Shown piece after piece: positions 1-64,000 of a DNA stretch of 64,000 bases. Origin of the DNA: Planctomycetota bacterium (GTDB lineage: Bacteria; Planctomycetota; UBA8108; SXIK01); the NCBI GenBank assembly GCA_965223265.1, contig OZ244999.1, positions 2,240,001 to 2,304,000 of the forward strand. The letters are read 5' to 3'. Position numbers and translations under genes: made by a program. The notes under the pieces are model-generated. The model made no database searches and had not been told where the DNA came from. It saw only the letters and a list, made by a program, of their open reading frames with translations. Position 1 is the stretch's first letter. Each line of letters begins with the position of its first letter.

Positions 1-10
1 CGCCTCGAGC

Positions 11-3000
11 TTGGCGGAGACCGTGCGGCGGCTGTACGAAGAACGCTCCGCAGCACGAGGCGCGAAACGCGTCGGACAGGTCATGATTCTCTCGGACGAG
101 GCGACGAACCGTTTGGTGGTCACTGCACCTGCCGACGAATACACGGTCATCGAGGAGATCATCGAGCGCCTCGATGCAGTCAGCAAACGAAGCGCCGGCA
201 CGCGTATCTTCAAGCTGAAAACCGCCGATGCGCAGCAACTCGCGACGATTCTCTCCAGCTCGCTCACTCGACGCGTTGGCAACCGCCAAATCCCGCGTGT
301 CAGCATTGGCGCCGATCGCAAGACGAACACTTTGATCATTTCGGGTGAGCCCGACGATCTGCAGGCGGCAGCGTTGATCGTCGAAGAGTTCGAGGGAATG
401 GACTCCGAGGCACCCGCACTCTTGCGAGTCTATGAAGTCAAAGAGGTCGACGCCGGCAAACTGCGTTCGGATTTGGAGAGACTCTACCGCCGGCAGGCCG
501 AGAATACCCCGAATCTCGGAACGGATGCACTCTTCCATGCTGACTCGGCGACCAACCGGCTGTTCATCATCGCTACGCAGGAGGAGCTTGTACGGATCCA
601 CGAACTGATCGGACAGCTTGACGTCGACCAGGGACCGGACACGCGCCAGCTGCGCGTTTTTACCGTGAGTCGTACATCTGCGGCGTCAGTGTCAGCAATT
701 CTGCAGCAGTTTTTTGTCGAACGCGCGCAGGGCAGCCACGCCGAACGCGTCCGCGTCTCGGCGTCGCCGGACGACCGCACGATCGTCGTCAACGCCCCAG
801 CCGCGATACTCGAGCGCATAGAATCGCTTGTGACCGACCTCGACGGAGAAGGGCGATCGGATCAGCTTGTCTACCGGTCGTACCAACTAAGCGACGGCGA
901 TGCGTCCATCCTCGCCCCGAAACTTGAGCGACTTTTTGCTCAGGAGCTTCAGACACCGACGACAGAGCCGCAGGCACGCTTCGAGGCTGACGTGACTCTG
1001 AATCGTTTACTTGTCGCGGCGAGGGTCGATGAGCTCCCAGAAATCGACCGTTTGGTGAACGAGTTGACCTCGAACGCGCAGCTCTCGTCTCAGGTGCAGA
1101 CGATTCTCCTGCGGGAGAGTAGCGCCACCCAAGTCGTCTCCGTTTTGAAGGAGCTTTTGGCCACTGAGAACAAAGAGCCTGAAGGTGCCCAGGCGCTCAG
1201 GGTCTCAGCCGCTCCAGCGCTCAATGCCGTCGTCGTGCATGGATTACCGCAGCGTATGGCGTTCGCGCGGGAGCTCATCAAGAGCCTCGATCGAGTGCCG
1301 GAAGGCGGCAAAGCCGTTGTGCAAACCGTCAAGCTCAACAGTGCCGAGGCTGTCGGTCTGGCTGCCGCGGTGTCGCAGGCTATCGAGGCACGCGGCTTGA
1401 GCGACCGCACGCGTCGCGTGCGCGTCACCGCAGAGCCGAACTCGAACAGCATCCTGATCGATGGGCCACGCGACGAGGTCAACGAGGTCATAAGAATCAT
1501 CCGAGAACTCGATTCGAGTGCGCGCGGCGGCGGCATCGACGTGCGGATCTACAAGCTTGAAAACGGTCAAGTGCGTGAGGTCTCAGCGACGATGCGGACG
1601 ATGCTCGATCAGATCATTCAGCAGCAGGTGCAGCGTAACCCGGGCATGCCGCGACCACCGTTCGTCGTCTCGGTCGACGAGCGCACCGAGACACTCATCG
1701 TGTACACCACTCCACGGCATTTTCCGATCGTCGAGCAGCTTCTCACGAACCTCGACAAGGCCCCGGAGCGCTCGGCGCGCACCGTTCACTACGTCGCGCT
1801 GGAGAATATCGATGCTCTTCGTGCCGTGCGACAGCTCGAAGCTCTCTATCTCAATCAGAGCTCCGGCGAACGTCCCGTGATCGAAGCCGACTCGCTCGAC
1901 AACTCCCTCACGATCATCGCGAAGACAGCGGATTTGGACGCGATCATCGATCTCGTCGAGCAGCTTGACGCCGCGGCGCCATCGAGTGAGATTCAAGTTC
2001 GTGTCGTACCGCTTGTACAGATGCCGGCGGACCAGATGGCGAGCATGCTCATCAGTCTCTACTCGCAGATGACTGAGAGCGAAGTGCAGCTAAGCGAGAG
2101 ATTGCCGCCCCGTGGAGGAGACGGAGTCTCCCGTGCCACAGACGGACCCACCGGGGCGCCGCCAGTGTCGCCGAGATCGTCCGAACCGTCGGTCACAAAC
2201 GGCGCCGACGAGGCAACTGGAGGAGCAAAAAAAAAAGAGGCTCCCGAAGATACGAACACCGGCAGGGACGGCGGATCTCAGGGGCGTGGAGCTGACACTG
2301 GTCGTGGCGAGTCAGGGGCCGGAAGTGCGGCGCCTGGAGAGCCGGCGGCGGGCACGGAGAAGCAGTCAGGCGACTTGGCGCCACCGTCCGATCCTGCTCG
2401 TCCGGGGGTGACAGAGGCACCCTTGGCTCCGGCGGATAGCACAGCGGATGACCGCGATCCGACGAGCGGGGATGCACCACCGACCGGGGCACGCCGAGGC
2501 GACGATGCGAGGCAAGAGGAGGCAGAGACGCCCAGCCACGCCAAAGTGTTTCTCGCGGTCGACAAGAGTGCCAATGCGATCCTCCTTTCCGGCCCGAGGC
2601 TGGAGCTCGACGTCATCGAGGAGCTCATCGAGGATTTGTCGTTCAACTTCGTCACCGGAGACGCCGAGTTCCGGTTCTTTCGAATCAAGCATGGCAACCC
2701 GACAGCGATCGCGACCGCTCTGGACAACCTCTTCAATTCGAAAACGCCGCGCGTGATCGATCCACGCGGCTTCGTTCAGTTGCCGCCGCCGGTGATTCAG
2801 ATCGCTACAGACCGTCGCCTTCGCAGTGTGATCGTGCGGGCTACGCCTGCAGACTTCACGTTGATTGAATCGATTATCGAGCAGCTCGACAGCGAGGGGG
2901 CGATGTCTGAGCTGAGGTTTCGGTCGTTTCCTCTGCAGCACGCTGACCTTGATGAGATCTTCCCTACGGTTCAGCAGCTCGCCGAGGAGCTTCAAGCCGA

Positions 3001-6000
3001 GAACCCTGGCGAGCCGGTGCGACTGGCGATGGACACGAGATCCGGGGCGATCGTGATTGCCTCGAGACCTCAGATCATCCTTCAATTCGAGCGCTTGATT
3101 CAGACAATCGACCGACCATCGACCTACTCCGCCGCCGAAGTTCTGCTCGTGCCTTTGCGTCAAGCCGATGCTGGCGCCGTCGCCGCCGTTTTGCAGCGCA
3201 TGCTGCAGCCCAGTCCGGGGGCGACCGCGACTCCAGCGGCGCGTGCTCTCCAGGAGCAGGTGCGCCAGTTGAGGATTCGTGACTCCGAGGGCGTGCCTGT
3301 GCTGCTTGATCTCTCGGAGCCGATCAAGATCATGGCCGATTCTGCCGCCGGCCAACCCGGTGGCAATCGACTGATCATCACTTCAACGCCTGGAAATCTG
3401 CGGGCTCTTGAGGCGGTCGTGCAGCTCCTCGACACTGTACCGATCGTCGACGGTGTGAGCGTTCGCCTGGTCAAGCTCAAGCGAGCCGATGCCAACACCG
3501 TTAGCCAGATCGTTCGTGACGTATTCCAACAGGGAGTGCGACTCGGTCTCGGCAGCGCGGGGCCGGGACAACCGGAGTCAGAAGCTGGCCGTGCGTTGAC
3601 GCGTCCGCTGAACGTTTCTGCTGATCGCCGGACCAACACGTTGGTGCTGAGCGGGCATCACGCTGCAGTCGCGCTCGCCTTAGGACTCATCGACGACATG
3701 GACCAGGCTGGGGATCTTTTCTTGACAGAGGTGAAGCTCTTTCCGCTGCGCTACAACTCGGCGCAGCGTCTTTTGCCGCTTCTGCGCTCGGTGTTCTCAG
3801 AGTCTGGTGCCACGCCTGGATCCGAAGGTGTCAGCACCCAGGTCACGCGTCTGCGGACTACCATGCCACAGCTTGAGCCCAAGACGACGGAAGTCGCAAA
3901 GGCGCGCGCACCCCTCACGATTCAAGCCGATGGCGCATCGAATACATTGATCGTTGCAGCGCGTTCGGACAGCATGCCGCTCATCGCCGACATCATCGCG
4001 ACGCTCGATATCCCGGCCGCTGCTCGCTTCGAAAACGTCCGCATTTTTCCTCTGGTGAACGCCAGGGCCCGCGACCTGCAGCAAATGTTGAGCGATCTCG
4101 TGCGGACCTCGACGGTGAGTCCTGCAGATCGACCATCAATCAGTGTCGACCTGCGAACGAACGCACTCGTTGTGGCCGCCTCGGAGCAAGGATTGGTCGT
4201 CATCAGACGGCTTGTCGAAGAGCTGGATCGAGAAGTGGTGGACGGCGTGGAAATGGTGGCGCTGCCTTTGAAGTACAACGATGCGCTTCAGGTCGCGGCC
4301 TCGCTGCGACAACTTTTCAACACGCGCCGCCGCGCGGTGACGCTCGGGGGTGGGCAGGCAGACCCTCGTGATCGAGTGGACGTCCGCGCCGATCGCTTCA
4401 CCAACTCACTTCTCGTCGTCGGCACGAGCGAGAACATCGAGCTTGTCCGGCAGATGCTACTGGATCTCGACGCCGAACCAACGGCCGAAGGGGGCGTGCT
4501 GCACATCTTTGTTCTTCAGCACGCAGACGCGCAGCGCGCAGCGACGATGCTCCGCAATCTGATCCGCCAGGGGCTTTATCGTCCAGGGGCCACATCCGGC
4601 GGCGCACAGGCGACGCGGGAACGTATGGCCGTCACGATCGACCCGCGCGTCAACGCGCTCATCGTTTCTGCTAGTCCCGAAAACTTGGCGATCGTCAAAC
4701 AGCTTGTCGGCCAGATCGACCGTGAGGAGTTTGCCGGTGTTGCTGGAGTCAGGCTCTTCAAGCTCAACCATGCATCCTCCGCTCGATTGGCTCCGATTCT
4801 GCAGCAGTTCTTTACGGCGCGGCGAACAGGCGAGGCGACGGTCGGCGATCCAGAGCGGCTCGTGCCCGTTTTCTTCATGGCCGACAGTCGGACGAATACG
4901 CTGCTTGTGGCCGGCAGCCAAGAGAGCTTTGCCGCGATCGAGCGTATGGTGAAAAAACTCGATGTGCCGGATGTCAGAAGCAACGAGATCTTTCAGGTCT
5001 TTCATCTTCGCCAATCGAGTGCGACGCAGCTGCGCGACACGCTGGACAAGCTCTTCCTCAATCGGCCAGCCGTCCTCGGCAACGTTCCCGTGCAGCCGAT
5101 CACAATTGTTGTCGACACGTGGGCGAACGCTCTGATTGTGCGCGCGTCGGTCGATGACATGGAGATGGTGGCGTCGCTCGTCGAGCGTCTTGATATCGAG
5201 CTCACATCGAGCGGTACGAAAGTCCAAGTGATCTCTCTCGAGAAGGCCAACGCTCAGAGCGTCGCGACGACGATTCGCTCACTCTACGCCTCGGGCGGCG
5301 ACAGCGCACCGGTAGCCATCAGTGTGGACGAGCGACTCAACGCCCTTGTGATTTCTGCCGGAGAAACCGATCAGAAGCGTATCGAAGATCTTGTCCAGAA
5401 GCTCGATTCCGGATCGGTTGCAAACGTCAGCGAGATTCGCGTCTTCACTCTTGAATTCGCCGATTCGGTGCAAGTGGCAGCGCTTCTTTCTGACGTCCTC
5501 ACGAACGCACCGATCAATGACCTCAACACCAATCGCCAGACGCTTCTTCAGTTCATCTCGCAAACGGAAGACGGGGAAGAATTGATCGCTTCGGCGCTGC
5601 AAGAGGGCGTCGTCGTGCTTCCGGATACGCGTACGAATTCGCTTTTGGTTTCGACTCCAGTCGATAGTTTGCCACTTCTCGAACAGCTTGTGCACAGGCT
5701 CGACAGCAGTACGCCGCCGCTCGCCGCGATCAAGGTGTTCACCCTCAAGAATGCCGATGCGCGTCAGATGGCAGAGCTCCTTTTGGACATCTTTCGCTTG
5801 CGTGAACCGGGTGCGAGTGCAGCTCGGTCGATTCGCTATAGCCTTGATCGACGCGGTGGTCAGGACGAAGGCGAGCCAGATGCAGAAGGAATGCAACCGT
5901 TTGAGTCCGCTGATGACTTGGGTGTCGCGACCATCGGTTCGGCAGAGCAGGCTTCGCTTACGGTTACCGTCGACGTTCGCACCAATAGCATTCTGGTCGG

Positions 6001-7279
6001 CGGCAGCGAACAGTATGTCGCCTTCGCCGGGGAAATTATCGAAGAGCTGGATTCCAGTCCAGCGCGTGAGCGACGGACGCAGGTCTATCGCCTGCGTAAC
6101 GCTCAAGCGGAGAGTATACAGACTGCGCTGACGAGTTTTCTTGAGCAGAGCCGTCAGCGCATTACCGAAGCGCTCGGTGTCGAGGCTCTCGGGTCGGCAG
6201 AGCGGCAGCTCGAGGAAGAAGTCGCCATCGTCGCAGAGCCTGTCAGCAACACATTGCTCTTGTCGGCGAGCCCTCGATTTTTCGACGAAATCTACGACAT
6301 GATCGAGGAACTGGATCAGCCAGTGCCACAGGTACTCATCCAGGTGCTGCTCGCCGAAGTGACGCTCGACAGCACGAACGATCTCGGGATCGAATGGATC
6401 ACCTCGGGTGACATCGACGGCACTCCGTTCGAGAGCTCGACCGACTTCGGGGTGCCCCAAGACCTGGACACCGCCGGCGGTCTTGCGGCGTCGATCACAG
6501 GCGGCGACGTGCGGTTCCTGCTCCGTGCTTTGCAGACGGACGGGCGACTCGAAGTGCTGAGTCGTCCCCAGATCCTCGCGACCGACAACCAGCAAGCCGA
6601 GATCAACATCGGGCAAAACGTCCCTCAGATTACAGGCAGTCAGTCGACGGAGCTAGGCAGCGTCAACAACCTCGTCGAGTATCGAAACGTCGGTGTCATT
6701 CTGCGTGTCACGCCGCGGATTTCACCCGACGGTTTCGTCAAGATGGACGTCGAGCCGGAAATCAGCTCCCTCAGTAGTTCGTCGGTCGATTTTGGTACTG
6801 GTGTGACCGCTCCCATTTTCAACGAGCGCAGCGCGACGACAACGGTGAGCGTGCAAAACGGTCACACCATCATCATCGGTGGCCTCATCAGCACCTCGGA
6901 CGATGAGCGAGAGCGCAAGGTCCCGATTCTTGGTGACATTCCTTTCCTGGGGGCGGCATTCCGTAGCCGCAAAATGGAGAAGAGACGGACCGAGCTGCTC
7001 ATTATTTTGACGCCGCACGTGCTCGTCAATGTGGCAGAAGCGGATCGCATTACCGACGACAACATACAAAAATCAGGAATCCAAGGGCAGGAGAAGCGCG
7101 ATGAGATGCAGAAGGCGCTTCTTGACGAGCTGTACGACCTGAACCGACAGCGCGAGCTCGAGGTGAACCAGCCGCACGACGATGTGTCTCCCTTCGTACC
7201 TGGCTCCGAAGACGAGGAGCTGCGGCCGCTTGAGCCGACCCCGGAAGGGCTCGACATCTCACCATTCGTCGACGCGTGA
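11..7279 (+). CDS. Giant GspD/PulD-like secretin with about 24 visible N-domain repeats (probably truncated at the window's 5' edge)
   Basis: Repeated D-x-R-T-N-x-L-x-V ... LD modules. C-terminal secretin core (QVLIQVLLAEV, LSRPQILATDNQQAEINIGQNVP, LRVTPRI, KVPILGDIPFLGAAFR, TELLIILTPHV). The frame is open back to the window start. Confidence 0.9.
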   Translation: MAETVRRLYEERSAARGAKRVGQVMILSDEATNRLVVTAPADEYTVIEEIIERLDAVSKRSAGTRIFKLKTADAQQLATILSSSLTRRVGNRQIPRVSIGADRKTNTLIISGEPDDLQAAALIVEEFEGMDSEAPALLRVYEVKEVDAGKLRSDLERLYRRQAENTPNLGTDALFHADSATNRLFIIATQEELVRIHELIGQLDVDQGPDTRQLRVFTVSRTSAASVSAILQQFFVERAQGSHAERVRVSASPDDRTIVVNAPAAILERIESLVTDLDGEGRSDQLVYRSYQLSDGDASILAPKLERLFAQELQTPTTEPQARFEADVTLNRLLVAARVDELPEIDRLVNELTSNAQLSSQVQTILLRESSATQVVSVLKELLATENKEPEGAQALRVSAAPALNAVVVHGLPQRMAFARELIKSLDRVPEGGKAVVQTVKLNSAEAVGLAAAVSQAIEARGLSDRTRRVRVTAEPNSNSILIDGPRDEVNEVIRIIRELDSSARGGGIDVRIYKLENGQVREVSATMRTMLDQIIQQQVQRNPGMPRPPFVVSVDERTETLIVYTTPRHFPIVEQLLTNLDKAPERSARTVHYVALENIDALRAVRQLEALYLNQSSGERPVIEADSLDNSLTIIAKTADLDAIIDLVEQLDAAAPSSEIQVRVVPLVQMPADQMASMLISLYSQMTESEVQLSERLPPRGGDGVSRATDGPTGAPPVSPRSSEPSVTNGADEATGGAKKKEAPEDTNTGRDGGSQGRGADTGRGESGAGSAAPGEPAAGTEKQSGDLAPPSDPARPGVTEAPLAPADSTADDRDPTSGDAPPTGARRGDDARQEEAETPSHAKVFLAVDKSANAILLSGPRLELDVIEELIEDLSFNFVTGDAEFRFFRIKHGNPTAIATALDNLFNSKTPRVIDPRGFVQLPPPVIQIATDRRLRSVIVRATPADFTLIESIIEQLDSEGAMSELRFRSFPLQHADLDEIFPTVQQLAEELQAENPGEPVRLAMDTRSGAIVIASRPQIILQFERLIQTIDRPSTYSAAEVLLVPLRQADAGAVAAVLQRMLQPSPGATATPAARALQEQVRQLRIRDSEGVPVLLDLSEPIKIMADSAAGQPGGNRLIITSTPGNLRALEAVVQLLDTVPIVDGVSVRLVKLKRADANTVSQIVRDVFQQGVRLGLGSAGPGQPESEAGRALTRPLNVSADRRTNTLVLSGHHAAVALALGLIDDMDQAGDLFLTEVKLFPLRYNSAQRLLPLLRSVFSESGATPGSEGVSTQVTRLRTTMPQLEPKTTEVAKARAPLTIQADGASNTLIVAARSDSMPLIADIIATLDIPAAARFENVRIFPLVNARARDLQQMLSDLVRTSTVSPADRPSISVDLRTNALVVAASEQGLVVIRRLVEELDREVVDGVEMVALPLKYNDALQVAASLRQLFNTRRRAVTLGGGQADPRDRVDVRADRFTNSLLVVGTSENIELVRQMLLDLDAEPTAEGGVLHIFVLQHADAQRAATMLRNLIRQGLYRPGATSGGAQATRERMAVTIDPRVNALIVSASPENLAIVKQLVGQIDREEFAGVAGVRLFKLNHASSARLAPILQQFFTARRTGEATVGDPERLVPVFFMADSRTNTLLVAGSQESFAAIERMVKKLDVPDVRSNEIFQVFHLRQSSATQLRDTLDKLFLNRPAVLGNVPVQPITIVVDTWANALIVRASVDDMEMVASLVERLDIELTSSGTKVQVISLEKANAQSVATTIRSLYASGGDSAPVAISVDERLNALVISAGETDQKRIEDLVQKLDSGSVANVSEIRVFTLEFADSVQVAALLSDVLTNAPINDLNTNRQTLLQFISQTEDGEELIASALQEGVVVLPDTRTNSLLVSTPVDSLPLLEQLVHRLDSSTPPLAAIKVFTLKNADARQMAELLLDIFRLREPGASAARSIRYSLDRRGGQDEGEPDAEGMQPFESADDLGVATIGSAEQASLTVTVDVRTNSILVGGSEQYVAFAGEIIEELDSSPARERRTQVYRLRNAQAESIQTALTSFLEQSRQRITEALGVEALGSAERQLEEEVAIVAEPVSNTLLLSASPRFFDEIYDMIEELDQPVPQVLIQVLLAEVTLDSTNDLGIEWITSGDIDGTPFESSTDFGVPQDLDTAGGLAASITGGDVRFLLRALQTDGRLEVLSRPQILATDNQQAEINIGQNVPQITGSQSTELGSVNNLVEYRNVGVILRVTPRISPDGFVKMDVEPEISSLSSSSVDFGTGVTAPIFNERSATTTVSVQNGHTIIIGGLISTSDDERERKVPILGDIPFLGAAFRSRKMEKRRTELLIILTPHVLVNVAEADRITDDNIQKSGIQGQEKRDEMQKALLDELYDLNRQRELEVNQPHDDVSPFVPGSEDEELRPLEPTPEGLDISPFVDA

Positions 7280-7294
7280 CGACGATTGATCTAG

Positions 7295-7472
7295 CAGCCT
7301 GTTGAAAAAGTGCTTCGAGCCGAAAACTGGTCTCTTCGCGTCCAGATCGGCTGCGGCAAACGGAGGCAATCTTCGGGCCCTCTTTTTTCGATTCTGATGG
7401 CGAGTATTGACGCGGTCGAGCTGGGCGTGAAGAGGCCAGTTTCTTCGGCCGAATGACTTTTTCAACGGGCTG
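7295..7472. mobile_element. MITE family A, copy 1 (IS5/IS1182-like ends), flanked by CTAG
   Basis: Terminal IRs CAGCCTGTTGAAAAAGT / ACTTTTTCAACGGGCTG. CTAG at 7291-7294 and 7473-7476. No transposase. Related copies at 19254, 22363 and 40792. Confidence 0.75.
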
Positions 7473-8028
7473 CTAGCCTCGAGTTTGGCCATTTCGCGCC
7501 GGCCTGGCCGGACGAGTTTCGCGGGGATTCAAAGGCCCTTTCAACTTTTTTGTACCTTGAAAGCCCTTGTGCATGTTCAAAAACTCCTGTCCGGCCCTTC
7601 GGGGAACGCCAGGAGCGCCGATGCCCGCGCCCGTCCTCCGCCACGACCCGAGCGGGATCGCGCCCGAGTCGTTCCTTGGCCTCGACGCTCCTGGCGCTGT
7701 CAGGCTCGACGCGAAATGGCCAAATCCTGAGTTCAAGGAGCCTCGCGGCTCCTCGTTGGCCGCAGGAGCGACCGTCGGACGTGATGGGAAACGCTTCGAT
7801 TTGACGGCGAGGTCAGAGGGAGAGGCAGCGGCGATAAGGCTCACGCGAGGGAGCCCCAGGAGCGGAATCAACCGCGTGAACGGTGTCTGCGACGTGCTGA
7901 GCGCACCGAATCTCGCGTTGGCAGTCGCGCTGGTCACTGTGGGAGCAGACCGGGGGCGCCCCGCCGTTGGCATGGCGGGTTTTCGGGCGCAGTGGGTCGT
8001 TCGGTGGGAGAGTGTTCACGGTGTCTTT

Positions 8029-9159
8029 CTACCGGGAGTCGCGGAAACCGACGCGATGAAAGACGATCGCAATGACATGTAGCCGGCCCCCGCAGCACGA
8101 GCAGAAGGGATGTTCGGTGGGACTGTCCGTCGTCGTCGACGGCGCCGCCCTGGCTCCGTTCGCATCGGAATGAATCTGTGCGCCGTCGGCGGGAGGGTTC
8201 ACTCTAGCGACAAAGACTCGCACCTCGTGGAGGGAGACGGCGCTTTGCGGACTGAGGAATCCGTAGTGACGCACCTTCTGTAGCCCCCGAGGTAGGACGT
8301 GCTGGAGGAAGCGGCGGATGAACTCCAGAGCATCGAGCTCCATGGTCCGCCACCGCCGACTGCCCGACTTCTTCCAGCGAAAGCGAACGCGACCATCGTC
8401 GCAGGAGACGATGCGGGCATTGGAGATCGCTACGCGAAAGACGTAGCGTGATAGATACGTGAGTGTCGACTCGCCGTCACCGACGGCGCGCGAGTCGGTG
8501 ACGAAGTTCTCTGTCCACACCGCAGGCGCAATGTCCTTGAGAAGACCAGCCCGCTGCAGCTCGTGGCGGAATTTGGCGCGAAAGATCTTCGACAGCGCCT
8601 TGACCGGCACGAGAAAGTCGGGGCGCGAGGTGATCCAGCTCGCACCATCGTCGCTCAAGCCGCCGGCCGGCACCAACACGTGCAGGTGCGGGTGATATGC
8701 CAACGCCCGTCCCCAAGTGTGCAGAACCGCGGTGAAGCCAAGGCGCGCCGCACCGAGAAAGCGTGGATCGCGTGCGAGCTTCTGAAGCGATTCAGCGGCG
8801 GCGCGAAAGAGCGCCCGGTAGCAGGCACGCTGCTGCGAGCGCACGAAGGGTCGTAGCGTTGCGGGCAGAGTGAATGTAAGGAGAAAGTAGGGCACCTCGA
8901 GTCGATGCTGTAATTGCTCGGCGAGCCAGCGCACGTTCTTGGAGGACTGACAGCCCGGACAATGGCGGTTGCCGCACGAGCGGGGCGTCCGGTGAGAGCG
9001 AGCGCAGCTCTCGCAGCGCCAGCGCACGTAACCCAGATCGCCAGTGCCACAGGCGCTCAGCAGCGCCAGGACACGACGGTGCTGCAGAGGCACGCTGGAA
9101 CCGTGACACTCCAGATACTCCTCGCCATAGCGCGTGAAAATCTCCGCAAGCGACGCCAC
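8029..9159 (-). CDS. IS91-family Y2 transposase with zinc-binding domain
   Basis: CESC...SCGNRHCPGC zinc motif, TFTLP, HTWG...HPHLH (HUH), YLSRY (YxxxY), RRFLQHVLP..G...VRHYG. Confidence 0.92.
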   Translation of the reverse strand: MASLAEIFTRYGEEYLECHGSSVPLQHRRVLALLSACGTGDLGYVRWRCESCARSHRTPRSCGNRHCPGCQSSKNVRWLAEQLQHRLEVPYFLLTFTLPATLRPFVRSQQRACYRALFRAAAESLQKLARDPRFLGAARLGFTAVLHTWGRALAYHPHLHVLVPAGGLSDDGASWITSRPDFLVPVKALSKIFRAKFRHELQRAGLLKDIAPAVWTENFVTDSRAVGDGESTLTYLSRYVFRVAISNARIVSCDDGRVRFRWKKSGSRRWRTMELDALEFIRRFLQHVLPRGLQKVRHYGFLSPQSAVSLHEVRVFVARVNPPADGAQIHSDANGARAAPSTTTDSPTEHPFCSCCGGRLHVIAIVFHRVGFRDSR

Positions 9160-10073
9160 GGTGCGCTATTGGCCGGCGTTCGTCCTCGCCGCTTTGCCTC
9201 CTCTGAGCGAGGGCGTACCATGAGCGCGTTGATCGTCGCGTGGGCCTGCTCTTCGCCATCACGTGTAAGGTGCAGGTAGATCGACGTAGCCTTGAGCGAC
9301 CTGTGGCCGAGGTACTTCTGGATAACACGGAGGTTGACACCAGCCTCGAGTAAGTGTGTCGCATAGCTGTGGCGCAGAGTGTGGGGCGAAACGCGTTTCT
9401 TGATGCCAAGCTGCGTGGCGACGCGACGCAACGCTGCCTGAGCTGTCTTCCTCGACACGGGCTGCGTGGCCGATCGTCCCTGCTTGTCCCCGCGGCCGCG
9501 GGCGGGGAAAAGAAGTCGCGGGTTGCGATGCGTCTTCCAGTAGCGGCGCAGCGCTTCGAGAGTATCGGGGGGAAGCGGCACATAGCGGTCAGCGGCACCC
9601 TTGCCGCCACGAACGTGCACGAAAGAGCGTGCCGCGTCGACATCTCCTACTTCGAGCGAGATGCCCTCAGAGATCCTCAGGCCAAGGGAGTAGATCATCC
9701 AGAAGCAGGTGCGCCACTGCTGGCTGCAGGTCGCCGCGATGATCTCGTGAACCTCTTCGACGCTGAGGACGTCTGGCAGCTTGGATTCCTTCGGCGTTCG
9801 CAAATCCTCCAGCGTCTTCCAGTCGCGCGGCACCGTGCGTCTGAAGAAAAATCTCAAAGCGCTGTAGGCGATTTTCAAGGACCCGATAGCGAACTGACGC
9901 TCGTGCCTGAGGTGGAAAAGATAGTCGCGGACTTGAGTTTCCGAGAGCGTATCGGGAGACTTGTGATAGTGTTTCGCCAGCTGCCCGACGGCCCAAACGT
10001 AGACCCTGCAGGTACCGTCGGCGAGGCCGGCAAGTTCCAGATCCTGGAGAAACTTTTGGCGAAGAGGCGTCAT
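9057..10073 (-). CDS. Tyrosine recombinase (phage integrase family, SAM-like N-terminus)
   Basis: Catalytic set GLRISE (R), GGKG (K), HTLRH, LGH, TSIY (Y). The N-terminus MTPLRQKF is typical of integrases paired with IS91-like transposases. The ORF overlaps the transposase start by 103 nt. Confidence 0.92.
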   Translation of the reverse strand: MTPLRQKFLQDLELAGLADGTCRVYVWAVGQLAKHYHKSPDTLSETQVRDYLFHLRHERQFAIGSLKIAYSALRFFFRRTVPRDWKTLEDLRTPKESKLPDVLSVEEVHEIIAATCSQQWRTCFWMIYSLGLRISEGISLEVGDVDAARSFVHVRGGKGAADRYVPLPPDTLEALRRYWKTHRNPRLLFPARGRGDKQGRSATQPVSRKTAQAALRRVATQLGIKKRVSPHTLRHSYATHLLEAGVNLRVIQKYLGHRSLKATSIYLHLTRDGEEQAHATINALMVRPRSEEAKRRGRTPANSAPWRRLRRFSRAMARSIWSVTVPACLCSTVVSWRC

Positions 10074-10442
10074 AGCGTGCTCCTTTCTGAGAGGTTGCTT
10101 TCTGCAGAAAGAGCATCATCGACGCCTCGACGCCTTTACGCCTCATCGAACGGGCCGCAGAGCGAGCACACCGGTGGCCCGAGGCGGCCGGCGATCGTCA
10201 CCCAGAACGCCTGAACGAACCGGGCCTGCCGCGAAGCGGCTTCCTTGAACTCGAGGCTAGCGCAGACGGCGTCCCATTCATCCGTAGGCGTCGCGAGCAT
10301 AGGGCGTTGCCATGTTGCGACGCTTACGGATAATTGCGGCGCGGTGACGGCCGCAGTTCGTGGCCGTCTGGCGCGCCAATCGCCGCCAGTCGCGACGAGA
10401 CTCAACGAATGAATACGCTCAACGAACCAACACGAGAATGCG

Positions 10443-10940
10443 ATGGGACGCTTTTCGATGCACCGCCGGTGGGCTGATGTTCCTCAACTCGTCGTGTGCG
10501 TCAGCACTGGCTTCGTGCTGTGGAGCTGTGCGGCGCTACAGCGCGAGCGCACCGATCCCTCGTCGCCGGTCGTGGCTCTCAACGTCCTCTCGACCCCCGC
10601 GCCGACAGCCGAGGGTTTCGGCGTGAACGTCTTCGCGCACCGCAAAGGTGAAACAAAGGCGAGCCCGATCGTTGATGGTTCTCTTGAGGTGAAGCTGTTC
10701 GACGGGCTGGCCTCTGGGGACGACGCCGGCGCGCTCGAGCCATTGGCATCTTGGACCTATTCCGCCGAGGATCTTCTTGGGCGTGAACATCGCTCGTATC
10801 TTGGCGTGTCCTACGGTCTCAGGGTACAGTGGGGACGCAGGAAGCCGTCGGCGCGACATGTGACCATTTCCGTTCGCTACATACCTCCCCAAGGACAGGC
10901 CGTGGTGGCGCCGCTCACATCGCTTCTCGTGGCGCCGTAG
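10443..10940 (+). CDS. Hypothetical lipoprotein
   Basis: Hydrophobic N-terminus ending LWSC followed by a beta-rich body. It follows the secretin once the mobile inserts are removed. Confidence 0.55.
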   Translation: MGRFSMHRRWADVPQLVVCVSTGFVLWSCAALQRERTDPSSPVVALNVLSTPAPTAEGFGVNVFAHRKGETKASPIVDGSLEVKLFDGLASGDDAGALEPLASWTYSAEDLLGREHRSYLGVSYGLRVQWGRRKPSARHVTISVRYIPPQGQAVVAPLTSLLVAP

Positions 10941-11022
10941 CTCACCGGGCTGTCTGGACGGCGTCCGGACTCCGGACGTAGAGCAGGAAGTGGCAGAAGC
11001 AGAGCGCCAAAAAAAAAGCGCC

Positions 11023-11059
11023 AAAAAAAAGCGAGAGTGAACGGTGTTCACCCTCGCTT
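11023..11059 (-). terminator. Rho-independent terminator downstream of tRNA-Ala
   Basis: Stem GCGAGAGTGAAC / GTTCACCCTCGC next to A8 on the + strand (a U-tract on the - strand). Confidence 0.7.
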
Positions 11060-11067
11060 GCGTCTTG

Positions 11068-11143
<76 letters not shown>

Positions 11144-11761
11144 GTAGCATGCGGACAGTTTCCGGCGGTGCCGCTAATGATTCGGCAGCGCGCCGGTTGA
11201 TTCTTTTTCGGTCCACCGCGACATGACTTCACGGCAGGTCTTCTGTACCTGGTCTGCGACCGTTTTTGACGGTGACCTTTAACTGCGGCCGTTTTGGCTG
11301 TGACTTTTTTGGGCTGCGATCTGGTTGGCTGCGGCCTGGCCCTGCGATCCGATTTTTCTTCGGTCAATGCATAGCATCGACTTGATCGATCGATCGCAGG
11401 AAAAAAAGATCATAGAGCCGGTGCGATGCCTGTCAAGGTCGATTTTGTTTGAATGAGACAGCCATGCATTATACTTTCTGAGCCACACGGCGCGTCGCTC
11501 GCTGGTGAATGGAACGTCGGTGCTTCGCCGCTGCAATAGGCTTTTGATCGCCGGTCGAAGAGCCGTTCGGCCGAGAATCTGGCCTCTGTCCGTCGTGCTC
11601 GACTGTGTCGGTGTCGCCGACCACGTACAAAAAACCATAGAAGGCTCGGAGATTTCCTGCGTTTGCCACCGACGATCTGAGCGGGAAGACAGGTGTCGGC
11701 TCGAAGCGCTCCGGCGGGCCGCACTTGCTGCGCAGACAGTCAGCTACGGTGACCCAAGGCA

Positions 11762-14700
11762 ATGCCGAACCCAAAGCCGAGAAGCAAGCAAATGGTCTAT
11801 GTGTCTCCGGCGGCTGTCGGAGGTCCTCCGCGCGAAGTTGATCTGAGTTTCGTCAGACGGCTGCTGCTCGCGGATACGTGGGCCAGATACGCGACGCATC
11901 GCCGGCAGCGGGAGCCTCTCGTTGCCACCGGGGTGGAAGCTTTCGGGCAGGCCGCCACTGACCGTGCCGCGGCGGAGGAGCGGAGCGGCTTCGACGTGGC
12001 AGCCAGCGGGATGGCCGGCGTCAAGGAGCTCTGCGAGCAGTTGCAAATTACGCCGACCCCATCGCTCCACTCAACGGCCGACCCTGTGTCTTGCGGTTTC
12101 ACACAGTGGATTTTCTTGCGCCTCTTGGAGGGAGGGCTTCTCGAGCGTGTTGAGCGCGATCGAAGTGTTTGCGAGCAGTGCCAACGAACGTTCCCGATAG
12201 GTCGCTACACCCGCTGCCCGTTTGACCAAGGCGCGTTTGTGGACGATCAAGTGACTCGGTGGTACCTGAATCCGGGGCCGTTTGCTGAACGACTCCTGAA
12301 CGACGTCGACAAGGGAAAATGGAGCCGATCCAATCGGCGTGAGCAGCGGGAGATGCTCGATCGTCGTCGCGGTGTCGAACTGATCTTTTCGATCTCACGC
12401 CCTTTCGAGCAGGAGTACTTTGAGGTCGAGGTCTTCACGACGAATATTGAGGCGATCCATGGCGCGACTTTCCTGCTCTTCGACCCATTCCATCCGCTCG
12501 CCGATAGTATCGTCGACGCCGCGTATTTGGACGAGGTCAACCGTTATCGAGAGCGCGTCAAACATGGAACCGAACGCCGTGGTTCTGCGGTGCGGACCGG
12601 GGGGTTCGCACTCAATCCGGCCACGCTCCAGCACATCCCGATTCTATTGAGCCCACTGGCGAACGAGCCGTTCGGTGACGGGGTCGTGATGGGGGTGCCG
12701 GCACACGACCGCGAGCTCTTTGCCCTGGCCCGCAGTATGCGTTTACCGATTCGGGAAGTGATCCATGGCAACGGCGCTAAGTTCGATGACAAGAGCCGGC
12801 TGGTGGAGCCGTGGCTTGGCGATGGTGTCCTCACCAACTCGGGACCGCTGACGAGTCTGTCGCGTAAGGTTGGGCGCGACCGCATCATCTCGACGCTCTC
12901 GCGTCGCGGGATCTGTCGCCGCGTTACCCGACACCGATATCGTCGCCACGCGATCTCAGGTCCCTATGGCTGGGGAGCGCCCGTTCCGGTCCTTCATTGC
13001 GGAATCTGCGGACCCGTGGGCGTTCGCGACGACGAGTTGCCGTACGCGTTTGCTTCGGCTGCGACCAAGAGCGACCAGGCGCCAAGCGATGCGTCGCTGC
13101 GATGTCCTGAATGTGGTGGGCGCGCTGACGCCGATCCGCACACGATTCTGCCATGGCTCGGGCATTCGTGGCATTTCTTGCGGTCGATCCTGCCGAGACT
13201 TGAGGTCGCCGCATCTGTACCTGAGGTCGACGCGTCGCAGGCGACTGCGGTGTCTGAGCCAGCCGTAGTTGAGCCGGCAGAGGCAGCCGAGGAAGCCGCT
13301 TCGAGCTTGAGTTCGACTCCGAGCCCAACACCGGCGACACCTTCTTCGAGCATCGCTTCGCGCCACGCTGCCGTCGATTCTGACGCGCCAGCTGACGAAC
13401 CTGTGGCGACGGGCACACCGCCGCCGTCCGCGCCGTCGATCAAGACTGCATCGGGCGATGCCGCCGAAGAAGAAGTGGTGTCCGGCGACCAAAGTCGCGG
13501 TGGGGCCGAAGTCCGTGTGCCGGCTCATGCGGAGAGTTCCCCGGCTGTCTCCAGCGACGCGGGAGTTCCCACGCAGCCAGTACCGGAGTCGCAAAATGCC
13601 ACGAGCGAGTTGCCCGAGGAGCTCGACGCTCCCGAGCGTCCCGACGCGTCCTCTGAGGCGAGAGAGACTGGCGCGGCGGCCAAAGTGAGCAGCGAGGCTG
13701 TGGGAACGGAAGGTGAGAGCAGCGACGAGGATCAAGCCGAACCATCGGTGGTGGCGGCGCCTCAAACCGCGGCTGCTCCAGCGGGAGACGGTCGGCCGCA
13801 ATCATCGCCGGCAGAGCGGCTTGCTCCTCCTCGTCCTCGCAAAGGGTTTCGTCAGCGTCGTACGTTTTCCGGCCCGCAGCTGCCACTACCAGTTGACGCG
13901 GCTTTCGGAGCCCCCGACGAATGCGTCAAAGAGGTTCTTGGATATCGTTTCGTCACCAAGTTTCTGTACGACCTAGGCGAGTGCCCAGTCTATGAGCCGT
14001 TCAGTCGGTTTTGTTCGGTCGCCACGGCGAAGTGGGGTGACGACGGTGACAACGCCGCTGCCGCTCGCTGTGTCGATCGGGGGAAGGTGGACGAATGGAT
14101 TTCACGTTACGGCCTTGACGCTTTGCGGTTGTCCGTCTTGTTTGCCGGGGCGGTCGATTCCCCTATCGAGTTCGACGCACGACGAGTACGGCAGATGCGG
14201 CGACTCTGCGAACGCATTCGACGACAGGTGAAAGAGCGTCACGAAAAGGGTAAGTTCGTCTCCGGCCGCATCCTTCGCCGTAAGCACCTCTTGATTCATG
14301 CGCTCACGGAGCGTTTGGAGGCGTGGAAGTTCCACACTGCCATCGCCGCACTGCTGCGTTTCGTGCGCCTGCTCGGCAGTCCGGAGGTCACCATCGAGGA
14401 AATGGACTCCGCATCCTTGCGGACCTTCGTCATTCTGCTCTCTCCGTTTGCTCCGCAGCTCGCCCAAGAGTTGTGGGGGATCTTGGGCCAGGAGGGTGAG
14501 GTGGCCTCACAGCCTTGGCCCGTCGCCATCGACGAGCATGTCCATCCTCCGGAGCGTGAGTTCGCGATTCTCGTCAATGGCAAAGTGCGCGACCGAATGG
14601 AGCAACCGGCGACGTTGAAGGCCGAAAAAATCGAGTCGAACGCCTTACAGCGCGAGGCGATTCGCGAGCTCGTTGGCCCGAGAAAGATCAGCAAAGTCGT

Positions 14701-14767
14701 CGTCGTACCGCACCGGTTAGTGAGCATCGTGTTGGAGGCAGAGCCGAAAGCCGACGACGATGCTTGA
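11762..14767 (+). CDS. Leucyl-tRNA synthetase-like paralogue with degenerate catalytic motifs and a long low-complexity insertion
   Basis: LeuRS-like blocks: FTQWIFLRL, EVFTTNIEAIHGATF...HPL, VMGVPAHD, G.LTNSG, WGAPVP, RYGLDALRL, LSPFAPQLAQELW, ILVNGKVR, VVVVPHRLVSIV. No HIGH or KMSKS motif. Confidence 0.8.
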   Translation: MPNPKPRSKQMVYVSPAAVGGPPREVDLSFVRRLLLADTWARYATHRRQREPLVATGVEAFGQAATDRAAAEERSGFDVAASGMAGVKELCEQLQITPTPSLHSTADPVSCGFTQWIFLRLLEGGLLERVERDRSVCEQCQRTFPIGRYTRCPFDQGAFVDDQVTRWYLNPGPFAERLLNDVDKGKWSRSNRREQREMLDRRRGVELIFSISRPFEQEYFEVEVFTTNIEAIHGATFLLFDPFHPLADSIVDAAYLDEVNRYRERVKHGTERRGSAVRTGGFALNPATLQHIPILLSPLANEPFGDGVVMGVPAHDRELFALARSMRLPIREVIHGNGAKFDDKSRLVEPWLGDGVLTNSGPLTSLSRKVGRDRIISTLSRRGICRRVTRHRYRRHAISGPYGWGAPVPVLHCGICGPVGVRDDELPYAFASAATKSDQAPSDASLRCPECGGRADADPHTILPWLGHSWHFLRSILPRLEVAASVPEVDASQATAVSEPAVVEPAEAAEEAASSLSSTPSPTPATPSSSIASRHAAVDSDAPADEPVATGTPPPSAPSIKTASGDAAEEEVVSGDQSRGGAEVRVPAHAESSPAVSSDAGVPTQPVPESQNATSELPEELDAPERPDASSEARETGAAAKVSSEAVGTEGESSDEDQAEPSVVAAPQTAAAPAGDGRPQSSPAERLAPPRPRKGFRQRRTFSGPQLPLPVDAAFGAPDECVKEVLGYRFVTKFLYDLGECPVYEPFSRFCSVATAKWGDDGDNAAAARCVDRGKVDEWISRYGLDALRLSVLFAGAVDSPIEFDARRVRQMRRLCERIRRQVKERHEKGKFVSGRILRRKHLLIHALTERLEAWKFHTAIAALLRFVRLLGSPEVTIEEMDSASLRTFVILLSPFAPQLAQELWGILGQEGEVASQPWPVAIDEHVHPPEREFAILVNGKVRDRMEQPATLKAEKIESNALQREAIRELVGPRKISKVVVVPHRLVSIVLEAEPKADDDA

Positions 14768-14971
14768 CGGGCTGTCGACCTCCGTTTGAGCTCGACGCCG
14801 GCTCGCGTTTTGTCTCGCCGGTCATGGACCGAGTAAGCGTGGCGACGCGGCGATCGAGCGCTCTGGCTCGGCCTCCCGCTCTCTCTCAGCGGAATCTTGC
14901 GCGTTGAGACGTGCCTTCAGCCGAAGAAGGTTGGGAATAACCGAAACTGCAAAAGCCGCCGGAGACCTTTC

Positions 14972-16177
14972 ATGCGTTTTGGGAACGTATCCAAGAGACT
15001 GCTAGCAGATCTGACGAAGCTCGCGTTGCTCGTTTCGATGTTCTTCGTTCTACAGCATCAGGTTACGGGAGTGCGCGCAGTTGCAGAGAGTGAGTCGCGG
15101 GTTGTGGCCAATCACGCCGCCGATCAGCGGCGTCTCGCTGAGCGGAACGAAGAGCTGCAGACCCAACTTGAGCACGCGGTACTCACGCTGACGGAGCTCA
15201 AGAAAGAAGTGCGGAGCCTCTCGACGACACTCTCTCGGGCGCGTACCGAAACCGTGCGTGTGGACGAAAAGATGGCGTCGCTTGAGACTCTCGTGTCGCG
15301 GCGAATCGACGGCGAGAGCCGTCGCGTTGACGCGCTTGAGAAGCAGACTGTGAAGGCAGATTCCCAGATCGCCGAGCTGTCGAACAACCGCGTCCGCGAC
15401 GCGAAGCGAATGAAACGCCTCATGCTTGACCCCACTGCTCAGCTGCGCGGCAACGGCACCGTGGGGAGTGGTGTCTTGTTCTACAGCGAAGCGCAACGGG
15501 AAGAGTCTGTAGATGCCGGTTACACAACCTTCGTTTTGACCGCCTATCACGTGGTCTTGGAAGTGTCTGGAGACGATCACCCGCTCTTCGTCGAAGAAGT
15601 GCGCGTGACGATTCCCGGGGCTGACGAAATGACGCCGTTCTCCGCGCGCGTGGTCCTGTTTGATCGCCAGCGCGACTTGGCTCTGCTCAGACTCGACGCA
15701 GATGTGCGATTCGACAATCTCGTCGATCTCATGCCCCTGGAGGCGCTCGACCGTCTTGATGTCTTCTCACCGGCTTACGCAGTTGGCTGTCCGCTCGGCA
15801 ATCAGCCGTTCCCGACGCTTGGCGAAGTGTCTTCTCGCAACAAACCAGTGGGCGCGCAGAATTTTTGGATGCTCAACGCGCCGACGTTTTTCGGCAACTC
15901 GGGCGGCGGAGTCTATCTCGCCGAGAGCTGCCGGCTGATCGGGATCTCCAGCATGATCTACACCTACGGCAAGTCGAACCCCACCGTCGTTCCCCACATG
16001 GGTCTTTTTGTGCCGCTGCGGGAAGTTTATCGCTGGCTTGACGAGGAAGACTTCGCGTTCGTCTACCGTCGCCGGCCTGTCCCGGATCGCCTGGTCTGGA
16101 AGCTGCTTCCCTCCGTCGAAGAGGGGGAGGCCAGCTCTCCGTTCGCGAGCACCAGCGCGACCGCAGACGACGATTGA
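14972..16177 (+). CDS. Membrane-anchored coiled-coil + trypsin-like serine protease
   Basis: TM segment, coiled coil and catalytic triad motifs LTAYHV, RDLALL, GNSGGG. ATG at 14972 preferred to the longer ORF start at 14897. Confidence 0.85.
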   Translation: MRFGNVSKRLLADLTKLALLVSMFFVLQHQVTGVRAVAESESRVVANHAADQRRLAERNEELQTQLEHAVLTLTELKKEVRSLSTTLSRARTETVRVDEKMASLETLVSRRIDGESRRVDALEKQTVKADSQIAELSNNRVRDAKRMKRLMLDPTAQLRGNGTVGSGVLFYSEAQREESVDAGYTTFVLTAYHVVLEVSGDDHPLFVEEVRVTIPGADEMTPFSARVVLFDRQRDLALLRLDADVRFDNLVDLMPLEALDRLDVFSPAYAVGCPLGNQPFPTLGEVSSRNKPVGAQNFWMLNAPTFFGNSGGGVYLAESCRLIGISSMIYTYGKSNPTVVPHMGLFVPLREVYRWLDEEDFAFVYRRRPVPDRLVWKLLPSVEEGEASSPFASTSATADDD

Positions 16178-16273
16178 GGGCCGTGAGGCCTTCGTAACTC
16201 GACGCAGAGGAGAGGGATCTCGCCGACGGCTACAGCGACCGGGGGCGAGCGCTCAGGGTGTTCAAAAACTCCT

Positions 16274-16302
16274 TTGTGACGCACCCGAACAGTTCCTATA
16301 AT
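16274..16302 (+). promoter_or_regulatory. Putative sigma70 promoter
   Basis: TTGTGA-17 nt-TATAAT. Confidence 0.5.
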
Positions 16303-16645
16303 CTGGGGTTCGCAGGGAGTGAACCATCGGGCGGTACTGGTGGCACTCCCACAACCGACCATAGCGTTGCCTCGCAGACTGGATTGGCGTACATTCGTGC
16401 CTCTTCGGTCCATCGGGATCGACGGGGTGGGGGCGAAGCCGATTTTTTCCGAGAATCGCTTCGACCATGATACGTAAGTAAACTGACGGTCGAGCCGTTC
16501 GCGCCTGTGTCTATTGGCGGGTGCAGCGGGCGACCGAGTCTAAAGTTAGCGGAAATTGAGCTCGGCCTGGTTTCGTAAGCCAGGGCGGCGGCGTGCGCGC
16601 CGCGCCGAGAGCTTTCCAAGCGGCCGACGAACGGAGAGTCGAAAC

Positions 16646-17749
16646 ATGCGGAACAGTCATCCTTTTGGTTGTCAGCGAATCCTCAGACGGGCGGCTGTCC
16701 TGACGGCCAGTCTCCTTTTCGTCGCCAGTTTCCGCGTTGCACCCGGCTTATATGGCCAGACGGACGCTCCAGTGCTGATTGGGCCAGGAAACACGGCACG
16801 CACGAGTGATCCCGCCGCCGTCAAGATCGTCGATCGATATCTCGACTCGATCGGTGGGCGTGAGACGCTGAGCAAGATCAAGGATCGTCGGACTGCGGTC
16901 ACCAACGTGCTCTACCAGCCTGCCGGGGAGGCCCACGCGCGGATCTCCCTGTTCATCAAGGATCACTACAACTTGCGTGAGGAGTGGGAGCTCGACTATG
17001 AGCTCATGGAGAACCAGAAACTTGCGTTTGTGCAGATCTACAACGCTGAAGAAGAGGAGGCGTGGGTCCGCGTCCTCGATCGTGTCGATCAGCTTGACGG
17101 CCGGACGTTGCATGTCTTCGTGTACGGGAAGTACATGGACGATTTTTTCAATCACTGGGAAGCGGATGGCTACACCCTAAGACTTGATGGTGAAGCCGAA
17201 GTCGACATGGGCGAGGATAGCGAGCCCATCCCTGCTGACATTGTGTTGGTGACTGACTTTGGGCGACGCCAATCGGAGCGCTACTTCTTCTCGAAGGAGA
17301 CAGGCCTACTGATCAAGAAGGAGTGGCGCGACACGACGAAAGACCCGAAGAAGCCGATCCGCCGCGAGCAGTACTACAAGCGCTACAAATCGATTCCTTT
17401 CATGGACGACTCGGGCCTGTCGATCAAGTTTGCGATGGTGCTCGAGATCTTCGGCGACGGTGATCTCGACACAGAGCGGAGATTCTCCCTCGTGCAGTTC
17501 AACTCTGGACTCAGTCAGGATCTGTTCAAGCGACCGGAAGGTAAGCCCGGTCCGCGCGTCACTGGATCAGGGCAGCGCGGCGTCCCGCCGGTCGCTCCCA
17601 AACCGGAAGGGAGCGGGACGCGAACGCGTCCGGGAGGCAAACCTGGAGGCAGTGCCACGCGCAGACCAGGAGCGTCGGCTCCGACGCCCGCCCCGGCTCC
17701 GACGCCCGCCCCGGCTCCGACGCCCGCTCCGGCTCCTTCCCAGCCGTGA
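16646..17749 (+). CDS. Exported protein, LolA-like/lipoprotein-sorting-like fold, with a Pro/Ala-rich tail
   Basis: Signal peptide, IVDRYLDSIGGRETLSKIK motif, YFFSKETGLLIK, and an (APTPAP)x3 tail encoded by an 18-bp tandem repeat at ~17676-17735. Start chosen after GGAGAG. Confidence 0.55.
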   Translation: MRNSHPFGCQRILRRAAVLTASLLFVASFRVAPGLYGQTDAPVLIGPGNTARTSDPAAVKIVDRYLDSIGGRETLSKIKDRRTAVTNVLYQPAGEAHARISLFIKDHYNLREEWELDYELMENQKLAFVQIYNAEEEEAWVRVLDRVDQLDGRTLHVFVYGKYMDDFFNHWEADGYTLRLDGEAEVDMGEDSEPIPADIVLVTDFGRRQSERYFFSKETGLLIKKEWRDTTKDPKKPIRREQYYKRYKSIPFMDDSGLSIKFAMVLEIFGDGDLDTERRFSLVQFNSGLSQDLFKRPEGKPGPRVTGSGQRGVPPVAPKPEGSGTRTRPGGKPGGSATRRPGASAPTPAPAPTPAPAPTPAPAPSQP

Positions 17750-17954
17750 CCATTTTTGGTGCGACTTCACAGCGTCTGGCCGGTGTCTGAAGGTTGGACA
17801 CTCCTGCGCGCGCTCGCGGTTTTCATCGCTTGTGCTAGTCGTAAGTCCGGCATCTATAGCGCTCTGGCGATGAGCCGCGCCTTGCTGCTGGGCGCCCACC
17901 GACGCGGACTGTGTGGTTGGCGCGGCCATTGCAATTCGTTCGGGCGAGTCGAAC

Positions 17955-18080
17955 GACGTGGGGCAGTTGCCTGAGTGATCAGCCCCGAACAACGACCCCT
18001 CCTCCGAAGTCCCCACGTCCGATTTCTGCTCTCCCACCGCGCCCCGGGTACCCTCCTCCCACACCTGGGGCTTTTTTTTT
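17955..18080 (+). ncRNA. Candidate sRNA with CCUCCUCC loop motifs ending in an intrinsic terminator
   Basis: Stem GACGTGGGG (17955-63) / CCCCACGTC (18011-19) encloses CCCCTCCTCC. Terminator GCCCCGGG-TACCCTCCTCCCACA-CCTGGGGC-T9. Confidence 0.45.
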
Positions 18081-18119
18081 GCCTTCAACCGATTGCGCTA
18101 GCGCCAGGCTGAGCGTGAC

Positions 18120-19211
18120 TCACCCGGCGCAACTGCTTCTCCGCGTCGCCAAGCTGAGCTGTCCGCACGCGCCTTGAATGTCTTCGCCCCGGCTGCGGCG
18201 GATCGTCACGCTCCCACGAAATTCCGCCTCGATCAGCCAGCGGCGAAACTGAGTGACGCGACTCAACTCTGGTTTTTCGTAGGGCGCTTGCGGGAATGGG
18301 TTCATGCCGATGAGGTTGATATTGCCGGCACTGCGCCGCAGGAGGCGGGCTAAGTCTCGTGCCATCGCATGCGAATCATTGACGCCCGGGAGCACGATGT
18401 ACTCGAACGTCGGCCGCCGGCCTGTGGCAGCGGCATGATCGGCCACGGCAGCGAGAACGTCGCCAATGGGGTGGCTCTGGTTGAGGGGGATGAGCTTGGT
18501 GCGCAGTTCATCGGTCGGGGCGTGTAGCGAGAGTGCTACGTTCACCTGTGGGAAACGTTCACCCAGCGCGCGGATTCGTTCAGGAACACCTACCGTTGAC
18601 ACCGTGATGCGCCGTGCGCCGATGGCGACCAGGTCGCGATGAGTCAGGATCTCGAGGGATGCCGCAACCGCGCCAAAGTTGAGCAGCGGCTCGCCCATGC
18701 CCATGTACACGACGTTGGTTTCCTGAGCGCCGGTAGCTCTACGCATCAAGAGAACCTGATCGACGATCTCTCCGGCGGAGAGTTGACCGCTGAAGCCGCC
18801 ATACCCAGTGGCGCAGAACGTGCACTTCACGGGGCAGCCTGCCTGGCTCGAGATGCAGTAGGTCGTTCGATCGCCGTCCGGAATGACGACGCTTTCGATG
18901 GTAGCGCCGGAGGCTTGCCGCCAAAGGAACTTTTTCGTACCGTCGCGCGACTCCAAGGCGGAACGACTTTCGAGAGGATGTAGGACGAACCGGTCGGTCA
19001 AACGCGTTCGCAGTGTCTTCGGCAGATTCAACATAGCCGCGAAATCGGCCGGTGGTCGCCGATAGACCCACTCCGTAATCTGCCGTTCTCGGTAGGCTGG
19101 TTCGCCACACTCTGCCAGAAATGTCTGCAGCTGCTCGGAAAGAGCCGCGGCCGAAAGATCCAGCAGGGTAATCTGTTGGTGGCGAGGCGTTGGCGGCGTG
19201 AGCTCACTCAT
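18120..19211 (-). CDS. rlmN: 23S rRNA m2A2503/tRNA m2A37 radical SAM methyltransferase
   Basis: CISSQAGCPVKCTFC, MGMGEP, SLHAP, RGEDIQGACGQL. Confidence 0.95.
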   Translation of the reverse strand: MSELTPPTPRHQQITLLDLSAAALSEQLQTFLAECGEPAYRERQITEWVYRRPPADFAAMLNLPKTLRTRLTDRFVLHPLESRSALESRDGTKKFLWRQASGATIESVVIPDGDRTTYCISSQAGCPVKCTFCATGYGGFSGQLSAGEIVDQVLLMRRATGAQETNVVYMGMGEPLLNFGAVAASLEILTHRDLVAIGARRITVSTVGVPERIRALGERFPQVNVALSLHAPTDELRTKLIPLNQSHPIGDVLAAVADHAAATGRRPTFEYIVLPGVNDSHAMARDLARLLRRSAGNINLIGMNPFPQAPYEKPELSRVTQFRRWLIEAEFRGSVTIRRSRGEDIQGACGQLSLATRRSSCAG

Positions 19212-19253
19212 GGTGGGGGCGGGGCGTGCTTGCTCTTGTGTGCTCGAGGTGAG

Positions 19254-19385
19254 CAGTCTGTTGAGAAAGTGCTTCGCGCCGAGACCTGGTCTCTTCGCGT
19301 CCAGATCGGCCGCGACGAACGTTGGTGATCTCCGTGCTGATTGAAGATCCCAGTTTCTCGGTCGAATGATTTTTTCAACGGTTTG
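19254..19385. mobile_element. MITE family A, degenerate copy 2
   Basis: CAGTCTGTTGAGAAAGTGCTTCG...CTGGTCTCTTCGCGTCCAGATCGG...GAATGATTTTTTCAACGG aligns with 7295-7472. Confidence 0.7.
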
Positions 19386-19407
19386 TGTTGAGTTAAACAG
19401 CTATAGA

Positions 19408-20157
19408 TCACATCCGGGGCCGCGCTGGCTGGACCTTTCTGAGTACCTCGATGGCTTCACCTGGCTGCAGATAGTAAGGGCGACCATCGATGTGCCACGT
19501 TTTCGCCAGAGAATCGAATTCCAGCGTGGCGAGGCCGACTTGAATCGTTTCTCGAACGATGTGTCGGCGCTGAAAGCGCGATCGTGAACGTCGCGTTTCC
19601 GTTCCGGCGACGGCTCTGCCGACCTCTTCTTCAACGTAGTAGTAGTGGACTGACGGAATCCAACTCAGCTCCGTTCGAACGACGATTTCTTGGCCGCGAA
19701 ACAGAAAACGGAAGTCGCCGCGACCCTGTTTGAAAACGAACAGGCGAGCGCGAGGCTGGCGAGAGTACTGGTGGGTCCCGACCCACCAGCGGGCGTGACT
19801 GAGCGTTACCTGGTGAATGTCGCCGACGGAATAGAGCTCTTCGCCGCCGCGGAGGCGGGGCGTCACAACGGGCATCTGCAGCGTGTCGGACGACCATGGT
19901 AGAAGATGCTCACGATCGAGTTCCGCATGCATCTCAAACGCGATACTCGTTCCGTGGTAGGAGCCAGCATCGACGATATGCGCGCCAGAAGGAAGTTGAA
20001 TGAACTGAAAGAGCGGCGGCAGAGAAGCTTCGGGCTGCGTCACGCACGCGAGAGAGAGACAGCACGCCGCGGTGAGAACCGTTGTCGTCAGGCGCACAGC
20101 GATGGGGACGTCGACGGCGTTCATTCGGTGGCGGCGTGGTGGCGAGGCGAGACTCAT
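19408..20157 (-). CDS. Hypothetical lipoprotein
   Basis: Lipobox-like SLAC after a hydrophobic stretch. No recognised domain. Confidence 0.5.
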   Translation of the reverse strand: MSLASPPRRHRMNAVDVPIAVRLTTTVLTAACCLSLACVTQPEASLPPLFQFIQLPSGAHIVDAGSYHGTSIAFEMHAELDREHLLPWSSDTLQMPVVTPRLRGGEELYSVGDIHQVTLSHARWWVGTHQYSRQPRARLFVFKQGRGDFRFLFRGQEIVVRTELSWIPSVHYYYVEEEVGRAVAGTETRRSRSRFQRRHIVRETIQVGLATLEFDSLAKTWHIDGRPYYLQPGEAIEVLRKVQPARPRM

Positions 20158-20419
20158 TCTCTAAGATCCTTGTACCGTCGCAAGAGGGTCGTTGCGGGTC
20201 GAACGTGCGTTATAGCACGGTTCCTTGATTGTGGCTGGTCCGACCGAAAAGTCCACCCTCGCTACGTCCCTCGGTGGCGAGCTACGTCGCTTCCGCGCTT
20301 CCATTTGCCATTCGTCCGAATCGTGGTATGCCAACTGTAGTCGAGCTCCCGCGAGCTCGGCGAGACCGCCATCGGATCACTTTTCACTCCGCTTTCACGG
20401 GATCACTTGGAGGTCGACG

Positions 20420-21739
20420 ATGGATTCCATCTCGGGAGGCGTTCCGCTGCACTCGGCTGAACACGAGTCGCGCTCCCCGGCGCTGGACGCGGCAGACTCT
20501 CACGAATCGATCGCCGGCGCGGAGTCACGCGGCCTCATGCCCGGGAGTGAAGACCCCGAAAAGGTGATCGCGTTTCTAAGGCTGCATCTTGCCACTCTCT
20601 ACACAGTCGGCTTGGGAGTCGGTATCCTCCGCGCTGTCGGCGGAGGTGTCGAGGCGCTTTTCAGCCACACCCCCGAGTCGCTTTGCGATTGTGCCGACAT
20701 TCCGATCGCGACGGCGCGGCGGATTCTCTCCGCCCGTGTCGCCGGTGCTGCGACGAAGGAATACGAGCGTGCCCGCCGCGAGGGTGTCGCAATCCTCTGT
20801 GCGCCGCGATGGAGCTTGCCTCCCCTGCGCGACGAGCACGAACAGCCCGTCGTTTTGTTTGCACGCGGTGATTGGCGCCGCGTGGCGCAGCGACACGCCC
20901 ACCTTCGAGGCGGTTCCTGGCCAACGGTCGGGGTGGTGGGTTCTCGCGAACCGTCTCCGTATGCGCTGCGGAGTGCTCAGCGTTTCACGAGTTTCCTGGC
21001 AAGGCATGGCGTCGTCATTGTCAGCGGGCTCGCGCGTGGCATCGATCGGCAGGCTCACGCTGCTTGCGTCGAAAGTGGTGGATGCACGATCGCTGTCCTC
21101 GGTTCCGGGCTGGGTCGCGTCTACCCAGCCGAGAACCAGCCGCTCGCTCGCCGCATTGAAGACGATAGCGCGGGGGTGATCGTGACTCCGTTTCTCTTCA
21201 CAGCGCCGCCACGTGGGTTTCACTTTCCGCTGCGGAACGCCGTTATCAGCGCCCTCTCGACGCTCGTTTTCGTCGTCGAGGCCGGCGAGAGAAGCGGCAG
21301 CCTCATCACCGCAGACCACGCGCTGCGCCAGGGGAAGCCTATCTACACCCTGCCGAACCGTGTCGACGATCGACGTGCGGCCGGTTCGCTGCGGCTGCTA
21401 CAGGACGGCGCCGCAGTTGCGCTGGCGCCGTCAGATTTGGTCTCCGCTCTTCTCTTAGAGGAGGGAGGTCGCGTCTCTGATGGAGCTCGATTTCGTCTCG
21501 TGGGCGCGGTAACACGTGGCGGCGACTCGTCCGAAGATCGCGTCGGGCTAGGAATTAGAATCGACGGGCCGTTTGGCGCACAGTTGCGTCTCCTTTTTCG
21601 CGACGAGGAGGCCTGGACGTGCGACGCTCTGGCCACACGACTTGGCGTTCAGGGAGGCGAACTCTTGGCGGAACTGGGTCGGCTCGAAATGCAGGGAATC
21701 CTCAGACGCGCGCCCGACGGAGCCTACGTCTTGGCGTAA
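20420..21739 (+). CDS. dprA: DNA-processing protein DprA
   Basis: VGSR, IVSGLARGID, AVLGSG, FPLRN, EAGERSGSLITA and a C-terminal wHTH. ATG at 20420 follows GGAGG. Confidence 0.92.
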   Translation: MDSISGGVPLHSAEHESRSPALDAADSHESIAGAESRGLMPGSEDPEKVIAFLRLHLATLYTVGLGVGILRAVGGGVEALFSHTPESLCDCADIPIATARRILSARVAGAATKEYERARREGVAILCAPRWSLPPLRDEHEQPVVLFARGDWRRVAQRHAHLRGGSWPTVGVVGSREPSPYALRSAQRFTSFLARHGVVIVSGLARGIDRQAHAACVESGGCTIAVLGSGLGRVYPAENQPLARRIEDDSAGVIVTPFLFTAPPRGFHFPLRNAVISALSTLVFVVEAGERSGSLITADHALRQGKPIYTLPNRVDDRRAAGSLRLLQDGAAVALAPSDLVSALLLEEGGRVSDGARFRLVGAVTRGGDSSEDRVGLGIRIDGPFGAQLRLLFRDEEAWTCDALATRLGVQGGELLAELGRLEMQGILRRAPDGAYVLA

Positions 21740-22103
21740 CTCGCATGAGCGACCGACGATTTTGGACGTGCGGACACCGCCCATCGAGAGGCCGATCGAA
21801 CCTTCGGACGGGTTTCTGAGCCCTGCCTGCCAAAGATCGATGCAGCTGTAGGGCGGAGATGGGGATTATCGCGTGGGCGCCAGTTCCTTCCTCACATCTC
21901 GGAATCGGGCGAAGACATGCGGTTCCCGTAAGGTTCGGACATTTAGCTCTGCTCGGCGACAGGGACGTGGACCAAATGCGCGAAGTATAAGGGGTTCGAT
22001 CTCGAGTTGTGAGAGCGACGTTCTCGGCACGCGCGGTGGGCGCGCGAAACTGTCTCGACATCGTATTCTTCTTTGTCCAATCGAGAACTGCGGCTCTCCA
22101 TGT

Positions 22104-22358
22104 CCTCGAGTTTGGCCATTTCGCGCCGGCCTGGCCGGACGAGTTTCGCGGGAATTCAACGGCCCTTTCGACTTTTTCGTACCCTGAGAACCCTTGTGCA
22201 TGTTCAAAAACTCCTGTCCGGCCCTTCGGGGAACGCCAGGAGCGCCGATGCCTGCGCCCGTCCTCCGCCACGACCCGAGCGGGATCGCGCCCGAGTCGCG
22301 CCTTGGCCTCGACGCTCCTTGGCGCTGGCAGGCTCGACGCGAAATGGCCAAACTCGAG
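22104..22358. mobile_element. MITE family B, intact copy 2
   Basis: IRs CTCGAGTTTGGCCATTTCGCG / CGCGAAATGGCCAAACTCGAG. Closely similar to 7477-7724. Confidence 0.8.
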
Positions 22359-22362
22359 CTAG

Positions 22363-22446
22363 CAGTCCGTTGAAAAAGTGCTTCGAGCTGAAAACTGGGC
22401 GCAAAGAGGCCAGTTTCTCAGCCGAATGACTTTTTCAGGCGGGCTG
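22363..22446. mobile_element. MITE family A, internally deleted copy 3
   Basis: Starts after CTAG (22359-62). Both A ends are present. The internal deletion joins AAAACTGG to CTGGGCG through a CTGG microhomology. Confidence 0.7.
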
Positions 22447-22606
22447 GCTGGGCGATCAGGCAGCTTGGAAAGGTGTCGGGGCTTCTTGTCTTGGTTCAAC
22501 GGGCACTCACGTTGCCGAGAATGTCGACGAAGTCAAGCTGGGCGGGAAGCGGTAGACCTCAACTTCGGAAAGATTTTTTCGGGCAGGTTGATAGCCCACG
22601 AAACTG

Positions 22607-25600
22607 ATGACCTTACAGGTGGCTACACCGAACGCTACTAGCACCAGTCTCGCGGAACGCTATCGCATTGTCCGTGAACTCGGACGAGGTGGTATGGGTA
22701 GCGTGTACCTCGTCGAGGATCTGCGCGTTGGACGGCTGGTCGCGCTGAAGCAGATGCGACCTTCCGTCGGTGGCGGCGCTCGCATACTGCAGAAGGAGTT
22801 TCGTGCCCTCGCGACGCTCCGTCACCCTGGTTTGGCTCGAGTGTATGACTTCGGGGTCGACGACAAGACTCAGGACGTTTTTTTTACGTCGGAGTTCGTC
22901 GACGGTAAAGACGTTGTCAGCGTCTGCAAACCATTGGATCTGTCGCGTCAAGAGAGCTTGGTAGAATTCCTCGATGTGATCGCCCAGATTCTTCGCGGAC
23001 TTGAGTTCGTTCATTCGCGTGGGCTTGTGCACGGCGACCTTAAGCCTGCGAACATTCTTGTTGCCCGAACATCGAACGAGAGCTTCCTCAGCAAGCTGAT
23101 CGATTTTGGATTGATCAGTCGTGAGAAAGACTTCGGCGGCCGACGCCTCGTCGGCACCGCGTACTACATCGCACCTGAGCGAATCCTGGGGGCGCAGATC
23201 GACCGCCGGAGCGACCTCTATTCTTTCGGCGCGTTACTCTATCGTCTGGTGACTGGTCGCGTGCCGTTCCCTAGTAAGTCGAAGTTGGCAGTATTGAAAG
23301 GGCACATGGAAGGTGTCCCCTTGATGCCGGTGGACCTCGTGCCCACGATTCCGCGCAAGGTCAGCGACATCATCATGAAGCTGCTTCGCAAACAGCCAGC
23401 GCAGCGGTTCGCTAGTTGTCTCGAGATCATTGAAGCGCTGAATGACGCCTACCAGCTCTCCATGCCTCTCGAGACGGAGGAGACGACGGCGAGCTATGTT
23501 GATAGTCCGAAATTCGAGGCGCGCGATCGCCACATGAGGACCTGCTACGAATACTTCCTCTCGGCGTGCAATACCGAGGTCGCGCGTGACGAGAAGGAGG
23601 ACATGGAGTTGACTCTCTTCGCGTCGTCGCGCGATGACGAGCTTGGCTCCGCGGGGAGAAGCGCGTTCCCTTGCGGCCGCATGGTGATCCTCAGAGGTGA
23701 GTACAATCTGCAGAGTATGTCGTTTCTCGACGAGCTCAAGAGCCTCGTCGAAACGAGTCATGCACGGTTCGTAGCCATCGATTGTGGGCAGGAAGAGCAC
23801 GGTAGCCAGGGAGACTTTCTGCATCTCGTCCGTGAGCTCGCATTCATCGACAAGAACCTCATAGAGGAAGGGTTGTTGGAACAAGCCGAAGCACTCTGTG
23901 CATCGGGCGAGTTGCAACCCAACGGTGCGCTCCTCAAGATGTTGATCTACGGATTGCTTCAGCGCACGAAGAGCGAGCCGTGCGTCCTCTACTTCGAAAA
24001 CCTTCACGCCGCGGGCGAGATGTGTCTGCTGTTTCTCGACTATCTGATGGGCGTTCAAACGCGAAGCGAAGTCGACGGTAGCAGGCTCTTCACCGTCGGG
24101 GTGTTCGACGACGATGCCTTCGATGAGTCCGGAAGACTTGGAGAACTGCTCCATGGGGCCGAGTGGTCGGGGCAGTTTTTGGATGTATGGCTCGAACGCC
24201 TGAAGCAGCCGGAAGTGGTCCGAATGTTGAACTCAACGTTCGTTGGTCACGATTTTCCAGACAGTTTCGTCGGTTCCCTGACCGAAACGAGCGACGGTCA
24301 GCCGGAGATCATCGTGCAGATTTGCCGCCAGTACCTGAAGGAGGGAATGATTCGGCGAGCTCCGAACGGTTGGACGTTGGACGACAACTTCCACCAGGTC
24401 GAATTGCCACATCATGTTCGGACGACATTGAAGAAGACGATTGCGGCGCTGCCTCCGGACGCACTCAAGCTCGCCATTGGTATGGCTTTTCTCGGTGGCC
24501 GTCCCGACACCCAACTGGCGGCGAAGTTCTCGCGATTGAAGACGTCTCGAGCCGAAGAGTGCATTGACTTGCTACGAGAACGGAAGATTCTTCGTCGTGA
24601 TGGCACGGGGTATGCCTTCAAGTATCGCAGCGCTGGAAGAATCCTCTACGATCTGGTGCCAGAGCAGCAACGTCAATCTTTTCACGAGCGTGCCGGTGTC
24701 CTCTGCGAGGAGTACTGCAAACTACGAGGGGAGGCGAATCACCCCCTGATCGCGAGACACTTCATTCTCGCAGGGAATGTCGACAAAGGAGTCAATTATG
24801 GGCGTATGGCCGCGCGCGACCACGAAGAGCGCAAGCGGCTGCGTCAGGCGCTTTCGACGTATGTCGAAGTCGTCTCCCTCGCTCGTCGTGGACCGCGTGA
24901 GGACTATCTCCGGGCGCTTCACGAACTCGTCCGCGTCCGGCTTAGCGTTGGTGAGTACCCGCAAGCCTACGAGGAGCTATCCGAGCTGGTCATCGAAGCA
25001 TCGAATACGACGACCCCCAGCCGCGCAGAGGTCCTGATCGACCTCGGAAGGGTGAACGTCGGACTCGGGGACATGCGAGGGGCTGAGTCGTACATCGACG
25101 AGGCGGTTCATCTTCTCGCGGGTGCCGACGACGGGACTCTCCGGGCAGACGCATACACCGTACGCGCCCGTATTCGGTTGATTCAGGGACGGTTCGAAGA
25201 AGGCATTCGAGACTGCGAGTTGGCACTTCGAGTTGAGAAGCCGCGGAAGAAACTGGATTGCGCGTTGGCCGACGCACAAAACGCACTCGCCGACTGCAAC
25301 TTCGCACGTGGGGATCGTCTCGCTGCGATCAACGCTTGCGTGCGTGCATTGACAATTCTCGACGACGAGCGACGCCCTGAGCTTGTTGACGAAATTCTTT
25401 TCACTCTTGGAAAGCTCTACAAGTTCAAAGACAAGTTCTCCATGGCGCGTCACGAGTTTCGGGTTTGTGCGCGCCTTCGTGGTGGCATGGGAGCAGTGGC
25501 CGCTCAGGCCGAGGCACTGAGCGAGCTCGGAGGTATCGAGCTCTTCCTCGGCAAGACGCGTCGTGCGACTGCGTTCCTCGCTCATGCGGTCGAGCTTTAC

Positions 25601-26512
25601 GATCGGACCGGCAACTCCCTGGCGAAAGTCAAATCGCTCAACTTGCTGGCAGAAGGGCATCGCCTGCTCGGCGAGTACGACGATGCGACCAACGCAGTTG
25701 AGAGCGCCTTAGCCATCGCGAAAGACAATGACAATCAGTTTAGCGCATCGGAGGGACTGTTCGTTCTGAGCAAGATCGCCCTCGACACCGGCGCAATCGA
25801 TCGCGCCAAGGAATACCTCTCGATCGCCTACGAGGAAGAGCCGACGGAGAACCCTCGTGCGCTGGTGAAACTGCTGGGATTTCGCTCGCGCATTGCCGCG
25901 GAGGTCGGAGATCTCATGAGCCTCGCGAGCTTCGCCAATCGCGGTCTCGAGGTGAGCGACTCGTATCGACTCGCGTTCTACTCGGCAAGGTTCCTAGCCA
26001 CACTTTCAGAGCTGCATCTTCGCCTTGGCAATATCGACGATGCAGAGCGAACGGTCGCGCGCTTGAGGGAAGAGTCGCTGCGCTGCAGCTCGCCGATCTT
26101 CACGGCGCGTGGTCTGCTTGCTGAGGCGACGCTGTTCGCAGCGCAGAAGAGTACTCGGCGCGCGGCTACATATTTCCGGCGCGCCGAGAGGATTTTCGAC
26201 CAGGAGGGCAGTGAAAGAGACCTCTTACAGCTCTACTACGCGTTCGGACTCTTTTGCACAGAGCAGCGCGAGTTTGAGCAGGCTTTCGTCTGTTTCGAGG
26301 AGGGTGGGTACCTTTCGAAGAAACTGAAGCTGAACTACTGGCGCGCTCAGTTCAGCTACGCCAAGGGAAAGTTCGAGTGTGCATCACCCGAGGGGATTCA
26401 AACGCGGGCGCTGCGTTTCTTCCAAGAGGCTCAGCGTATCGCGTCCGAATCAGGCTACGCAGGCGTACTGTCTCTTGTGCGGAAGTCGCTCGTCGCGTCG
26501 GGGCGGCCGTGA
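22607..26512 (+). CDS. Ser/Thr protein kinase + degenerate AAA/STAND-like domain + TPR repeats
   Basis: GRGGMGSVY, VALK, HGDLKPAN, DFG, YIAPE, DLYSFG, followed by helical TPR-like repeats. Confidence 0.9.
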   Translation: MTLQVATPNATSTSLAERYRIVRELGRGGMGSVYLVEDLRVGRLVALKQMRPSVGGGARILQKEFRALATLRHPGLARVYDFGVDDKTQDVFFTSEFVDGKDVVSVCKPLDLSRQESLVEFLDVIAQILRGLEFVHSRGLVHGDLKPANILVARTSNESFLSKLIDFGLISREKDFGGRRLVGTAYYIAPERILGAQIDRRSDLYSFGALLYRLVTGRVPFPSKSKLAVLKGHMEGVPLMPVDLVPTIPRKVSDIIMKLLRKQPAQRFASCLEIIEALNDAYQLSMPLETEETTASYVDSPKFEARDRHMRTCYEYFLSACNTEVARDEKEDMELTLFASSRDDELGSAGRSAFPCGRMVILRGEYNLQSMSFLDELKSLVETSHARFVAIDCGQEEHGSQGDFLHLVRELAFIDKNLIEEGLLEQAEALCASGELQPNGALLKMLIYGLLQRTKSEPCVLYFENLHAAGEMCLLFLDYLMGVQTRSEVDGSRLFTVGVFDDDAFDESGRLGELLHGAEWSGQFLDVWLERLKQPEVVRMLNSTFVGHDFPDSFVGSLTETSDGQPEIIVQICRQYLKEGMIRRAPNGWTLDDNFHQVELPHHVRTTLKKTIAALPPDALKLAIGMAFLGGRPDTQLAAKFSRLKTSRAEECIDLLRERKILRRDGTGYAFKYRSAGRILYDLVPEQQRQSFHERAGVLCEEYCKLRGEANHPLIARHFILAGNVDKGVNYGRMAARDHEERKRLRQALSTYVEVVSLARRGPREDYLRALHELVRVRLSVGEYPQAYEELSELVIEASNTTTPSRAEVLIDLGRVNVGLGDMRGAESYIDEAVHLLAGADDGTLRADAYTVRARIRLIQGRFEEGIRDCELALRVEKPRKKLDCALADAQNALADCNFARGDRLAAINACVRALTILDDERRPELVDEILFTLGKLYKFKDKFSMARHEFRVCARLRGGMGAVAAQAEALSELGGIELFLGKTRRATAFLAHAVELYDRTGNSLAKVKSLNLLAEGHRLLGEYDDATNAVESALAIAKDNDNQFSASEGLFVLSKIALDTGAIDRAKEYLSIAYEEEPTENPRALVKLLGFRSRIAAEVGDLMSLASFANRGLEVSDSYRLAFYSARFLATLSELHLRLGNIDDAERTVARLREESLRCSSPIFTARGLLAEATLFAAQKSTRRAATYFRRAERIFDQEGSERDLLQLYYAFGLFCTEQREFEQAFVCFEEGGYLSKKLKLNYWRAQFSYAKGKFECASPEGIQTRALRFFQEAQRIASESGYAGVLSLVRKSLVASGRP

Positions 26513-26613
26513 GCTTCGATTTGGCTCGCCCTTGCTCAGGGTGCACGGTAGAATCCCGCTTTCGAGTTTCGCCTCTTCACTGGTCTTGTTAGCGGAGCAC
26601 CTGAAAAACTTCC

Positions 26614-28416
26614 ATGGCCGAAGATCGATTAGAGCGACCTGCGTTGTCGGCAGGGTTTCCCAAGAGATCCCACAACTGCGGTGCACTGCGGATCGAGGAC
26701 GCGGACACAAGCGTCGTTCTCAACGGCTGGGTCGAATCGATCCGTGACCATGGCGGTCTGCGGTTCGTCGATTTGCGAGATCGATATGGCATCACCCAAG
26801 TCGTGCTTGATCCGTCGCACAGCTACAGCGCCGATCAGAAGTCGCTGAGGAGTCAGTTTGTCATTGCGGTGAGCGGGCGAGTTCGCGGGCGCCCCGAGGG
26901 TATGCGGAATCCGAACCTCGCGACGGGGGACGTAGAGGTGTGCGCCGACGACCTCCATATCCTGAATCAGTCGGAAGTTCCGCCTTTTGAGATTGGTGCG
27001 AGCGACGCGGAACCAGGCGAGGAGATTCGTCTCCGCTACCGCTACCTCGATTTGCGCCGTGAACCCGTGCGCCAGCGACTCATCTTAAGGTCCAGAGTGA
27101 CGCAGCTGCTTCGCGGTTTTCTCGCCGACGAGGGATTCCTCGACCTCGAGACGCCGCTGCTGACAAAGAGCACTCCAGAAGGCGCGCGCGACTTTCTCGT
27201 GCCGTCGCGCAACCATCGTGGGAAATTCTTTGCCTTGCCTCAATCGCCGCAGCTGTTCAAGCAGCTGTTCATGATCAGTGGGTTCGATCGTTACTATCAG
27301 ATCGTCAAGTGTCTACGGGATGAAGATTTTCGCGCCGACCGTCAGCCGGAATTTACGCAGCTCGACCTTGAGCTCGCATTCATCGATGAGGAAGACGTCT
27401 ACGATTTGATCGATCGGTTGCTGGCGCACCTCTTCGGACAAGTGCTTGGGGTCGACGTCGCGACGCCGATCGACCGCATGCGGTACGCCGATGCGATGGA
27501 GCGCTACGGGACGGACCGTCCCGACCTTCGGTTTGGACTCGAAATCGAGGACGTCTCGGCGTCCGCGGCGGAGACAGAGTTTCAAGTATTTCGTGCCACA
27601 GTCGCCAGCGGTGGGCGTGTCCGCGCGCTCAAGGTGCCGGGCGGTGGTGGGCTCTCCCGCAAGCAAATTACGGCGTGCGAGGCGATTGTCAAAGAGTTCG
27701 GAGCGAAGGGGCTGGCCTGGGCGAAGATGGACTCGGATGGATTCAAAGGGCCGGTCGCAAAGTTCCTTGCAGGCACCGCGCTTGCGGCCCGTCTTGCGGC
27801 CGAGCCAGGGGACATCGTCTTTTTCTGCGCGGACCAAGACGGCATCACGAACCCCGCGCTCGGAGAACTACGACTACACGTCGCGAGAGAGCTCGAGCTG
27901 ATCGACCAAAATCGTTTCGAGTTTGTATGGGTGACAGACTTTCCTCTGGTCGATTGGGATGCGGACGATGAGAGATGGGTCGCACTTCATCACCCGTTCA
28001 CGAGTCCACGTCCAAGCGACGTCCCGCTCTTGGATTCTGACCCTGGAAAGGTACTTTCCAGAGCCTACGATATCGTACTGAACGGTCTGGAATTGGGCGG
28101 TGGTAGCATTCGTATTCACGAGCCTGAAACGCAGCGAAAGCTGTTTTCGTTGATCGCCCTTGGCGAAGAAGAGGCGCGGCAGAAGTTCGGGTTCTTGCTC
28201 GATGCGCTGGCGCACGGAGCGCCGCCTCACGGTGGGATCGCGTTGGGACTCGACCGTCTGATCATGTTGATGACTGGCGCGCCGTCGATCCGAGACGTCA
28301 TCGCCTTTCCGAAGACGGCGCGTGGCAACTGCCTGATGACGGACGCCCCGGGTGGCGTTTCTGGCGACCAGCTGTCCGAACTCGGGCTCAAAATCGTCGC
28401 TGATGCCACCGATTAG
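26614..28416 (+). CDS. aspS: Aspartyl-tRNA synthetase, probably non-discriminating (Asp/Asn)
   Basis: RDHGG, STPEGARDF, QSPQLFKQ, RDEDFRADRQPEFTQ, GGGSIRI, GAPPHGGIALGLDR. His in RDHGG and Gly in RPEG match ND-type signatures. Confidence 0.97.
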   Translation: MAEDRLERPALSAGFPKRSHNCGALRIEDADTSVVLNGWVESIRDHGGLRFVDLRDRYGITQVVLDPSHSYSADQKSLRSQFVIAVSGRVRGRPEGMRNPNLATGDVEVCADDLHILNQSEVPPFEIGASDAEPGEEIRLRYRYLDLRREPVRQRLILRSRVTQLLRGFLADEGFLDLETPLLTKSTPEGARDFLVPSRNHRGKFFALPQSPQLFKQLFMISGFDRYYQIVKCLRDEDFRADRQPEFTQLDLELAFIDEEDVYDLIDRLLAHLFGQVLGVDVATPIDRMRYADAMERYGTDRPDLRFGLEIEDVSASAAETEFQVFRATVASGGRVRALKVPGGGGLSRKQITACEAIVKEFGAKGLAWAKMDSDGFKGPVAKFLAGTALAARLAAEPGDIVFFCADQDGITNPALGELRLHVARELELIDQNRFEFVWVTDFPLVDWDADDERWVALHHPFTSPRPSDVPLLDSDPGKVLSRAYDIVLNGLELGGGSIRIHEPETQRKLFSLIALGEEEARQKFGFLLDALAHGAPPHGGIALGLDRLIMLMTGAPSIRDVIAFPKTARGNCLMTDAPGGVSGDQLSELGLKIVADATD

Positions 28417-28719
28417 GGCCGGCATTCGGTCGCGATTGGGTTTATGGGAATTTCTGTTGACGCTTCCTTCGACGCTCCGTTAGCCTCTATACGTCTTAGG
28501 TGTTTCGTCACCAGGCTGAAGGTCCGCCGGTGTTTGGTTTCTTCAAGCTGAGCCGACGTGCGGCGACCTTGCGAAAGTCTGGTGACAGAACCTGGTGCCG
28601 AGAGACGGTGCCGCGAGACAGAGTTTCGTGCTAGTTGGTCTCGTACTAGTTGGTTGTGTGCAAGGTTGCGAAGCTGCAACTTCACACGAGTGATTCACAG
28701 TAGTGCAGGAGGAACTGCC

Positions 28720-29256
28720 ATTCGACCACCGCCTCCGAACAAGAACCCCGTTGCGAAACGAGGTCCACGCATCATCTACCGGCAGCGCCCTGGTGATGTA
28801 CGGCTCATTTCTGAAACGGGAGAGCAGTTGGGCATTGTGTCGGTCAATGATGCGTTGGCACTCGCCGAAGAGCGTGGGCTTGATCTGGTAGAAATGGCTG
28901 CCATGGCAGATCCTCCTACCTGCAAGCTCATGGACTATGGCAAGTACAAGTTCGACCAAAAGAAAAAGGGTCGGGGTCAGCGCAAAACGGTTCAGCGGCG
29001 CAAGGAAATCAAGCTCCGTCCCAAGTGTGAGGAGCACGATTTCTCCGTCAAACTGAATCGCGCCCGCAACTTCTTGGAGAAGGGACACAAGGTCCAGGTG
29101 ACCATGATGTTCCGAGGCCGAGAGTCCGTTCATGTCGGGATTGGAACCGAGCTGATGCGGCGTTTCGCCGGCGAGCTCGAAGAGATCTCGAAGGTGGAGC
29201 AGGCGCCGTCGCGGGAAGGTCGTAACCGAATGGTTATGATTCTTGTGCGTAAGTGA
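28720..29256 (+). CDS. infC: Translation initiation factor IF-3 with ATT start
   Basis: GLDLVE, CKLMDYGKYKF, KEIKLRP, MFRGRE. AGGAGG (28707-12) lies 7 nt before an in-frame ATT. Confidence 0.93.
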   Translation: MRPPPPNKNPVAKRGPRIIYRQRPGDVRLISETGEQLGIVSVNDALALAEERGLDLVEMAAMADPPTCKLMDYGKYKFDQKKKGRGQRKTVQRRKEIKLRPKCEEHDFSVKLNRARNFLEKGHKVQVTMMFRGRESVHVGIGTELMRRFAGELEEISKVEQAPSREGRNRMVMILVRK

Positions 29257-29516
29257 TCTCAGCCAGCAGATCGGCAACCTGGCTTCGTGCGGACGACGAG
29301 GGCTTCGGGGGTCGACCGGGTCCTATGCGTGCTGCCCTGCGCACGGGAGTTTCGTCAGAAAAACGCTTTCGTGGGCCGGGCTTGGTGGTAGAATCCTGGC
29401 TTTTCGCCGTCCGCCAGCGACCCGCCTCGAGGCGGCGTTGGTGACGGTGGGGCTCGCGCCGAAGGACGAGCCCAGTGAAGAACTACCCTGGAAGAACTAC
29501 CCTGAGAGCTGAGTCC

Positions 29517-29714
29517 ATGCCGAAGTTGAAGACGAACAAGGCGGCCAAGAAGCGTTTTCGCGTTTCGAAGACCGGGAAGGTCAAGCGAAGTCGGCCAGGG
29601 CGACGGCACTTGTTGTCGTCAAAGACGCCCAAGCGCAAGCGAAAGTTACGGTCGCGAGAGGTCTGTCCTCCGGCAGATGGGCGCAAGGTGAGAACTCTCC
29701 TGCGCGTCGAATGA
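29517..29714 (+). CDS. rpmI: 50S ribosomal protein L35
   Basis: MPKLKTNKAAKKRFRVSKTGKV...HLL. Confidence 0.97.
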   Translation: MPKLKTNKAAKKRFRVSKTGKVKRSRPGRRHLLSSKTPKRKRKLRSREVCPPADGRKVRTLLRVE

Positions 29715-29828
29715 GCCGCAAGCCGTCTCCTTTGGGTGTCGAATGACCGTTGTCATTCGCACGGCTTATCTAGGGAGCGGGTTTTCGGTTACCGCAGAAA
29801 CCACTGAGATCGATCACGGAGAAGAACG

Positions 29829-30191
29829 ATGCCTCGTGCACGCAACGGAGTGGCCAAGCTCCGTAAAAAGCGTCGCCTGATGCGGCGCGTGAAGGGGTTT
29901 TGGGGTGGGAGAAGCAAGCTCCTGCGTACAGCGAAGGAGACGCTGGTACGTGCGGAGGCTTTTGCCACCAAGCATCGCCGAAAGAAGAAAGGTGATTGGC
30001 GACGATTGTGGATCGTGCGCGTCAATGCTGCCTGCCGTGCTCGCGGTATCACCTACAGCCAATTCATTCACGGGCTGTCGCGTGCGAACGTGCAGCTCAA
30101 TCGCAAGATGCTGGCTGAGATCGCCATCAACGACGAAGCGGCGTTCGACCAGTTGGTCGCGACGGCGAAGAAATCCGTCGGGGCGAGCTGA
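29829..30191 (+). CDS. rplT: 50S ribosomal protein L20
   Basis: MPRARNG...KGFWG...RRLWIVRVNAA...LNRKMLAEIA. Confidence 0.97.
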   Translation: MPRARNGVAKLRKKRRLMRRVKGFWGGRSKLLRTAKETLVRAEAFATKHRRKKKGDWRRLWIVRVNAACRARGITYSQFIHGLSRANVQLNRKMLAEIAINDEAAFDQLVATAKKSVGAS

Positions 30192-30438
30192 CCGCCGGTT
30201 GAAAGAGCCGTGTGACCAAGCGACTGGTTCTCGCGCCCAGCAACCGCCTCCACACTCGGGTCACGACTTTGAGAAGCTCAGAGATTACCTGCGCTTGTAG
30301 CAGCCGAACCGGGCGGCACGAGGTCAGTTTTCAGCTCGGGAAATTCGTTCAGCAGGCTGTTCATCGTCGCAGCTTCGCTCTGTGTCGATCACGCGGTTGC
30401 GTCCATGCGATGGGACGATCACGAGTCAGATCTATCCC

Positions 30439-31482
30439 GTGAAGGAAGAACTCGACACCCTTTGGACTGAGTTCGAGGAGGCGCTCGACAGCGCCGAAAA
30501 CGAGCACGACCTCCAGCAGCTCAAAACGCGGCTGCTCGGCAAGAACGGTCTGCTGACGGCAAAGTTGCGCCAGCTCGGGCAGTTGCCCACCGGGGAGCGC
30601 AAGAGCGCCGGACAACTCGTCAACGAGCGTAAAGCTGCGGTCGCTCGTCGCTTGGACGAACGGCGCGAGCAGCTCGCTCAAGCGGCTCTCAGTCACCAGC
30701 TCGCGTCCGACTGGCTCGACGTGACGTTTGACGCTCGTGAGGTTTCGGACCCCGGACGACGTGGACCTGGCAACCTTCATCCGACCACTCAGATCCAATA
30801 CGAAATCGAGGACGTCTTCACCTCGATGGGCTTTGAGGTGCTTGATGGCCCGCAAGTCGAGACCGATTTTTATAACTTCGAGGCGCTCAACATTCCTGCG
30901 GATCACCCGGCGCGTGATATGCAGGACACCTTTTATCTAGAGGACGGCAATCTCCTCCGCACCCATACCTCGAGCATTCAGGTACGGGGCATGAGGCGTC
31001 TGCGCCCGCCCTTTAAGATCATCGGCCCTGGCAAGGTGTTTCGCTGCGAGCGCCTGGACGCGAGCCACGAAGCGACATTTCATCAGCTTGAGGGCATGAT
31101 GGTCGATCGCGACATCAAGGTGGCTCATTTGATCTATTTCATGAAGACCTTGCTGTCGCGGATCTTCGGGCGCGATGAAGACGTTCGATTGCGTCCAGGC
31201 TATTTCCCCTTTGTCGAACCAGGATTCGAGCTCGACATTCGCTGCCTGATTTGTTCTGGCAGCGGCTGCTCTGTGTGCAAGCAGAGCGGGTGGGTCGAGC
31301 TCGTACCTTGCGGCATGGTGCATCCGAACGTCCTGCGGGCTGGCGAGATTGATCCGCTCGAGTATTCAGGGTTCGCATTCGGGCTTGGCCTTGATCGCCT
31401 CGTCATGATGCGCTACGGCATCGAAGATATACGCCATCTGCACAGCGCCGATCTTCGATTCATTCGCCAATTCGGACACTGA
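30439..31482 (+). CDS. pheS: Phenylalanyl-tRNA synthetase alpha subunit
   Basis: HPARDMQDTF, LLRTHTS, FHQLEG, YFPFVEP, GFAFGLGLDR. The GTG start at 30439 is approximate. Confidence 0.97.
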   Translation: MKEELDTLWTEFEEALDSAENEHDLQQLKTRLLGKNGLLTAKLRQLGQLPTGERKSAGQLVNERKAAVARRLDERREQLAQAALSHQLASDWLDVTFDAREVSDPGRRGPGNLHPTTQIQYEIEDVFTSMGFEVLDGPQVETDFYNFEALNIPADHPARDMQDTFYLEDGNLLRTHTSSIQVRGMRRLRPPFKIIGPGKVFRCERLDASHEATFHQLEGMMVDRDIKVAHLIYFMKTLLSRIFGRDEDVRLRPGYFPFVEPGFELDIRCLICSGSGCSVCKQSGWVELVPCGMVHPNVLRAGEIDPLEYSGFAFGLGLDRLVMMRYGIEDIRHLHSADLRFIRQFGH

Positions 31483-31491
31483 CGCAGAATC

Positions 31492-33930
31492 ATGTTGATT
31501 TCGTTGAACTGGGTGCGGGAGTTTTGTCCGTTCGAGACTGGCGAGTCGGCCAACGAGATCGGAGTCCGATTCTCTCTGCACACAGCTGAGGTTGAATCCG
31601 TCGTCGAGATCGGCGAGGCCCTACGTGGAGTTCGCGTCTGCGAGGTCCAAACCGTCGAGCCGCACCCGGATGCAGATCGACTCGCCGTGGTCAAGGTCAG
31701 CGTCGGTGAGGACACCGCACACGTGGTCTGCGGGGCTCCGAATGTGCGGCCTGGCCTGTTGGTCCCTTACGCGCCACCCGGCGCGACGGTCTCTGGGAGG
31801 CAGATCGCGCGAGCGAAAGTGCGCGGCATCAGTTCTGAAGGGATGCTCTGCTCGCAGAAAGAGCTTGGCGTCTCAGCGGATGGCGCCGGACTTTGGGAGT
31901 TGCCCGCCGGGATCACTCCCGGCACGGCGCTCGTCGAAGAATTAGCCCAGCTGGATGACGTGATTCTAGAGGTCGACAACAAGTCCCTCACACACCGCCC
32001 AGATCTGTGGGGACACTATGGGATTGCGCGTGAGTTTTCCTGTCTTTACCGCACGCCGCTGCAGCCGTTGTGTCTCAGCGAGGAGCTTTCGAATGCCTCT
32101 GGCCAGAGTCAGGTCAACGTGCGCTTCGACGGCGACGATATCGGTGGCGCCGACGGTCTTTGCCGTCGATATTGTGGGCTCGAGATCGAGGGGGTCACGG
32201 TGGGGCCTTCGCCTGCATGGCTCCAGAGCCGTCTTCTCGCCATCGGAAGTCGCCCGATCAACAACATTGTCGACGTCACCAACTACATTCTGTTTGAGCT
32301 TGGCCAGCCGCTCCACGCGTTCGACACCGCGCTCGTCCGCGGTGGCGAGATCGTCGTGCGGCGCGCTGCGGCCGGTGAGAAGCTCGAGCTTCTTGACGAT
32401 TCGACCGTAACTCTGGAGAAAACGGACCTGGTGATCGCGGACGGCAGCGTCGCCGTCGCACTCGCCGGCGTCATGGGAGGGGCTGGTACGGAGATCCGTG
32501 ATGACACCACTCGGGTCTTTCTCGAGTGTGCCAACTTCTCACCAGTGCAAGTGCGCCGCACTGCGCGTCGACTGGGTAAGCAGACCGACTCCTCGATGCG
32601 CTTTGAGAAGTCGCTCGACCCGGAGATGGTTCGCGACGCGATCTTACGCGCCGCACAATTGATCCTCGACATCTCGCCAGGGGCGCAGGTCGTCGGTCCA
32701 CTCCAGGACGTGGGGTATGAACCGGCGCCTTCGATCGAGATCGAGTCGAGAGCGAAGTTCATCTCGAATCGTCTCGGCGCTGCGACGCCGGCAGCGAAGG
32801 TGCGCGAAACTCTTGAGCAGCTGGGGTTCAAAGTGAAGGGGAAAACGGACGGGGCCTGGAACGTGACCGTGCCCTCTTGGCGCTCCACGAAGGACGTTTC
32901 GATCCAAGAGGACCTCGTCGAAGAGGTCGGCAGGATTCACGGCTACGATTCGATCGAGGCGTTTGCGCCGCAGTGGGAGGTTGCTGCCCCGAATGGTAAC
33001 CCTCACCGCACCTTCGAGCGTAAGGCCAAGGAGTTCCTCGTTCAGTTTGCCTGTCTGCACGAGGTCTTCACGTATTCCATGGTCGGCGCAGCTCATTGCG
33101 AGCGCTTTGGCCTCGATCCAGATGCCCATCTGCGCCTGAAGAACCCGATGAGCGAGGACCTCGACCGCATGCGGCGAGAGATCGTTCCCCTCCACCTCGA
33201 GAAGGTTAAGGAGAACCAGCGCTACCAGCTAGAATTCGGGATGTTCGAGATCGGCCGTGTTTTCAGAAAGGCCGCAGCGCGTCTGCGCGATCCCGAGCTC
33301 CCTGAGGAGCTGAACCGACTGTGCGTCGTGTTGAGCTTTGAGAAGGAATCGAGCGCGAATTTCTACCACGCGCGTCATATCGCCCTGAGACTTCTTCGCT
33401 GGCTCGGTATCGGCGGTTGCGAAATGTGTCCACTGCCTCCCGCTCGAGACGTCGCGAAGTGGGTGCACCCCGAGGTCGCGGGACGCCTCGTCACCGCGGG
33501 CGCGTCGGACGGCGAAGAGTGGGGCGTCGTGTATCGGGTTCATCCCGAGACGATGCGGGCGCTCAAGCTGAAAGGCGACGTCGTCGCCATCGATCTTGCC
33601 TTCGACGCGCTCTACGAGCGTGGACCGCGCTGCGCAATCGATTACGTCCCGCCACAGCGATATCCGACGGTGCCGTTTGACGTTGCGGTTGTCGCTGAGC
33701 TCCGCACTCCGGTGCGAGAGATCCGTACCGTCATCGAGCAGGCGGCCGGTGGCGCGCTGCTTGAAGTCGAAGTCTTGAGCGTGTACGACGAGCTTGGCGA
33801 CGGGAAGAAATCCGTGGCGTTTCACCTCGTTTTTGGCTCGCCCGAGCGCACATTGTCCGGAGACGAGGTCTCTGCGCTCCAGCAGCGAGTCATTGGCTTG
33901 CTGCAGGAACGCGGGTTTAACCTACGCTGA
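31492..33930 (+). CDS. pheT: Phenylalanyl-tRNA synthetase beta subunit
   Basis: HPDADRL, VCGAPNV, SEGMLCS, NNIVDVTNY, GQPLHAFD, DLVEEVGRIHGY and a C-terminal FDX-ACB domain. Confidence 0.97.
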   Translation: MLISLNWVREFCPFETGESANEIGVRFSLHTAEVESVVEIGEALRGVRVCEVQTVEPHPDADRLAVVKVSVGEDTAHVVCGAPNVRPGLLVPYAPPGATVSGRQIARAKVRGISSEGMLCSQKELGVSADGAGLWELPAGITPGTALVEELAQLDDVILEVDNKSLTHRPDLWGHYGIAREFSCLYRTPLQPLCLSEELSNASGQSQVNVRFDGDDIGGADGLCRRYCGLEIEGVTVGPSPAWLQSRLLAIGSRPINNIVDVTNYILFELGQPLHAFDTALVRGGEIVVRRAAAGEKLELLDDSTVTLEKTDLVIADGSVAVALAGVMGGAGTEIRDDTTRVFLECANFSPVQVRRTARRLGKQTDSSMRFEKSLDPEMVRDAILRAAQLILDISPGAQVVGPLQDVGYEPAPSIEIESRAKFISNRLGAATPAAKVRETLEQLGFKVKGKTDGAWNVTVPSWRSTKDVSIQEDLVEEVGRIHGYDSIEAFAPQWEVAAPNGNPHRTFERKAKEFLVQFACLHEVFTYSMVGAAHCERFGLDPDAHLRLKNPMSEDLDRMRREIVPLHLEKVKENQRYQLEFGMFEIGRVFRKAAARLRDPELPEELNRLCVVLSFEKESSANFYHARHIALRLLRWLGIGGCEMCPLPPARDVAKWVHPEVAGRLVTAGASDGEEWGVVYRVHPETMRALKLKGDVVAIDLAFDALYERGPRCAIDYVPPQRYPTVPFDVAVVAELRTPVREIRTVIEQAAGGALLEVEVLSVYDELGDGKKSVAFHLVFGSPERTLSGDEVSALQQRVIGLLQERGFNLR

Positions 33931-33938
33931 GCGTTAGC

Positions 33939-33962
33939 GATCGCAAGCGATCGCTTGCGATC
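33939..33962. repeat. Perfect 24-bp palindrome just after pheT (possible terminator or 3' stabilising hairpin)
   Basis: GATCGCAAGCGA|TCGCTTGCGATC. Confidence 0.6.
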
Positions 33963-34122
33963 TGCGTCGCCGTGCGCAGGGTGTTCGATGCGAGTCGGGC
34001 GGTGCCGCGGAAATGCTGATGTAACACTGTCGGCGCGTGATACAATCAGCGCGCTTCTAACCTCGAGGCCGAGGGAGCTTGTGAGGAGAATGGACGTGAG
34101 GTGAGAATAGAGGAGGCTTGTC

Positions 34123-35400
34123 GTGAAGGGAGTAGCCACACTCTGCTTAGGTTTAATTCTCGGTGGCTTGGGTTTGTGGGTGATTCAGAGCTTCAGCTCT
34201 TCGGCTACGAGCGACCGTCCACGAGATCAAGTCGCGACTCCTGAGCTCGTCGCGTCGCCGACCGAGGTTGCCTCGAAGGAGTCGCTGGACGCGCCCGCAG
34301 CTCCGGGCTTGACGGCAGTGGATGAGGGCCCCGCGGCAGCGGACTACGTGCCGCCGATGCGGCCGATTCCGAGCCAAGATGCGACCGCCCGATCGACGTT
34401 TGCGCCGGGCATACCGGAAACTGTGGACGCCGTCGTCCAGCCCGCGACGCAGCCGCTGGGGGACAAACTCCGCGGCGAGCGAGATCTTGCGGTGGCGACC
34501 TTCGACGCCGGCGAGCGAGGCGTGGGCGAGCGGCTCCTACGGGAGGTCTATACGGTCTACAAGAGTCGTGGTGACCTTGACTTGACGCCGGAGGTGTCGC
34601 GTTTGTTGGACGTCGAGGACGACTTTTCGTCGCGCCTTGAATACACCGGTTATCTCGCCGAGCGGTCCCCCGGACCCGAAGTCTTCGAGCGCCAAATCGG
34701 CCGCGCCAGACGCCTGTTGGCCACTCAGAGTAGCGACTTGGAGCACTTGGTGAGCGTGTGGAACGAGCTGTCGCTCGCGTACGAGGTGGCCTCCAATCGT
34801 GCGCAGCGTCTTATGGCGCTGACCGATCTTGAACCGTTCGTCGACAAGCACATTCTGTCCGGCAGAAAGTCACCGCTGTTACACTCGCATCTTGTTCGTA
34901 GCGGTGAACACTTGTCAGGGATTGCCAAGAAGGTGCGTGTGCCCATCGATTCGCTCAGACGACTGAATGCGCTGAGGTCCGACACGATTCGTGTCGATCA
35001 GGTTCTTCGGTACCTGCCTGGAGCTGTTCGAGTCCACATCGACAAGAGCGATTATCGTCTGTGGCTGACCGTGAACGATCGTTTTCTCTTGGAGAAACCC
35101 GTCGGGCTTGGCAAAGAGGGGAGGACGCCGACCGGCGAGTTCAGCGTCGACGTCAAGGAGAAGGATCCGAAATGGTGGCGACCGGGGGAAGCGCCGATCC
35201 CAGCTGGAGACCCGCGCAATATTCTTGGCACGCGCTGGCTTGGGTTTGCGGCGTCCGACGGCCTTGGAATCCATGGCACCGACGATCCTAACTCGATCGG
35301 TCAACAAATGTCAGCCGGTTGCGTCCGTTTGAAGAACCCCGACATCGAGTTGGTGTTCGATTTCGTCCCCTATAGGTGCCAGGTTGTGATTCGCGACTGA
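34123..35400 (+). CDS. LysM-containing L,D-transpeptidase (YkuD family)
   Basis: N-terminal anchor, LysM (HLVRSGEHLSGIAK...LRRLN), TPTGEF, LGTRWLG, GIHGT...SAGCVRL. Confidence 0.9.
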   Translation: MKGVATLCLGLILGGLGLWVIQSFSSSATSDRPRDQVATPELVASPTEVASKESLDAPAAPGLTAVDEGPAAADYVPPMRPIPSQDATARSTFAPGIPETVDAVVQPATQPLGDKLRGERDLAVATFDAGERGVGERLLREVYTVYKSRGDLDLTPEVSRLLDVEDDFSSRLEYTGYLAERSPGPEVFERQIGRARRLLATQSSDLEHLVSVWNELSLAYEVASNRAQRLMALTDLEPFVDKHILSGRKSPLLHSHLVRSGEHLSGIAKKVRVPIDSLRRLNALRSDTIRVDQVLRYLPGAVRVHIDKSDYRLWLTVNDRFLLEKPVGLGKEGRTPTGEFSVDVKEKDPKWWRPGEAPIPAGDPRNILGTRWLGFAASDGLGIHGTDDPNSIGQQMSAGCVRLKNPDIELVFDFVPYRCQVVIRD

Positions 35401-35484
35401 TGGCGTCGCCGCAGCGGCCTGGTCGCAATTGGGCCTGGACGAAGACGGCGGCGATCGATAGGCGCTGCACTGGAGGACTTCCGC

Positions 35485-35838
35485 ATGTGGCGACCCGTTC
35501 GCTGGAGACTTAAGGCGTCGCTGCACGCAGTGATCCTTGGCGGCTGCCTGGCTGCGTGCGCGTGCTCTCAGTCCGCGACGCAAGCCGATTTTTCGGTTGG
35601 CATGTCGCGTCAGAATTTGCGTGGGCGGTTCGGTCAGCCGATACACGTGCAGGCGCTGACGAAGACGGACACGCACCTCTTTGGCGCCGTCGAGGATTTG
35701 TGGTCCCGCTTGCAGACCGGTGAGCGCGTCGAGATTTGGCAATACCGCGTCGAGGGTGGTGTCGTCGAACTGTACTTCGTCAACGGCAGCGACTCCGTCT
35801 CGGAACTGGCGTTCGTTGCCGAAGGCACCGTCTTTTGA
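35485..35838 (+). CDS. Small lipoprotein (SmpA/BamE-like)
   Basis: Lipobox-like LAAC/ACAC, VGMSR...FGQP...EIWQY...LYF. Confidence 0.6.
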   Translation: MWRPVRWRLKASLHAVILGGCLAACACSQSATQADFSVGMSRQNLRGRFGQPIHVQALTKTDTHLFGAVEDLWSRLQTGERVEIWQYRVEGGVVELYFVNGSDSVSELAFVAEGTVF

Positions 35839-36534
35839 ATTCCCGCCTCTGAGTCTCCTCCCCTGAACTTCGAGGGAAGGTGAACTGGTCGAATCGTGCG
35901 CTCTACGGCCGCGGCAGACTCTGATCTGTTTTCCGCGATCGTGCCCCGCGTGCGGTAGAATGGCCTGCATGGTGTGTCCTGACGAAACGGGCGATCCCGT
36001 TTCTCGCTGTGTCAAGCTTGCGGGTGAAAGTCCCGCCGCGGTAGGAGCCGGTGCGCCGCGTAGCAGGTACCGGGCGTGGGGAGAGATCCCTCCGTCTGAG
36101 CGGTATGTCAAAGCCCTCAGGGAGTCGTACGACTCCTGCGGAGGGGAGCAAAGCCGCGGGCCCGATGCGTAAGCGTGAACCCTGCAGCCTCGTGAGATAG
36201 ACAATCGAAAGGTGGAGTGGCCGAGTGTCACGACGAAGGCAACAGACTGTACCTGGGCAATCCATGTGGGTCGTAGTAGCCGCGTGCGGCGAGGCGGCCG
36301 TGATGGACACAACCGGAGGGGTACAGGACGCTCCCGGGGTATTGGGGAGGGCACGTGGTTACGGTTTGACACGGAACAGGAGAGGCCCTACCCGGCTGCC
36401 GACGTCGGGCGAAGGCGGCGCCTATAAGCCGATGGCGAAATGGCGTCGTGCGGGGAGGGAATCCGAGGGGTTCATAGTACCGCCGAGGCTGCGTAACAGC
36501 GGGGGAGGGAAGGGGCCCTGCTTTAGTCACGCCT

Positions 36535-37942
36535 CATAGATTGGGAGGTTAGCCGTAACCGATTATGGGATCGATGTCTACGGTCTCGAAGGCGTTCTTC
36601 GTTTGCGGATTCGTTCGTCCGGCTGTCGATCGCAAGAGGAGAAGAACGCGTTTGAGCATCGCGACAAGGGAGCGCGGCTTCGAGATGCAAGCTCGCCCGA
36701 CGTCCCTGAAGAATGTCCAGCTCAGGTCGGCGGCGATGAACGGTGCGGCATGCTTCCCTGTGTTTCGAAACGCTGAATAGAGTAGGAACCTTCGGACAAG
36801 CACGGCGAGCATGCTCGCCCAGACGAGTCCCTCGACGATGTGAGGATCCTTTGTCTGGAACTTCCGCAAGTTGGTGAACGACTTGCATTCTTTGAAAAAG
36901 AGCTCGATCTGCCAACGCAGTCTGTAGAGAGCCGCGACGATGCTCGGTGGAAACGCTCTAGGGCACAGCGTAGTCAACAGGTACACGTGGACGTCCTTGT
37001 GTCTCACATAGAAGATGACGAGCCGAAGGCAGTGGCCTTTCCCTTCGATAAGCAGATCGACGTTGCTCTTGGGAAGTTTCAGATCGCGAAGTTTCATCCC
37101 TTCCGTTGTGCGGTGCTTGAAGGGACCACGGTAGCACTTGCGGATCTTGGGATTGAACGCCTTGTGGCTCATGCGGCCGAGGAAATCCCCGCCCGCGGCT
37201 CTCACCCGAGCGGGATACTCGTAACTGGTGTACCCCTTGTCCCCCAGGATGAGTTTGCCGGCAACCTCTTCCGGCTCAGGAAGGAAGTCTCGCTCTGTTT
37301 CACTATCGGGCGCGACAGCCACCGCTACCGGTTGGCCGTCGTAGAGACTGTACGTGCAGTGCACTTCGATCGCTGCAGGGGAGATCTTCGTAAATCGTCC
37401 TGGGAAGTAATCGACGAGTGAATCATTTACCTCGAACGAGCTCCCGTCCTGCGCAACGATGTCTTCGAATCGCCGAAGATACCGTGATCTGCCGTGTCGA
37501 ATGGGATCGGACAACTCGCTCATGAACAAGGCCAGCGTCTTACGCATGAACTCCGGAAAGCCGGGAACTGAAAGGCGATCGTGGAACGGCTTGTAGGACA
37601 TCGACTCGCCCGTCAGATCGGTAAACAGTCTCAAGACTGCCGCGAGACTGTTTGTCGTTCCCGATCCCATCGCGGTCACGAACGTCCAGACCGCACGAAT
37701 AGGCGTGAACTTTCGCAGCCGCTCGAAGAAAACTGCTTCGGACGCGATCGTGTTGATGCTTTTTTCCGAGAGGACCCGTTTCAACGCAGACGCACACCGG
37801 ATAAAATCGTGGCTCATTGTTTGCCCTCCACTTCTTGTTTGGCGATGAGCTGTGGAGGGTTTTTTTACGCGAAAACCAGCGCCCCGTCGATGAATCGTCG
37901 TAAGTCATCGCCACGATGAGACTTACTAACATCCAATCTATG
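36535..37942 (-). mobile_element. IS4-family insertion sequence (1408 bp)
   Basis: IRs CATAGATTGG...CCAATCTATG. 10-bp direct repeat AGTCACGCCT (36525-34, 37943-52), present once in the empty intron copy. Confidence 0.93.
36549..37817 (-). CDS. IS4-family DDE transposase
   Basis: QDGS, GDKGY, YRLRWQIELFFKECK (YREK motif). Confidence 0.93.
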   Translation of the reverse strand: MSHDFIRCASALKRVLSEKSINTIASEAVFFERLRKFTPIRAVWTFVTAMGSGTTNSLAAVLRLFTDLTGESMSYKPFHDRLSVPGFPEFMRKTLALFMSELSDPIRHGRSRYLRRFEDIVAQDGSSFEVNDSLVDYFPGRFTKISPAAIEVHCTYSLYDGQPVAVAVAPDSETERDFLPEPEEVAGKLILGDKGYTSYEYPARVRAAGGDFLGRMSHKAFNPKIRKCYRGPFKHRTTEGMKLRDLKLPKSNVDLLIEGKGHCLRLVIFYVRHKDVHVYLLTTLCPRAFPPSIVAALYRLRWQIELFFKECKSFTNLRKFQTKDPHIVEGLVWASMLAVLVRRFLLYSAFRNTGKHAAPFIAADLSWTFFRDVGRACISKPRSLVAMLKRVLLLLRSTAGRTNPQTKNAFETVDIDPIIGYG

Positions 37943-38175
37943 AGTCACGCCTGTGTGTGGAGGTAAGTACGAGGGCATGACCTCCCACGAGCGCATCGTG
38001 AAAAAACTTGGCCTCCATCGTTTAGTCGGCACAATACGTTACCCGGGAGGTGTACACGCGCCATGAGAAGACTATCGGGGTAAGCCGTGTGCGGGAAATC
38101 CGCACGCACGGTTTGAAAGGGGGGCTCAGGAAACGGGTCCCGATTACTATGGGACACCGCGCCTGAGCCCTACCA

Positions 38176-38616
38176 ATGACAAAGAAGAAAGGGCGTCGTT
38201 TAGCTCTGGCACTTGGACTCGGGGCTGCGGTCATCGCTGCCGCAGTCGTCGCGTTCAACTGGCCACACGTGCGAGCCAAGTACATCCTTTGGAGCGAGTT
38301 CGAGCCCCTTGGAAAAAACTCGAAAGGCTACGACGAGTATCGACACCGACGCTCGGAGAGTGTTTTCATCTTGCTTCCGGGAGCCCTAGTAACGCCGCGA
38401 GAGGCGAAGTCCTTCATTGAACTACTTTTGGACTTAGGTGTTCCAGTCGAAGCGCCTTTGCAAGACGTAGAACTTCGACCATTTTTGATCGAAAAGGACA
38501 TTGTAGTGGCGCCTGAATACTACGTCGATGTTGATGATCTTTCGGATTTCCCAGAGGAACGTTCGAGCAGGCGCTCGCCAAGTTCGAGCTCTCCGCCCCG
38601 ACCGGGGCCGAATTAG
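38176..38616 (+). CDS. Membrane-anchored protein resembling the N-terminal part of FGE/SUMF1-family proteins (possibly truncated)
   Basis: TM segment, then FEPLGKNSKGYDEYRH...FILLPG...VELRPFLIEK. The ATG is formed by the intron 3' end. Confidence 0.5.
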   Translation: MTKKKGRRLALALGLGAAVIAAAVVAFNWPHVRAKYILWSEFEPLGKNSKGYDEYRHRRSESVFILLPGALVTPREAKSFIELLLDLGVPVEAPLQDVELRPFLIEKDIVVAPEYYVDVDDLSDFPEERSSRRSPSSSSPPRPGPN

Positions 38617-38787
38617 CTTACGCCCTGGAGTTTTCTCCAAACGAAGTTTCGAACGCATTCGGAATACCGGTCGATGGGATATTAAGACCGCTCCGCGGAG
38701 TCCGCCGCCTCTACCGGTAGACACCGTGCCAGAACGCCTCGATCACCCAAATCCTCTTGCCGTGAACAGCAGCATGGCGCACATCAT

Positions 38788-39571
38788 GTGTCCTGACGAA
38801 ACGGGCGATCCCGTTTCTCGCTGTGTCAAGCTTGCGGGTGAAAGTCCCGCCGCGGTAGGGGCCGGTGCACCGCGTAGCAGGTACCGGGCGTGGGGAGAGA
38901 TCCCTCCGTCTGAGCGGTATGTCAAAGCCCTCAGGGAGTCGTACGACTCCTGCGGAGGGGAGCAAAGCCGCGGGCCCGATGCGTAAGCGTGAACCCTGCA
39001 GCCTCGTGAGATAGACAATCGAAAGGTGGAGTGGCCGAGTGTCACGACGAAGGCAACAGACTGTACCTGGGCAATCCATGTGGGTCGTAGTAGCCGCGTG
39101 CGGCGAGGCGGCCGTGATGGACACAACCGGAGGGGTACAGGACGCTCCCGGGGTATCGGGGAGGGCACGTGGTTACGGTTTGACACGGAACAGGAGAGGC
39201 CCTACCCGGCTGCCGACGTCGGGCGAAGGCGGCGCCTATAAGCCGATGGCGAAATGGCGTCGTGCGGGGAGGGAATCCGAGGGGTTCATAGTACCGCCGA
39301 GGCTGCGTAACAGCGGGGGAGGGAAGGGGCCCTGCTTTAGTCACGCCTGTGTGTGGAGGTAAGTACGAGGGCATGACCTCCCACGAGCGCATCGTGAAAA
39401 AACTTGGCCTCCATCGTTTAGTCGGCACAATACGTTACCCGGGAGGTGTACACGAGTCATGAGAAGACTATCGGTAAGCCGTGTGCGGGAAATCCGCACG
39501 CACGGTTTGAAAGGGGGGCTCAGGAAACGGGTCCCGATTACTATGGGACACCGCGCCTGAGCCCTACCAAT
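38788..39571 (+). mobile_element. Group II intron copy 2 (784 nt), RT ORF deleted
   Basis: Same DI-DVI features as copy 1, uninterrupted. Ends CCCTACCAAT directly before the G of the desulfurase ATG. Confidence 0.92.
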
Positions 39572-40772
39572 GGCGAAACGGAAGGACGATTCACCCCGCC
39601 GCATCTACTTGGATCACGCCGCGACGACACCGCTGCGTCCCGAGGTCGTGCGCGCGATGCAGCCTTTCGCTGCGCAGTGCTTTGGGAATCCAAGCTCGCT
39701 CCATCTGGAGGGACGGCAGGCGAAGGCGGCTCTCGAGGAGGCGCGCGCCGCGGTGGTTCACGCTTTGGGCGCGCATGAGTTCGATCTCGCGTTTGCATCG
39801 TGCGGCACCGAGGCGAATCATTCAGCCTTGATCGGCGCCGTCCTAGCAGCCAAAGGACGACTGGCGCGGCCACACGTGGTGACAACGGCGATCGAGCATG
39901 CCGCGGTGCTCGAGTTGCTTCCGCTCCTGGAGACGCTCGGCGCTGAGGTCACCCTCGTTCCATGCAGCGAGCAAGGCGTCGTTGAGGCGCGAGCGATCGA
40001 GGCCTTGGTGCGCCCGGAGACGAGCCTCGTCAGTGTGATGGCGGTCAACAACGAGACCGGAGTCATTCAAGACGTTTCAGCGATCGGCGCTGCGCTTCGG
40101 GCCCACGACTGCTTGGTCCACGTCGATGCGGTCCAGCACCTTGGCAAGCTGGAACTTGACCTGTCTACTTGGCCGGTGGATCTCGTCACTCTCTCCGCGC
40201 ACAAGATCTATGGACCGAAGGGCGGAGCGGCGCTCGTTGCGCGGCGCGGGATTCAGTGGGAACCGCTGCTCCGCGGCGGCGGGCAGGAGGGCGGCAAGCG
40301 TTCGGGCACGCCAAACGTTGCCGCGGCTGTCGGGTTTGCTCAGGCTGTAGAGCTCGCGCAGGCCGAGTGGGCATCGGAGGCGGAGCGCCAGAGGCAGCTT
40401 CGAGATCGGCTGGAAGCGGACATCCAGCGGCGCGTGCCGGAGGCGATCGTCAATGGCGGGCGTCAGCATCGGGTGGGCGGGCTTCTGAATGTGTCGTTTC
40501 CGTTCGTCGAAGGTGAGTCGCTCGTGCGCCGGCTCGATGCCCGCGGCGTTGCCGTGTCGACCGGAAGCGCCTGCAACATCGGAGCTCACAAGCCATCGCA
40601 TGTCCTTCGAGCGATGCAGAGATCGGCTGCGGAGGTTCGCGGATCGATCCGTTTTTCGCTTGGACGCGGGAGTACCGCTGACGATCTCGCGGCAGCGAGT
40701 CAGCTGCTCTTCGAGGAGCTTGAGGTGCTGCGCCGCATCGCACCGAGTGGCAGTGCGCTGCCGAGCACCTAA
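39570..40772 (+). CDS. iscS: Cysteine desulfurase (IscS/NifS family)
   Basis: IYLDHAATTP, GNPSS, EH, NNETG, HVDAVQ, SAHKIYGPKG, RSGT, STGSAC, IRFSLG. Confidence 0.9.
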   Translation: MAKRKDDSPRRIYLDHAATTPLRPEVVRAMQPFAAQCFGNPSSLHLEGRQAKAALEEARAAVVHALGAHEFDLAFASCGTEANHSALIGAVLAAKGRLARPHVVTTAIEHAAVLELLPLLETLGAEVTLVPCSEQGVVEARAIEALVRPETSLVSVMAVNNETGVIQDVSAIGAALRAHDCLVHVDAVQHLGKLELDLSTWPVDLVTLSAHKIYGPKGGAALVARRGIQWEPLLRGGGQEGGKRSGTPNVAAAVGFAQAVELAQAEWASEAERQRQLRDRLEADIQRRVPEAIVNGGRQHRVGGLLNVSFPFVEGESLVRRLDARGVAVSTGSACNIGAHKPSHVLRAMQRSAAEVRGSIRFSLGRGSTADDLAAASQLLFEELEVLRRIAPSGSALPST

Positions 40773-40791
40773 CGCGCATTTTCGAATCGTC

Positions 40792-40859
40792 AAGAGGCCA
40801 GTTTCCTCGGCCGAATGACTTTTTCAGGCGGGCTGCTAGCTTCGAGTTGGCCACTTCGC
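40792..40859. repeat. MITE-A right end + CTAG + degenerate MITE-B left end
   Basis: AAGAGGCCAGTTTC...GAATGACTTTTTCAGGCGGGCTG CTAG CTTCGAGTTGGCCACTTCGC. Confidence 0.65.
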
Positions 40860-41138
40860 ATCGGGCCTGGGAGCGCCAAGAGCGTCGAGGCTGCCAGCGC
40901 CAAACGATCAAGCCTGACACTTGCGACGGGCGAGCGCGTCTCGTGGGACTGATAACTCTACGCCCGGGAGGGACGGCGTCGCTGGCGCGACTTTGTCAGC
41001 ACAGCGCGGGGGGTGTACGCCGAAGACAGGCTGAAGGACGGCGTCGACGGGAACGAGCTTCGAGGTGGGTGCCTGGTACGCATCGCTCTCGAGCCTCTCT
41101 CGTCGCACCGGCTCAGACGACTGCACCATGGATAGCTC

Positions 41139-42359
41139 GTGATGGTTGGTTCACCGCTGAAGGTCGCCGCTGTGTTCGGAACGCGGCCCGAGACGATCAA
41201 GATGTTTCCGGTCGTTCGCTCCTTGGAGGAGGCTCCAGAACTGGAGCCTCTCGTCGTACTCACGGGGCAGCACCGCGAGATGGTTGACGAAATCCTTGAG
41301 CCGCTGGGGCTGCAACCGACGCGCGATCTGGAGGTCATGCAGCCGGGTCAGTCGCTGAACGAGGTCGTCGCTCGCCTCCTGCCACTTCTTGACGAATGCT
41401 ACGCCGAACTAAGGCCGGACACTGTCCTTGTTCAAGGGGACACGTCGAGCGCGCTGGCCGCAGCACTTGCAGCTTTTCATCGGCAGATACCGGTCGCCCA
41501 CCTCGAAGCTGGTCTGCGCAGCTTCGACCGCGCCCACCCGTTTCCTGAAGAAGCGAACCGGCGCATGATTACTTCGCTCGCGTCACTTCACTTCGCGCCG
41601 ACGCCGACGAGCTCTGAGAACTTGCGTCGTGAGGGGGTTCCCGCTGATGACATCGTCGTCACAGGCAACACTTGCATCGATGGGCTTCAGGTTGCTCTCG
41701 AGCGTTGTGGAGACAAACCAAAGGCGGCAGATTTCGGCGAACCGCTTGTTTTGGTGACGCTGCACCGGCGAGAGAGTTGGTATTCGGGTGACAGCGGATC
41801 TTCGCCGCTCGAACGCGCGCTCGGGGCGATCGCGGGCGTGGCAAGATCGCGGCCCACGACGCGCTTTGTTCTTCCCGTCCACCGGAATCCGCGGGTGACG
41901 CAGATCGTGCATCGAGTTTTGGGCGAGTCGCCGAATGTGGAGCTTGTGGCGCCGCTACCGTATTTCGCATTCGTCGATCTCCTGAGCAGCGCCGCCGTCG
42001 TTGTTACTGACTCGGGTGGCATCCAGGAGGAAGCGCCGTCACTCGGAGTTCCTGTGGTCGTCGTGCGCGAGACGACAGAACGACCCGAAGGCTTACTGGT
42101 CGGCACGAATCATCTCGCCGGGCTTGATCCTCATCGCGTCGCGACTCTGCTCACGTCACTTCTTGACGACCGGAATCCCTGGGACGGAGAGCTGAGGTCG
42201 AGTCCGTTCGGGGATGGTCATGCCAGTGAACGAGTCCGAGCTGGGCTGCTTCACTTTTTCGACCGCGGGCCGAAGCCTTCTGACTTCTCGCCTGCAGAGG
42301 TGGAGTCGATCGGAGCGACACGAGAGCCGTTGCCTGCGGAGGGCTCTCCTCGCTACTGA
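41139..42359 (+). CDS. wecB: Non-hydrolysing UDP-GlcNAc 2-epimerase
   Basis: GTRPETIK, TGQHREM, VQGDT, HLEAGLRS, PEEANR, TLHRRE, DSGGIQEEAP, TERPE. Confidence 0.93.
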   Translation: MMVGSPLKVAAVFGTRPETIKMFPVVRSLEEAPELEPLVVLTGQHREMVDEILEPLGLQPTRDLEVMQPGQSLNEVVARLLPLLDECYAELRPDTVLVQGDTSSALAAALAAFHRQIPVAHLEAGLRSFDRAHPFPEEANRRMITSLASLHFAPTPTSSENLRREGVPADDIVVTGNTCIDGLQVALERCGDKPKAADFGEPLVLVTLHRRESWYSGDSGSSPLERALGAIAGVARSRPTTRFVLPVHRNPRVTQIVHRVLGESPNVELVAPLPYFAFVDLLSSAAVVVTDSGGIQEEAPSLGVPVVVVRETTERPEGLLVGTNHLAGLDPHRVATLLTSLLDDRNPWDGELRSSPFGDGHASERVRAGLLHFFDRGPKPSDFSPAEVESIGATREPLPAEGSPRY

Positions 42360-42581
42360 ACGGGTCGCGAGTTGGGCCAGCGATTCGGCGCTTGGTGGCC
42401 GTGTACAGCGTGCTGATTTGGCTTGCGGCGCGCATTGGGAGACCAGACAATTCAGGCGCGGCGCTCGGAGCGTTATGCCACCCGCGGCGATTCCTCGTGA
42501 AATCGCTGGCAGCGGTGCGCGGCGCGACTTGCATGCGATCGGCGTTCTCGTGGTAGACGTCAGCTAGCGGAGGTAGACGAC

Positions 42582-45500
42582 ATGCCGATGCAGCGAACCG
42601 CGCTCGTGGTGTGGCTCGTGGTGTGTGGTGGCGGTTCGGACTGGTGCCGTGCAGCCGATTGCAACGCCAATGGGGTAGATGACCAGAGCGACCTGAGCAG
42701 TGAGTTTAGTGTCGACTGCAACCTCAACGGCATCCCTGATGACTGCGAAGTAGCACCGGTGCCGTTTCATGCACTCACGAGCGTGCCGTTCGATGAAAGC
42801 GCGCTTGGAGTTCTGGACGTCGTGGCGTCCGACGTGAACGGCGACAACATCATCGATTTGGTGACCGTTCAGCGCGGGACTCTGTCGCTTAGGCTCGGTC
42901 AGGAGGGGATGCGAGTCGAGAACTACGGCAGTCAGGAGTTCGAGGTTTCGTCGACTGCGTTTCATGCGCAGCTCGGAGACTTCAACTCCGACTCGAACAC
43001 CGATCTGGCGGTCTTTGATAGCTCTTCCGTACAGGTTTTCTCTGGCGATGGAGTCGGTGGGTTGCTACCGGGAGAGTCCATCGTGATCGGAGCGGAGCTT
43101 GGTTCGGGCGCCATAGGGGACATGAATGGTGATGCGCGGAGCGACGTGGTCGCGACTCTGCGCGGCGAAGGCGCTTTGGCGGTCTCTCTGAGCTCAGGAG
43201 CGGGTTTGGGCGTGCCGACGATCTACGCGAGTGGAGGCGATCTTCGCGGTCTCGCGCTCATTGACTTCGATGATGATGGTGCCCTCGACGTTGTCAGCGT
43301 CGACCGGGCTGCCGCCGTGATGGTGTTCCACCGGGGAGACGGCACGGGGCGCTTGGAGGCGGCTGGGCAGCAGCCACTTGCGTTCGAACGACCCGAGCGT
43401 CTTTTGGTCGCCGACGTCGACGGCGACGGTACGGACGATCTGCTCGCGGCAGGCCGACCCGGTGTCGAAGTCTTTCACCGTCAGGGCCCGGGACACTTCG
43501 TTTCCGCCGGGCTGCTTGTGGCCGACATGCAGAACAACACGGGAGTCACCACTCTCGATTACGACGGCGACGGCGACTTGGACCTCGTGGGCTCGTTCGT
43601 CCAGCCCCTTGCTGTCGGTGTGTTTGCAAACCGCGGCGACGGGACGTTCAACGCCGGGGTCCGTACTAACTTTGAAGGGAGGGTCTTTAGCGTTGAAAGT
43701 GCCGACATCGACTCTGATGAGCGCGTCGATGTTCTGCTTCTGTTCTTCGGGCAACCCATTGTGACGGTGCTGTGGAACGACGCCAGCCGCGACACCGGCT
43801 TGTCGTTCGATCCACCGATTGAGTATTCCACCGATGGCGATCCACACACTGTGACGATCGGTGACTTTGACGGCGACGCTGATCTGGATATTCTCACTGG
43901 AAACCAAGACGAGGGCTTGACGCTTCTTCGAGGGCGAGGAGATGGCACGTTCGAACCTCTCGCGGCGCAAGATCGTTACACGCGTGCGAACTACTTTTTT
44001 CTCGCGTCTGACGATTTTGATAGCGACGGCGACCTTGACATCGTAGGTGTTCCACGCAGTGGCATTGGTGTCGGGGTGGGGGCAGGCGAGGAGGGAACTC
44101 TTTTCTACGTCACGAATCAAGGCAACGGCTTGCTTGATCCACCGGTTCAGTTCGCCGTTGGCGCGAATCCGTTTCATATCGGGTTAGGGGATCTCGACGG
44201 GGACTTGAGAACCGATTTGGTAACGTCAAACGTTGCTGGAAACTCGATCTCCGTCCTCCGCAACCAGGGAGCGGGTCTGTTCGGTGAGCGGCAGGACATC
44301 AGCGTTGGCAACGGTCCAGTTGCGGCGGCGGTGGCTGATTTCGACCTGGACGGAATCGCCGATATTGTTGTTGCCAACGAAAACGCGGCTGAACTGTCGA
44401 TCATTCGTGGCCTCGGGGAGAATACCTACAGCGCCGCGCTCGCCCTGCCGCTACCGAGCGCACCCCGTTACGTTGAGGTCGCCGACTTCGATCAAGACGG
44501 ATACGTCGACGTCGTTGTCGCAAACAATGTGTCGAGCGTAACAACCGTCTGGAACGTCCTCGGGTCTCTTGTCCTCGGTGGCACGCATCCGGTGCATGAG
44601 CCGCCGTACTCGCTTTTGACGACGGATCTCAACGCTGACGGGTTGGCGGACCTCGTCACCGTATCTGAGGAGGGCAACAGCATGTCTATGCTGGTCAATG
44701 CCCAAACCCGCGAGTTCACGCTCAGCCGGATCTTCCCGATCGGCGCTGGACCAAGGTTTGCAGCCGCAGGGGATCTCGACGGCAATGGATTGAACGACGT
44801 CATCGGCGCGAATCGGAACGGACGCGACATCACCGTATTTCTAAACCGTTCGGCGTCGCGGCGAACGGTGGAGTTTCTAGAGCGGCTCTGTACGACGTCG
44901 GAGTTCTTCTCGTTGACGGTGCCGTCTCGTCGCGCCGTGCGTGTTGGTAAGTATATCTCCCCGGCCCGTGAGGATCCGGAGCTTCTGCCGACGATTTTTC
45001 AAAACGTAGCGCTGTTCGATCTCCACGAAGATTTTCTCGCGCAGGTGTTTCCCGATCGTTTTGGGGATGTGGTCAGCGATCGGGAGCTTTACAACGAACT
45101 GGTCGGTCGACGTGCGACTCGAGACTACTTTGTTGGCTCCATCTCGCTGCACGTAACCAGCGACGGCCCACTCTACGCCTTTTCGGTCTTCGCCGACACC
45201 GGCTTCGACTTTCGTGAGGAGTTGACGCAAGCAGAGGTGGAGAGCGTCTTCGCAACACTGAGCGAAAAGTTCCATCTGGGACCGTTGGCGTACCAACCGG
45301 CAGGGCAGACGGCTCGAGAGGCTGCAGCCGAATGGAACGGCGTACCGTTTCGGATCTTTGAATCAGACGGCGGCAGCGGATTCACATTTGAGCCCTACAC
45401 GATCGCGGTCGGCTACGGTCGTGTCCGTCTGTTCGACTTGGAGGCGTTCGAGGCGGCGAACCGAAGTGGACGGTTCACCTTTCAGGACATCCTGATTGTC

Positions 45501-48014
45501 GACCAAGCGCCGAGAGATGTGGAAGGCGTTGTCGGCGGTGTCATCACTGGGCAAGTTCAAGGCGAACTCAGTCATATTGCCGTGCGGACGGCGCGTCGTG
45601 GAACTCCGAATGCATTCGTCGACGGCGCGGTCGAACGATTCCGCGAGCTCGAAGGCGAGCTTGTGCGACTCGAGGTCACGGCTTCCGATTTCGCGGTGCA
45701 GGTCGTTGAGGCGGCGGAGGCTGAGGATTTCTGGTCTTTGCGTCGTCCGTCGCTCGCCGCCGATCCGGCCATCGACGCGGAATACGCGGCGCTCGACTCC
45801 TTGCGCGAGTTGGATCTTTCTGCTGCAGCGGTACCGGTGTCTCGATTCGGCGGGAAAGCGACCAATTTCGCGCGTCTGCAGCGCGTCTTGACAGGAGAAT
45901 TGGCGCGCTACGGAGAGGAGGGTTTCGCGGTCCCGATTCGGCACTACGTCGAGTTCATGCGGTCAAACACTCGCACCGTGGCAGGCCGAGAGGTGACCTA
46001 CGAGAGGTTTCTTCTCGACCTTTTCGGCTCGCCGGATTTCATCACCGATTCCGAAGCTCGATTCTCGGCTCTCGACGAGTTCCGAGATCATGCGCGTGCA
46101 AACGGTACCGTGGATGTGGAGCTGACTGCGGCGCTCGCTGAGCAGATCGTGGGAGTGTTCGGTGATTCGACCACGATGGTGCGCTTCCGATCGTCGTCGA
46201 ACGTCGAGGATCAGCTCGAGTTCAACGGCGCCGGCCTCTACGAGTCGACTTCCGTCTGCGCGCGAGACTCGATCGATACTGTCGTCCGGCAAGGCTCCCA
46301 CTGTGACCCGACGCGGACAAACGAGCGAACGATCGAGCGCGCCCTCAAGAAAGTGTGGACGAGCCTCTGGACGTTCCGAGCTTATGAGGAACGCAACTTC
46401 TTCCAGATCCCGCAAGATCTGGCAGGGATGGGCATTCTCGTCAGTCGCGCGTTTCTCGACGAAGCGGCGAACGGTGTCGCGTTCACCGGCAACCCGTCGA
46501 ACATAGACGACAAGAGATTCGTTGTCGCCGCGCAGATCGGCGAGGCGAGCGTCGTGAGTCCGGAGCCCGGCGAGCTCGTCGAAAGGAATCTCCTGGAACT
46601 TGCCGACGGGGAGGTCGTCCGAGTCATACGTAGCCGCCGCTCTTCGCTGGTTGAACCAGGCGAGCATGTACTTTCCGACGCTTTGCTGCGGGAGCTTGGT
46701 GGCCTCATGTGGCGCATCGAACGGGCGTTCCCACTCAGCTTGGAGGGGTACGATCCGCAGCAGGTGCTGCTCGATTTTGAGTTCAAGGTCGAATCCGACG
46801 GCTCGCTGGCCGTCAAGCAGGTACGACCGTTTTTGATCGCCTCGACAACTCCTCGAAAGCCGACCTTCGAACTTGAGATTCCCGCGGGAGCGGTAGCCTG
46901 CGCGGTGTTCAAGAAGGAACGAGATGGGCGTCCGCCAGCGGTCGAGTATGAGTTCAAGGCGACGGTGCGCTTCGTGCCAGGCACTCTCTTGCTCCCAGCG
47001 GGCCAAGGAGCGTTTGCGGCTGACGTTTTCGCGGAAGTCGTCTTCGGGCCTGCGATGGAGGTTGCGGCGCCACTTGAACCTGGGCGCTTCGAGGTGCAAG
47101 AGATCGGTGACGGGACCGAGACGATCTATCGTTTCAGCTTCCGGCAGGAGTTCGGGTTGTCGACTGGCGAGAAGTTCGCCCTGACTCTCTCGAACCTGAA
47201 CTATCGCGGCCGCGGCGAAGTACCGCTTGAACGTTCGCGGCTGATCGATGAAGACTTTTTCACCCTTGATCTCGAGCTCCTCGGGAGTCTTGACGGCGTC
47301 CCGGTGATGGGGTTCTCCTCGTGTCGCTACCCGACGTTGCCGCTTTTCGAGATTGTCGTGACGACGGAAGACGGCACACGCATTACGCTGACGGAGCGTT
47401 TTCTCGAAGAGCTGAGCGACTTCGAATCGGCGCCGGCAGCTCTCGTAGCCGCCGAGGTGAAGATCGGAGGCGACCATCGCAGCGTGACGGATTATTTTCG
47501 CCTAGTTTACAGTGCGCAGAGACACAATCAGGACGTCCGCTACTGGGTCGTGTTCGACTCTCTCGTGGACGCTGCAGGTTTGTCGCGGCCAGTGCACGCG
47601 GTCGAGGTGGAAGCACCCGACGACGTGCGCCCTGGCGAAGTGCCGGAGGAAGCGATTGTTTCGTACCTCGACGAGAACTTCGATGTCATCGCCCGTCCGC
47701 GGGTGCTCTCGTTCACGAAAGTACCGATTGATACAGCTGCGTCCGATTTTAGGCGTGGCGACAGCGACGAAAGCGGGACAGTCGATCTGAGTGATGCCCT
47801 TCACATTCTCAATTTTCTTTTTCGCCGTGGATCGAATCCCAACTGTTTGAAAAGCGCGGACGCCAACGATGACGGACGTCTCAACGTGACCGACGGTGTG
47901 GCTGTCCTGCGTCACCTTTTCGCCGCGGGAGCTTCACTTCCCGCACCGACGGACTGCGGCGGCGACAACACCTCAGACGACCTCAGCTGCGTAACGTACG
48001 GCAGCTGTCCTTGA
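42582..48014 (+). CDS. Secreted FG-GAP/VCBS-repeat protein fused to PEP-utilising phospho-His and PEP/pyruvate-binding (ATP-grasp) domains, with a C-terminal dockerin-like domain
   Basis: Signal peptide, DCNxNG repeats, many GDxDGDGxxD repeats, GVITGQVQGELSHIAVRTARRGTPN, FGGKATN, FRSSSNVED..FNGAGLYES, DFEFK...VKQVRP, FRRGD...DLSDA...ADANDDG. Confidence 0.8.
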   Translation: MPMQRTALVVWLVVCGGGSDWCRAADCNANGVDDQSDLSSEFSVDCNLNGIPDDCEVAPVPFHALTSVPFDESALGVLDVVASDVNGDNIIDLVTVQRGTLSLRLGQEGMRVENYGSQEFEVSSTAFHAQLGDFNSDSNTDLAVFDSSSVQVFSGDGVGGLLPGESIVIGAELGSGAIGDMNGDARSDVVATLRGEGALAVSLSSGAGLGVPTIYASGGDLRGLALIDFDDDGALDVVSVDRAAAVMVFHRGDGTGRLEAAGQQPLAFERPERLLVADVDGDGTDDLLAAGRPGVEVFHRQGPGHFVSAGLLVADMQNNTGVTTLDYDGDGDLDLVGSFVQPLAVGVFANRGDGTFNAGVRTNFEGRVFSVESADIDSDERVDVLLLFFGQPIVTVLWNDASRDTGLSFDPPIEYSTDGDPHTVTIGDFDGDADLDILTGNQDEGLTLLRGRGDGTFEPLAAQDRYTRANYFFLASDDFDSDGDLDIVGVPRSGIGVGVGAGEEGTLFYVTNQGNGLLDPPVQFAVGANPFHIGLGDLDGDLRTDLVTSNVAGNSISVLRNQGAGLFGERQDISVGNGPVAAAVADFDLDGIADIVVANENAAELSIIRGLGENTYSAALALPLPSAPRYVEVADFDQDGYVDVVVANNVSSVTTVWNVLGSLVLGGTHPVHEPPYSLLTTDLNADGLADLVTVSEEGNSMSMLVNAQTREFTLSRIFPIGAGPRFAAAGDLDGNGLNDVIGANRNGRDITVFLNRSASRRTVEFLERLCTTSEFFSLTVPSRRAVRVGKYISPAREDPELLPTIFQNVALFDLHEDFLAQVFPDRFGDVVSDRELYNELVGRRATRDYFVGSISLHVTSDGPLYAFSVFADTGFDFREELTQAEVESVFATLSEKFHLGPLAYQPAGQTAREAAAEWNGVPFRIFESDGGSGFTFEPYTIAVGYGRVRLFDLEAFEAANRSGRFTFQDILIVDQAPRDVEGVVGGVITGQVQGELSHIAVRTARRGTPNAFVDGAVERFRELEGELVRLEVTASDFAVQVVEAAEAEDFWSLRRPSLAADPAIDAEYAALDSLRELDLSAAAVPVSRFGGKATNFARLQRVLTGELARYGEEGFAVPIRHYVEFMRSNTRTVAGREVTYERFLLDLFGSPDFITDSEARFSALDEFRDHARANGTVDVELTAALAEQIVGVFGDSTTMVRFRSSSNVEDQLEFNGAGLYESTSVCARDSIDTVVRQGSHCDPTRTNERTIERALKKVWTSLWTFRAYEERNFFQIPQDLAGMGILVSRAFLDEAANGVAFTGNPSNIDDKRFVVAAQIGEASVVSPEPGELVERNLLELADGEVVRVIRSRRSSLVEPGEHVLSDALLRELGGLMWRIERAFPLSLEGYDPQQVLLDFEFKVESDGSLAVKQVRPFLIASTTPRKPTFELEIPAGAVACAVFKKERDGRPPAVEYEFKATVRFVPGTLLLPAGQGAFAADVFAEVVFGPAMEVAAPLEPGRFEVQEIGDGTETIYRFSFRQEFGLSTGEKFALTLSNLNYRGRGEVPLERSRLIDEDFFTLDLELLGSLDGVPVMGFSSCRYPTLPLFEIVVTTEDGTRITLTERFLEELSDFESAPAALVAAEVKIGGDHRSVTDYFRLVYSAQRHNQDVRYWVVFDSLVDAAGLSRPVHAVEVEAPDDVRPGEVPEEAIVSYLDENFDVIARPRVLSFTKVPIDTAASDFRRGDSDESGTVDLSDALHILNFLFRRGSNPNCLKSADANDDGRLNVTDGVAVLRHLFAAGASLPAPTDCGGDNTSDDLSCVTYGSCP

Positions 48015-48037
48015 GGGTGGACGCTGGACGTCGTCGT

Positions 48038-48952
48038 TCACTGGTAGCCTTGATAGATCGTGACGCCTTTGCGTGCTGCATCGACAAGGCATTCCGTGAC
48101 GCGGCGAGCTGAAACCATATAGACAGACACGCCGTGGAATCGCCACTGCATCAGCTCCTGCGGCGACATGAGTCTTTGGAGCACGTCCATACGGCGCGGT
48201 GGCGTCGCTTCGGTCCCGGCTTTCAGCGTGTAGACGTGCTCGGCGCCATCGGTGTCGAGGATCTTAACCGACCTGCCGGGTAAAGAAGCATCCCCGAGAA
48301 CTCCGGGAACCGGAAACTCCTCGCCTAGTAGGCCTTCCGCTGTGTGTACTTGCGTCAGGCTACGAAAGTACTCGGTGCCAATCCCGACGATCACGGCGTC
48401 TTCCTCAGCCATGATTCCAAACGGCGTGCCCTCGCCGCAGTTCGTGTCGACGAGGTGATGGTCGCGGGTGAGGCGTTCGGCCGCCGGGCCCGAAGCGAGC
48501 ACGCTGTGGGTGGGATGGAGGCTCCGCTTGACGCCTTTGTGTCGCCTAAAGATTTCTGTCAGGAGCCCCATCTCGGATGGTGTCCGACGCGCATCAAAAA
48601 CCGGGTCGTCCATCGCCAGAACCCTTCCGTAGGAGAATCCTGGCATGGCGAGCGTGCGATCAGCTCCGCAGAGATCCTGGAGCGCACGGAGTAGATCGAA
48701 CGGACCTTGTTCGTACATCGGGAGTAGGTCGTTGTACGATGAGTGGACCATTAGAATGCTCCACTCTCTGCCCGCCAGCCGTTGCTCGAGTTCGCCGATC
48801 AGGTCGGCTGCCGTGAATGTGCCGTGGAGCCGTCGTATGATCGGCGCGAAACGGTGTTTGAGTGCGAGGATGTCGCTTTTGAGCTTCGTGCGTTTCTCTT
48901 GCGGCAACACCTGCCTGAGCGTGTGGTAGATCAAACGACGCACGACGTTCAC
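48038..48952 (-). CDS. AAC(3)-family acyltransferase
   Basis: LMVHSS, TLAMP, MGLLTEIFR, RSLHPTHSV..G, T.VH.AE. GTGA overlap with the fkbH stop. Confidence 0.85.
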   Translation of the reverse strand: MNVVRRLIYHTLRQVLPQEKRTKLKSDILALKHRFAPIIRRLHGTFTAADLIGELEQRLAGREWSILMVHSSYNDLLPMYEQGPFDLLRALQDLCGADRTLAMPGFSYGRVLAMDDPVFDARRTPSEMGLLTEIFRRHKGVKRSLHPTHSVLASGPAAERLTRDHHLVDTNCGEGTPFGIMAEEDAVIVGIGTEYFRSLTQVHTAEGLLGEEFPVPGVLGDASLPGRSVKILDTDGAEHVYTLKAGTEATPPRRMDVLQRLMSPQELMQWRFHGVSVYMVSARRVTECLVDAARKGVTIYQGYQ

Positions 48953-50691
48953 CCCTCCGATGCAGTCGTGAACGCGATCGCATTAGGCGCCGGGTATGCT
49001 GCATCGGTTTCCCAAGAAAATGTGCGGCCATCGCTACTATTGAATCCCGAGGTTTCGAGAAACCTGAGGCATGGGCGGTTCTTCTCGGTTTCTCGGTAGA
49101 CCGCAACGACCTTCTTGGCGTTCGCTTCGCGCGCAAACGAGACGGCCTCGTGCAGCATCGCGTTCTCCACGGTCCGGCCCATAACCCTGCACGATAGGAT
49201 GAAATCGACGACGTGCGCGACGTGGTCGCGCAACTCGACGCTGAGAATTCCAGTCAAGCCGTAGTCGCCGAACTTGTCAGAGACTCTAAAAGCCCACATC
49301 CGGCGGTTCGACTGGCTTTTCCACTCCGTCAACTCTGACTCGGTCATTCTTCGCGTCGACAAGTTCATTTGGTTCGTCTTATTGAGCAGCTGTGCGATGC
49401 GTGGGATATTCTCTGTCGTCGTCGACTCGATCGTCACAGAGATGTTGAGCGACTCGATCCACTCAGACACCGATGGCAGCTTCGCCTTCAATGCTTGTCG
49501 CTCTTGCTCCGTCGCGTACATCGTTGCGCGTGAGCGGTCTTCCTCAGTTAGGAGCGGTGGTGGGAAACAGTTGAGCTCTTCCAGCTTCGAGGAGTAAAGC
49601 AGTGGGCTGCTGGGCCAATCTGGGACGAGCACCTCTGGCAGTGCCTCGCGTACGCGCTCCCGTTGGCCGGGATCGTCGTCGATGAACACGGCGGACTGTA
49701 AACCGAGATTGAGTGACTCGGCGATCTCGCAGAGGTTTCTGGCCTTGTCCTCCCAGTTGATGCGCCAGGCGGAGAAATCGTCCCGACGAAGAATCATCTC
49801 GGGATGGCGGTCGATCGCCTGCAGAGCCGTTGGCTCCTCGTTCCTGCTGACGATCGCGAGCAGAACTCCCTTGTTCTTCAATGCCTTCAGCGATTGTTGG
49901 AAGCGAACAAACGCTTCACCCACGGCATCGTGCCCGCCGAGTGCTAGCGACTCCCAGCCGATGTCACCGACGACGCCACCCCAGAGAGTGTTGTCCAGGT
50001 CGACTACCACCAGCTTGCGATGGTTTCCGAGCAAGCCCTTGAGAATGTTTTTGATCTCGAGCGCGGCATGTTGAAACACGGCGACCGAATAGGGGATTTT
50101 CGATAGGAACCAGTGGGACGGGCTGAATGCCCGCACCCCGGACATGCTGACCCAGCGTTCCGCGTTGACGACATAGAAGTGGCGCTTTTCTGCCAGGTTC
50201 GCCGCCAGACGTAGGTTCATTTGCATGAGAACGTTCGAGCGTCCGAGGCCGGGGGTCATGTCGGCGAGTCCCCACCCCTGGTGGGACGGAGATTCGACCC
50301 AGGTGGGAACGATGACGCACGGCGAAGGGATCTGAAGAAGTGCAGCACAGTACGCATCAACTTCCCCAAGAAGCTTGTCGATCGGCACGTTCTCGAAGGC
50401 GAGAAACCGGCCAAACGATTCGATCACCTCGGACGCCTGCGTCCAAACGACCGTCGCGAATGGGTTGTCTTGCCAATGCGGTGCGTTACGATCCGCGATC
50501 GACGCAATGACGTTGCCGAACGGTGCCGAGTCGACTTCCACTCGCGGCGCATCGTTCTCCTTCGTCAACAGCGCGGCGAAGTTCGCCGGGTTGAAGCTCG
50601 AGATCAAGAGAACTCTGCGCTTCTCCACCGAATCGTTGCTCCACCGGTTCCGCCGCCGCCGAATTGAAGGAAACGTGCGTACGTTCGACAA
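48949..50691 (-). CDS. fkbH: FkbH-like HAD-IIIC glyceryl transferase/phosphatase with C-terminal acyltransferase-like domain
   Basis: VVDLDNTLWGG, INWEDK, VFIDD, KTNQMNL, DKFGDYG, LSCRVMGR. The true start may be ~50628. Confidence 0.9.
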   Translation of the reverse strand: MSNVRTFPSIRRRRNRWSNDSVEKRRVLLISSFNPANFAALLTKENDAPRVEVDSAPFGNVIASIADRNAPHWQDNPFATVVWTQASEVIESFGRFLAFENVPIDKLLGEVDAYCAALLQIPSPCVIVPTWVESPSHQGWGLADMTPGLGRSNVLMQMNLRLAANLAEKRHFYVVNAERWVSMSGVRAFSPSHWFLSKIPYSVAVFQHAALEIKNILKGLLGNHRKLVVVDLDNTLWGGVVGDIGWESLALGGHDAVGEAFVRFQQSLKALKNKGVLLAIVSRNEEPTALQAIDRHPEMILRRDDFSAWRINWEDKARNLCEIAESLNLGLQSAVFIDDDPGQRERVREALPEVLVPDWPSSPLLYSSKLEELNCFPPPLLTEEDRSRATMYATEQERQALKAKLPSVSEWIESLNISVTIESTTTENIPRIAQLLNKTNQMNLSTRRMTESELTEWKSQSNRRMWAFRVSDKFGDYGLTGILSVELRDHVAHVVDFILSCRVMGRTVENAMLHEAVSFAREANAKKVVAVYRETEKNRPCLRFLETSGFNSSDGRTFSWETDAAYPAPNAIAFTTASEG

Positions 50692-50901
50692 GGATCCGAA
50701 TGATAGCAGAGGAGTCTGAGACGGTCAAGAAACCCAGAACTGGCGCCTCGATAGGATGACTTGGGTGAACTGTTCGTTCTCTCCGGTGCACCTCAATCTC
50801 CGTTGAGCCTCACCCGTTCGTTGACAGCATCTGTGAGGTCGATAGAATCGTGCGGTCGGTGTCGAGGGGCGGGATCTCGAAGCGCCACGAGGTAGGATTC
50901 C

Positions 50902-51210
50902 ATGCCAGCGGTTGACCGGAGCCGGCTTCTTGACGTCGTCTACGACGCGATTGACGAGGTGAACTCGCTCCGCGAGGCTTCACAACAGATTGAGAAGAGC
51001 GAAAACGTTCGGCTCTATGGGCAGGCCGGTGCGTTGGATTCGCTGGCGCTCGTCAACTTAGTCGTTGCGCTTGAGCAGGGAATTGACGACGCATTTGGGG
51101 TCGGCGTGTCTCTCGTCACCGAGGAGACGATGTCGCCGACAGAAAGTCCGTTTCGTACGGTGAAGCAGCTCGTCGACTATCTCGAGCCCTTGATCAGTGG
51201 CGCCTCATGA
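50902..51210 (+). CDS. Acyl carrier protein
   Basis: LDSLALV phosphopantetheine motif, small acidic protein, SPFRTV...L.DY. Confidence 0.85.
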   Translation: MPAVDRSRLLDVVYDAIDEVNSLREASQQIEKSENVRLYGQAGALDSLALVNLVVALEQGIDDAFGVGVSLVTEETMSPTESPFRTVKQLVDYLEPLISGAS

Positions 51211-51261
51211 CGGCGGCTCTCCATTCGCCGAAGTGACCTGGCGGTCTCGCCGGTGTTTTGT

Positions 51262-54200
51262 TTATTCGTCGAACAGAGTGAGTTGCGTAAACTGCGGCTG
51301 CGGTTTAGGGCGGTGCCGCGACGATGTCGCGACAAGAAGCTGCGGGTTGATCGTTTCCACGAACGGCGTGCGCGCGAGTCGGCGCACCTTACCTTGCCAG
51401 CGGCGCTGCGCTGCATGGGTGAGCAAAAGACGCTTTTCGGCACGGGTCATGCCGACGAAAAACAGACGTTGTTCTTCGATGAGATTCTCCGTGCTCGCGT
51501 CTCCATCGAAGCGAATGGGTAGGACGCCATCTTCGCAGCCGACGATGAAAACGATCGGGAACTCCAGACCCTTGGCAGCGTGCAGCGTCAAAAGCGAGAC
51601 CGCTTCGGCGCGAGGATCCCAGAGGTCCACGTCGACGCCAAGCTGGACGTCACTCACGAACTGTTCGACCTGATGGCTGCGCTCGGCGACCTGTAACAGG
51701 GGATCGAGGTACTCCTTGATCGTCGGGTCGTCCTGTTGCACCAGTGTTGCTACTTCAGTGATGTATTCCCGGACCGAGAGATCGCTGCGCCGCTCAAGCG
51801 GTGTGGCGGCGATGTGCGCGAGGAGTGTCTCCACGGCTGGGACTGCGGCGAGGCGCTCGTGAGAGCGCTGCTGAAAAGGCATGCCGGAGCGATGGAGGGC
51901 TTTGGCGATGACGTCTGCCTGTTTTTGCGTTCGGTAGAGAACCGCGAAGTCGCAGAAGGCGAGTGAGCTTCTGTCTTCGCCGGCTGTGACGCGGCCGCTG
52001 TCCATCGAAAAGAACGTCGAACCGCCGATCATGCGCTCGATCGAATGAACGACAAACTCAGCCTCCGCCCGATCGGAGGCGCAGGCCCGCACCTCGATGT
52101 GCGGAAAACCGTCGGTGACGCTGGTCAGCGAGCGGTCGGCCACCAGGCTGACCGGTGCGATCATTTGCATGGAGGCATCGACGATCGCACGTGAAGAGCG
52201 GTAGTTCGTCGTCAGCGAAACCTCACGCGCCGATGGGAAGTCTTTCTTGAATGACTGAAAGAATCGTACGTCGCCACCGCGAAAACGGTAGATCGCTTGG
52301 TCAGGGTCGCCGATGACGCAGATGTTGCCGTCGCTGGGTGCCAGTTGGCGAATGAGGCGATACTGCAAGATGTCGACGTCTTGATACTCGTCGACAGAAA
52401 TCCAGCGAAAACGTTCGCGGTATGCGGCTGCGAGATCAGGGCAGTCGTCAAATAGTTCGACCGGCAGTACGACCAGATCGTCGAAGTCGACGCAGCCGGT
52501 TTCGCGCAGCTCGGCGTCGTACTGCTGCGTGAGCGCCTCGAGAACATCCGTGGTTATCGCTGCGCCAGACCTTTGAAGGTTTCGATCGTCGGCACGTTCT
52601 TTGTGTTGGCCGCCGCGTTTAAACCGTGAGAGCGTGCGCAGGAGCTGTTCGAGCTTGCGCTTCCCCCGCAACTGAGCGCCGACACCGAGCGTGCGGGCGG
52701 ACTTCTTCGCTGCTTCGAGTTGCTCAGCGGTCGTGGCGATGCGAATGGGGCATTTCACACCGACACGTGCGCCGTGCTCTTCGAGGACAGATCGACCGAA
52801 GGCGTGAAACGTCGCGACGACGATGCGGCGTGCAGCAGCTCCGAGTGTCTGCCGCAGGCGACGGCGCATTTCCTCTGCGGCTCGGTTCGTGAAGGTGATG
52901 GCCAGACAGCTTTCCGGTCGAGCTTCACCTCGTTGAACGAGGCGCACGAGTCGCTGCGTCAATGTACGGGTCTTGCCGCTGCCGGGGCCAGCAACGATGA
53001 TGACGGGCCCGCTGGTTAGGTTCACGGCCAGAGTCTGCTCGGCGTCGAGTTCATCGTTCGGCTCGCTGCTGGCCGCCGTGGATGCAGCGGATGCATCGCC
53101 GCTGTGGATGACCGGCTTTTCCTGCAAGGCGGCGTCAGTTCTCTTCGCTGGCGTCGCTTCTGCGGCTGCTGCCGCTGCCGGCCGTTTCGATGTCGTCTGG
53201 TCCGGCAGGGCGAACAGGAGCCCGCCTTCTCTGCGGCGAGCTAGCTCCTCCGGATCGAATAGGCGGATGGTGCCGTACTGGCCGTCGAATCCGGGTTCAC
53301 GGATGACGTCGCCTTCGCGCATGCGGCGGAGGGCCTCAGCGACCAAGGGCGATCCTGCACCTTCGACTTCCTCGAGCGGAACGTCTTCCAAAATTGACAG
53401 CTCCGGTCCAAGGCGCGAGACCAGGTGGGCGTAGCGGGTTTGCACGGCTTTGCTCTTCGGTCCTACCCCTTGGACCTCGGAGATCACTTCTTCTAAGGGC
53501 ACGAAACTTCTGAATGGGGAATCGTCGTCGGTGCGAAAACTTTCGTCGCGGTCAGCCAGCTCGCTGATGCGGCGCATGACGCCCAGTGTCAGCGGCTGAC
53601 CACACTCCGGGCAGCGGTCGTCACACTCGCGAGACTCTTCGGGGGTCAAGCAGACGCCACACTTGCGGTGTCCATCGAGGTGGTACTTTCCCTCCTCAGC
53701 GAAAAACTCGACGGTGCCGCCATAGTCCTCCCGCGTCTCGAGCGCGCGCCGCATGGCCCAGTAGTCGAGATCCGTCTCAAAGCGACACGCCTCGCGGCCG
53801 ATCTTTGGTGGCGAGTGGGCATCCGAGTTCGACACCAAGGTGTAACGATCAAGCATCGATAGCCGGCGATTCATCGGCGGATCGGAGGAGAGGCCGGTTT
53901 CCACAGCGAAGATCTCTCCGGCGAGATCGCCGTAGCAGTGCTCGATGGAGTCGAACCCTGACTTCGAGCCGAGGGCTGCGAACCATGGTGTCCAGATGTG
54001 TGCTGGAATCAGGTAGCACCCTTCACCCGACTCGAGCGTGATTTCGAGGAGATCACGAGAGTCGAGTCCTAGGATTGGCCGTCCATCGGAAGCGAGGTTG
54101 CCGATGCGTCCGAGCGCGCGATTGAACCGGCGCACCGATTCGAGATCCGGAGCATAGATCAGGTGATGGACTTTGCGGGTGGCGTCGTCCTTTTTGTAGA

Positions 54201-54489
54201 TCGTCGAGATCTCAACCTCGAGCAAGAAGCGCGTCGGCGGCGCGGCGGGACCGTCGAGCCAGCTGTCGACCAGCGCCTCGAGCTCGGGCGTCAGCCGGAA
54301 CAGACCCGGCTCAGCGGCAACGAGTTTGGTTTCGATCTCGCTGAGCCACTCCGGATGGGTGAAGTCGCCGGTGCCGAGAACGGTGACGCCTTTCTTGCGC
54401 GCCCAGAAGGACATGTGCTCCAGATCGAGGTCACGGCTAGTTGCGCGTGAATACTTCGAATGCACGTGAAGATCGGCATAGAAGCCCAT
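51262..54489 (-). CDS. PHP/endonuclease Q domain fused to a UvrD/Rep-type helicase
   Basis: ADLHVHSKYSRATS, GTGDFTHP, PAHIWTP, SNSDAHS, GKYH.DGH and a C4 zinc site; then AGPGSGKT, VDEYQD, GDPDQAIY, NYRS, TLHAAKGLEF, EEQRLFFVGMTRA. Confidence 0.92.
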   Translation of the reverse strand: MGFYADLHVHSKYSRATSRDLDLEHMSFWARKKGVTVLGTGDFTHPEWLSEIETKLVAAEPGLFRLTPELEALVDSWLDGPAAPPTRFLLEVEISTIYKKDDATRKVHHLIYAPDLESVRRFNRALGRIGNLASDGRPILGLDSRDLLEITLESGEGCYLIPAHIWTPWFAALGSKSGFDSIEHCYGDLAGEIFAVETGLSSDPPMNRRLSMLDRYTLVSNSDAHSPPKIGREACRFETDLDYWAMRRALETREDYGGTVEFFAEEGKYHLDGHRKCGVCLTPEESRECDDRCPECGQPLTLGVMRRISELADRDESFRTDDDSPFRSFVPLEEVISEVQGVGPKSKAVQTRYAHLVSRLGPELSILEDVPLEEVEGAGSPLVAEALRRMREGDVIREPGFDGQYGTIRLFDPEELARRREGGLLFALPDQTTSKRPAAAAAAEATPAKRTDAALQEKPVIHSGDASAASTAASSEPNDELDAEQTLAVNLTSGPVIIVAGPGSGKTRTLTQRLVRLVQRGEARPESCLAITFTNRAAEEMRRRLRQTLGAAARRIVVATFHAFGRSVLEEHGARVGVKCPIRIATTAEQLEAAKKSARTLGVGAQLRGKRKLEQLLRTLSRFKRGGQHKERADDRNLQRSGAAITTDVLEALTQQYDAELRETGCVDFDDLVVLPVELFDDCPDLAAAYRERFRWISVDEYQDVDILQYRLIRQLAPSDGNICVIGDPDQAIYRFRGGDVRFFQSFKKDFPSAREVSLTTNYRSSRAIVDASMQMIAPVSLVADRSLTSVTDGFPHIEVRACASDRAEAEFVVHSIERMIGGSTFFSMDSGRVTAGEDRSSLAFCDFAVLYRTQKQADVIAKALHRSGMPFQQRSHERLAAVPAVETLLAHIAATPLERRSDLSVREYITEVATLVQQDDPTIKEYLDPLLQVAERSHQVEQFVSDVQLGVDVDLWDPRAEAVSLLTLHAAKGLEFPIVFIVGCEDGVLPIRFDGDASTENLIEEQRLFFVGMTRAEKRLLLTHAAQRRWQGKVRRLARTPFVETINPQLLVATSSRHRPKPQPQFTQLTLFDE

Positions 54490-55005
54490 CGGAGCCTCCG
54501 GACGGATTCTCGGATCGAACCGGCGCGATAGATTGATCAGGACACGGCTTGTTCAGAATGCGGGGGACTGCGAGAGTTACGTGGATCGCGTGGCCGCGCC
54601 ATCGCGACGAGTCTCAATGCGCACGAGGATGTCCGCGAGCTGCGCGATAACCCGGCGCGAGTCACGCAGGTGCTCGTCAGACGTTGTGTGTGCACGAGAA
54701 GCGCCGCAAGCACAAGGAACCACCATGAACCACCTGAGGCTTCTCTCTGCGCGGCATTGTGTTCCAACGCGGCGGTGATGTCCATGCCTGATTTTTCGCG
54801 GGAATCGTATCGACGCGCGATCACCGTCGACCTCTCTCTGTTCTTACCTGTAGCGCGGTGGTCCCGCGACTCGAATCCTGGACCTCAAGTCGTGAGGCCG
54901 TCTGGGTTTTGGGGTGCACGCCGGAGCTATTTGATGGATCATGGCTCGCTCCGACGCCAAGCTCAGCGTGGCGCGGAGGGTCGGTGCATCTGTGGAGGTT
55001 TCCTT

Positions 55006-56952
55006 ATGGCACGGACGAACCGAGGCGACGAGGAGCGCGGCGATTGGCGTGGCGCCTACGGGCGCGTCGCAGCGTGGATTGCGTTGGCTTCTCTGATTGG
55101 TGGCATTGCTTCGCTGCTAGCTTTTCCGTGGGGGTCGCTAGCGACGAGGCTTTTTCTTCCCGCGGCCCTCTTTGGTGAAGCTGCAATCGTCGCCGTCCTT
55201 GGCGTCGCCTTGAGCGTGAGCGGGGGGCGTCGCGGCGCTCTCATTGCCAACCTCGTGCTTGTTGTGGTCATTGTTCTCACGGTCGCTTCTGGGGTGTCCC
55301 GGCTGGCTCAGGGATGGGGACTGAGAGGTGGTGCTCCACTCGACTGGCGCGGAAGGGTTGTGCTGCCCGATGATTACGAGCACCCCGACGCAGGCTTGTT
55401 GGACGTGAGCGTGAGCTACGAGTGGTTTGGCCGGGGACTCAGGTATAGCCATGGTTACATAGATGAGAACGGAGTCTTCGTGATACCGCCCCAGTTCGAT
55501 GTCGCGGGGGCCTTTAATGACGGCGTCGCCGTGGTCTCTGTGGACGATGAATACGGCGTGATTGATGCGAGTGGGACGTGGTTCGTTCTCCCAGGCTACA
55601 CGTCTTGCCTGTGGCGTTTTCGTAACCATCGTCTCGGGGTCGAAGCTCTATCCGGGCTCTGGGGATTTGTCGACCCCAACGGAGTTGAGGTCATCGCGCC
55701 TCGGTTCGACGAAGTTAGACACTTTTACGAAAATTATGCCGCCGTGCGGATCGGCGACCTGTGGGGATACGTAGATCAAAGCGGAGAGATGATCGAGCCT
55801 CAGTTCGACGAGGCTCAGTATTTTGCCGGAGGTCTCGCCGCTGTGCGAACCGGCGACCTGTGGGGATACGTAGACCGACACGGGGAGTACGCGATTCCGC
55901 CGCGTTTTGGCGAAGCATGGCCTCTTTCCGATGATCGAGCCGCGGTGAACGTCGGTGGCTTCACTTCTGCGATGCTCGAGTGTCGCGGTGGCGCCTGGGG
56001 CTACGTCGACAACGAGGGAAAGTTGGCGATCCCCCCGAGATTTCCGAGCCCGAGCTGGTTCGATGCGGGGGTCGCCAAGGTCGAACTCGGCGCGCACGAG
56101 TTTCGAATCAACAAGCAGGGAGGCATCGTCGGCACGCGGGCGCCGGCGGGTGACGAACGATGGACGCCTCGTTTCACGGCGGGTCAGCGCCGTGAGTTTA
56201 TGCTGTCACAAGAGGTCATTACACAAGGGATCGATTCAGAAACCGTTGTGATGGCAGACCGAGACATTGAAGTGACGGTGCGAGAGGTCAAATCTGAGGG
56301 TGCCGCCATCGATTGGCGCGCTGGGACTCTCGATATGGTCGACGGCGACCGACAGGATATCCCGAAATGGTTTCGCCTTGATGAAGACTTTCAGTACCGC
56401 GTTCGCACCGATGCGAGTGGCTGTCCCCAAAGGCTGGAGAATCTCGTCGCGTATCAGAAGGTCGTAGCACCCACCAACGGAAAGGGGCATGAAGACGAAG
56501 CGGGCGAGGCGGATTTGACGACGAACGGTACGTCTGAAGGAGGGTCTCTCGGCATTTCACCAGATTTTCTCGAGGCTTTCGCACTGCGCGATATGTCGAT
56601 TCTCTTTGGGGCCTGTGCCGTGCCAGCGATCGCAGCGGAGTCGAAGCCTCGGCGCGAGTTGGTGTGGCTGCCTCGTTTTGGCGCGTTCGAAACGGAGACA
56701 AATCTTCAAGTACTTTTGCCGGCGTCGGACGAGGACGTTGTCGTCGTGCACCGTTGGCAGCAGGGGCAGCCCGCCGGAAGATCTGGCGCCGAGGAGAGGT
56801 CGCGCGTGACTGATAGACTCTTCGTGCAGACGATCTACGAGATTGACCCTGCTAGCGGTTGGCCACGAGACGTCACGTACGAATCGACCGTGCGCCTTGG
56901 AGACGATGTGCAGTATTTGCGAATGATCTTCGAAGCCGTCACTGACGATTAG
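55006..56952 (+). CDS. Membrane protein with WG repeats
   Basis: Three TM helices, then repeats of WG[YF]VD..G...I.P.F....F. ATG at 55006 follows GGAGG. Confidence 0.85.
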   Translation: MARTNRGDEERGDWRGAYGRVAAWIALASLIGGIASLLAFPWGSLATRLFLPAALFGEAAIVAVLGVALSVSGGRRGALIANLVLVVVIVLTVASGVSRLAQGWGLRGGAPLDWRGRVVLPDDYEHPDAGLLDVSVSYEWFGRGLRYSHGYIDENGVFVIPPQFDVAGAFNDGVAVVSVDDEYGVIDASGTWFVLPGYTSCLWRFRNHRLGVEALSGLWGFVDPNGVEVIAPRFDEVRHFYENYAAVRIGDLWGYVDQSGEMIEPQFDEAQYFAGGLAAVRTGDLWGYVDRHGEYAIPPRFGEAWPLSDDRAAVNVGGFTSAMLECRGGAWGYVDNEGKLAIPPRFPSPSWFDAGVAKVELGAHEFRINKQGGIVGTRAPAGDERWTPRFTAGQRREFMLSQEVITQGIDSETVVMADRDIEVTVREVKSEGAAIDWRAGTLDMVDGDRQDIPKWFRLDEDFQYRVRTDASGCPQRLENLVAYQKVVAPTNGKGHEDEAGEADLTTNGTSEGGSLGISPDFLEAFALRDMSILFGACAVPAIAAESKPRRELVWLPRFGAFETETNLQVLLPASDEDVVVVHRWQQGQPAGRSGAEERSRVTDRLFVQTIYEIDPASGWPRDVTYESTVRLGDDVQYLRMIFEAVTDD

Positions 56953-57096
56953 ACCGCGCGTTCTTCGGCCGGCGTACCGCCTCTCCGGACTCCGCTCAGT
57001 TGTGTGTGCGCGGCGCACCGAACTTGAGGGTTTGCGCCGCACCTCGAATCTCTGTAGCATGGGCGCCTTCTTTCCCACCGTGAGCACGAGTGCGCC

Positions 57097-57450
57097 ATGC
57101 CTGACAACGCCCCAAGCGCCGACTCCGCTGACCGCCCAGCGCCGCAGCCGCGCGAGGTCGAGATCAGCGCCTCTCTGGCGCGCTATTGGCGGTCGAACGT
57201 TCTGACGATGGCGTTTCTGCTTGTGATCTGGGCGGCCGCGGGGCTCGGCTGCGGCGTCCTCTTCGCTGACCGGTTGAACGCCTACAAGATCGGCGGCTAT
57301 CCGCTCGGCTTTTGGTTCGCACAGCAGGGCTCGATCATCGTCTTCGTGCTCATCATTTTGATTTACGCCATTGCCCTCAACCGGCTCGACGCCAAACACC
57401 ACCGCGAAATCGAGGCGATCAAAGCAAGGCGCGGCGAGGGGCGATCATGA
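57097..57450 (+). CDS. Solute:sodium symporter small subunit (DUF4212)
   Basis: YWRSN...GGYPLGFWFAQQGS. ATGA overlap with the next gene. Confidence 0.9.
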   Translation: MPDNAPSADSADRPAPQPREVEISASLARYWRSNVLTMAFLLVIWAAAGLGCGVLFADRLNAYKIGGYPLGFWFAQQGSIIVFVLIILIYAIALNRLDAKHHREIEAIKARRGEGRS

Positions 57451-59303
57451 GCGTTCGTGCGTGGACATTCATCTTCGTCGGCATCACGTTCGGGCTTTAC
57501 CTCGTGATCGCCTGGCTCAGCCGCGTGCGCGACACCAAGGGCTTCTACGTTGCCGGCCGCGGCGTCCCGGCCGCAGCCAACGGCATGGCGACGGCGGCGG
57601 ACTGGATGAGCGCAGCCTCGTTCATCTCCATGGCCGGGCTCATCAGCTTCATGGGCTACGCCGGGGGCATGTATCTCATGGGCTGGACGGGGGGCTACGT
57701 CTTGCTCGCGCTTCTCCTCGCGCCGTACCTACGCAAGTTCGGTCACTTCACCGTGCCGGACTTCATCGGTGACCGCTACGCATCGGATATGGCGCGTGCC
57801 GTCGCCGTCGTCTCGGCGCTCTTCGTCAGCTTCACGTACGTGGCGGGGCAGATGCGCGGCGTCGGTGTCGTCTTCTCTCGTTTCCTCGAGGTCGACATCA
57901 ATGTCGGCGTCATGATCGGCATGGGCATCGTTTTCATCTACGCCACGCTCGGCGGCATGAAGGGCATCACCTGGACGCAGGTAGCGCAGTATTGGGTGCT
58001 GATCACGGCCTTCCTGATTCCCGCCATCGCCATCAGCATTCGCCTCACCGGCCAGGCGTTACCACAGGTCGGACTTGGCTCGGAGCTGCAGGCTGGAGGG
58101 TACCTGCTCGAGAAGCTGAACCAGATCCACGCTGATCTTGGTTTTTCGAGTTACACCGCGGCGTTCGAAGGCAAGTGGGATAAGGCCAACGTTTTCTTCG
58201 TGACGCTCGCCCTGATGGCTGGCACGGCAGGCTTGCCGCACGTGATCGTGCGTTTCTACACGGTGAAGAACGTGCGCGCGGCGCGCTCGTCGGCCTTCTG
58301 GGCACTGTTCTTCATTTCGCTTCTCTACCTCACGGCGCCTGCCACGGCGGCATTTGCGCGCTACTACATGATCGACTCTCTGCAGGGGAAGGTCGCCTCA
58401 GAGCTTCCGAACTGGTTTCGCAGTTGGGAAAAGACAGGACTGATCCTTTGGCTCGACGACGGGGACGGCAAGCTGCGCTACTCGGCCGGAGATGACAACG
58501 AGGTGTTCAGCTTCAACGCCGGGAAGGTTCGCGAGAGCGCCGGCGAAGCCGTGCCGCATGCGACGATCGCCGCGAATCACCAGGCATGGATCTCCACAGC
58601 CGGCCGTGAGGGGGAGGACTGGCGGCCGCGGCTGCGTCAAGCGGGGCTTTCTGGGCCGGACCGCGACATCATCGTCTTGGCGACCCCTGAAATGGCGGAC
58701 CTTGCCGCGTGGATCATCGCGCTGGTCGCGGCCGGCGGACTGGCTGCGGCGCTGTCGACAGCGTCGGGGCTATTGTTGGTGATCTCATCCGCTGTGGCAC
58801 ACGATGTCTACGCGCGCATGGTCAACCCGGATGCGAACGAGAAGAACAGGCTTCTTGTCGGGCGAGCGGTGATCGGAGTTGCCGTCGTCGTCGCGGGCCT
58901 CTTCGGCATCTTTCCACCGGGATTTGTCAGCGAAGTCGTAGCCTTCGCGTTCGGCCTTGCCGCGGCATCTTTTTTTCCCGCGATCGTTCTCGGCATCTTC
59001 TCCAAAAGAGTGGGCACGATCCCCGCCGTTGCCGGAATGGTCGTTGGGCTAGCGTTCACCAGCTACTACATCGTGAGTGTCGTCTACGCGGAGATGGAGC
59101 CGTGGACCTTCGGAATGTTCGAGCGCGGCATCAGCGCACAAGGGATCGGCTCGATCGGGATGCTCCTCAACTTCGTCGTCACGTTAGCGCTGACGCCGTT
59201 CTTCCCAGCCCCCAGCGCGAAGGTACAGGAGCTCGTCGATCTCGTGCGCGAGCCCGAAGGCGACGCGCCTGCCGTCGACATTGACTCTGCGCCCGAGCAC
59301 TAA
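57447..59303 (+). CDS. Sodium:solute symporter (ActP-like cation/acetate symporter family)
   Basis: FYVAGRGV, ATAADWMSAASF, GGMKGITWTQ, GTAGLPH, AAALSTASGLLL. Confidence 0.92.
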   Translation: MSVRAWTFIFVGITFGLYLVIAWLSRVRDTKGFYVAGRGVPAAANGMATAADWMSAASFISMAGLISFMGYAGGMYLMGWTGGYVLLALLLAPYLRKFGHFTVPDFIGDRYASDMARAVAVVSALFVSFTYVAGQMRGVGVVFSRFLEVDINVGVMIGMGIVFIYATLGGMKGITWTQVAQYWVLITAFLIPAIAISIRLTGQALPQVGLGSELQAGGYLLEKLNQIHADLGFSSYTAAFEGKWDKANVFFVTLALMAGTAGLPHVIVRFYTVKNVRAARSSAFWALFFISLLYLTAPATAAFARYYMIDSLQGKVASELPNWFRSWEKTGLILWLDDGDGKLRYSAGDDNEVFSFNAGKVRESAGEAVPHATIAANHQAWISTAGREGEDWRPRLRQAGLSGPDRDIIVLATPEMADLAAWIIALVAAGGLAAALSTASGLLLVISSAVAHDVYARMVNPDANEKNRLLVGRAVIGVAVVVAGLFGIFPPGFVSEVVAFAFGLAAASFFPAIVLGIFSKRVGTIPAVAGMVVGLAFTSYYIVSVVYAEMEPWTFGMFERGISAQGIGSIGMLLNFVVTLALTPFFPAPSAKVQELVDLVREPEGDAPAVDIDSAPEH

Positions 59304-59562
59304 CCCGGTCTTCTCATGAGATTCCGTCGCGAGGCGCCGTAGGTTGGGGCCTGGCAAGGAAGAGTGATCGATCCGACCGGAGGCGTGGTTCCTCCACATC
59401 GAGGATCGGATCGATTACTCTGACGCAGTCCAGGGCTCATCATGCGGTGCCGCAGCAGAAATCTCATGAGAAGACCGAGTCAACGCCGGGTCCGCCGCGC
59501 GACGTGTCTTCTGTCCCACCTCGCGGCTCGGGAGCTCACGCGTCAGGTCGTCTCGGCGCAGG

Positions 59563-60552
59563 TCACCGCGCTGCCGCCCGGGCGTACGCCTCTTCGATGA
59601 CGACGTTCACCTGGCGCCCGTCCTCGCCGTCGACACCTGGCCGTCTGCCAGCGAGGATCGCATCAACGAAATCGTCAATCTGCGGCGCGTTCAAGTTGCC
59701 CGGGGGTGGAAGGTGTTCGAGACGCAGTCCCGCTGCGCTTTCGATCGTGAGGTCGCCGTCGTTCAGACGCCCAACGCGCAGCGAGCCGTGTCGACCGACC
59801 ACGAGGAAATCGTCCAGGTCGGCACGCGTACCGAAGAAACAGTGGAGTGTGCCGTGCGCACCGCTGGCAAAGCGCACGTTGAGCGACGCGGTGTCTTCTG
59901 CTTCGATCGGAGCGGAGAGCGTTGCGGTCTGTGCGTCAACGCTGACGATGGGACCGAAGAGATGCTGAAAGAGATGGATGCGATGGCTGCCGATATCCAT
60001 CAGCGAACCGCCGCCGCCTTCGCCGACGATGCCGCGCCAGGCGCGGGCGTCGCCTGGATCCAAACCGAACGCGTTGGACGTGTTCGTGGTGACCGCCAGT
60101 GGTTGACCGATCTCACCGGCGACGAGGAGCTCCGACATGCGCGCGACGACGGGGTAGAACCGCCGGTAGTACGCCACGGCGAGCTTCACGCCGCTCCGAC
60201 GACACGCGTCGATGATTTCGTCACACTCCGCGACGTTCATCCCCATGGGCTTCTCGAGAAGAACGTGTTTGCCGCGCTCCGCCGCGCAGATCGCCTGGGT
60301 GCGATGGAGATAGGTCGGCGTCGCGACATAAACGGCGTCGACGGTGTCGAGACGGCAGAGATCGGAGGCGTCTTCGACGCCCTGCGGCACAGAGAACTCA
60401 CGACAGAACTCCGCCAGCGCTGCCGCGTCGCGCCGGCACGCAGCCACCACACGGCACCGCGGGTGCGATGCGATCGCTGCGGCGACGCGCTTTTTGACGA
60501 CGTCCCCGCAGCCGATGATTCCCCAGCGGATGAATTCCTGTCGTTGATTCAT
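59563..60552 (-). CDS. Gfo/Idh/MocA-family oxidoreductase
   Basis: WGIIGCG, VYVATP, GKHVLLEKP, YYRRF, GGGSLMDIGSH. Confidence 0.92.
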   Translation of the reverse strand: MNQRQEFIRWGIIGCGDVVKKRVAAAIASHPRCRVVAACRRDAAALAEFCREFSVPQGVEDASDLCRLDTVDAVYVATPTYLHRTQAICAAERGKHVLLEKPMGMNVAECDEIIDACRRSGVKLAVAYYRRFYPVVARMSELLVAGEIGQPLAVTTNTSNAFGLDPGDARAWRGIVGEGGGGSLMDIGSHRIHLFQHLFGPIVSVDAQTATLSAPIEAEDTASLNVRFASGAHGTLHCFFGTRADLDDFLVVGRHGSLRVGRLNDGDLTIESAAGLRLEHLPPPGNLNAPQIDDFVDAILAGRRPGVDGEDGRQVNVVIEEAYARAAAR

Positions 60553-60582
60553 ACGATGGCGACGTGCGGCCCGATGGGGCTG

Positions 60583-61551
60583 TTAGGCCAGCCAGGCTTT
60601 GTGCAGATCATCGAGCCCCGCGCTCTTCGGATCGCCCGCGTGCAGGACGACGCGGTAACGGAGCCGCAGCTCCTTGCCTCGCTGCAGGTGCCAAGGCTTT
60701 TCGAGATAGTTGAACGGCGACGGCGAGAGATGCCCGTACTCCCGAGTGAACCAGGGGCAAGGCGCCCATGGATTCTCCGGGTGATCGAAGATCGCGATGC
60801 CCTCGACAACGTCTGGGCGCTGCGCCCGGCGACCAAAGTAACCGCACCACGCGGCCGGTTTTCCGTAGGTCCCTTTGGCGCCGATTCCACCTTCCGAGTT
60901 GATCAGCGTGCCGCCATACATCGGTGCGATGTCGGGCGCACAGCGCATGGCGAAGAGCGAGTGCTTGGCCCTCTTGATCGTGATGTCTTGACGGGCGAAG
61001 AGTCGCAGGTCGACATCGACCACGTGGATGCGGTCATTCACGATGCGAAACGTCAACTCGCGTTCGTCCCGCAGCGGCGACGGCGCGGCGGGCCGGATCC
61101 ACTCGCAGTCGTTGCGGAGGGTTGCGTGCCGTGGAGAAGACCCGGTCACCTCGAGTCGCGTCGAGCGGATTTGCCCTTCCTCGAGCGGTCCGTCACTCCA
61201 GTAGTTGCCGCCATTGAGGGGGTCACAGCCGAGCCAGACGCCGCGGTGGTGTGGGTAGGGAAGCGACGACTCGCTCGTCAGCGGCAAGCCGCTCACCGGT
61301 CCACAAAGGGGATGGAGATATGGATACTTCTGGGCGGGGCTGGCGCGGTAAGCCGCCGTCGTGACGTTGTTCCAGCGCAGCAGCAGTTGGCCGCCGTTGA
61401 GGTAGGCGCTCAGGTTTTCCGACTCGGGCACTGGCGCGGTGTAATCCCGTGCCGCCGCGGAGTGCGGACGCACGTTGCTGAGAGTCCAAACAGCCGTCGT
61501 AGCGAGAGCGCCTTTGAGCAAGGATCGTCGCGCAATGGGTCGTTTCTCCAT
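60583..61551 (-). CDS. Tat-exported PmoA/DUF6807-family protein
   Basis: RRSLLKG twin-arginine signal, YPYLHPL, YPHHRGVW, FDHPENP...WFTR.YG. Start after GGAGG. Confidence 0.75.
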   Translation of the reverse strand: MEKRPIARRSLLKGALATTAVWTLSNVRPHSAAARDYTAPVPESENLSAYLNGGQLLLRWNNVTTAAYRASPAQKYPYLHPLCGPVSGLPLTSESSLPYPHHRGVWLGCDPLNGGNYWSDGPLEEGQIRSTRLEVTGSSPRHATLRNDCEWIRPAAPSPLRDERELTFRIVNDRIHVVDVDLRLFARQDITIKRAKHSLFAMRCAPDIAPMYGGTLINSEGGIGAKGTYGKPAAWCGYFGRRAQRPDVVEGIAIFDHPENPWAPCPWFTREYGHLSPSPFNYLEKPWHLQRGKELRLRYRVVLHAGDPKSAGLDDLHKAWLA

Positions 61552-62041
61552 CGTTTGGACCTCCGTCCGTTCTGTCGGTGTTCGCGTCCGAAAGAGAGCG
61601 TCGTCCTGTACCGCCGGGGCGACAGTTTCGTTCGCGGTGCGTTTCGTTTGATTGCTGGGCAACATTCTACACCAACCGCAGTGCACGTCGATCGGCTGCA
61701 CTCAACAAGGACGCTTGAGGGCGAGCGAGTGATGAAGACGCGAGCGCAGTCGGGTCTGGAGCACAAGTACCGGGCCCAAGCACTTGGATTTCGCTATCGT
61801 TTCGAAACAGGCTAGTTCGCCACCAGCAAACCCTTGACAGCGGGGGGCGATCTATAGAGGCTGGTCCTGTTCTGTCTTCGGGGAGACGCTTGCGAATCCC
61901 CGTAAGCGCTTTTGTGATCGTCAGTTCGCGCGATCGTGACGCAGGTGATCGAGGCTGGGGCGGCCGGGGAGCGGTAGATTTTCTGAGGGGCGCAAGGTCT
62001 TGGCGCTGGCGCGGGCGGACAGCGGCACGAAATAGGAGACA

Positions 62042-63142
62042 ATGAAACCACTACTTGTTTTCGGCGCCCGCCCGAACTTCATGAAGATCGCCCCTGTCTA
62101 TCGGGAGATGAAGGGGCGACAGCAGGTCGAGCCGCTTCTGATTCACACCGGTCAGCACTTCGACCGCGAGATGTCAGAGAGTTTTATCGAGGCGTTGTCA
62201 CTGCCGTCACCGGACTACCACTTGGCCGTCGCGGGTGGTTCGCAAGCGTTTCAGATCGCCGAGGTGATGAAGAAGCTCGAGCCGATCATTGAAACGGAGA
62301 CCCCTGATGTAACGGTCGTCGTCGGGGACGTCAACGCAACCATCGCCGCCGCGTTAGTGTCCTCGACGCATTCGGTACCTGTCGCCCACGTCGAGGCCGG
62401 GCTGCGCAGTCGTGACTGGGCCATGCCGGAGGAGCGCAACCGTCTCGTGACCGATCGACTGTCAGCCTATCTTCTGACACCGTCGCCGGACGCCGACGAG
62501 AATCTGCGCGCGGAAGGTTTCCACCCATCGAGGATTTTTCGCGTCGGCAACGTCATGATCGACTCACTCGACGCAATTCAGAAGACGCTGCCGCACGAGG
62601 ACGTGCTCAGGAGGTTTCAGGTAGAGCCCCACACTTACGCGCTCACGACGCTTCATCGACCGAGCAACGTCGACAACGTTGAGACACTCACCGGGATACT
62701 GGACGCTCTGAGCGACGTGAACGAGCAAGTGCCGATCCTGTTTCCCATTCATCCTCGCACACGCAAGTCGATCGAGAACTTTGGGCTCCAAGAACGCTGC
62801 CGGAATTTCCGGCAGTTGCCGCCGCTCAGCTATCCCGAGTTCGTTTCTCTCATGACGCATGCGACGATGGTATTAACGGATTCCGGGGGAATTCAGGAAG
62901 AGGCGATCGTCCTGGGGGTACCCTGCATCACTTTGCGTGAGAACACCGAACGGCCGATTACGGTCGAGCTCGGCGGCAATCGTTTGGTTGGCATCGACCC
63001 AGACAAGATCCGGCACGCGGCCAGCGAAGTCCTCGCGGGAGCACGGCCCAAGCCGATACGGCCTGAATTGTGGGATGGTCGAGCTGCGGGGCGCATCGTC
63101 GATGTGCTGCAGAACGAATCGCCGTCGGAGATCATGTCGTGA
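62042..63142 (+). CDS. wecB: Second non-hydrolysing UDP-GlcNAc 2-epimerase
   Basis: GARPNFMK, HTGQH, VGDVN, HVEAGLRS, MPEERNR, TLHRPSNVD, DSGGIQEE, TERP. Confidence 0.93.
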   Translation: MKPLLVFGARPNFMKIAPVYREMKGRQQVEPLLIHTGQHFDREMSESFIEALSLPSPDYHLAVAGGSQAFQIAEVMKKLEPIIETETPDVTVVVGDVNATIAAALVSSTHSVPVAHVEAGLRSRDWAMPEERNRLVTDRLSAYLLTPSPDADENLRAEGFHPSRIFRVGNVMIDSLDAIQKTLPHEDVLRRFQVEPHTYALTTLHRPSNVDNVETLTGILDALSDVNEQVPILFPIHPRTRKSIENFGLQERCRNFRQLPPLSYPEFVSLMTHATMVLTDSGGIQEEAIVLGVPCITLRENTERPITVELGGNRLVGIDPDKIRHAASEVLAGARPKPIRPELWDGRAAGRIVDVLQNESPSEIMS

Positions 63143-64000
63143 CCTTCACGTCCCGGACGCCGAGTCCGGAGTCGAATCCGCCGACTGTTGCATCTGTGCC
63201 GGTTCGGAACCTTTTCGATGTCCCTGTCCATGCCGCAACGATGGAGCAGGCACTTTCAATCTGTGAGGAGAGCGTCGCGAATCGCAAGAAGTTGATGATC
63301 GGTGTCGTCAACGCAGCGAAGATCGTCAACATGCGGAAGGATCCACTGCTGCGGCAGTCGGTTGTCGAGTCGGACGTTGTTTTTGCTGACGGCATGTCCA
63401 TCGTGGTGGCAAGTCGCCTTCTTGGTCAGTCACTTCCCGAGCGCGTCACTGGTATCGATCTGTTCGAGCGGCTCCTGAAGCTCGCCGACGAGCGTGGCTA
63501 CGGGGTCTATTTTCTCGGTGCCAAGCACGAAGTTCTTGACGAAGTCGTAGCCCGCGTGCGAGCGACGTACCCCGGCGTCCGCATTGCCGGTAGTCGCGAC
63601 GGATACTTTTCCGAAGACGAGTCAGACAACGTCGCCGCGGCCATCAGCGCGACGCGCCCTGACATGCTGTTCGTCGCCATGAGTCCACCGAAGAAGGAGA
63701 TTTTCCTCGGTCGTTACGGGACCGAGATGGACGTGTCGCTGTGCCATGGCGTCGGCGGTTCGTTTGATGTGTTCGCCGGCAAAACCAAGCGTGCCCCGGC
63801 CTTCTTCCAAAAGCTCTGTCTCGAATGGCTGTACCGCATCATCCAAGAGCCGAAGCGTATGTGGCGACGCTACCTTGTGACGAATTCCGTGTTCATGGGG
63901 CTCTTCGTGCGTGCGTTTTGCCACCGGTGGTTCTGGCCACGGCGCCGAGGCGAAGTGGTTGGGCCGACAGACGACTTTGGTGAGTCGGATGCCAAGTCAT
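63139..64000 (+). CDS. WecG/TagA/CpsF-family glycosyltransferase (runs off the window edge; absent from the ORF track)
   Basis: GTG overlaps the wecB TGA. Translation gives VVNAAK...ADGMSIV...PERVTGIDL...FLGA...GYF...GVGGSFDV.AG..KRAP...EWLYR..QEP.RMWRRY. Confidence 0.9.
   Translation, partial: MTFTSRTPSPESNPPTVASVPVRNLFDVPVHAATMEQALSICEESVANRKKLMIGVVNAAKIVNMRKDPLLRQSVVESDVVFADGMSIVVASRLLGQSLPERVTGIDLFERLLKLADERGYGVYFLGAKHEVLDEVVARVRATYPGVRIAGSRDGYFSEDESDNVAAAISATRPDMLFVAMSPPKKEIFLGRYGTEMDVSLCHGVGGSFDVFAGKTKRAPAFFQKLCLEWLYRIIQEPKRMWRRYLVTNSVFMGLFVRAFCHRWFWPRRRGEVVGPTDDFGESDAKS

Follow-up and report, generated by a model that had tools for sequence, protein, structure and literature searches.

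Catalytically dead copies of aminoacyl-tRNA synthetases are, to our knowledge, known mostly as scattered cases. In working leucyl-tRNA synthetases (LeuRS) the C-terminal domain is a platform for the tRNA elbow, and the yeast mitochondrial enzyme functions in group I intron splicing. Either LeuRS or its isolated C-terminal domain rescues defective mitochondrial tRNAs without catalysis, as stated in the excerpts of two reports considered here (PMC3210327, PMC3927954). In tRNA rescue and in intron splicing the LeuRS scaffold, chiefly its C-terminal domain and CP1, both binds structured RNA and stabilises it without aminoacylation. These RNA roles are moonlighting activities of active enzymes, whereas the protein described below has lost catalysis outright.

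The LeuRS examples of dead or extra copies in the excerpts considered here of a 2022 review (PMC9437257) are archaeal only. Summarised there are LeuRS-I of Sulfolobaceae (Weitzel et al. 2020) and LeuRS2 of Halobacteria (Fang et al. 2014), both of which bind tRNA-Leu with little or no charging. Like the protein studied here they are conserved and accompany a working LeuRS, and they are presumed in the same excerpts to function via tRNA-Leu binding, a mode that our protein may share. In LeuRS-I, too, CP1 is disrupted and an acidic region is present (PMC9437257). The acidic part is, however, the C-terminal domain in LeuRS-I and an internal disordered insert in our protein, and LeuRS-I reportedly still makes leucyl-adenylate (PMC9437257) whereas the ATP-site motifs are gone in our protein. 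The archaeal proteins are also of separate origin: the planctomycete clade groups with bacterial LeuRS in trees computed without archaeal copies, its best sequence and structure matches are all bacterial LeuRS, and archaeal-type models score about 47-52 bits.

Here we describe a LeuRS-derived gene without recognisable catalytic motifs, referred to below as the dead LeuRS, from a stretch of 64,000 nucleotides of a Planctomycetota bacterium (GCA_965223265.1, OZ244999.1:2240001-2304000; the window). A dead LeuRS from Planctomycetota is not described in any paper that we found in the main texts of the one literature collection searched. New are the class-wide count, the link of the dead gene to an ancestral locus marked by tRNA-Ala(GGC), the polyphyletic working copies, a third gene with a LolA fold and selection figures for the single domains.

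Results

A bacterial LeuRS fold without the catalytic motifs

The features of the locus are collected in Table 1. The frame is open throughout its 1001 codons and stop, as the first-pass annotation of this DNA had stated; the gene caller's version starts at M11 and comprises 991 amino acids. The encoded protein is full-length and has the bacterial LeuRS fold. Its best solved relative is the LeuRS of Thermus thermophilus (1h3n, E 2.8e-76), to which residues 21 to 991 were aligned in three blocks reaching T. thermophilus residue 876. Together with the Pfam matches this alignment bears out the collinearity with LeuRS through the anticodon-binding and C-terminal domains that had been proposed. Pfam recognises the LeuRS editing domain (residues 200-379), Anticodon_1 (residues 837-956, E 4.8e-13) and, weakly, tRNA-synt_1g (residues 31-153); PF00133 was not found in this search. 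With the bacterial LeuRS equivalog model TIGR00396 (leuS_bact) the protein scores 280 bits and stays below the curated cut-off of 548.4 bits. The AlphaFold2 model (mean pLDDT 75, pTM 0.71) matches bacterial LeuRS structures best in Foldseek (2bte, 5on2 and 4aq7, TM 0.71-0.74).

Domain order and fold are thus shared with the enzymes of T. thermophilus (1h3n/2bte) and Escherichia coli (4aq7): Rossmann core, zinc knuckles, CP1, helical anticodon-binding domain and C-terminal domain. Unlike these enzymes the dead LeuRS is devoid of HIGH, the KMSKS loop, the leucine-specific domain and the editing Asp, and it carries an additional acidic insert of 224 amino acids. The N-terminal LeuRS helix (...E-x-K/R-W-Q/R...) of other orthologues is missing in the window protein and its two closest relatives, and no remnant or frameshifted version of this helix was present upstream of 11762 in any frame.

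Table 1. Features of the dead LeuRS locus (positions counted from the first nucleotide of the window)
Feature	Position	Strand	Evidence or remark
tRNA-Ala(GGC)	11068-11143	-	618 bp upstream of dead gene, divergent
Dead LeuRS-derived gene	11762-14767	+	ORF, Pfam, TIGR00396, 1h3n alignment, AlphaFold2, Foldseek
HIGH position, reads D27-L28-S29-F30	11840-11851	+	Alignment to 1h3n
First zinc knuckle remnant (C137, C140, C152)	12170-12226	+	D155 for fourth ligand
CP1 editing-like domain	12359-12916	+	aa 200-385; PF13603, E 1.2e-24; fold kept
Threonine-rich motif, reads FTTNIE	12434-12451	+	FTTRPDT of T. thermophilus aligns with F225-TTNIE-A
AHDREL motif, A314-HDREL319	12701-12718	+	Aligns with AHDQRD; second Asp replaced by Leu
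Second zinc knuckle, C413-x2-C416 ... C448-x2-C451	12998-13114	+	Kept
Acidic Ala/Ser/Pro/Glu-rich disordered insert	13205-13876	+	aa 482-705, 224 aa; pLDDT below 50
Deletion site of leucine-specific domain and KMSKS loop	14045-14089	+	aa 762-776; alignments
Anticodon-binding (helical) domain	14087-14506	+	PF08264
Family-specific conserved patch G830-K-F-V-S834	14249-14263	+	In helical domain; also E879/D882
LeuRS C-terminal domain	14507-14764	+	Aligned to T. thermophilus residues 816-876; pLDDT about 90
Membrane-anchored trypsin-like serine protease gene	14897-16177	+	Probable start ATG 14972; Trypsin_2, E 1.3e-13
Secreted LolA-superfamily-fold protein gene, Pro-rich tail	16556-17749	+	Probable start ATG 16646
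RlmN-like radical-SAM gene, convergent	18120-19211	-	Conserved neighbour, context only; 9/10 loci

The aminoacylation site is dismantled. At the HIGH position, which the first-pass annotation had read as PPREVDLSFV, the HMGH of T. thermophilus indeed aligns with DLSF inside GPPREVDLSFV, and in a 49-row alignment H-x-G-H is absent from all 27 dead copies and present in 22/22 canonical rows. The lack of KMSKS ahead of YGLDALRL was likewise confirmed: T. thermophilus residues 584-648, comprising the leucine-specific domain and the KMSKS loop, have shrunk to about 14 residues at this point, so that the loop is deleted along with the domain. In the window protein the motifs of the leucine pocket (PYPS..., GGxEHAxLHLLY) have degenerated. 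From these motifs we infer that the protein has lost the ability to leucylate tRNA-Leu.

CP1 is predicted with high confidence (pLDDT about 90-96), and its editing pocket is without the Asp that holds the amino group. Both alterations noted earlier in CP1, TTNIE for TTRPD and AHDREL with loss of an Asp, are seen in the alignment to 1h3n. The second Asp of AHDxxD, the anchor of the substrate's amino group in the canonical editing site, is present in 22/22 canonical rows of the 49-row alignment and absent from 26 of the 27 dead copies, where L, Q, F or H is found instead. The D-to-E change in TTRPD is family-wide, occurring in at least 85% of the dead copies. When the positions conserved in canonical LeuRS are considered domain by domain, the dead family retains 27% and 29% of them in the two Rossmann halves, 48% in CP1 and 62% in the anticodon-binding domain, the highest value of any domain.

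The earlier description of the CxxC sites as kept holds in part: C413/C416 and C448/C451 remain, but the fourth position of the first cluster reads D155 (CPFD) in the window protein; this first cluster is wholly lost in the orthologues of one other genus (g5). The Ala/Pro/Ser/Glu-rich insert, estimated before at about 230 amino acids, is found in the loop matching T. thermophilus residues 515-530. It consists of 20% A, 15% S, 13% P and 11% E, and the net charge of residues 481-708 is -23. All 16 order-level members have an insert at the same site (167-255 amino acids, net charge -21 to -77). It is absent in 7/7 class-level copies, which have only 13-27 amino acids there and carry acidic and Arg-rich inserts at other sites, the Arg-rich one within CP1. 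Since some members of the dead clade lack this acidic insert, a role ascribed to it cannot be the core function of the family.

Positions conserved specifically in the dead family cluster at residues 826-844, 879-882 and 923-931. We also mapped the residues of the C-terminal platform using the excerpts considered here of a study of the E. coli enzyme (PMC3561953). The platform retains its hydrophobic positions; of the 23 dead members, 20 have a basic residue at K/R941 and all 23 have R945. The exact equivalent of E. coli R811, a residue that contacts the variable arm (PMC3561953), is basic in only 10/23. The folded parts of the window protein have a net charge of +7 (N-terminal) and 0 (C-terminal), with values down to -36 in relatives.

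The dead gene is maintained beside a canonical leuS

Charging of tRNA is done by a normal leuS elsewhere in the genome. About 816 kb from the dead gene we find a canonical leuS (G000:C1:3067374-3070346) with an open frame of 1018 amino acids, HVGH and KMGKS, scoring 899.8 bits on TIGR00396. A full-length mixed profile was unsuited to the detection of dead copies in other genomes, its best E-value giving no distinction between dead and canonical copies because the N-terminal halves of the class-level dead ones still closely resemble LeuRS. A profile of the C-terminal part separated them (dead copies at least 254 bits, canonical copies at most 232 bits). With this profile dead copies were found in 50 of the 52 genomes of the window's class (17/17 of the order, 4/5 of family f4, 27/27 of f6 and 2/3 of f5); the 115 genomes sampled from other classes yielded none. 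The best 19 of 150 listed representatives lack all four motifs. The dead copies form one clade with an SH-aLRT support of 100 in two trees, both of which were quick searches without bootstrap. Between the most divergent dead copies the identity is about 30%, and some residues specific to the family are invariant.

Close genome pairs suitable for reliable dN/dS values come from another genus than the window's (G004 versus G018 or G010, dS 0.16-0.28). They gave 0.20 for the N-terminal folded part, 0.10 for the C-terminal folded part and 0.39-0.40 for the insert, as compared to 0.7-0.9 for 37 upstream non-coding codons in the same pairs. The values of the folded parts are comparable to that of canonical LeuRS in the same genome pair (0.125). 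The nearest relatives of the window gene are 46-49% identical, and since dS to the nearest one is saturated at 1.77 the corresponding dN/dS of 0.31 is unreliable. Orthologues are thus widespread and, in the close pairs, under purifying selection: nearly all genomes of the window's class of planctomycetes keep the dead gene intact in this way. The presence of a canonical leuS elsewhere and the purifying selection on the orthologues support the earlier reading of the protein as a pseudo-enzyme.

The dead gene probably occupies the ancestral leuS locus

The divergent transcription of the dead gene and the tRNA-Ala gene, pointed out in the first-pass annotation, is not incidental, and the tRNA gene is a conserved landmark of the locus. 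In addition to the window, tRNA-Ala(GGC) adjoins the dead copy in 9/10 related loci. It also adjoins the canonical leuS in 8/35 genomes of other classes (4/15 and 4/20) belonging to five families; all eight pairs are divergent, most being about 130-380 bp and one about 1.3 kb apart. None of five canonical leuS copies of the window's own class is found next to this tRNA gene. These canonical copies are polyphyletic and occupy at least three separate places in the tree, as forced by starred branches. A search of the 618-bp leader with Rfam gave nothing beyond the tRNA, at the gathering threshold or with E up to 1.

The tRNA-linked position shared with the canonical leuS of other classes and the polyphyly of the working copies lead us to conclude, with fairly good support, that the dead copy is probably the resident, vertically inherited ancestral leuS of the class, which lost catalysis once other leuS copies had taken over. 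The stem of the dead clade is long (0.4-0.5) and its position in the tree is therefore unsafe, so that synteny is the main evidence for descent from the resident leuS. The designation of the dead gene as a paralogue is accordingly probably the wrong way round.

Two envelope protein genes follow the dead gene

The order dead LeuRS, protease gene, LolA-fold gene on one strand was found in 10/10 loci from six families of the class. Gaps of 24-334 bp separate the genes; in one pair the longest ORFs overlap. The protease is composed of about 10-15 cytoplasmic residues, an N-terminal transmembrane helix, a coiled coil and the protease domain, with weak matches of the DegP/DegS type. Its His/Asp/Ser motifs are conserved in 11/11 orthologues, and a homologue lies downstream of the dead copy in each of ten extended loci. 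The Pfam domain Trypsin_2 was detected in the window and in 9/14 short loci, the other five being too short to reach the domain. The product of the third gene, which is present in 10/10 loci, has a signal-peptide-like N-terminus and no Pfam or NCBIfam match. Leads from the Atlas pointed to 'outer membrane lipoprotein-sorting protein' and DUF620; they were later supported by a fold search in which the AlphaFold2 model (pLDDT 72) matched DUF1329, LolA, LolB and RseB/MucB (E 8e-10 to 1e-5). A promoter and terminator scan of 10900-18200 gave consensus-level matches only; a weak terminator-like hairpin lies at 14787-14805. A search for sequencing runs returned four DNA-type contig sets, all from a single study, and no RNA set.

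Discussion

The dead LeuRS probably has a new, non-enzymatic job, most likely a non-catalytic tRNA-Leu-binding or regulatory role. As a whole explanation we find it on balance probable, though by no means assured, that a dead resident leuS has been kept for a non-catalytic activity of LeuRS and serves as an RNA-binding regulator, chaperone or sensor. The retained activity would most likely be the binding of tRNA-Leu or another structured RNA via the anticodon-binding domain, the C-terminal elbow platform and the CP1 body, and it is this activity, rather than enzymatic turnover, that may have secured the survival of the gene. The acidic disordered insert could act as a self-masking or partner-recruiting tail, and the new conserved GKFVS surface in the helical domain might be an added interaction site. 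The idea of a tRNA-Leu-binding protein, scaffold or regulator, voiced already in the first-pass annotation, would agree with the anticodon-binding and C-terminal domains being the better conserved ones. The preserved platform residues with their basic stripe (K/R941, R945) would also be consistent with RNA binding, and the archaeal LeuRS-I, the haloarchaeal LeuRS2 and the rescue of mitochondrial tRNAs by LeuRS domains may serve as precedents. Against RNA binding stand the equivalent of R811, basic in fewer than half of the dead members, and the folded parts, which are not notably basic. In addition, the products of the two conserved genes downstream belong to the envelope and hint at no link to tRNA.

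These genes raise the alternative that the dead LeuRS has no RNA role at all and is a protein scaffold or regulator of the co-located envelope module, for example as a partner, substrate or regulator of a DegS/RseB-like pathway. The strictly held gene order with its short gaps, the intact protease triad and the LolA/RseB fold speak for such a connection, and contacts with other proteins would suit both the family-specific patch and the acidic disordered tails. However, the three proteins would sit in different compartments, the protease being membrane-anchored, the LolA-fold protein having a signal-peptide-like N-terminus and the dead LeuRS having no signal. Moreover, the RlmN and tRNA-Ala genes are conserved too, so that conserved order here extends beyond co-transcribed genes, and no promoter or terminator match is decisive for the operon structure. 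We therefore regard this explanation as unlikely, though worth keeping in mind. Rather improbable, too, is a remaining enzymatic function of CP1 as a free-standing, trans-editing-like hydrolase of altered specificity, acting for instance on acyl- or N-blocked aminoacyl-tRNA, for which an amino-group anchor is dispensable. CP1 is the strongest sequence match of the protein and is modelled with high confidence, the threonine-rich motif has mostly retained its TT and AHD its first Asp, and the changes are patterned and not random, as the recurrent D-to-E exchange illustrates. On the other hand the anchoring Asp is replaced in nearly all copies, the class-level copies have swapped much of the motif set and carry the Arg-rich insert within this domain, and less than half of the canonical-conserved CP1 positions survive.

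That the gene is a relic of a leuS duplication, decaying or devoid of function, is contradicted by the data and hardly credible. All catalytic signatures are lost and the window protein has also lost its N-terminal helix, but the frame is intact in 50 of the 52 genomes in spite of the low identity between the extremes, dN/dS in the folded parts is far below that of the adjacent non-coding codons, there are invariant residues specific to the family and the fold is predicted with confidence. Equally hard to credit is a still-active LeuRS with non-canonical motifs, such as an antibiotic-resistant or stress-specific second enzyme. Second copies of LeuRS that provide self-immunity do exist; one of them, the agnB2 LeuRS (5ah5), is among the sequence and structure matches of the dead protein. 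Furthermore, the f4-type dead copy scores above the TIGR00396 cut-off. Yet neither HIGH nor KMSKS is present, the loop that bears KMSKS being physically lost; the window protein has degenerate leucine-pocket motifs, and no biosynthetic cluster is found nearby.

A role in RNA binding and the envelope module could also be combined. The original leuS would then have been repeatedly superseded in charging by leuS genes akin to those of other Planctomycetota, having already acquired a second role in which it senses or sequesters tRNA-Leu or senses leucine status and reports, via the acidic tails and the GKFVS surface, to a co-transcribed module of a DegS-like protease and an RseB/LolA-like protein. 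We consider this scenario speculative and quite improbable; if true, it would mean that translation status is coupled to envelope proteolysis via these disordered tails and this surface.

The dead LeuRS, read as a resident leuS retained for non-catalytic RNA binding or otherwise, is a bacterial case with unusually clean evolutionary evidence, namely occurrence in nearly all genomes of a class, a single clade and selection comparable to that of the real enzyme. The dead gene lies at the apparent ancestral leuS locus, and the working genes have been swapped around it. This makes it a good system for studying the role of a synthetase scaffold after catalysis and the replacement of an essential gene without its loss. 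A practical consequence concerns annotation. Some dead copies exceed the TIGR00396 cut-off without HIGH and KMSKS (693.6 bits for the f4 type, 555.6 bits for the f6 type) and can be mis-called leuS, which can distort marker-gene or copy-number analyses. In the NCBI database the proteins of the dead-LeuRS family go by the name 'class I tRNA ligase family protein'.

Sequence and predicted structure of the dead LeuRS

The closest solved structure to the product of the LeuRS-derived gene without catalytic motifs (referred to, like its orthologues, as dead) is T. thermophilus LeuRS (1h3n, E 2.8e-76), with which it is collinear over residues 21–991. Pfam searches assigned residues 200–379 to the LeuRS editing domain (PF13603, E 1.2e-24) and residues 837–956 to the class I anticodon-binding domain (PF08264); PF00133 was not matched, and the class I catalytic core gave a weak partial match over residues 31–153. 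On TIGR00396, the bacterial LeuRS equivalog model, the protein scores 280 bits and stays below the family threshold of 548.4. In the alignments the T. thermophilus motif HMGH corresponds to D27-L28-S29-F30, TTRPDT to TTNIEA and AHDQRD to AHDREL. The leucine-specific domain together with the KMSKS loop (T. thermophilus 584–648) has shrunk to about 14 residues, and a long insert stands in place of residues 515–530. All that the first-pass annotation had said about the sequence is thus borne out, apart from a small correction at the first zinc site. The CxxC sites had been taken as kept; the second pair is complete, but the first site consists of three Cys and one Asp.

The protein was modelled with AlphaFold2 on the basis of 23 family members; the model reached a mean pLDDT of 75 and a pTM of 0.71, with the folded parts mostly at 85–96 and residues 482–705 below 50. 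Foldseek matched this model to bacterial LeuRS structures with TM scores of 0.71–0.74.

Table. Features of the window.
Feature	Position	Strand	Description
Long open frame	11–7279	+	2422 aa
Tyrosine-recombinase and IS91-family genes	8029–10073	-	phage integrase family; Y2 transposase; overlap of about 100 bp
A-rich tracts	11009–11030
tRNA-Ala(GGC)	11068–11143		just upstream of the dead gene
Dead LeuRS gene	11762–14767	+	one open frame, 1001 codons
Group II intron, first copy	36018–38150	+	RF02003 (D1–D4) 75.4 bits; RF00029 (domain V/VI) 45.8 bits
Group II intron, second copy	38832–39544	+	RF02003 (D1–D4) 73.7 bits; RF00029 (domain V/VI) 45.8 bits

The loss of motifs is common to the family. In an alignment of 49 rows H-x-G-H and KMSKS are missing in 27/27 dead copies and the second Asp of AHDxxD in 26 of these, whereas all three are present in 22/22 canonical rows. 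A profile search covered 1.84 billion representatives; among the best 150 matches, which were listed, the top 19 (at least 886 bits) all lack HIGH, KMSKS, TTRPDT and AHDxxD by pattern, and a canonical LeuRS first appears at rank 20. In a database search about 22 proteins without PF00133 scored 464–2242 bits, followed by a gap, ordinary LeuRS reaching at most 286 bits. Two family members from Planctomycetota are named "class I tRNA ligase family protein" by NCBI. Three further database proteins (P0182, P0125 and P0240; about 800–830 aa) are LeuRS-like with degenerate HIGH and KMSKS positions. P0125 belongs to the top 19, the editing motif AHDxRD is retained in some of the three (P0182), and P0182 and P0240 may represent other dead LeuRS lineages.

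The first-pass annotation had read the protein as a pseudo-enzyme and proposed a check for a canonical leuS elsewhere in the genome. Such a gene is present on the same single contig of 9.18 Mb at 3067374–3070346, with an open frame of 1018 aa, 899.8 bits and the motifs HVGH and KMGKS.

Distribution and phylogeny

For the detection of dead copies we used a profile built on the last 290 residues, on which dead copies score 254–440 bits and canonical LeuRS at most 232. With this profile a dead copy was found in 50 of the 52 genomes of the window's class, each at least 80% complete: 17/17 in the window's order, and 4/5, 27/27 and 2/3 in the families f4, f6 and f5. One genome (G021, 93% complete) gave no dead copy with this profile, and in another (G028) the copy was seen as fragments only. 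Among 121 genomes sampled from the phylum, matches of the dead type occurred in the window's genome and in four of the five other genomes of its class; among the matches listed, which left off just the lower-scoring rows, there was none in the 115 genomes of other classes, where a very divergent copy is conceivable.

Two trees were calculated, the first from 46 rows and 765 columns (LG+G4) and the second from 60 rows and 793 columns (LG+C20+F+G4 by PMSF), both as quick searches without bootstrap. Three database duplicates were left out of both, and the very long branch G022_C16 out of the second. The dead copies form one clade with an SH-aLRT of 100 in both trees; its exact position is unsafe because the stem is long. 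The canonical copies of the class fall into at least three separate places among the LeuRS of other Planctomycetota in the second tree. The working LeuRS of f5 (G022:C37, L026/L072) is of a deeply different type with HMGH. It clusters with family f36 from a different class (G070, G098; L053, L060) and not with the other canonical copies of the window's class, suggesting that the working enzyme was replaced.

Two dead copies exceed the TIGR00396 cut-off without having HIGH and KMSKS, namely those of f4 (G025:C28:60868–63324, L024; 693.6 bits) and f6 (G023:C19:1724–3559, L022; 555.6 bits), so that automatic annotation may label them leucine--tRNA ligase.

Selection and conserved positions

The dead gene of the window shares 46–49% identity with its nearest relatives and dS is saturated. 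We therefore determined dN/dS with close orthologues from the genus g5 (G004 against G018 and G010, dS 0.16–0.28). The values are 0.20 for the N-terminal folded part (512–514 codons), 0.10 for the C-terminal folded part (296 codons) and 0.39–0.40 for the acidic insert, compared with 0.7–0.9 for 37 in-frame non-coding codons upstream of the gene. Since canonical LeuRS gave 0.125 for G004 against G010, the constraint on the dead gene is about as strong as on the real enzyme. The orthologues thus show the purifying selection by which the earlier reading was to be distinguished from a decaying pseudogene.

To measure conservation, we took the positions that reach at least 90% conservation among 22 canonical LeuRS and determined what share of them is kept by the dead copies of the window's order. 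This share is 27% and 29% in the first and second Rossmann halves, 0% in the first zinc knuckle, 48% in CP1, 62% in the anticodon-binding domain and 43% in the C-terminal domain. Copies from elsewhere in the class (f4, f6) have a better preserved Rossmann core, with 58% and 71% kept, and the motifs PYPS and GGIEHAxLHLLY persist in them. Positions conserved in the dead copies and not in LeuRS cluster at 826–844 (R..GKFVS...L..K..L), 879–882 and 923–931, and two of them are family-specific insertions; this pattern points to a putative new functional surface, beyond mere loss.

We also placed residues critical for tRNA-Leu binding, as given in the accessible part of an aspartate-scanning study on M. 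tuberculosis LeuRS (PMC3561953), on the dead copies by way of the T. thermophilus alignment. For the residues so covered, the C-terminal platform positions remain hydrophobic, K/R941 is basic in 20/23 members and R945 is present in 23/23; at the position exactly equivalent to E. coli R811 a basic residue occurs in just 10/23.

The insert of the window's protein consists of 20% A, 15% S, 13% P and 11% E and has a net charge of -23. All 16 members from the order have such an acidic insert (167–255 aa, net charge -21 to -77), and seven copies from elsewhere in the class have just 13–27 residues at this site. In L022, L024 and L028 the C-terminal region of CP1 has in part given way to an Arg-rich stretch, such as five consecutive Arg followed by PTRRRP, and the f6 copies (L022, L028), unlike the f4 copy (L024), have an acidic insert of about 130 aa after the N-terminal helix. 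Charged disordered inserts are thus a recurring feature of the dead clade, and their site varies.

Genomic context

The dead LeuRS gene, a protease gene and a gene for 320–430 aa follow each other on one strand in 10/10 extended loci from six families of the class, and a convergent RlmN-like gene is next in nine of these. The linkage of the three genes is conserved. The protease matches Trypsin_2, and weakly DegP/DegS-type proteins; its N-terminal tail is short, and it has a single membrane helix and a coiled coil, with the His/Asp/Ser motifs present in 11/11. The third gene had no match in the family-model searches; its product starts signal-peptide-like, and its model (pLDDT 72) matches LolA-superfamily structures (DUF1329, LolA/LolB, RseB/MucB; E 8e-10 to 1e-5). 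Because of the membrane helix and the signal-like start both downstream products appear to be extracytoplasmic.

On the upstream side tRNA-Ala(GGC) is found at nine of ten related dead loci (divergent in eight, co-directional in one), the tenth being too short. The same tRNA gene lies upstream of, and divergent to, canonical leuS in 8/35 genomes of other classes (4/15 and 4/20; five families), mostly at about 130–380 bp and once at about 1.3 kb. Within the window's class it was beside canonical leuS at none of the five loci examined. In 4/10 related loci (L045, L049, L050, L051) a tRNA-Leu(CAA) precedes the dead gene by about 4–8 kb; none was seen in the equivalent stretch of the window. Beyond tRNA-Ala(GGC), as seen from the dead gene, the recombinase/IS91 pair may represent a mobile element that entered at the tRNA, and it may explain part of the differences of this genome upstream of the tRNA.

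Origin and possible function

Most simply, the dead gene would be the resident leuS, still at its ancestral locus; it would have lost catalysis once another leuS was available, the working copies being exchanged later. The same picture would arise if leuS had been duplicated in tandem and the active copy had then moved elsewhere, and the trees cannot settle between the two.

The dead LeuRS has lost the aminoacylation signatures and the editing Asp and has kept the fold, under class-wide purifying selection and in a fixed genomic context. By established class I synthetase enzymology it would not form adenylate, charge tRNA or carry out canonical post-transfer editing; a still-active enzyme is very improbable with HIGH and the KMSKS loop absent, and a relic is equally so at the dN/dS found. 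We consider it slightly better than an even chance that the protein has been maintained for some property of the LeuRS scaffold other than catalysis, most likely the binding of tRNA-Leu or another structured RNA, with the patch in the helical domain and the disordered acidic regions serving as regulatory or partner-binding parts; the function itself is proposed tentatively. Archaeal LeuRS-I and LeuRS2 are precedents for a non-catalytic role as far as the available text of a review goes (PMC9437257), and the accessible portions of two studies describe LeuRS domains that rescue defective mitochondrial tRNAs independently of catalysis (PMC3210327, PMC3927954).

The conserved linkage to two apparently extracytoplasmic products would fit a protein scaffold tied to an envelope module. 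The dead LeuRS itself lacks an export signal, and the conserved order at its locus reaches genes incapable of co-transcription; we regard this role as unlikely. A CP1 hydrolase of changed specificity, for which the PF13603 match speaks and against which the loss of the editing Asp and the 48% kept in CP1 stand, seems a little less likely still.

Dead synthetase copies in general are of a known kind. Our literature search yielded no description of this planctomycete family; Planctomycetes go unmentioned in the accessible part of a 2016 survey of synthetase paralogues (PMC5388404), and the 2022 review (PMC9437257), in its available text, gives extra LeuRS copies as archaeal only. New here are the class-wide count, the selection figures per domain, the conserved patch and the LolA-fold third gene, together with the evidence that the dead gene occupies the ancestral tRNA-Ala-linked leuS locus and that the working copies are polyphyletic.

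Elsewhere the window contains a very long open frame and two group II intron copies (see the table), the second of which looks far shorter between its RF02003 and RF00029 matches.

Follow-up and report, generated by a model that had tools for sequence, protein, structure and literature searches.

Group II introns usually begin with GUGYG and terminate in AY, and their domain VI helix carries a bulged branch adenosine 7–8 nt from the 3′ splice site. Group IIC introns are associated with an upstream DNA hairpin, possess no EBS2, and target terminators and attC sites, and RmInt1 (class D) performs endonuclease-less retrohoming into a single long IS-borne site. Furthermore, a clade of subgroup IIB1 (CL1) located at start and stop codons, including Avi.groEL and EcKTE56.groEL, has been described (Michel et al., 2007, as cited in Gomes et al., 2025, PMC12584367). 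According to the parts of the latter source that were consulted, this clade carries a 5′-subterminal subdomain Ia of 300–700 nt in domain I, encodes a CL1 RT with a C-terminal endonuclease domain, and is described in proteobacteria.

The first-pass annotation had recognized two near-identical, RT-less group II introns at gene starts, which is supported by Rfam matches and ORF calls. Within the window (the whole stretch of DNA that was analyzed, 64,000 nt), the two copies lack an RT gene, are 99% identical, and lie in unrelated flanks, and they are thus not one local duplication that includes the flanks. Their shared sequence extends from T35973/T38787 through G38178/G39572, the ends that had been given previously, and shows, across an alignment of 787 positions, 6 substitutions and a single 2-nt indel, leaving aside the target duplication of an inserted IS. 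Copy 1 (35972–38178, + strand) is split by this 1408-bp IS into a 5′ part (35972–36534), which begins with GUGUG, matches RF02003, is 99% identical to copy 2, and comprises domains I–III and the beginning of domain IV, and a 3′ part (37943–38178), which comprises an RT remnant, domains V and VI with a bulged A at 38172, and a terminal ATG (38176–38178); the structure of these two domains was read from the predicted fold of the corresponding stretch in copy 2. About 610 bp downstream, the unbroken copy 2 (787 nt, 38786–39572, + strand) begins with AUGUG and ends with CUACCAAUG, its boundaries being taken from comparison with the lineage. In Rfam searches, both copies match, on the + strand, the domain I–IV model RF02003 (75.4 and 73.7 bits, cut-off 49; 36018–36172 in copy 1, 75.4 bits) and the domain V model RF00029 (45.8 bits each, cut-off 40; 38080–38150 in copy 1), and both contain a domain V with the catalytic AGC together with a domain I–IV core, as in group II introns. 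In copy 2, domain V (39476–39508, + strand, RF00029) is followed by an extended domain VI (39513–39568, + strand, predicted fold); the stretch 39476–39568 folds at −53.9 kcal/mol (z = −6.1) with one bulged A (39566), which lies 7 nt from the end, as expected of a branch adenosine, given an intron end of ...AAUG. A 20-nt hairpin (38798–38817, + strand; alignment, and a fold with an 8-bp stem) occupies a 5′-subterminal slot at which aligned relatives carry a variable insertion of 0–65 nt.

The IS in domain IV of copy 1 (36535–37942, − strand) was recognized by a transposase match (ORF 36549–37817, − strand; DDE_Tnp_1, E 1.1e-21), by its inverted ends (CATAGATTGG..GTTAG), and by the 10-bp target duplication AGTCACGCCT that flanks it (36525–36534 and 37943–37952); the first-pass annotation had overlooked it. 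Neither copy contains an RT ORF, and only the last 26 codons remain (HERIVKKLGLHRLVGTIRYPGGVHES; 39382–39459, + strand), which by tblastn are 65% identical to residues 416–441 of the 441-aa RT of a relative termed G083 (E 2e-9). Near-identical copies at different sites with a recognizable RT remnant are characteristic of a trans-mobilized non-autonomous derivative. A search of their own genome (9.18 Mb, one contig), which had been suggested earlier, recovered these two copies and none beyond them, with relatives elsewhere, and revealed no RT parent: with the lineage RT as query, a whole-genome tblastn search found no cognate RT and returned only another family at 43% identity and one short fragment. 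This other group II family has four intact RT/maturase ORFs in the genome and matches the same Rfam domain I–IV model, and its ribozyme shows no blastn similarity to the window copies.

Across the phylum, blastn found relatives of the window copies in 23 of 401 genomes, and among close genomes in 4 of 61; some of these relatives encode an RT, the one in G083 being 83% identical; the lineage occurs in Planctomycetota, Ca. Eisenbacteria, Actinomycetota, and many metagenomes. A typical relative consists of TAnnnT, 6–8 nt, and ATG, GTG, or TTG, followed by the intron, GUGCG...CUACCAAUG, and codon 2. All 11 genome junctions adjoin a start-codon position and read ...ATG GT, ATG TC, or ATC AT before G[C/U]GUCCUGA, with a TAnnnT-like hexamer upstream. 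That other members should lie at start codons rather than at random positions is upheld by 80 metagenome loci, collected with an intron-internal pattern of which the flank is not a part: a start codon lies exactly 4 nt 5′ of GTCCTGA at 60 of the 80 (48 ATG, 11 GTG, and 1 TTG), and ATG, GTG, or TTG is found at other offsets at 0–13 of 79. The other 20 loci have no start codon in this position; on manual reading, about 15 of them belong to other types of intron, whereas 5 are of the lineage type and have ACG, AGG, or ATA there. The spacer from TANNNT to the start codon is 6 nt at 31, 7 nt at 16, and 8 nt at 3 of 79 loci (at most 2 for any other spacer), so that the geometry of hexamer, 6–8 nt, and start codon is present at 50 of 79 metagenome loci, as it is in the genome relatives. 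The hexamer, with the consensus TAG[A/G][A/C]T, is a motif match and a putative promoter; the metagenome loci show no other upstream conservation and no conserved hairpin upstream of the insertion. Such hexamer-start architecture is modestly enriched at long ORFs of the window's own genome (22.3% vs. 16–18.5%). Among the 31 loci with both ends, 9 are ORF-less mini-derivatives of ~800 nt.

The position of the 5′ splice site is indicated by EBS1. Among 43 members, EBS1 loop positions 3–6 pair with exon positions −1 to −4 in 100, 98, 100, and 88% of cases, compensatory pairs occur (ATA/UAU, TTG/CAA, GTG/CAC four times, and ACG/UGU), and none of 5000 shuffles reaches the observed pairing of exon positions −3 and −4; the next two bases pair in 72 and 47% of these members, compared with 74 and 45% after shuffling. 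In 46 of 89 sources the hairpin was undetected; many of these sources are truncated at a contig end or do not belong to the lineage. Because the EBS1 loop covaries with the start codon plus one preceding base, and the following two bases show no such covariation, the 5′ splice site is placed immediately 3′ of the start codon, which shifts it 2 nt upstream relative to the earlier proposal. The majority of members thereby acquire the canonical 5′ end GUGCG, with UUGCG at 20 of the 80 loci (GTGC was counted at 35 of the 80), and copies 1 and 2 begin with GUGUG and AUGUG, respectively. The recognition of a short target, as the first-pass annotation had supposed, amounts to 4 bp including the NTG codon.

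In the scheme of that annotation, an intron GUGUCC...CCAAU splits the NTG codon between its second and third bases (GU↓G, AU↓G), and the exon G completes a rebuilt ATG, similar to groEL UA↓A. Several observations accord with this scheme: the shared sequence of the window copies runs from T↓GTGTCC to CCAAT↓G, the intron end AU fits the AY rule, excision at site 2 yields ATC ATG GCG AAA, which contains a proper ATG and gives an N-terminus as long as that of orthologues, an invariant G as the first 3′ exon base is expected of a fixed IBS3, and a split stop codon is reported for the published clade in the consulted parts of PMC12584367. It is nevertheless improbable, because its two exon bases are unpaired with the EBS1 loop whereas the four preceding bases pair and covary, and because the relatives' 5′ end becomes GCGUC where the alternative is the canonical GUGCG. 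The intron thus probably follows the whole start codon instead of splitting it, and the unusual GUGUC terminus and the branch distance of 6 nt reported earlier would be artefacts of a 2-nt and a 1-nt offset. The identity of the two copies begins 1–2 nt inside the lineage-based 5′ boundary; with this boundary, copy 2 requires a G1-to-A change, and its 5′ exon has ATC and no start codon. With the earlier boundaries, copy 2 needs no mutation.

At the 3′ end, an in-frame ATG or GTG was found at 30 of the 31 loci with both ends (terminal triplet ATG at 29, GTG at 1, and ACG at 1), and the in-frame start codon noted in the first-pass annotation is therefore a rule of the lineage. The frame set by the terminal triplet is open for at least 50 codons at 14 of 19 loci, compared with 7 and 9 in the other frames, and at 5 of the 19 sites the frame-0 downstream ORF has at most 13 codons. 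Pfam domains begin at residues 2–7 of downstream ORFs (DUF520, EVE, arginase, and HTH) or at residue 30 (ThyX). In one head-to-tail tandem (L153), GCGCGUCC follows ...CUACCAACG with no nucleotides between them, and the flanks agree at 124 of 126 columns; the mobile unit is therefore fixed to these ends within 1 nt. On the basis of reading frame, branch distance, and this one tandem, we infer that the terminal ATG belongs whole to the intron, the lineage-based 3′ terminus being UG, a departure from AY. The codon-splitting scheme needs a 3-nt spacer in the tandem, where there is none; furthermore, it would have nearly all host proteins begin with Met-Val or Met-Leu, the DUF520 ORF meets profile position 1 at residue 2 with no added residue, and GTG terminal triplets violate AY yet remain a start codon.

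The window therefore probably contains two decayed, non-autonomous copies of a group II lineage specialized for gene starts, with the following anatomy and splicing scheme. In an intact member, the intron lies directly after the start codon, an ATG 6–8 nt behind a −10-type hexamer; this spacing corresponds to leaderless gene architecture and would put the intron at the extreme 5′ end of the transcription unit. A 4-nt EBS1 in a 9-nt hairpin loop pairs with the start codon together with one preceding base and would thereby fix the 5′ splice site ATG↓GUGYG. The intron would end in ...CUACCAAUG, in which the A of CUA is the bulged branch adenosine and the last three bases constitute a start codon before codon 2. 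Splicing would restore the original 5′-AUG-codon 2 message; upon splicing failure, the ORF would still have a start codon, and this spare ATG would make the insertion tolerable for the host.

The two window sites agree with this anatomy to different degrees. At site 1, TAGAAT, a −10-like hexamer by motif match (35956–35961, + strand), lies 7 nt 5′ of an ATG (35969–35971, + strand), which is the predicted start codon and 5′ exon end (IBS1), homologous to the ATG, GTG, or TTG that covaries with the EBS1 loop in relatives. At site 2, junction comparison with relatives identifies the 5′ flank as CAGCAT, GGCGCAC, and ATC (38770–38785, + strand), which fits the geometry of hexamer, spacer, and start codon, with a weak hexamer and with ATC where ATG is expected; among 11 orthologues of the gene at site 2 that lack the intron, at least 8 show TAnAAT, 6–7 nt, and ATG (manual count). 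Both copies end in an ATG in frame with the ORF downstream (38176–38616 and 39570–40772). Host ORF 1 (146 aa, + strand, beginning at the intron's terminal ATG) has an N-terminal membrane segment and no Pfam family in a Pfam search; it is shortened compared with the homologues in relatives (280–350 aa, about 300 aa) and aligns only to residues 49–128 of a 299-aa homologue. Host ORF 2 (+ strand, beginning at the terminal ATG 39570–39572) is a cysteine desulfurase homologue with orthologues of 41–58% identity in 12 of 12 relatives, whose N-terminus length matches. The two host genes are neighbours, an adjacency that the first-pass annotation had overlooked. If expressed, both ORFs would be translated from the intron-borne ATG.

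The EBS1–IBS1 pairing abutting the 5′ splice site, which is present in the lineage, is absent from the window copies. A 7-nt deletion in both removes the 5′ strand of the EBS1 stem along with half of its CAUG loop, and at the remnant (39035–39054 in copy 2 and 36221–36240 in copy 1, + strand; alignment and loop listing) no stable hairpin is predicted (fold, z = 0.36). With the RT reduced to 26 codons, no cognate RT, the EBS1 loop deleted, and copy 2 beginning as ATC↓AUGUG, the window copies look like relics, which have probably lost both mobility and splicing at the canonical site. The first-pass annotation had described them as recently mobile and trans-activated, which is not supported in view of the absence of a cognate RT (only the 43% identical family being available), the loss of the EBS1 loop in both, and the IS in one. 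That they remain functional, receive a maturase in trans from the unrelated RT-encoding family of the genome, and regulate their host genes is very unlikely. Four intact RT/maturase ORFs with the same Rfam domain I–IV model would be at hand, domains V and VI are intact, and ORF-less introns served by the RT of a related intron are documented in Trichodesmium in the consulted parts of PMC12584367; against this stand the 43% identity of the available RT to the lineage RT and the ribozymes without blastn similarity, the deleted EBS1 loops, the initial A of copy 2 preceded by ATC, the 1.4-kb IS with its antisense transposase gene in copy 1, and the truncation of host ORF 1 itself.

As to the history of the two relics, AUGG is present at −12 to −9 of both sites, as is CAU at −4 to −2, and most likely RNA-guided retrotransposition gave rise to the second copy at a near-cognate site, 0.6 kb from the first, at a time when a cognate RT was available. 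The variable loop CCAUG (39076–39080, + strand), tentatively taken as EBS2, can pair with AUGG at both sites, although the EBS2–IBS2 pairing in the lineage is weakly above background (cognate 4.87 vs. 4.42). If EBS1 is needed for reverse splicing, an EBS1-less copy should not have moved, and the shared deletion would then require gene conversion or guidance by EBS2 alone. The window itself thus represents the more modest result: two relics, with host ORFs that would now rely on an intron-borne ATG.

Two explanations may account for the site choice of the lineage. Insertion could occur at any NATG, with only copies behind a promoter and a start codon persisting or spreading, an explanation of appreciable probability yet short of an even chance; it concerns site choice only and is compatible with the proposed anatomy. 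An IBS1 of 4 nt and weak support for EBS2 imply that many sites should be accessible, the variable hexamer spacing (6, 7, and 8 nt) suits real promoters rather than rigid RNP contacts, and the terminal ATG renders such insertions harmless. Intergenic NATG insertions, however, would be equally harmless and should be observed, yet 60 of ~65 lineage-type 5′ ends follow a start codon (manual count), and the hexamer lies at a 5–8 nt spacer in 47 of 59 start-codon cases. It is possible, if doubtful, that the lineage instead embodies a further target specificity: lacking an endonuclease, it would read the start codon by EBS1, integrate at +4 of leaderless units, splice with a ~3-nt 5′ exon, supply a spare AUG that permits translation whether spliced or not, and often yield ~800-nt ORF-less derivatives. 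Because IBS2 and IBS1 together cover about −8 to +3 relative to the predicted start, the intron might enter promoter open complexes at their single-stranded non-template strand. Such start-codon targeting would join sequence homing, terminators, and attC sites as target specificities. If the proposed reading of the lineage holds, it would link intron splicing to leaderless translation, with the start codon sequestered by the exon-binding site until exon ligation; the lineage would provide a natural test of the minimal 5′ exon length for a group II intron and a route by which a retroelement assures its own transcription while the host gene is spared; and start-codon-directed targetrons would be suggested.

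In comparison with the IIB1/CL1 clade as presented in the consulted parts of PMC12584367, this lineage is likewise bacterial group II, lies within or beside initiation or termination codons, carries an extra 5′-subterminal element in domain I, re-forms a translation signal with its terminal bases (groEL UA↓G; AUG here), and shows tandem integration. The kinship with the groEL clade suggested in the first-pass annotation is nonetheless not supported, since the defining features of the clade are absent. The 5′-subterminal insertion is 0–65 nt (20 nt in the window), compared with 300–700 nt in subdomain Ia, and the RTs, unlike those of the clade, have no endonuclease domain (RVT_1 and GIIM only by Pfam in the 441-aa G083 RT, which scores 199 bits equally against the solved IIC and CL1 RTs); these two features distinguish the lineage from the published clade. 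Furthermore, the clade is known from proteobacteria rather than Planctomycetota, Ca. Eisenbacteria, Actinomycetota, and metagenomes, the groEL introns split a codon whereas this lineage follows a whole start codon, and a link to a −10 hexamer or leaderless genes is not mentioned in those parts of the source. The separation relies on described features of the clade rather than on its sequences; when copy 2 was compared with complete E. coli genomes by blastn, the only matches were 49-nt segments of domain V. The ORF-less Trichodesmium dnaN/RIR introns in the same parts of PMC12584367 likewise derive from an RT-encoding intron by deletion and occupy more than one host gene, with the cognate RT intron in the same genome there and with none, and a damaged ribozyme, here. 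Group IIC introns resemble the lineage in a very short IBS1, site choice by genomic context, and an RT without an endonuclease domain; by contrast, the present lineage has no conserved upstream hairpin, has a domain I that matches RF02003, a different Rfam model, and inserts in the context of a promoter and a start codon. RmInt1, as far as the consulted sources describe it, shares an RT/maturase without D/En, an EBS1 located in a terminal loop, and another variable loop that possibly serves as EBS2; RmInt1 occupies one site, whereas the present lineage is spread over many unrelated gene starts.

Two RT-less group II introns, copy 1 (35972-38178) and copy 2 (38786-39572), are located on the + strand of the window, where an Rfam search matched both RF02003 (domain I-IV core; 75.4 and 73.7 bits) and RF00029 (domain V; 45.8 bits each) twice. 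When a 1408-bp insertion is removed from copy 1, the copies differ by six substitutions and one 2-nt indel over 787 positions. Located in domain IV (36535-37942), this insertion is an IS: its ends are inverted, 10 bp of target (AGTCACGCCT) are duplicated around it, and it encodes a DDE_Tnp_1 transposase on the - strand. Protein-coding capacity is absent from copy 1 and copy 2, and the last 26 codons of an RT ORF persist as a remnant at 39382-39459, 65% identical to the C-terminus of a relative's RT. A stable fold is predicted for domains V and VI (z = -6.1), in which a single adenosine is bulged. The terminal ATG of both copies is in frame with the downstream ORF, which after copy 1 is truncated (146 aa, compared with ~300 aa in homologues) and after copy 2 encodes a cysteine desulfurase homologue. 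Rfam matches, pairwise comparison, and ORF reading thus bear out the first-pass annotation in its description of an RT-less, ATG-ended pair in frame with ORFs, although it overlooked the IS and the adjacency of the two host genes. A tRNA gene (RF00005, 65.3 bits) also occurs in the window at 11071-11143 on the - strand.

Relatives of copy 2 were detected by blastn in 4/61 close genomes and in 23/401 genomes sampled from the phylum. Several full-length relatives carry an RT ORF in domain IV, including one (G083) whose ribozyme is 83% identical to the window copy, and Pfam identifies RVT_1 and GIIM in the RT of the lineage, which lacks an endonuclease domain. More distant copies are found on a Ca. 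Eisenbacteria contig (68% identical RT), in front of an ORF labeled FtsX-like from a by-eye reading of its N-terminus, and on an Embleya (Streptomycetaceae) replicon (52% identical RT). ORF-less forms are common (9/31 loci listed, 381-955 nt), and that of genome G003 is independent. The shortest, on a metagenome contig (L104), is a 381-nt mini-derivative retaining the 5' end and domains V-VI only, located after GTG and before a MarR-family ORF. In genome G025, a 5'-truncated RT-encoding relative on the reverse strand, ending in ...CUACCAAAG, lies ~700 nt downstream of domain V from another group II intron, so one element may have inserted into or beside the other. The host genes are ordinary and diverse, comprising thyX, arginase-family, DUF520, EVE, and HTH and MarR regulator genes (Pfam), together with the ftsX-like and cysteine desulfurase homologues.

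The 5' side of 11 genome junctions consists of a TAnnnT-like hexamer, 6-8 nt, and ATGGT (eight), ATGTC (two), or ATCAT (copy 2), followed by G[C/U]GUCCUGA; the 3' ends are CUACC..AUG or ..GUG. Metagenome contigs were then scanned with a pattern of intron-internal motifs only, to avoid bias, and at least 80 loci were obtained. Among the 80 loci listed, a start codon stands exactly 4 nt before GTCCTGA in 60 (48 ATG, 11 GTG, 1 TTG), and at other offsets in 0-13 of 79. The proposal of the first-pass annotation that these introns insert at start codons is supported by the loci listed, whose positions are not random. By our reading of the remaining 20 loci listed, ~15 belong to other intron types that also match the pattern and five are lineage-type introns with ACG, AGG, or ATA. 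The hexamer, with the consensus TAG[A/G][A/C]T, was counted as TANNNT; of 79 loci listed, 31 have it at a spacer of 6 nt from the start codon, 16 at 7 nt, and 3 at 8 nt, and any other spacer occurs in at most 2. We take it to resemble the -10 consensus of high-GC bacteria; no other conserved upstream column was found among the loci listed, and no -35 element was detected: whatever the spacing, TTGACA is matched at 4/6 or better in 0-2 of 43 loci. In the window genome itself, the hexamer/start-codon architecture is modestly enriched at long ORFs (22.3% versus 16-18.5%), so that its association with the introns is not a trivial result of all genes looking so. For site 2, the comparison concerned N-termini and upstream architecture, the protein of the closest relatives being at most 58% identical; by hand count, intron-less orthologues show the hexamer, 6-7 nt, and ATG in at least 8/11 relatives, and the gene family thus appears to be of a natively leaderless type.

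The 5' boundary can be approached through a hairpin, CCG-[9-nt loop N U C A U N U C R]-CGG, that stands on a GAG/CGAA internal loop and is found in all relatives, not in the window copies. Pairing between loop positions 3-6 and the four bases ending in the start codon holds in 100, 98, 100, and 88% of 43 members, and compensatory changes accompany ATA (UAU), TTG (CAA), GTG (CAC, four times), and ACG (UGU); exon position -4 varies freely along with its loop partner. The observed pairing at -3 and -4 is reached in 0/5000 shuffles. In known group II introns, the 5' splice site immediately follows the last exon base of the EBS1-IBS1 pairing; by this rule it would lie directly after the start codon, ATG|GUGCG. 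This yields a canonical GUGYG in the majority (GTGC in 35/80 loci listed) and GUGUG in copy 1. The first-pass annotation had instead let the intron split an NTG codon between its second and third base, which leaves the next two bases (GU, UU, GC, or UC) in the exon; these pair with the loop no better than shuffled sequence (72% versus 74%, 47% versus 45%), whereas the preceding four covary. The first intron base is U (UUGCG) in 20/80 metagenome loci listed (L084-L163), all of one subfamily, and GCGCG, UCGCG, and GUACG ends are also present; G1 of group II introns is normally invariant, and such variation is unusual. Another candidate for EBS1, the third loop of the window copies (GUGAUGG), forms 6/6 pairs with site 2 but was rejected: it is missing in three relatives, is unsuited to the exon of G083, and offers a 6-mer match of the kind that chance alone should produce within 784 nt. 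Covariation of EBS2 with IBS2 is weak lineage-wide and EBS2 is tentative; whole-intron minimum free energy folds were not used because they are unreliable for large ribozymes.

At the other end, 29 of the 31 loci listed with both ends have ATG as terminal triplet, one has GTG, and one has ACG. Read in the frame of this triplet, 14/19 loci listed have 50 or more open codons (7 and 9 in the other frames), and Pfam domains begin at residues 2-7 of several ORFs read from the triplet. If the intron ends with this triplet, the bulged A of the predicted fold lies 7 nt from the end. Furthermore, in a head-to-tail tandem on a metagenome contig (L153), ...CUACCAACG is joined directly to GCGCGUCC, which agrees with these ends to within 1 nt and is at odds with a split NTG codon. 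From these five lines we infer that the intron 3' end follows the terminal ATG. Two points speak against this reading and for the boundaries of the first-pass annotation: the 3' end becomes UG rather than AY, and copy 2 fits the split-codon boundaries without any mutation. Both tandem copies are ORF-less and end in ACG rather than ATG, and the downstream ORF has DruA and transposase domains.

With the intron placed after the whole start codon, the pre-mRNA of intact members would start at or beside the ATG, EBS1 would hold the start codon, and splicing would restore a leaderless message in which AUG is followed by codon 2. The terminal AUG would permit translation of the ORF from unspliced RNA, which would explain why a terminal AUG/GUG is kept also at loci with GTG or TTG as the 5' codon.

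The window copies depart from this arrangement. The EBS1 hairpin is short by 7 nt in both, one stem strand and half of CAUG being gone, and the region is no longer predicted to fold. Copy 1 bears the IS and precedes the truncated ORF; copy 2 begins with A, follows ATC where a start codon would be expected, and has a weak hexamer (CAGCAT) upstream. The first-pass annotation had proposed looking for further copies and an RT-encoding parent, and a search of the whole 9.18-Mb single-contig genome found only these two copies and no cognate RT. What the genome does contain is a different group II family with four RT ORFs (43% identical) and one deleted copy, plus a single short RT fragment. Both sites have AUGG at -12 to -9 and CAU at -4 to -2, and an intron loop can pair with AUGG. 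The pair is read, from sequence comparison, as one RNA-guided retrotransposition to a nearby near-cognate site, followed by decay. The weak point of this history is the EBS1 deletion common to both copies, which requires movement without EBS1 or gene conversion between copies 2.8 kb apart.

The second family lies outside the window in five copies: C1 ~1894.75-1898.66 kb (+), 3515.65-3517.6 kb (+), 3423.9-3425.8 kb (-), 5913.0-5914.9 kb (-), and 4285.37-4285.65 kb (-). Four encode an RT, one of them with an extra ~2-kb insertion, and one is a deleted mini-copy. The common sequence begins with (C)UCGAGUUUGG, not GUGYG; the 5' flanks (CUAACC, CUCUACC, and similar) resemble the intron's own 3' end, CUCUACC, ~90 nt of 3' flank are conserved between copies, and no EBS1-type hairpin is recognisable in this family.

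A further candidate rule, that the 5'-subterminal insertion is a copy of the 3' exon of the same intron, was rejected as general. The ORF-less G003 locus (889-1703 plus 3' flank) alone stands out, with a 16-nt stretch identical to its 3' exon at 15 positions in the same sense (AGATGGCGGATCGAG versus AGATGGTGGATCGAG; score 25, other intron/exon pairs 8-21); the window copy scores 16, a background level. For the E. coli groEL intron, blastn gave no link beyond matches to domain V. In its passages on target specificity, a 2015 review names three classes, i.e., homing sites, terminators, and attC sites (PMC4424553). No paper describing group II introns at the starts of leaderless genes was found in a literature search that did not cover Michel et al. 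2007 (Biochimie) or Simon et al. 2008; the lineage may therefore have been described before, and priority is uncertain. The published start/stop-codon clade, for which PMC12584367 cites Michel et al. 2007, is characterized there by a subdomain Ia of 300-700 nt and an endonuclease-bearing CL1 RT, and has been described in proteobacteria. The present lineage shares with that clade its location, the 5'-subterminal insertion point, and the re-creation of a translation signal, and differs from it in the size of the insertion and in having an RT without the endonuclease domain.
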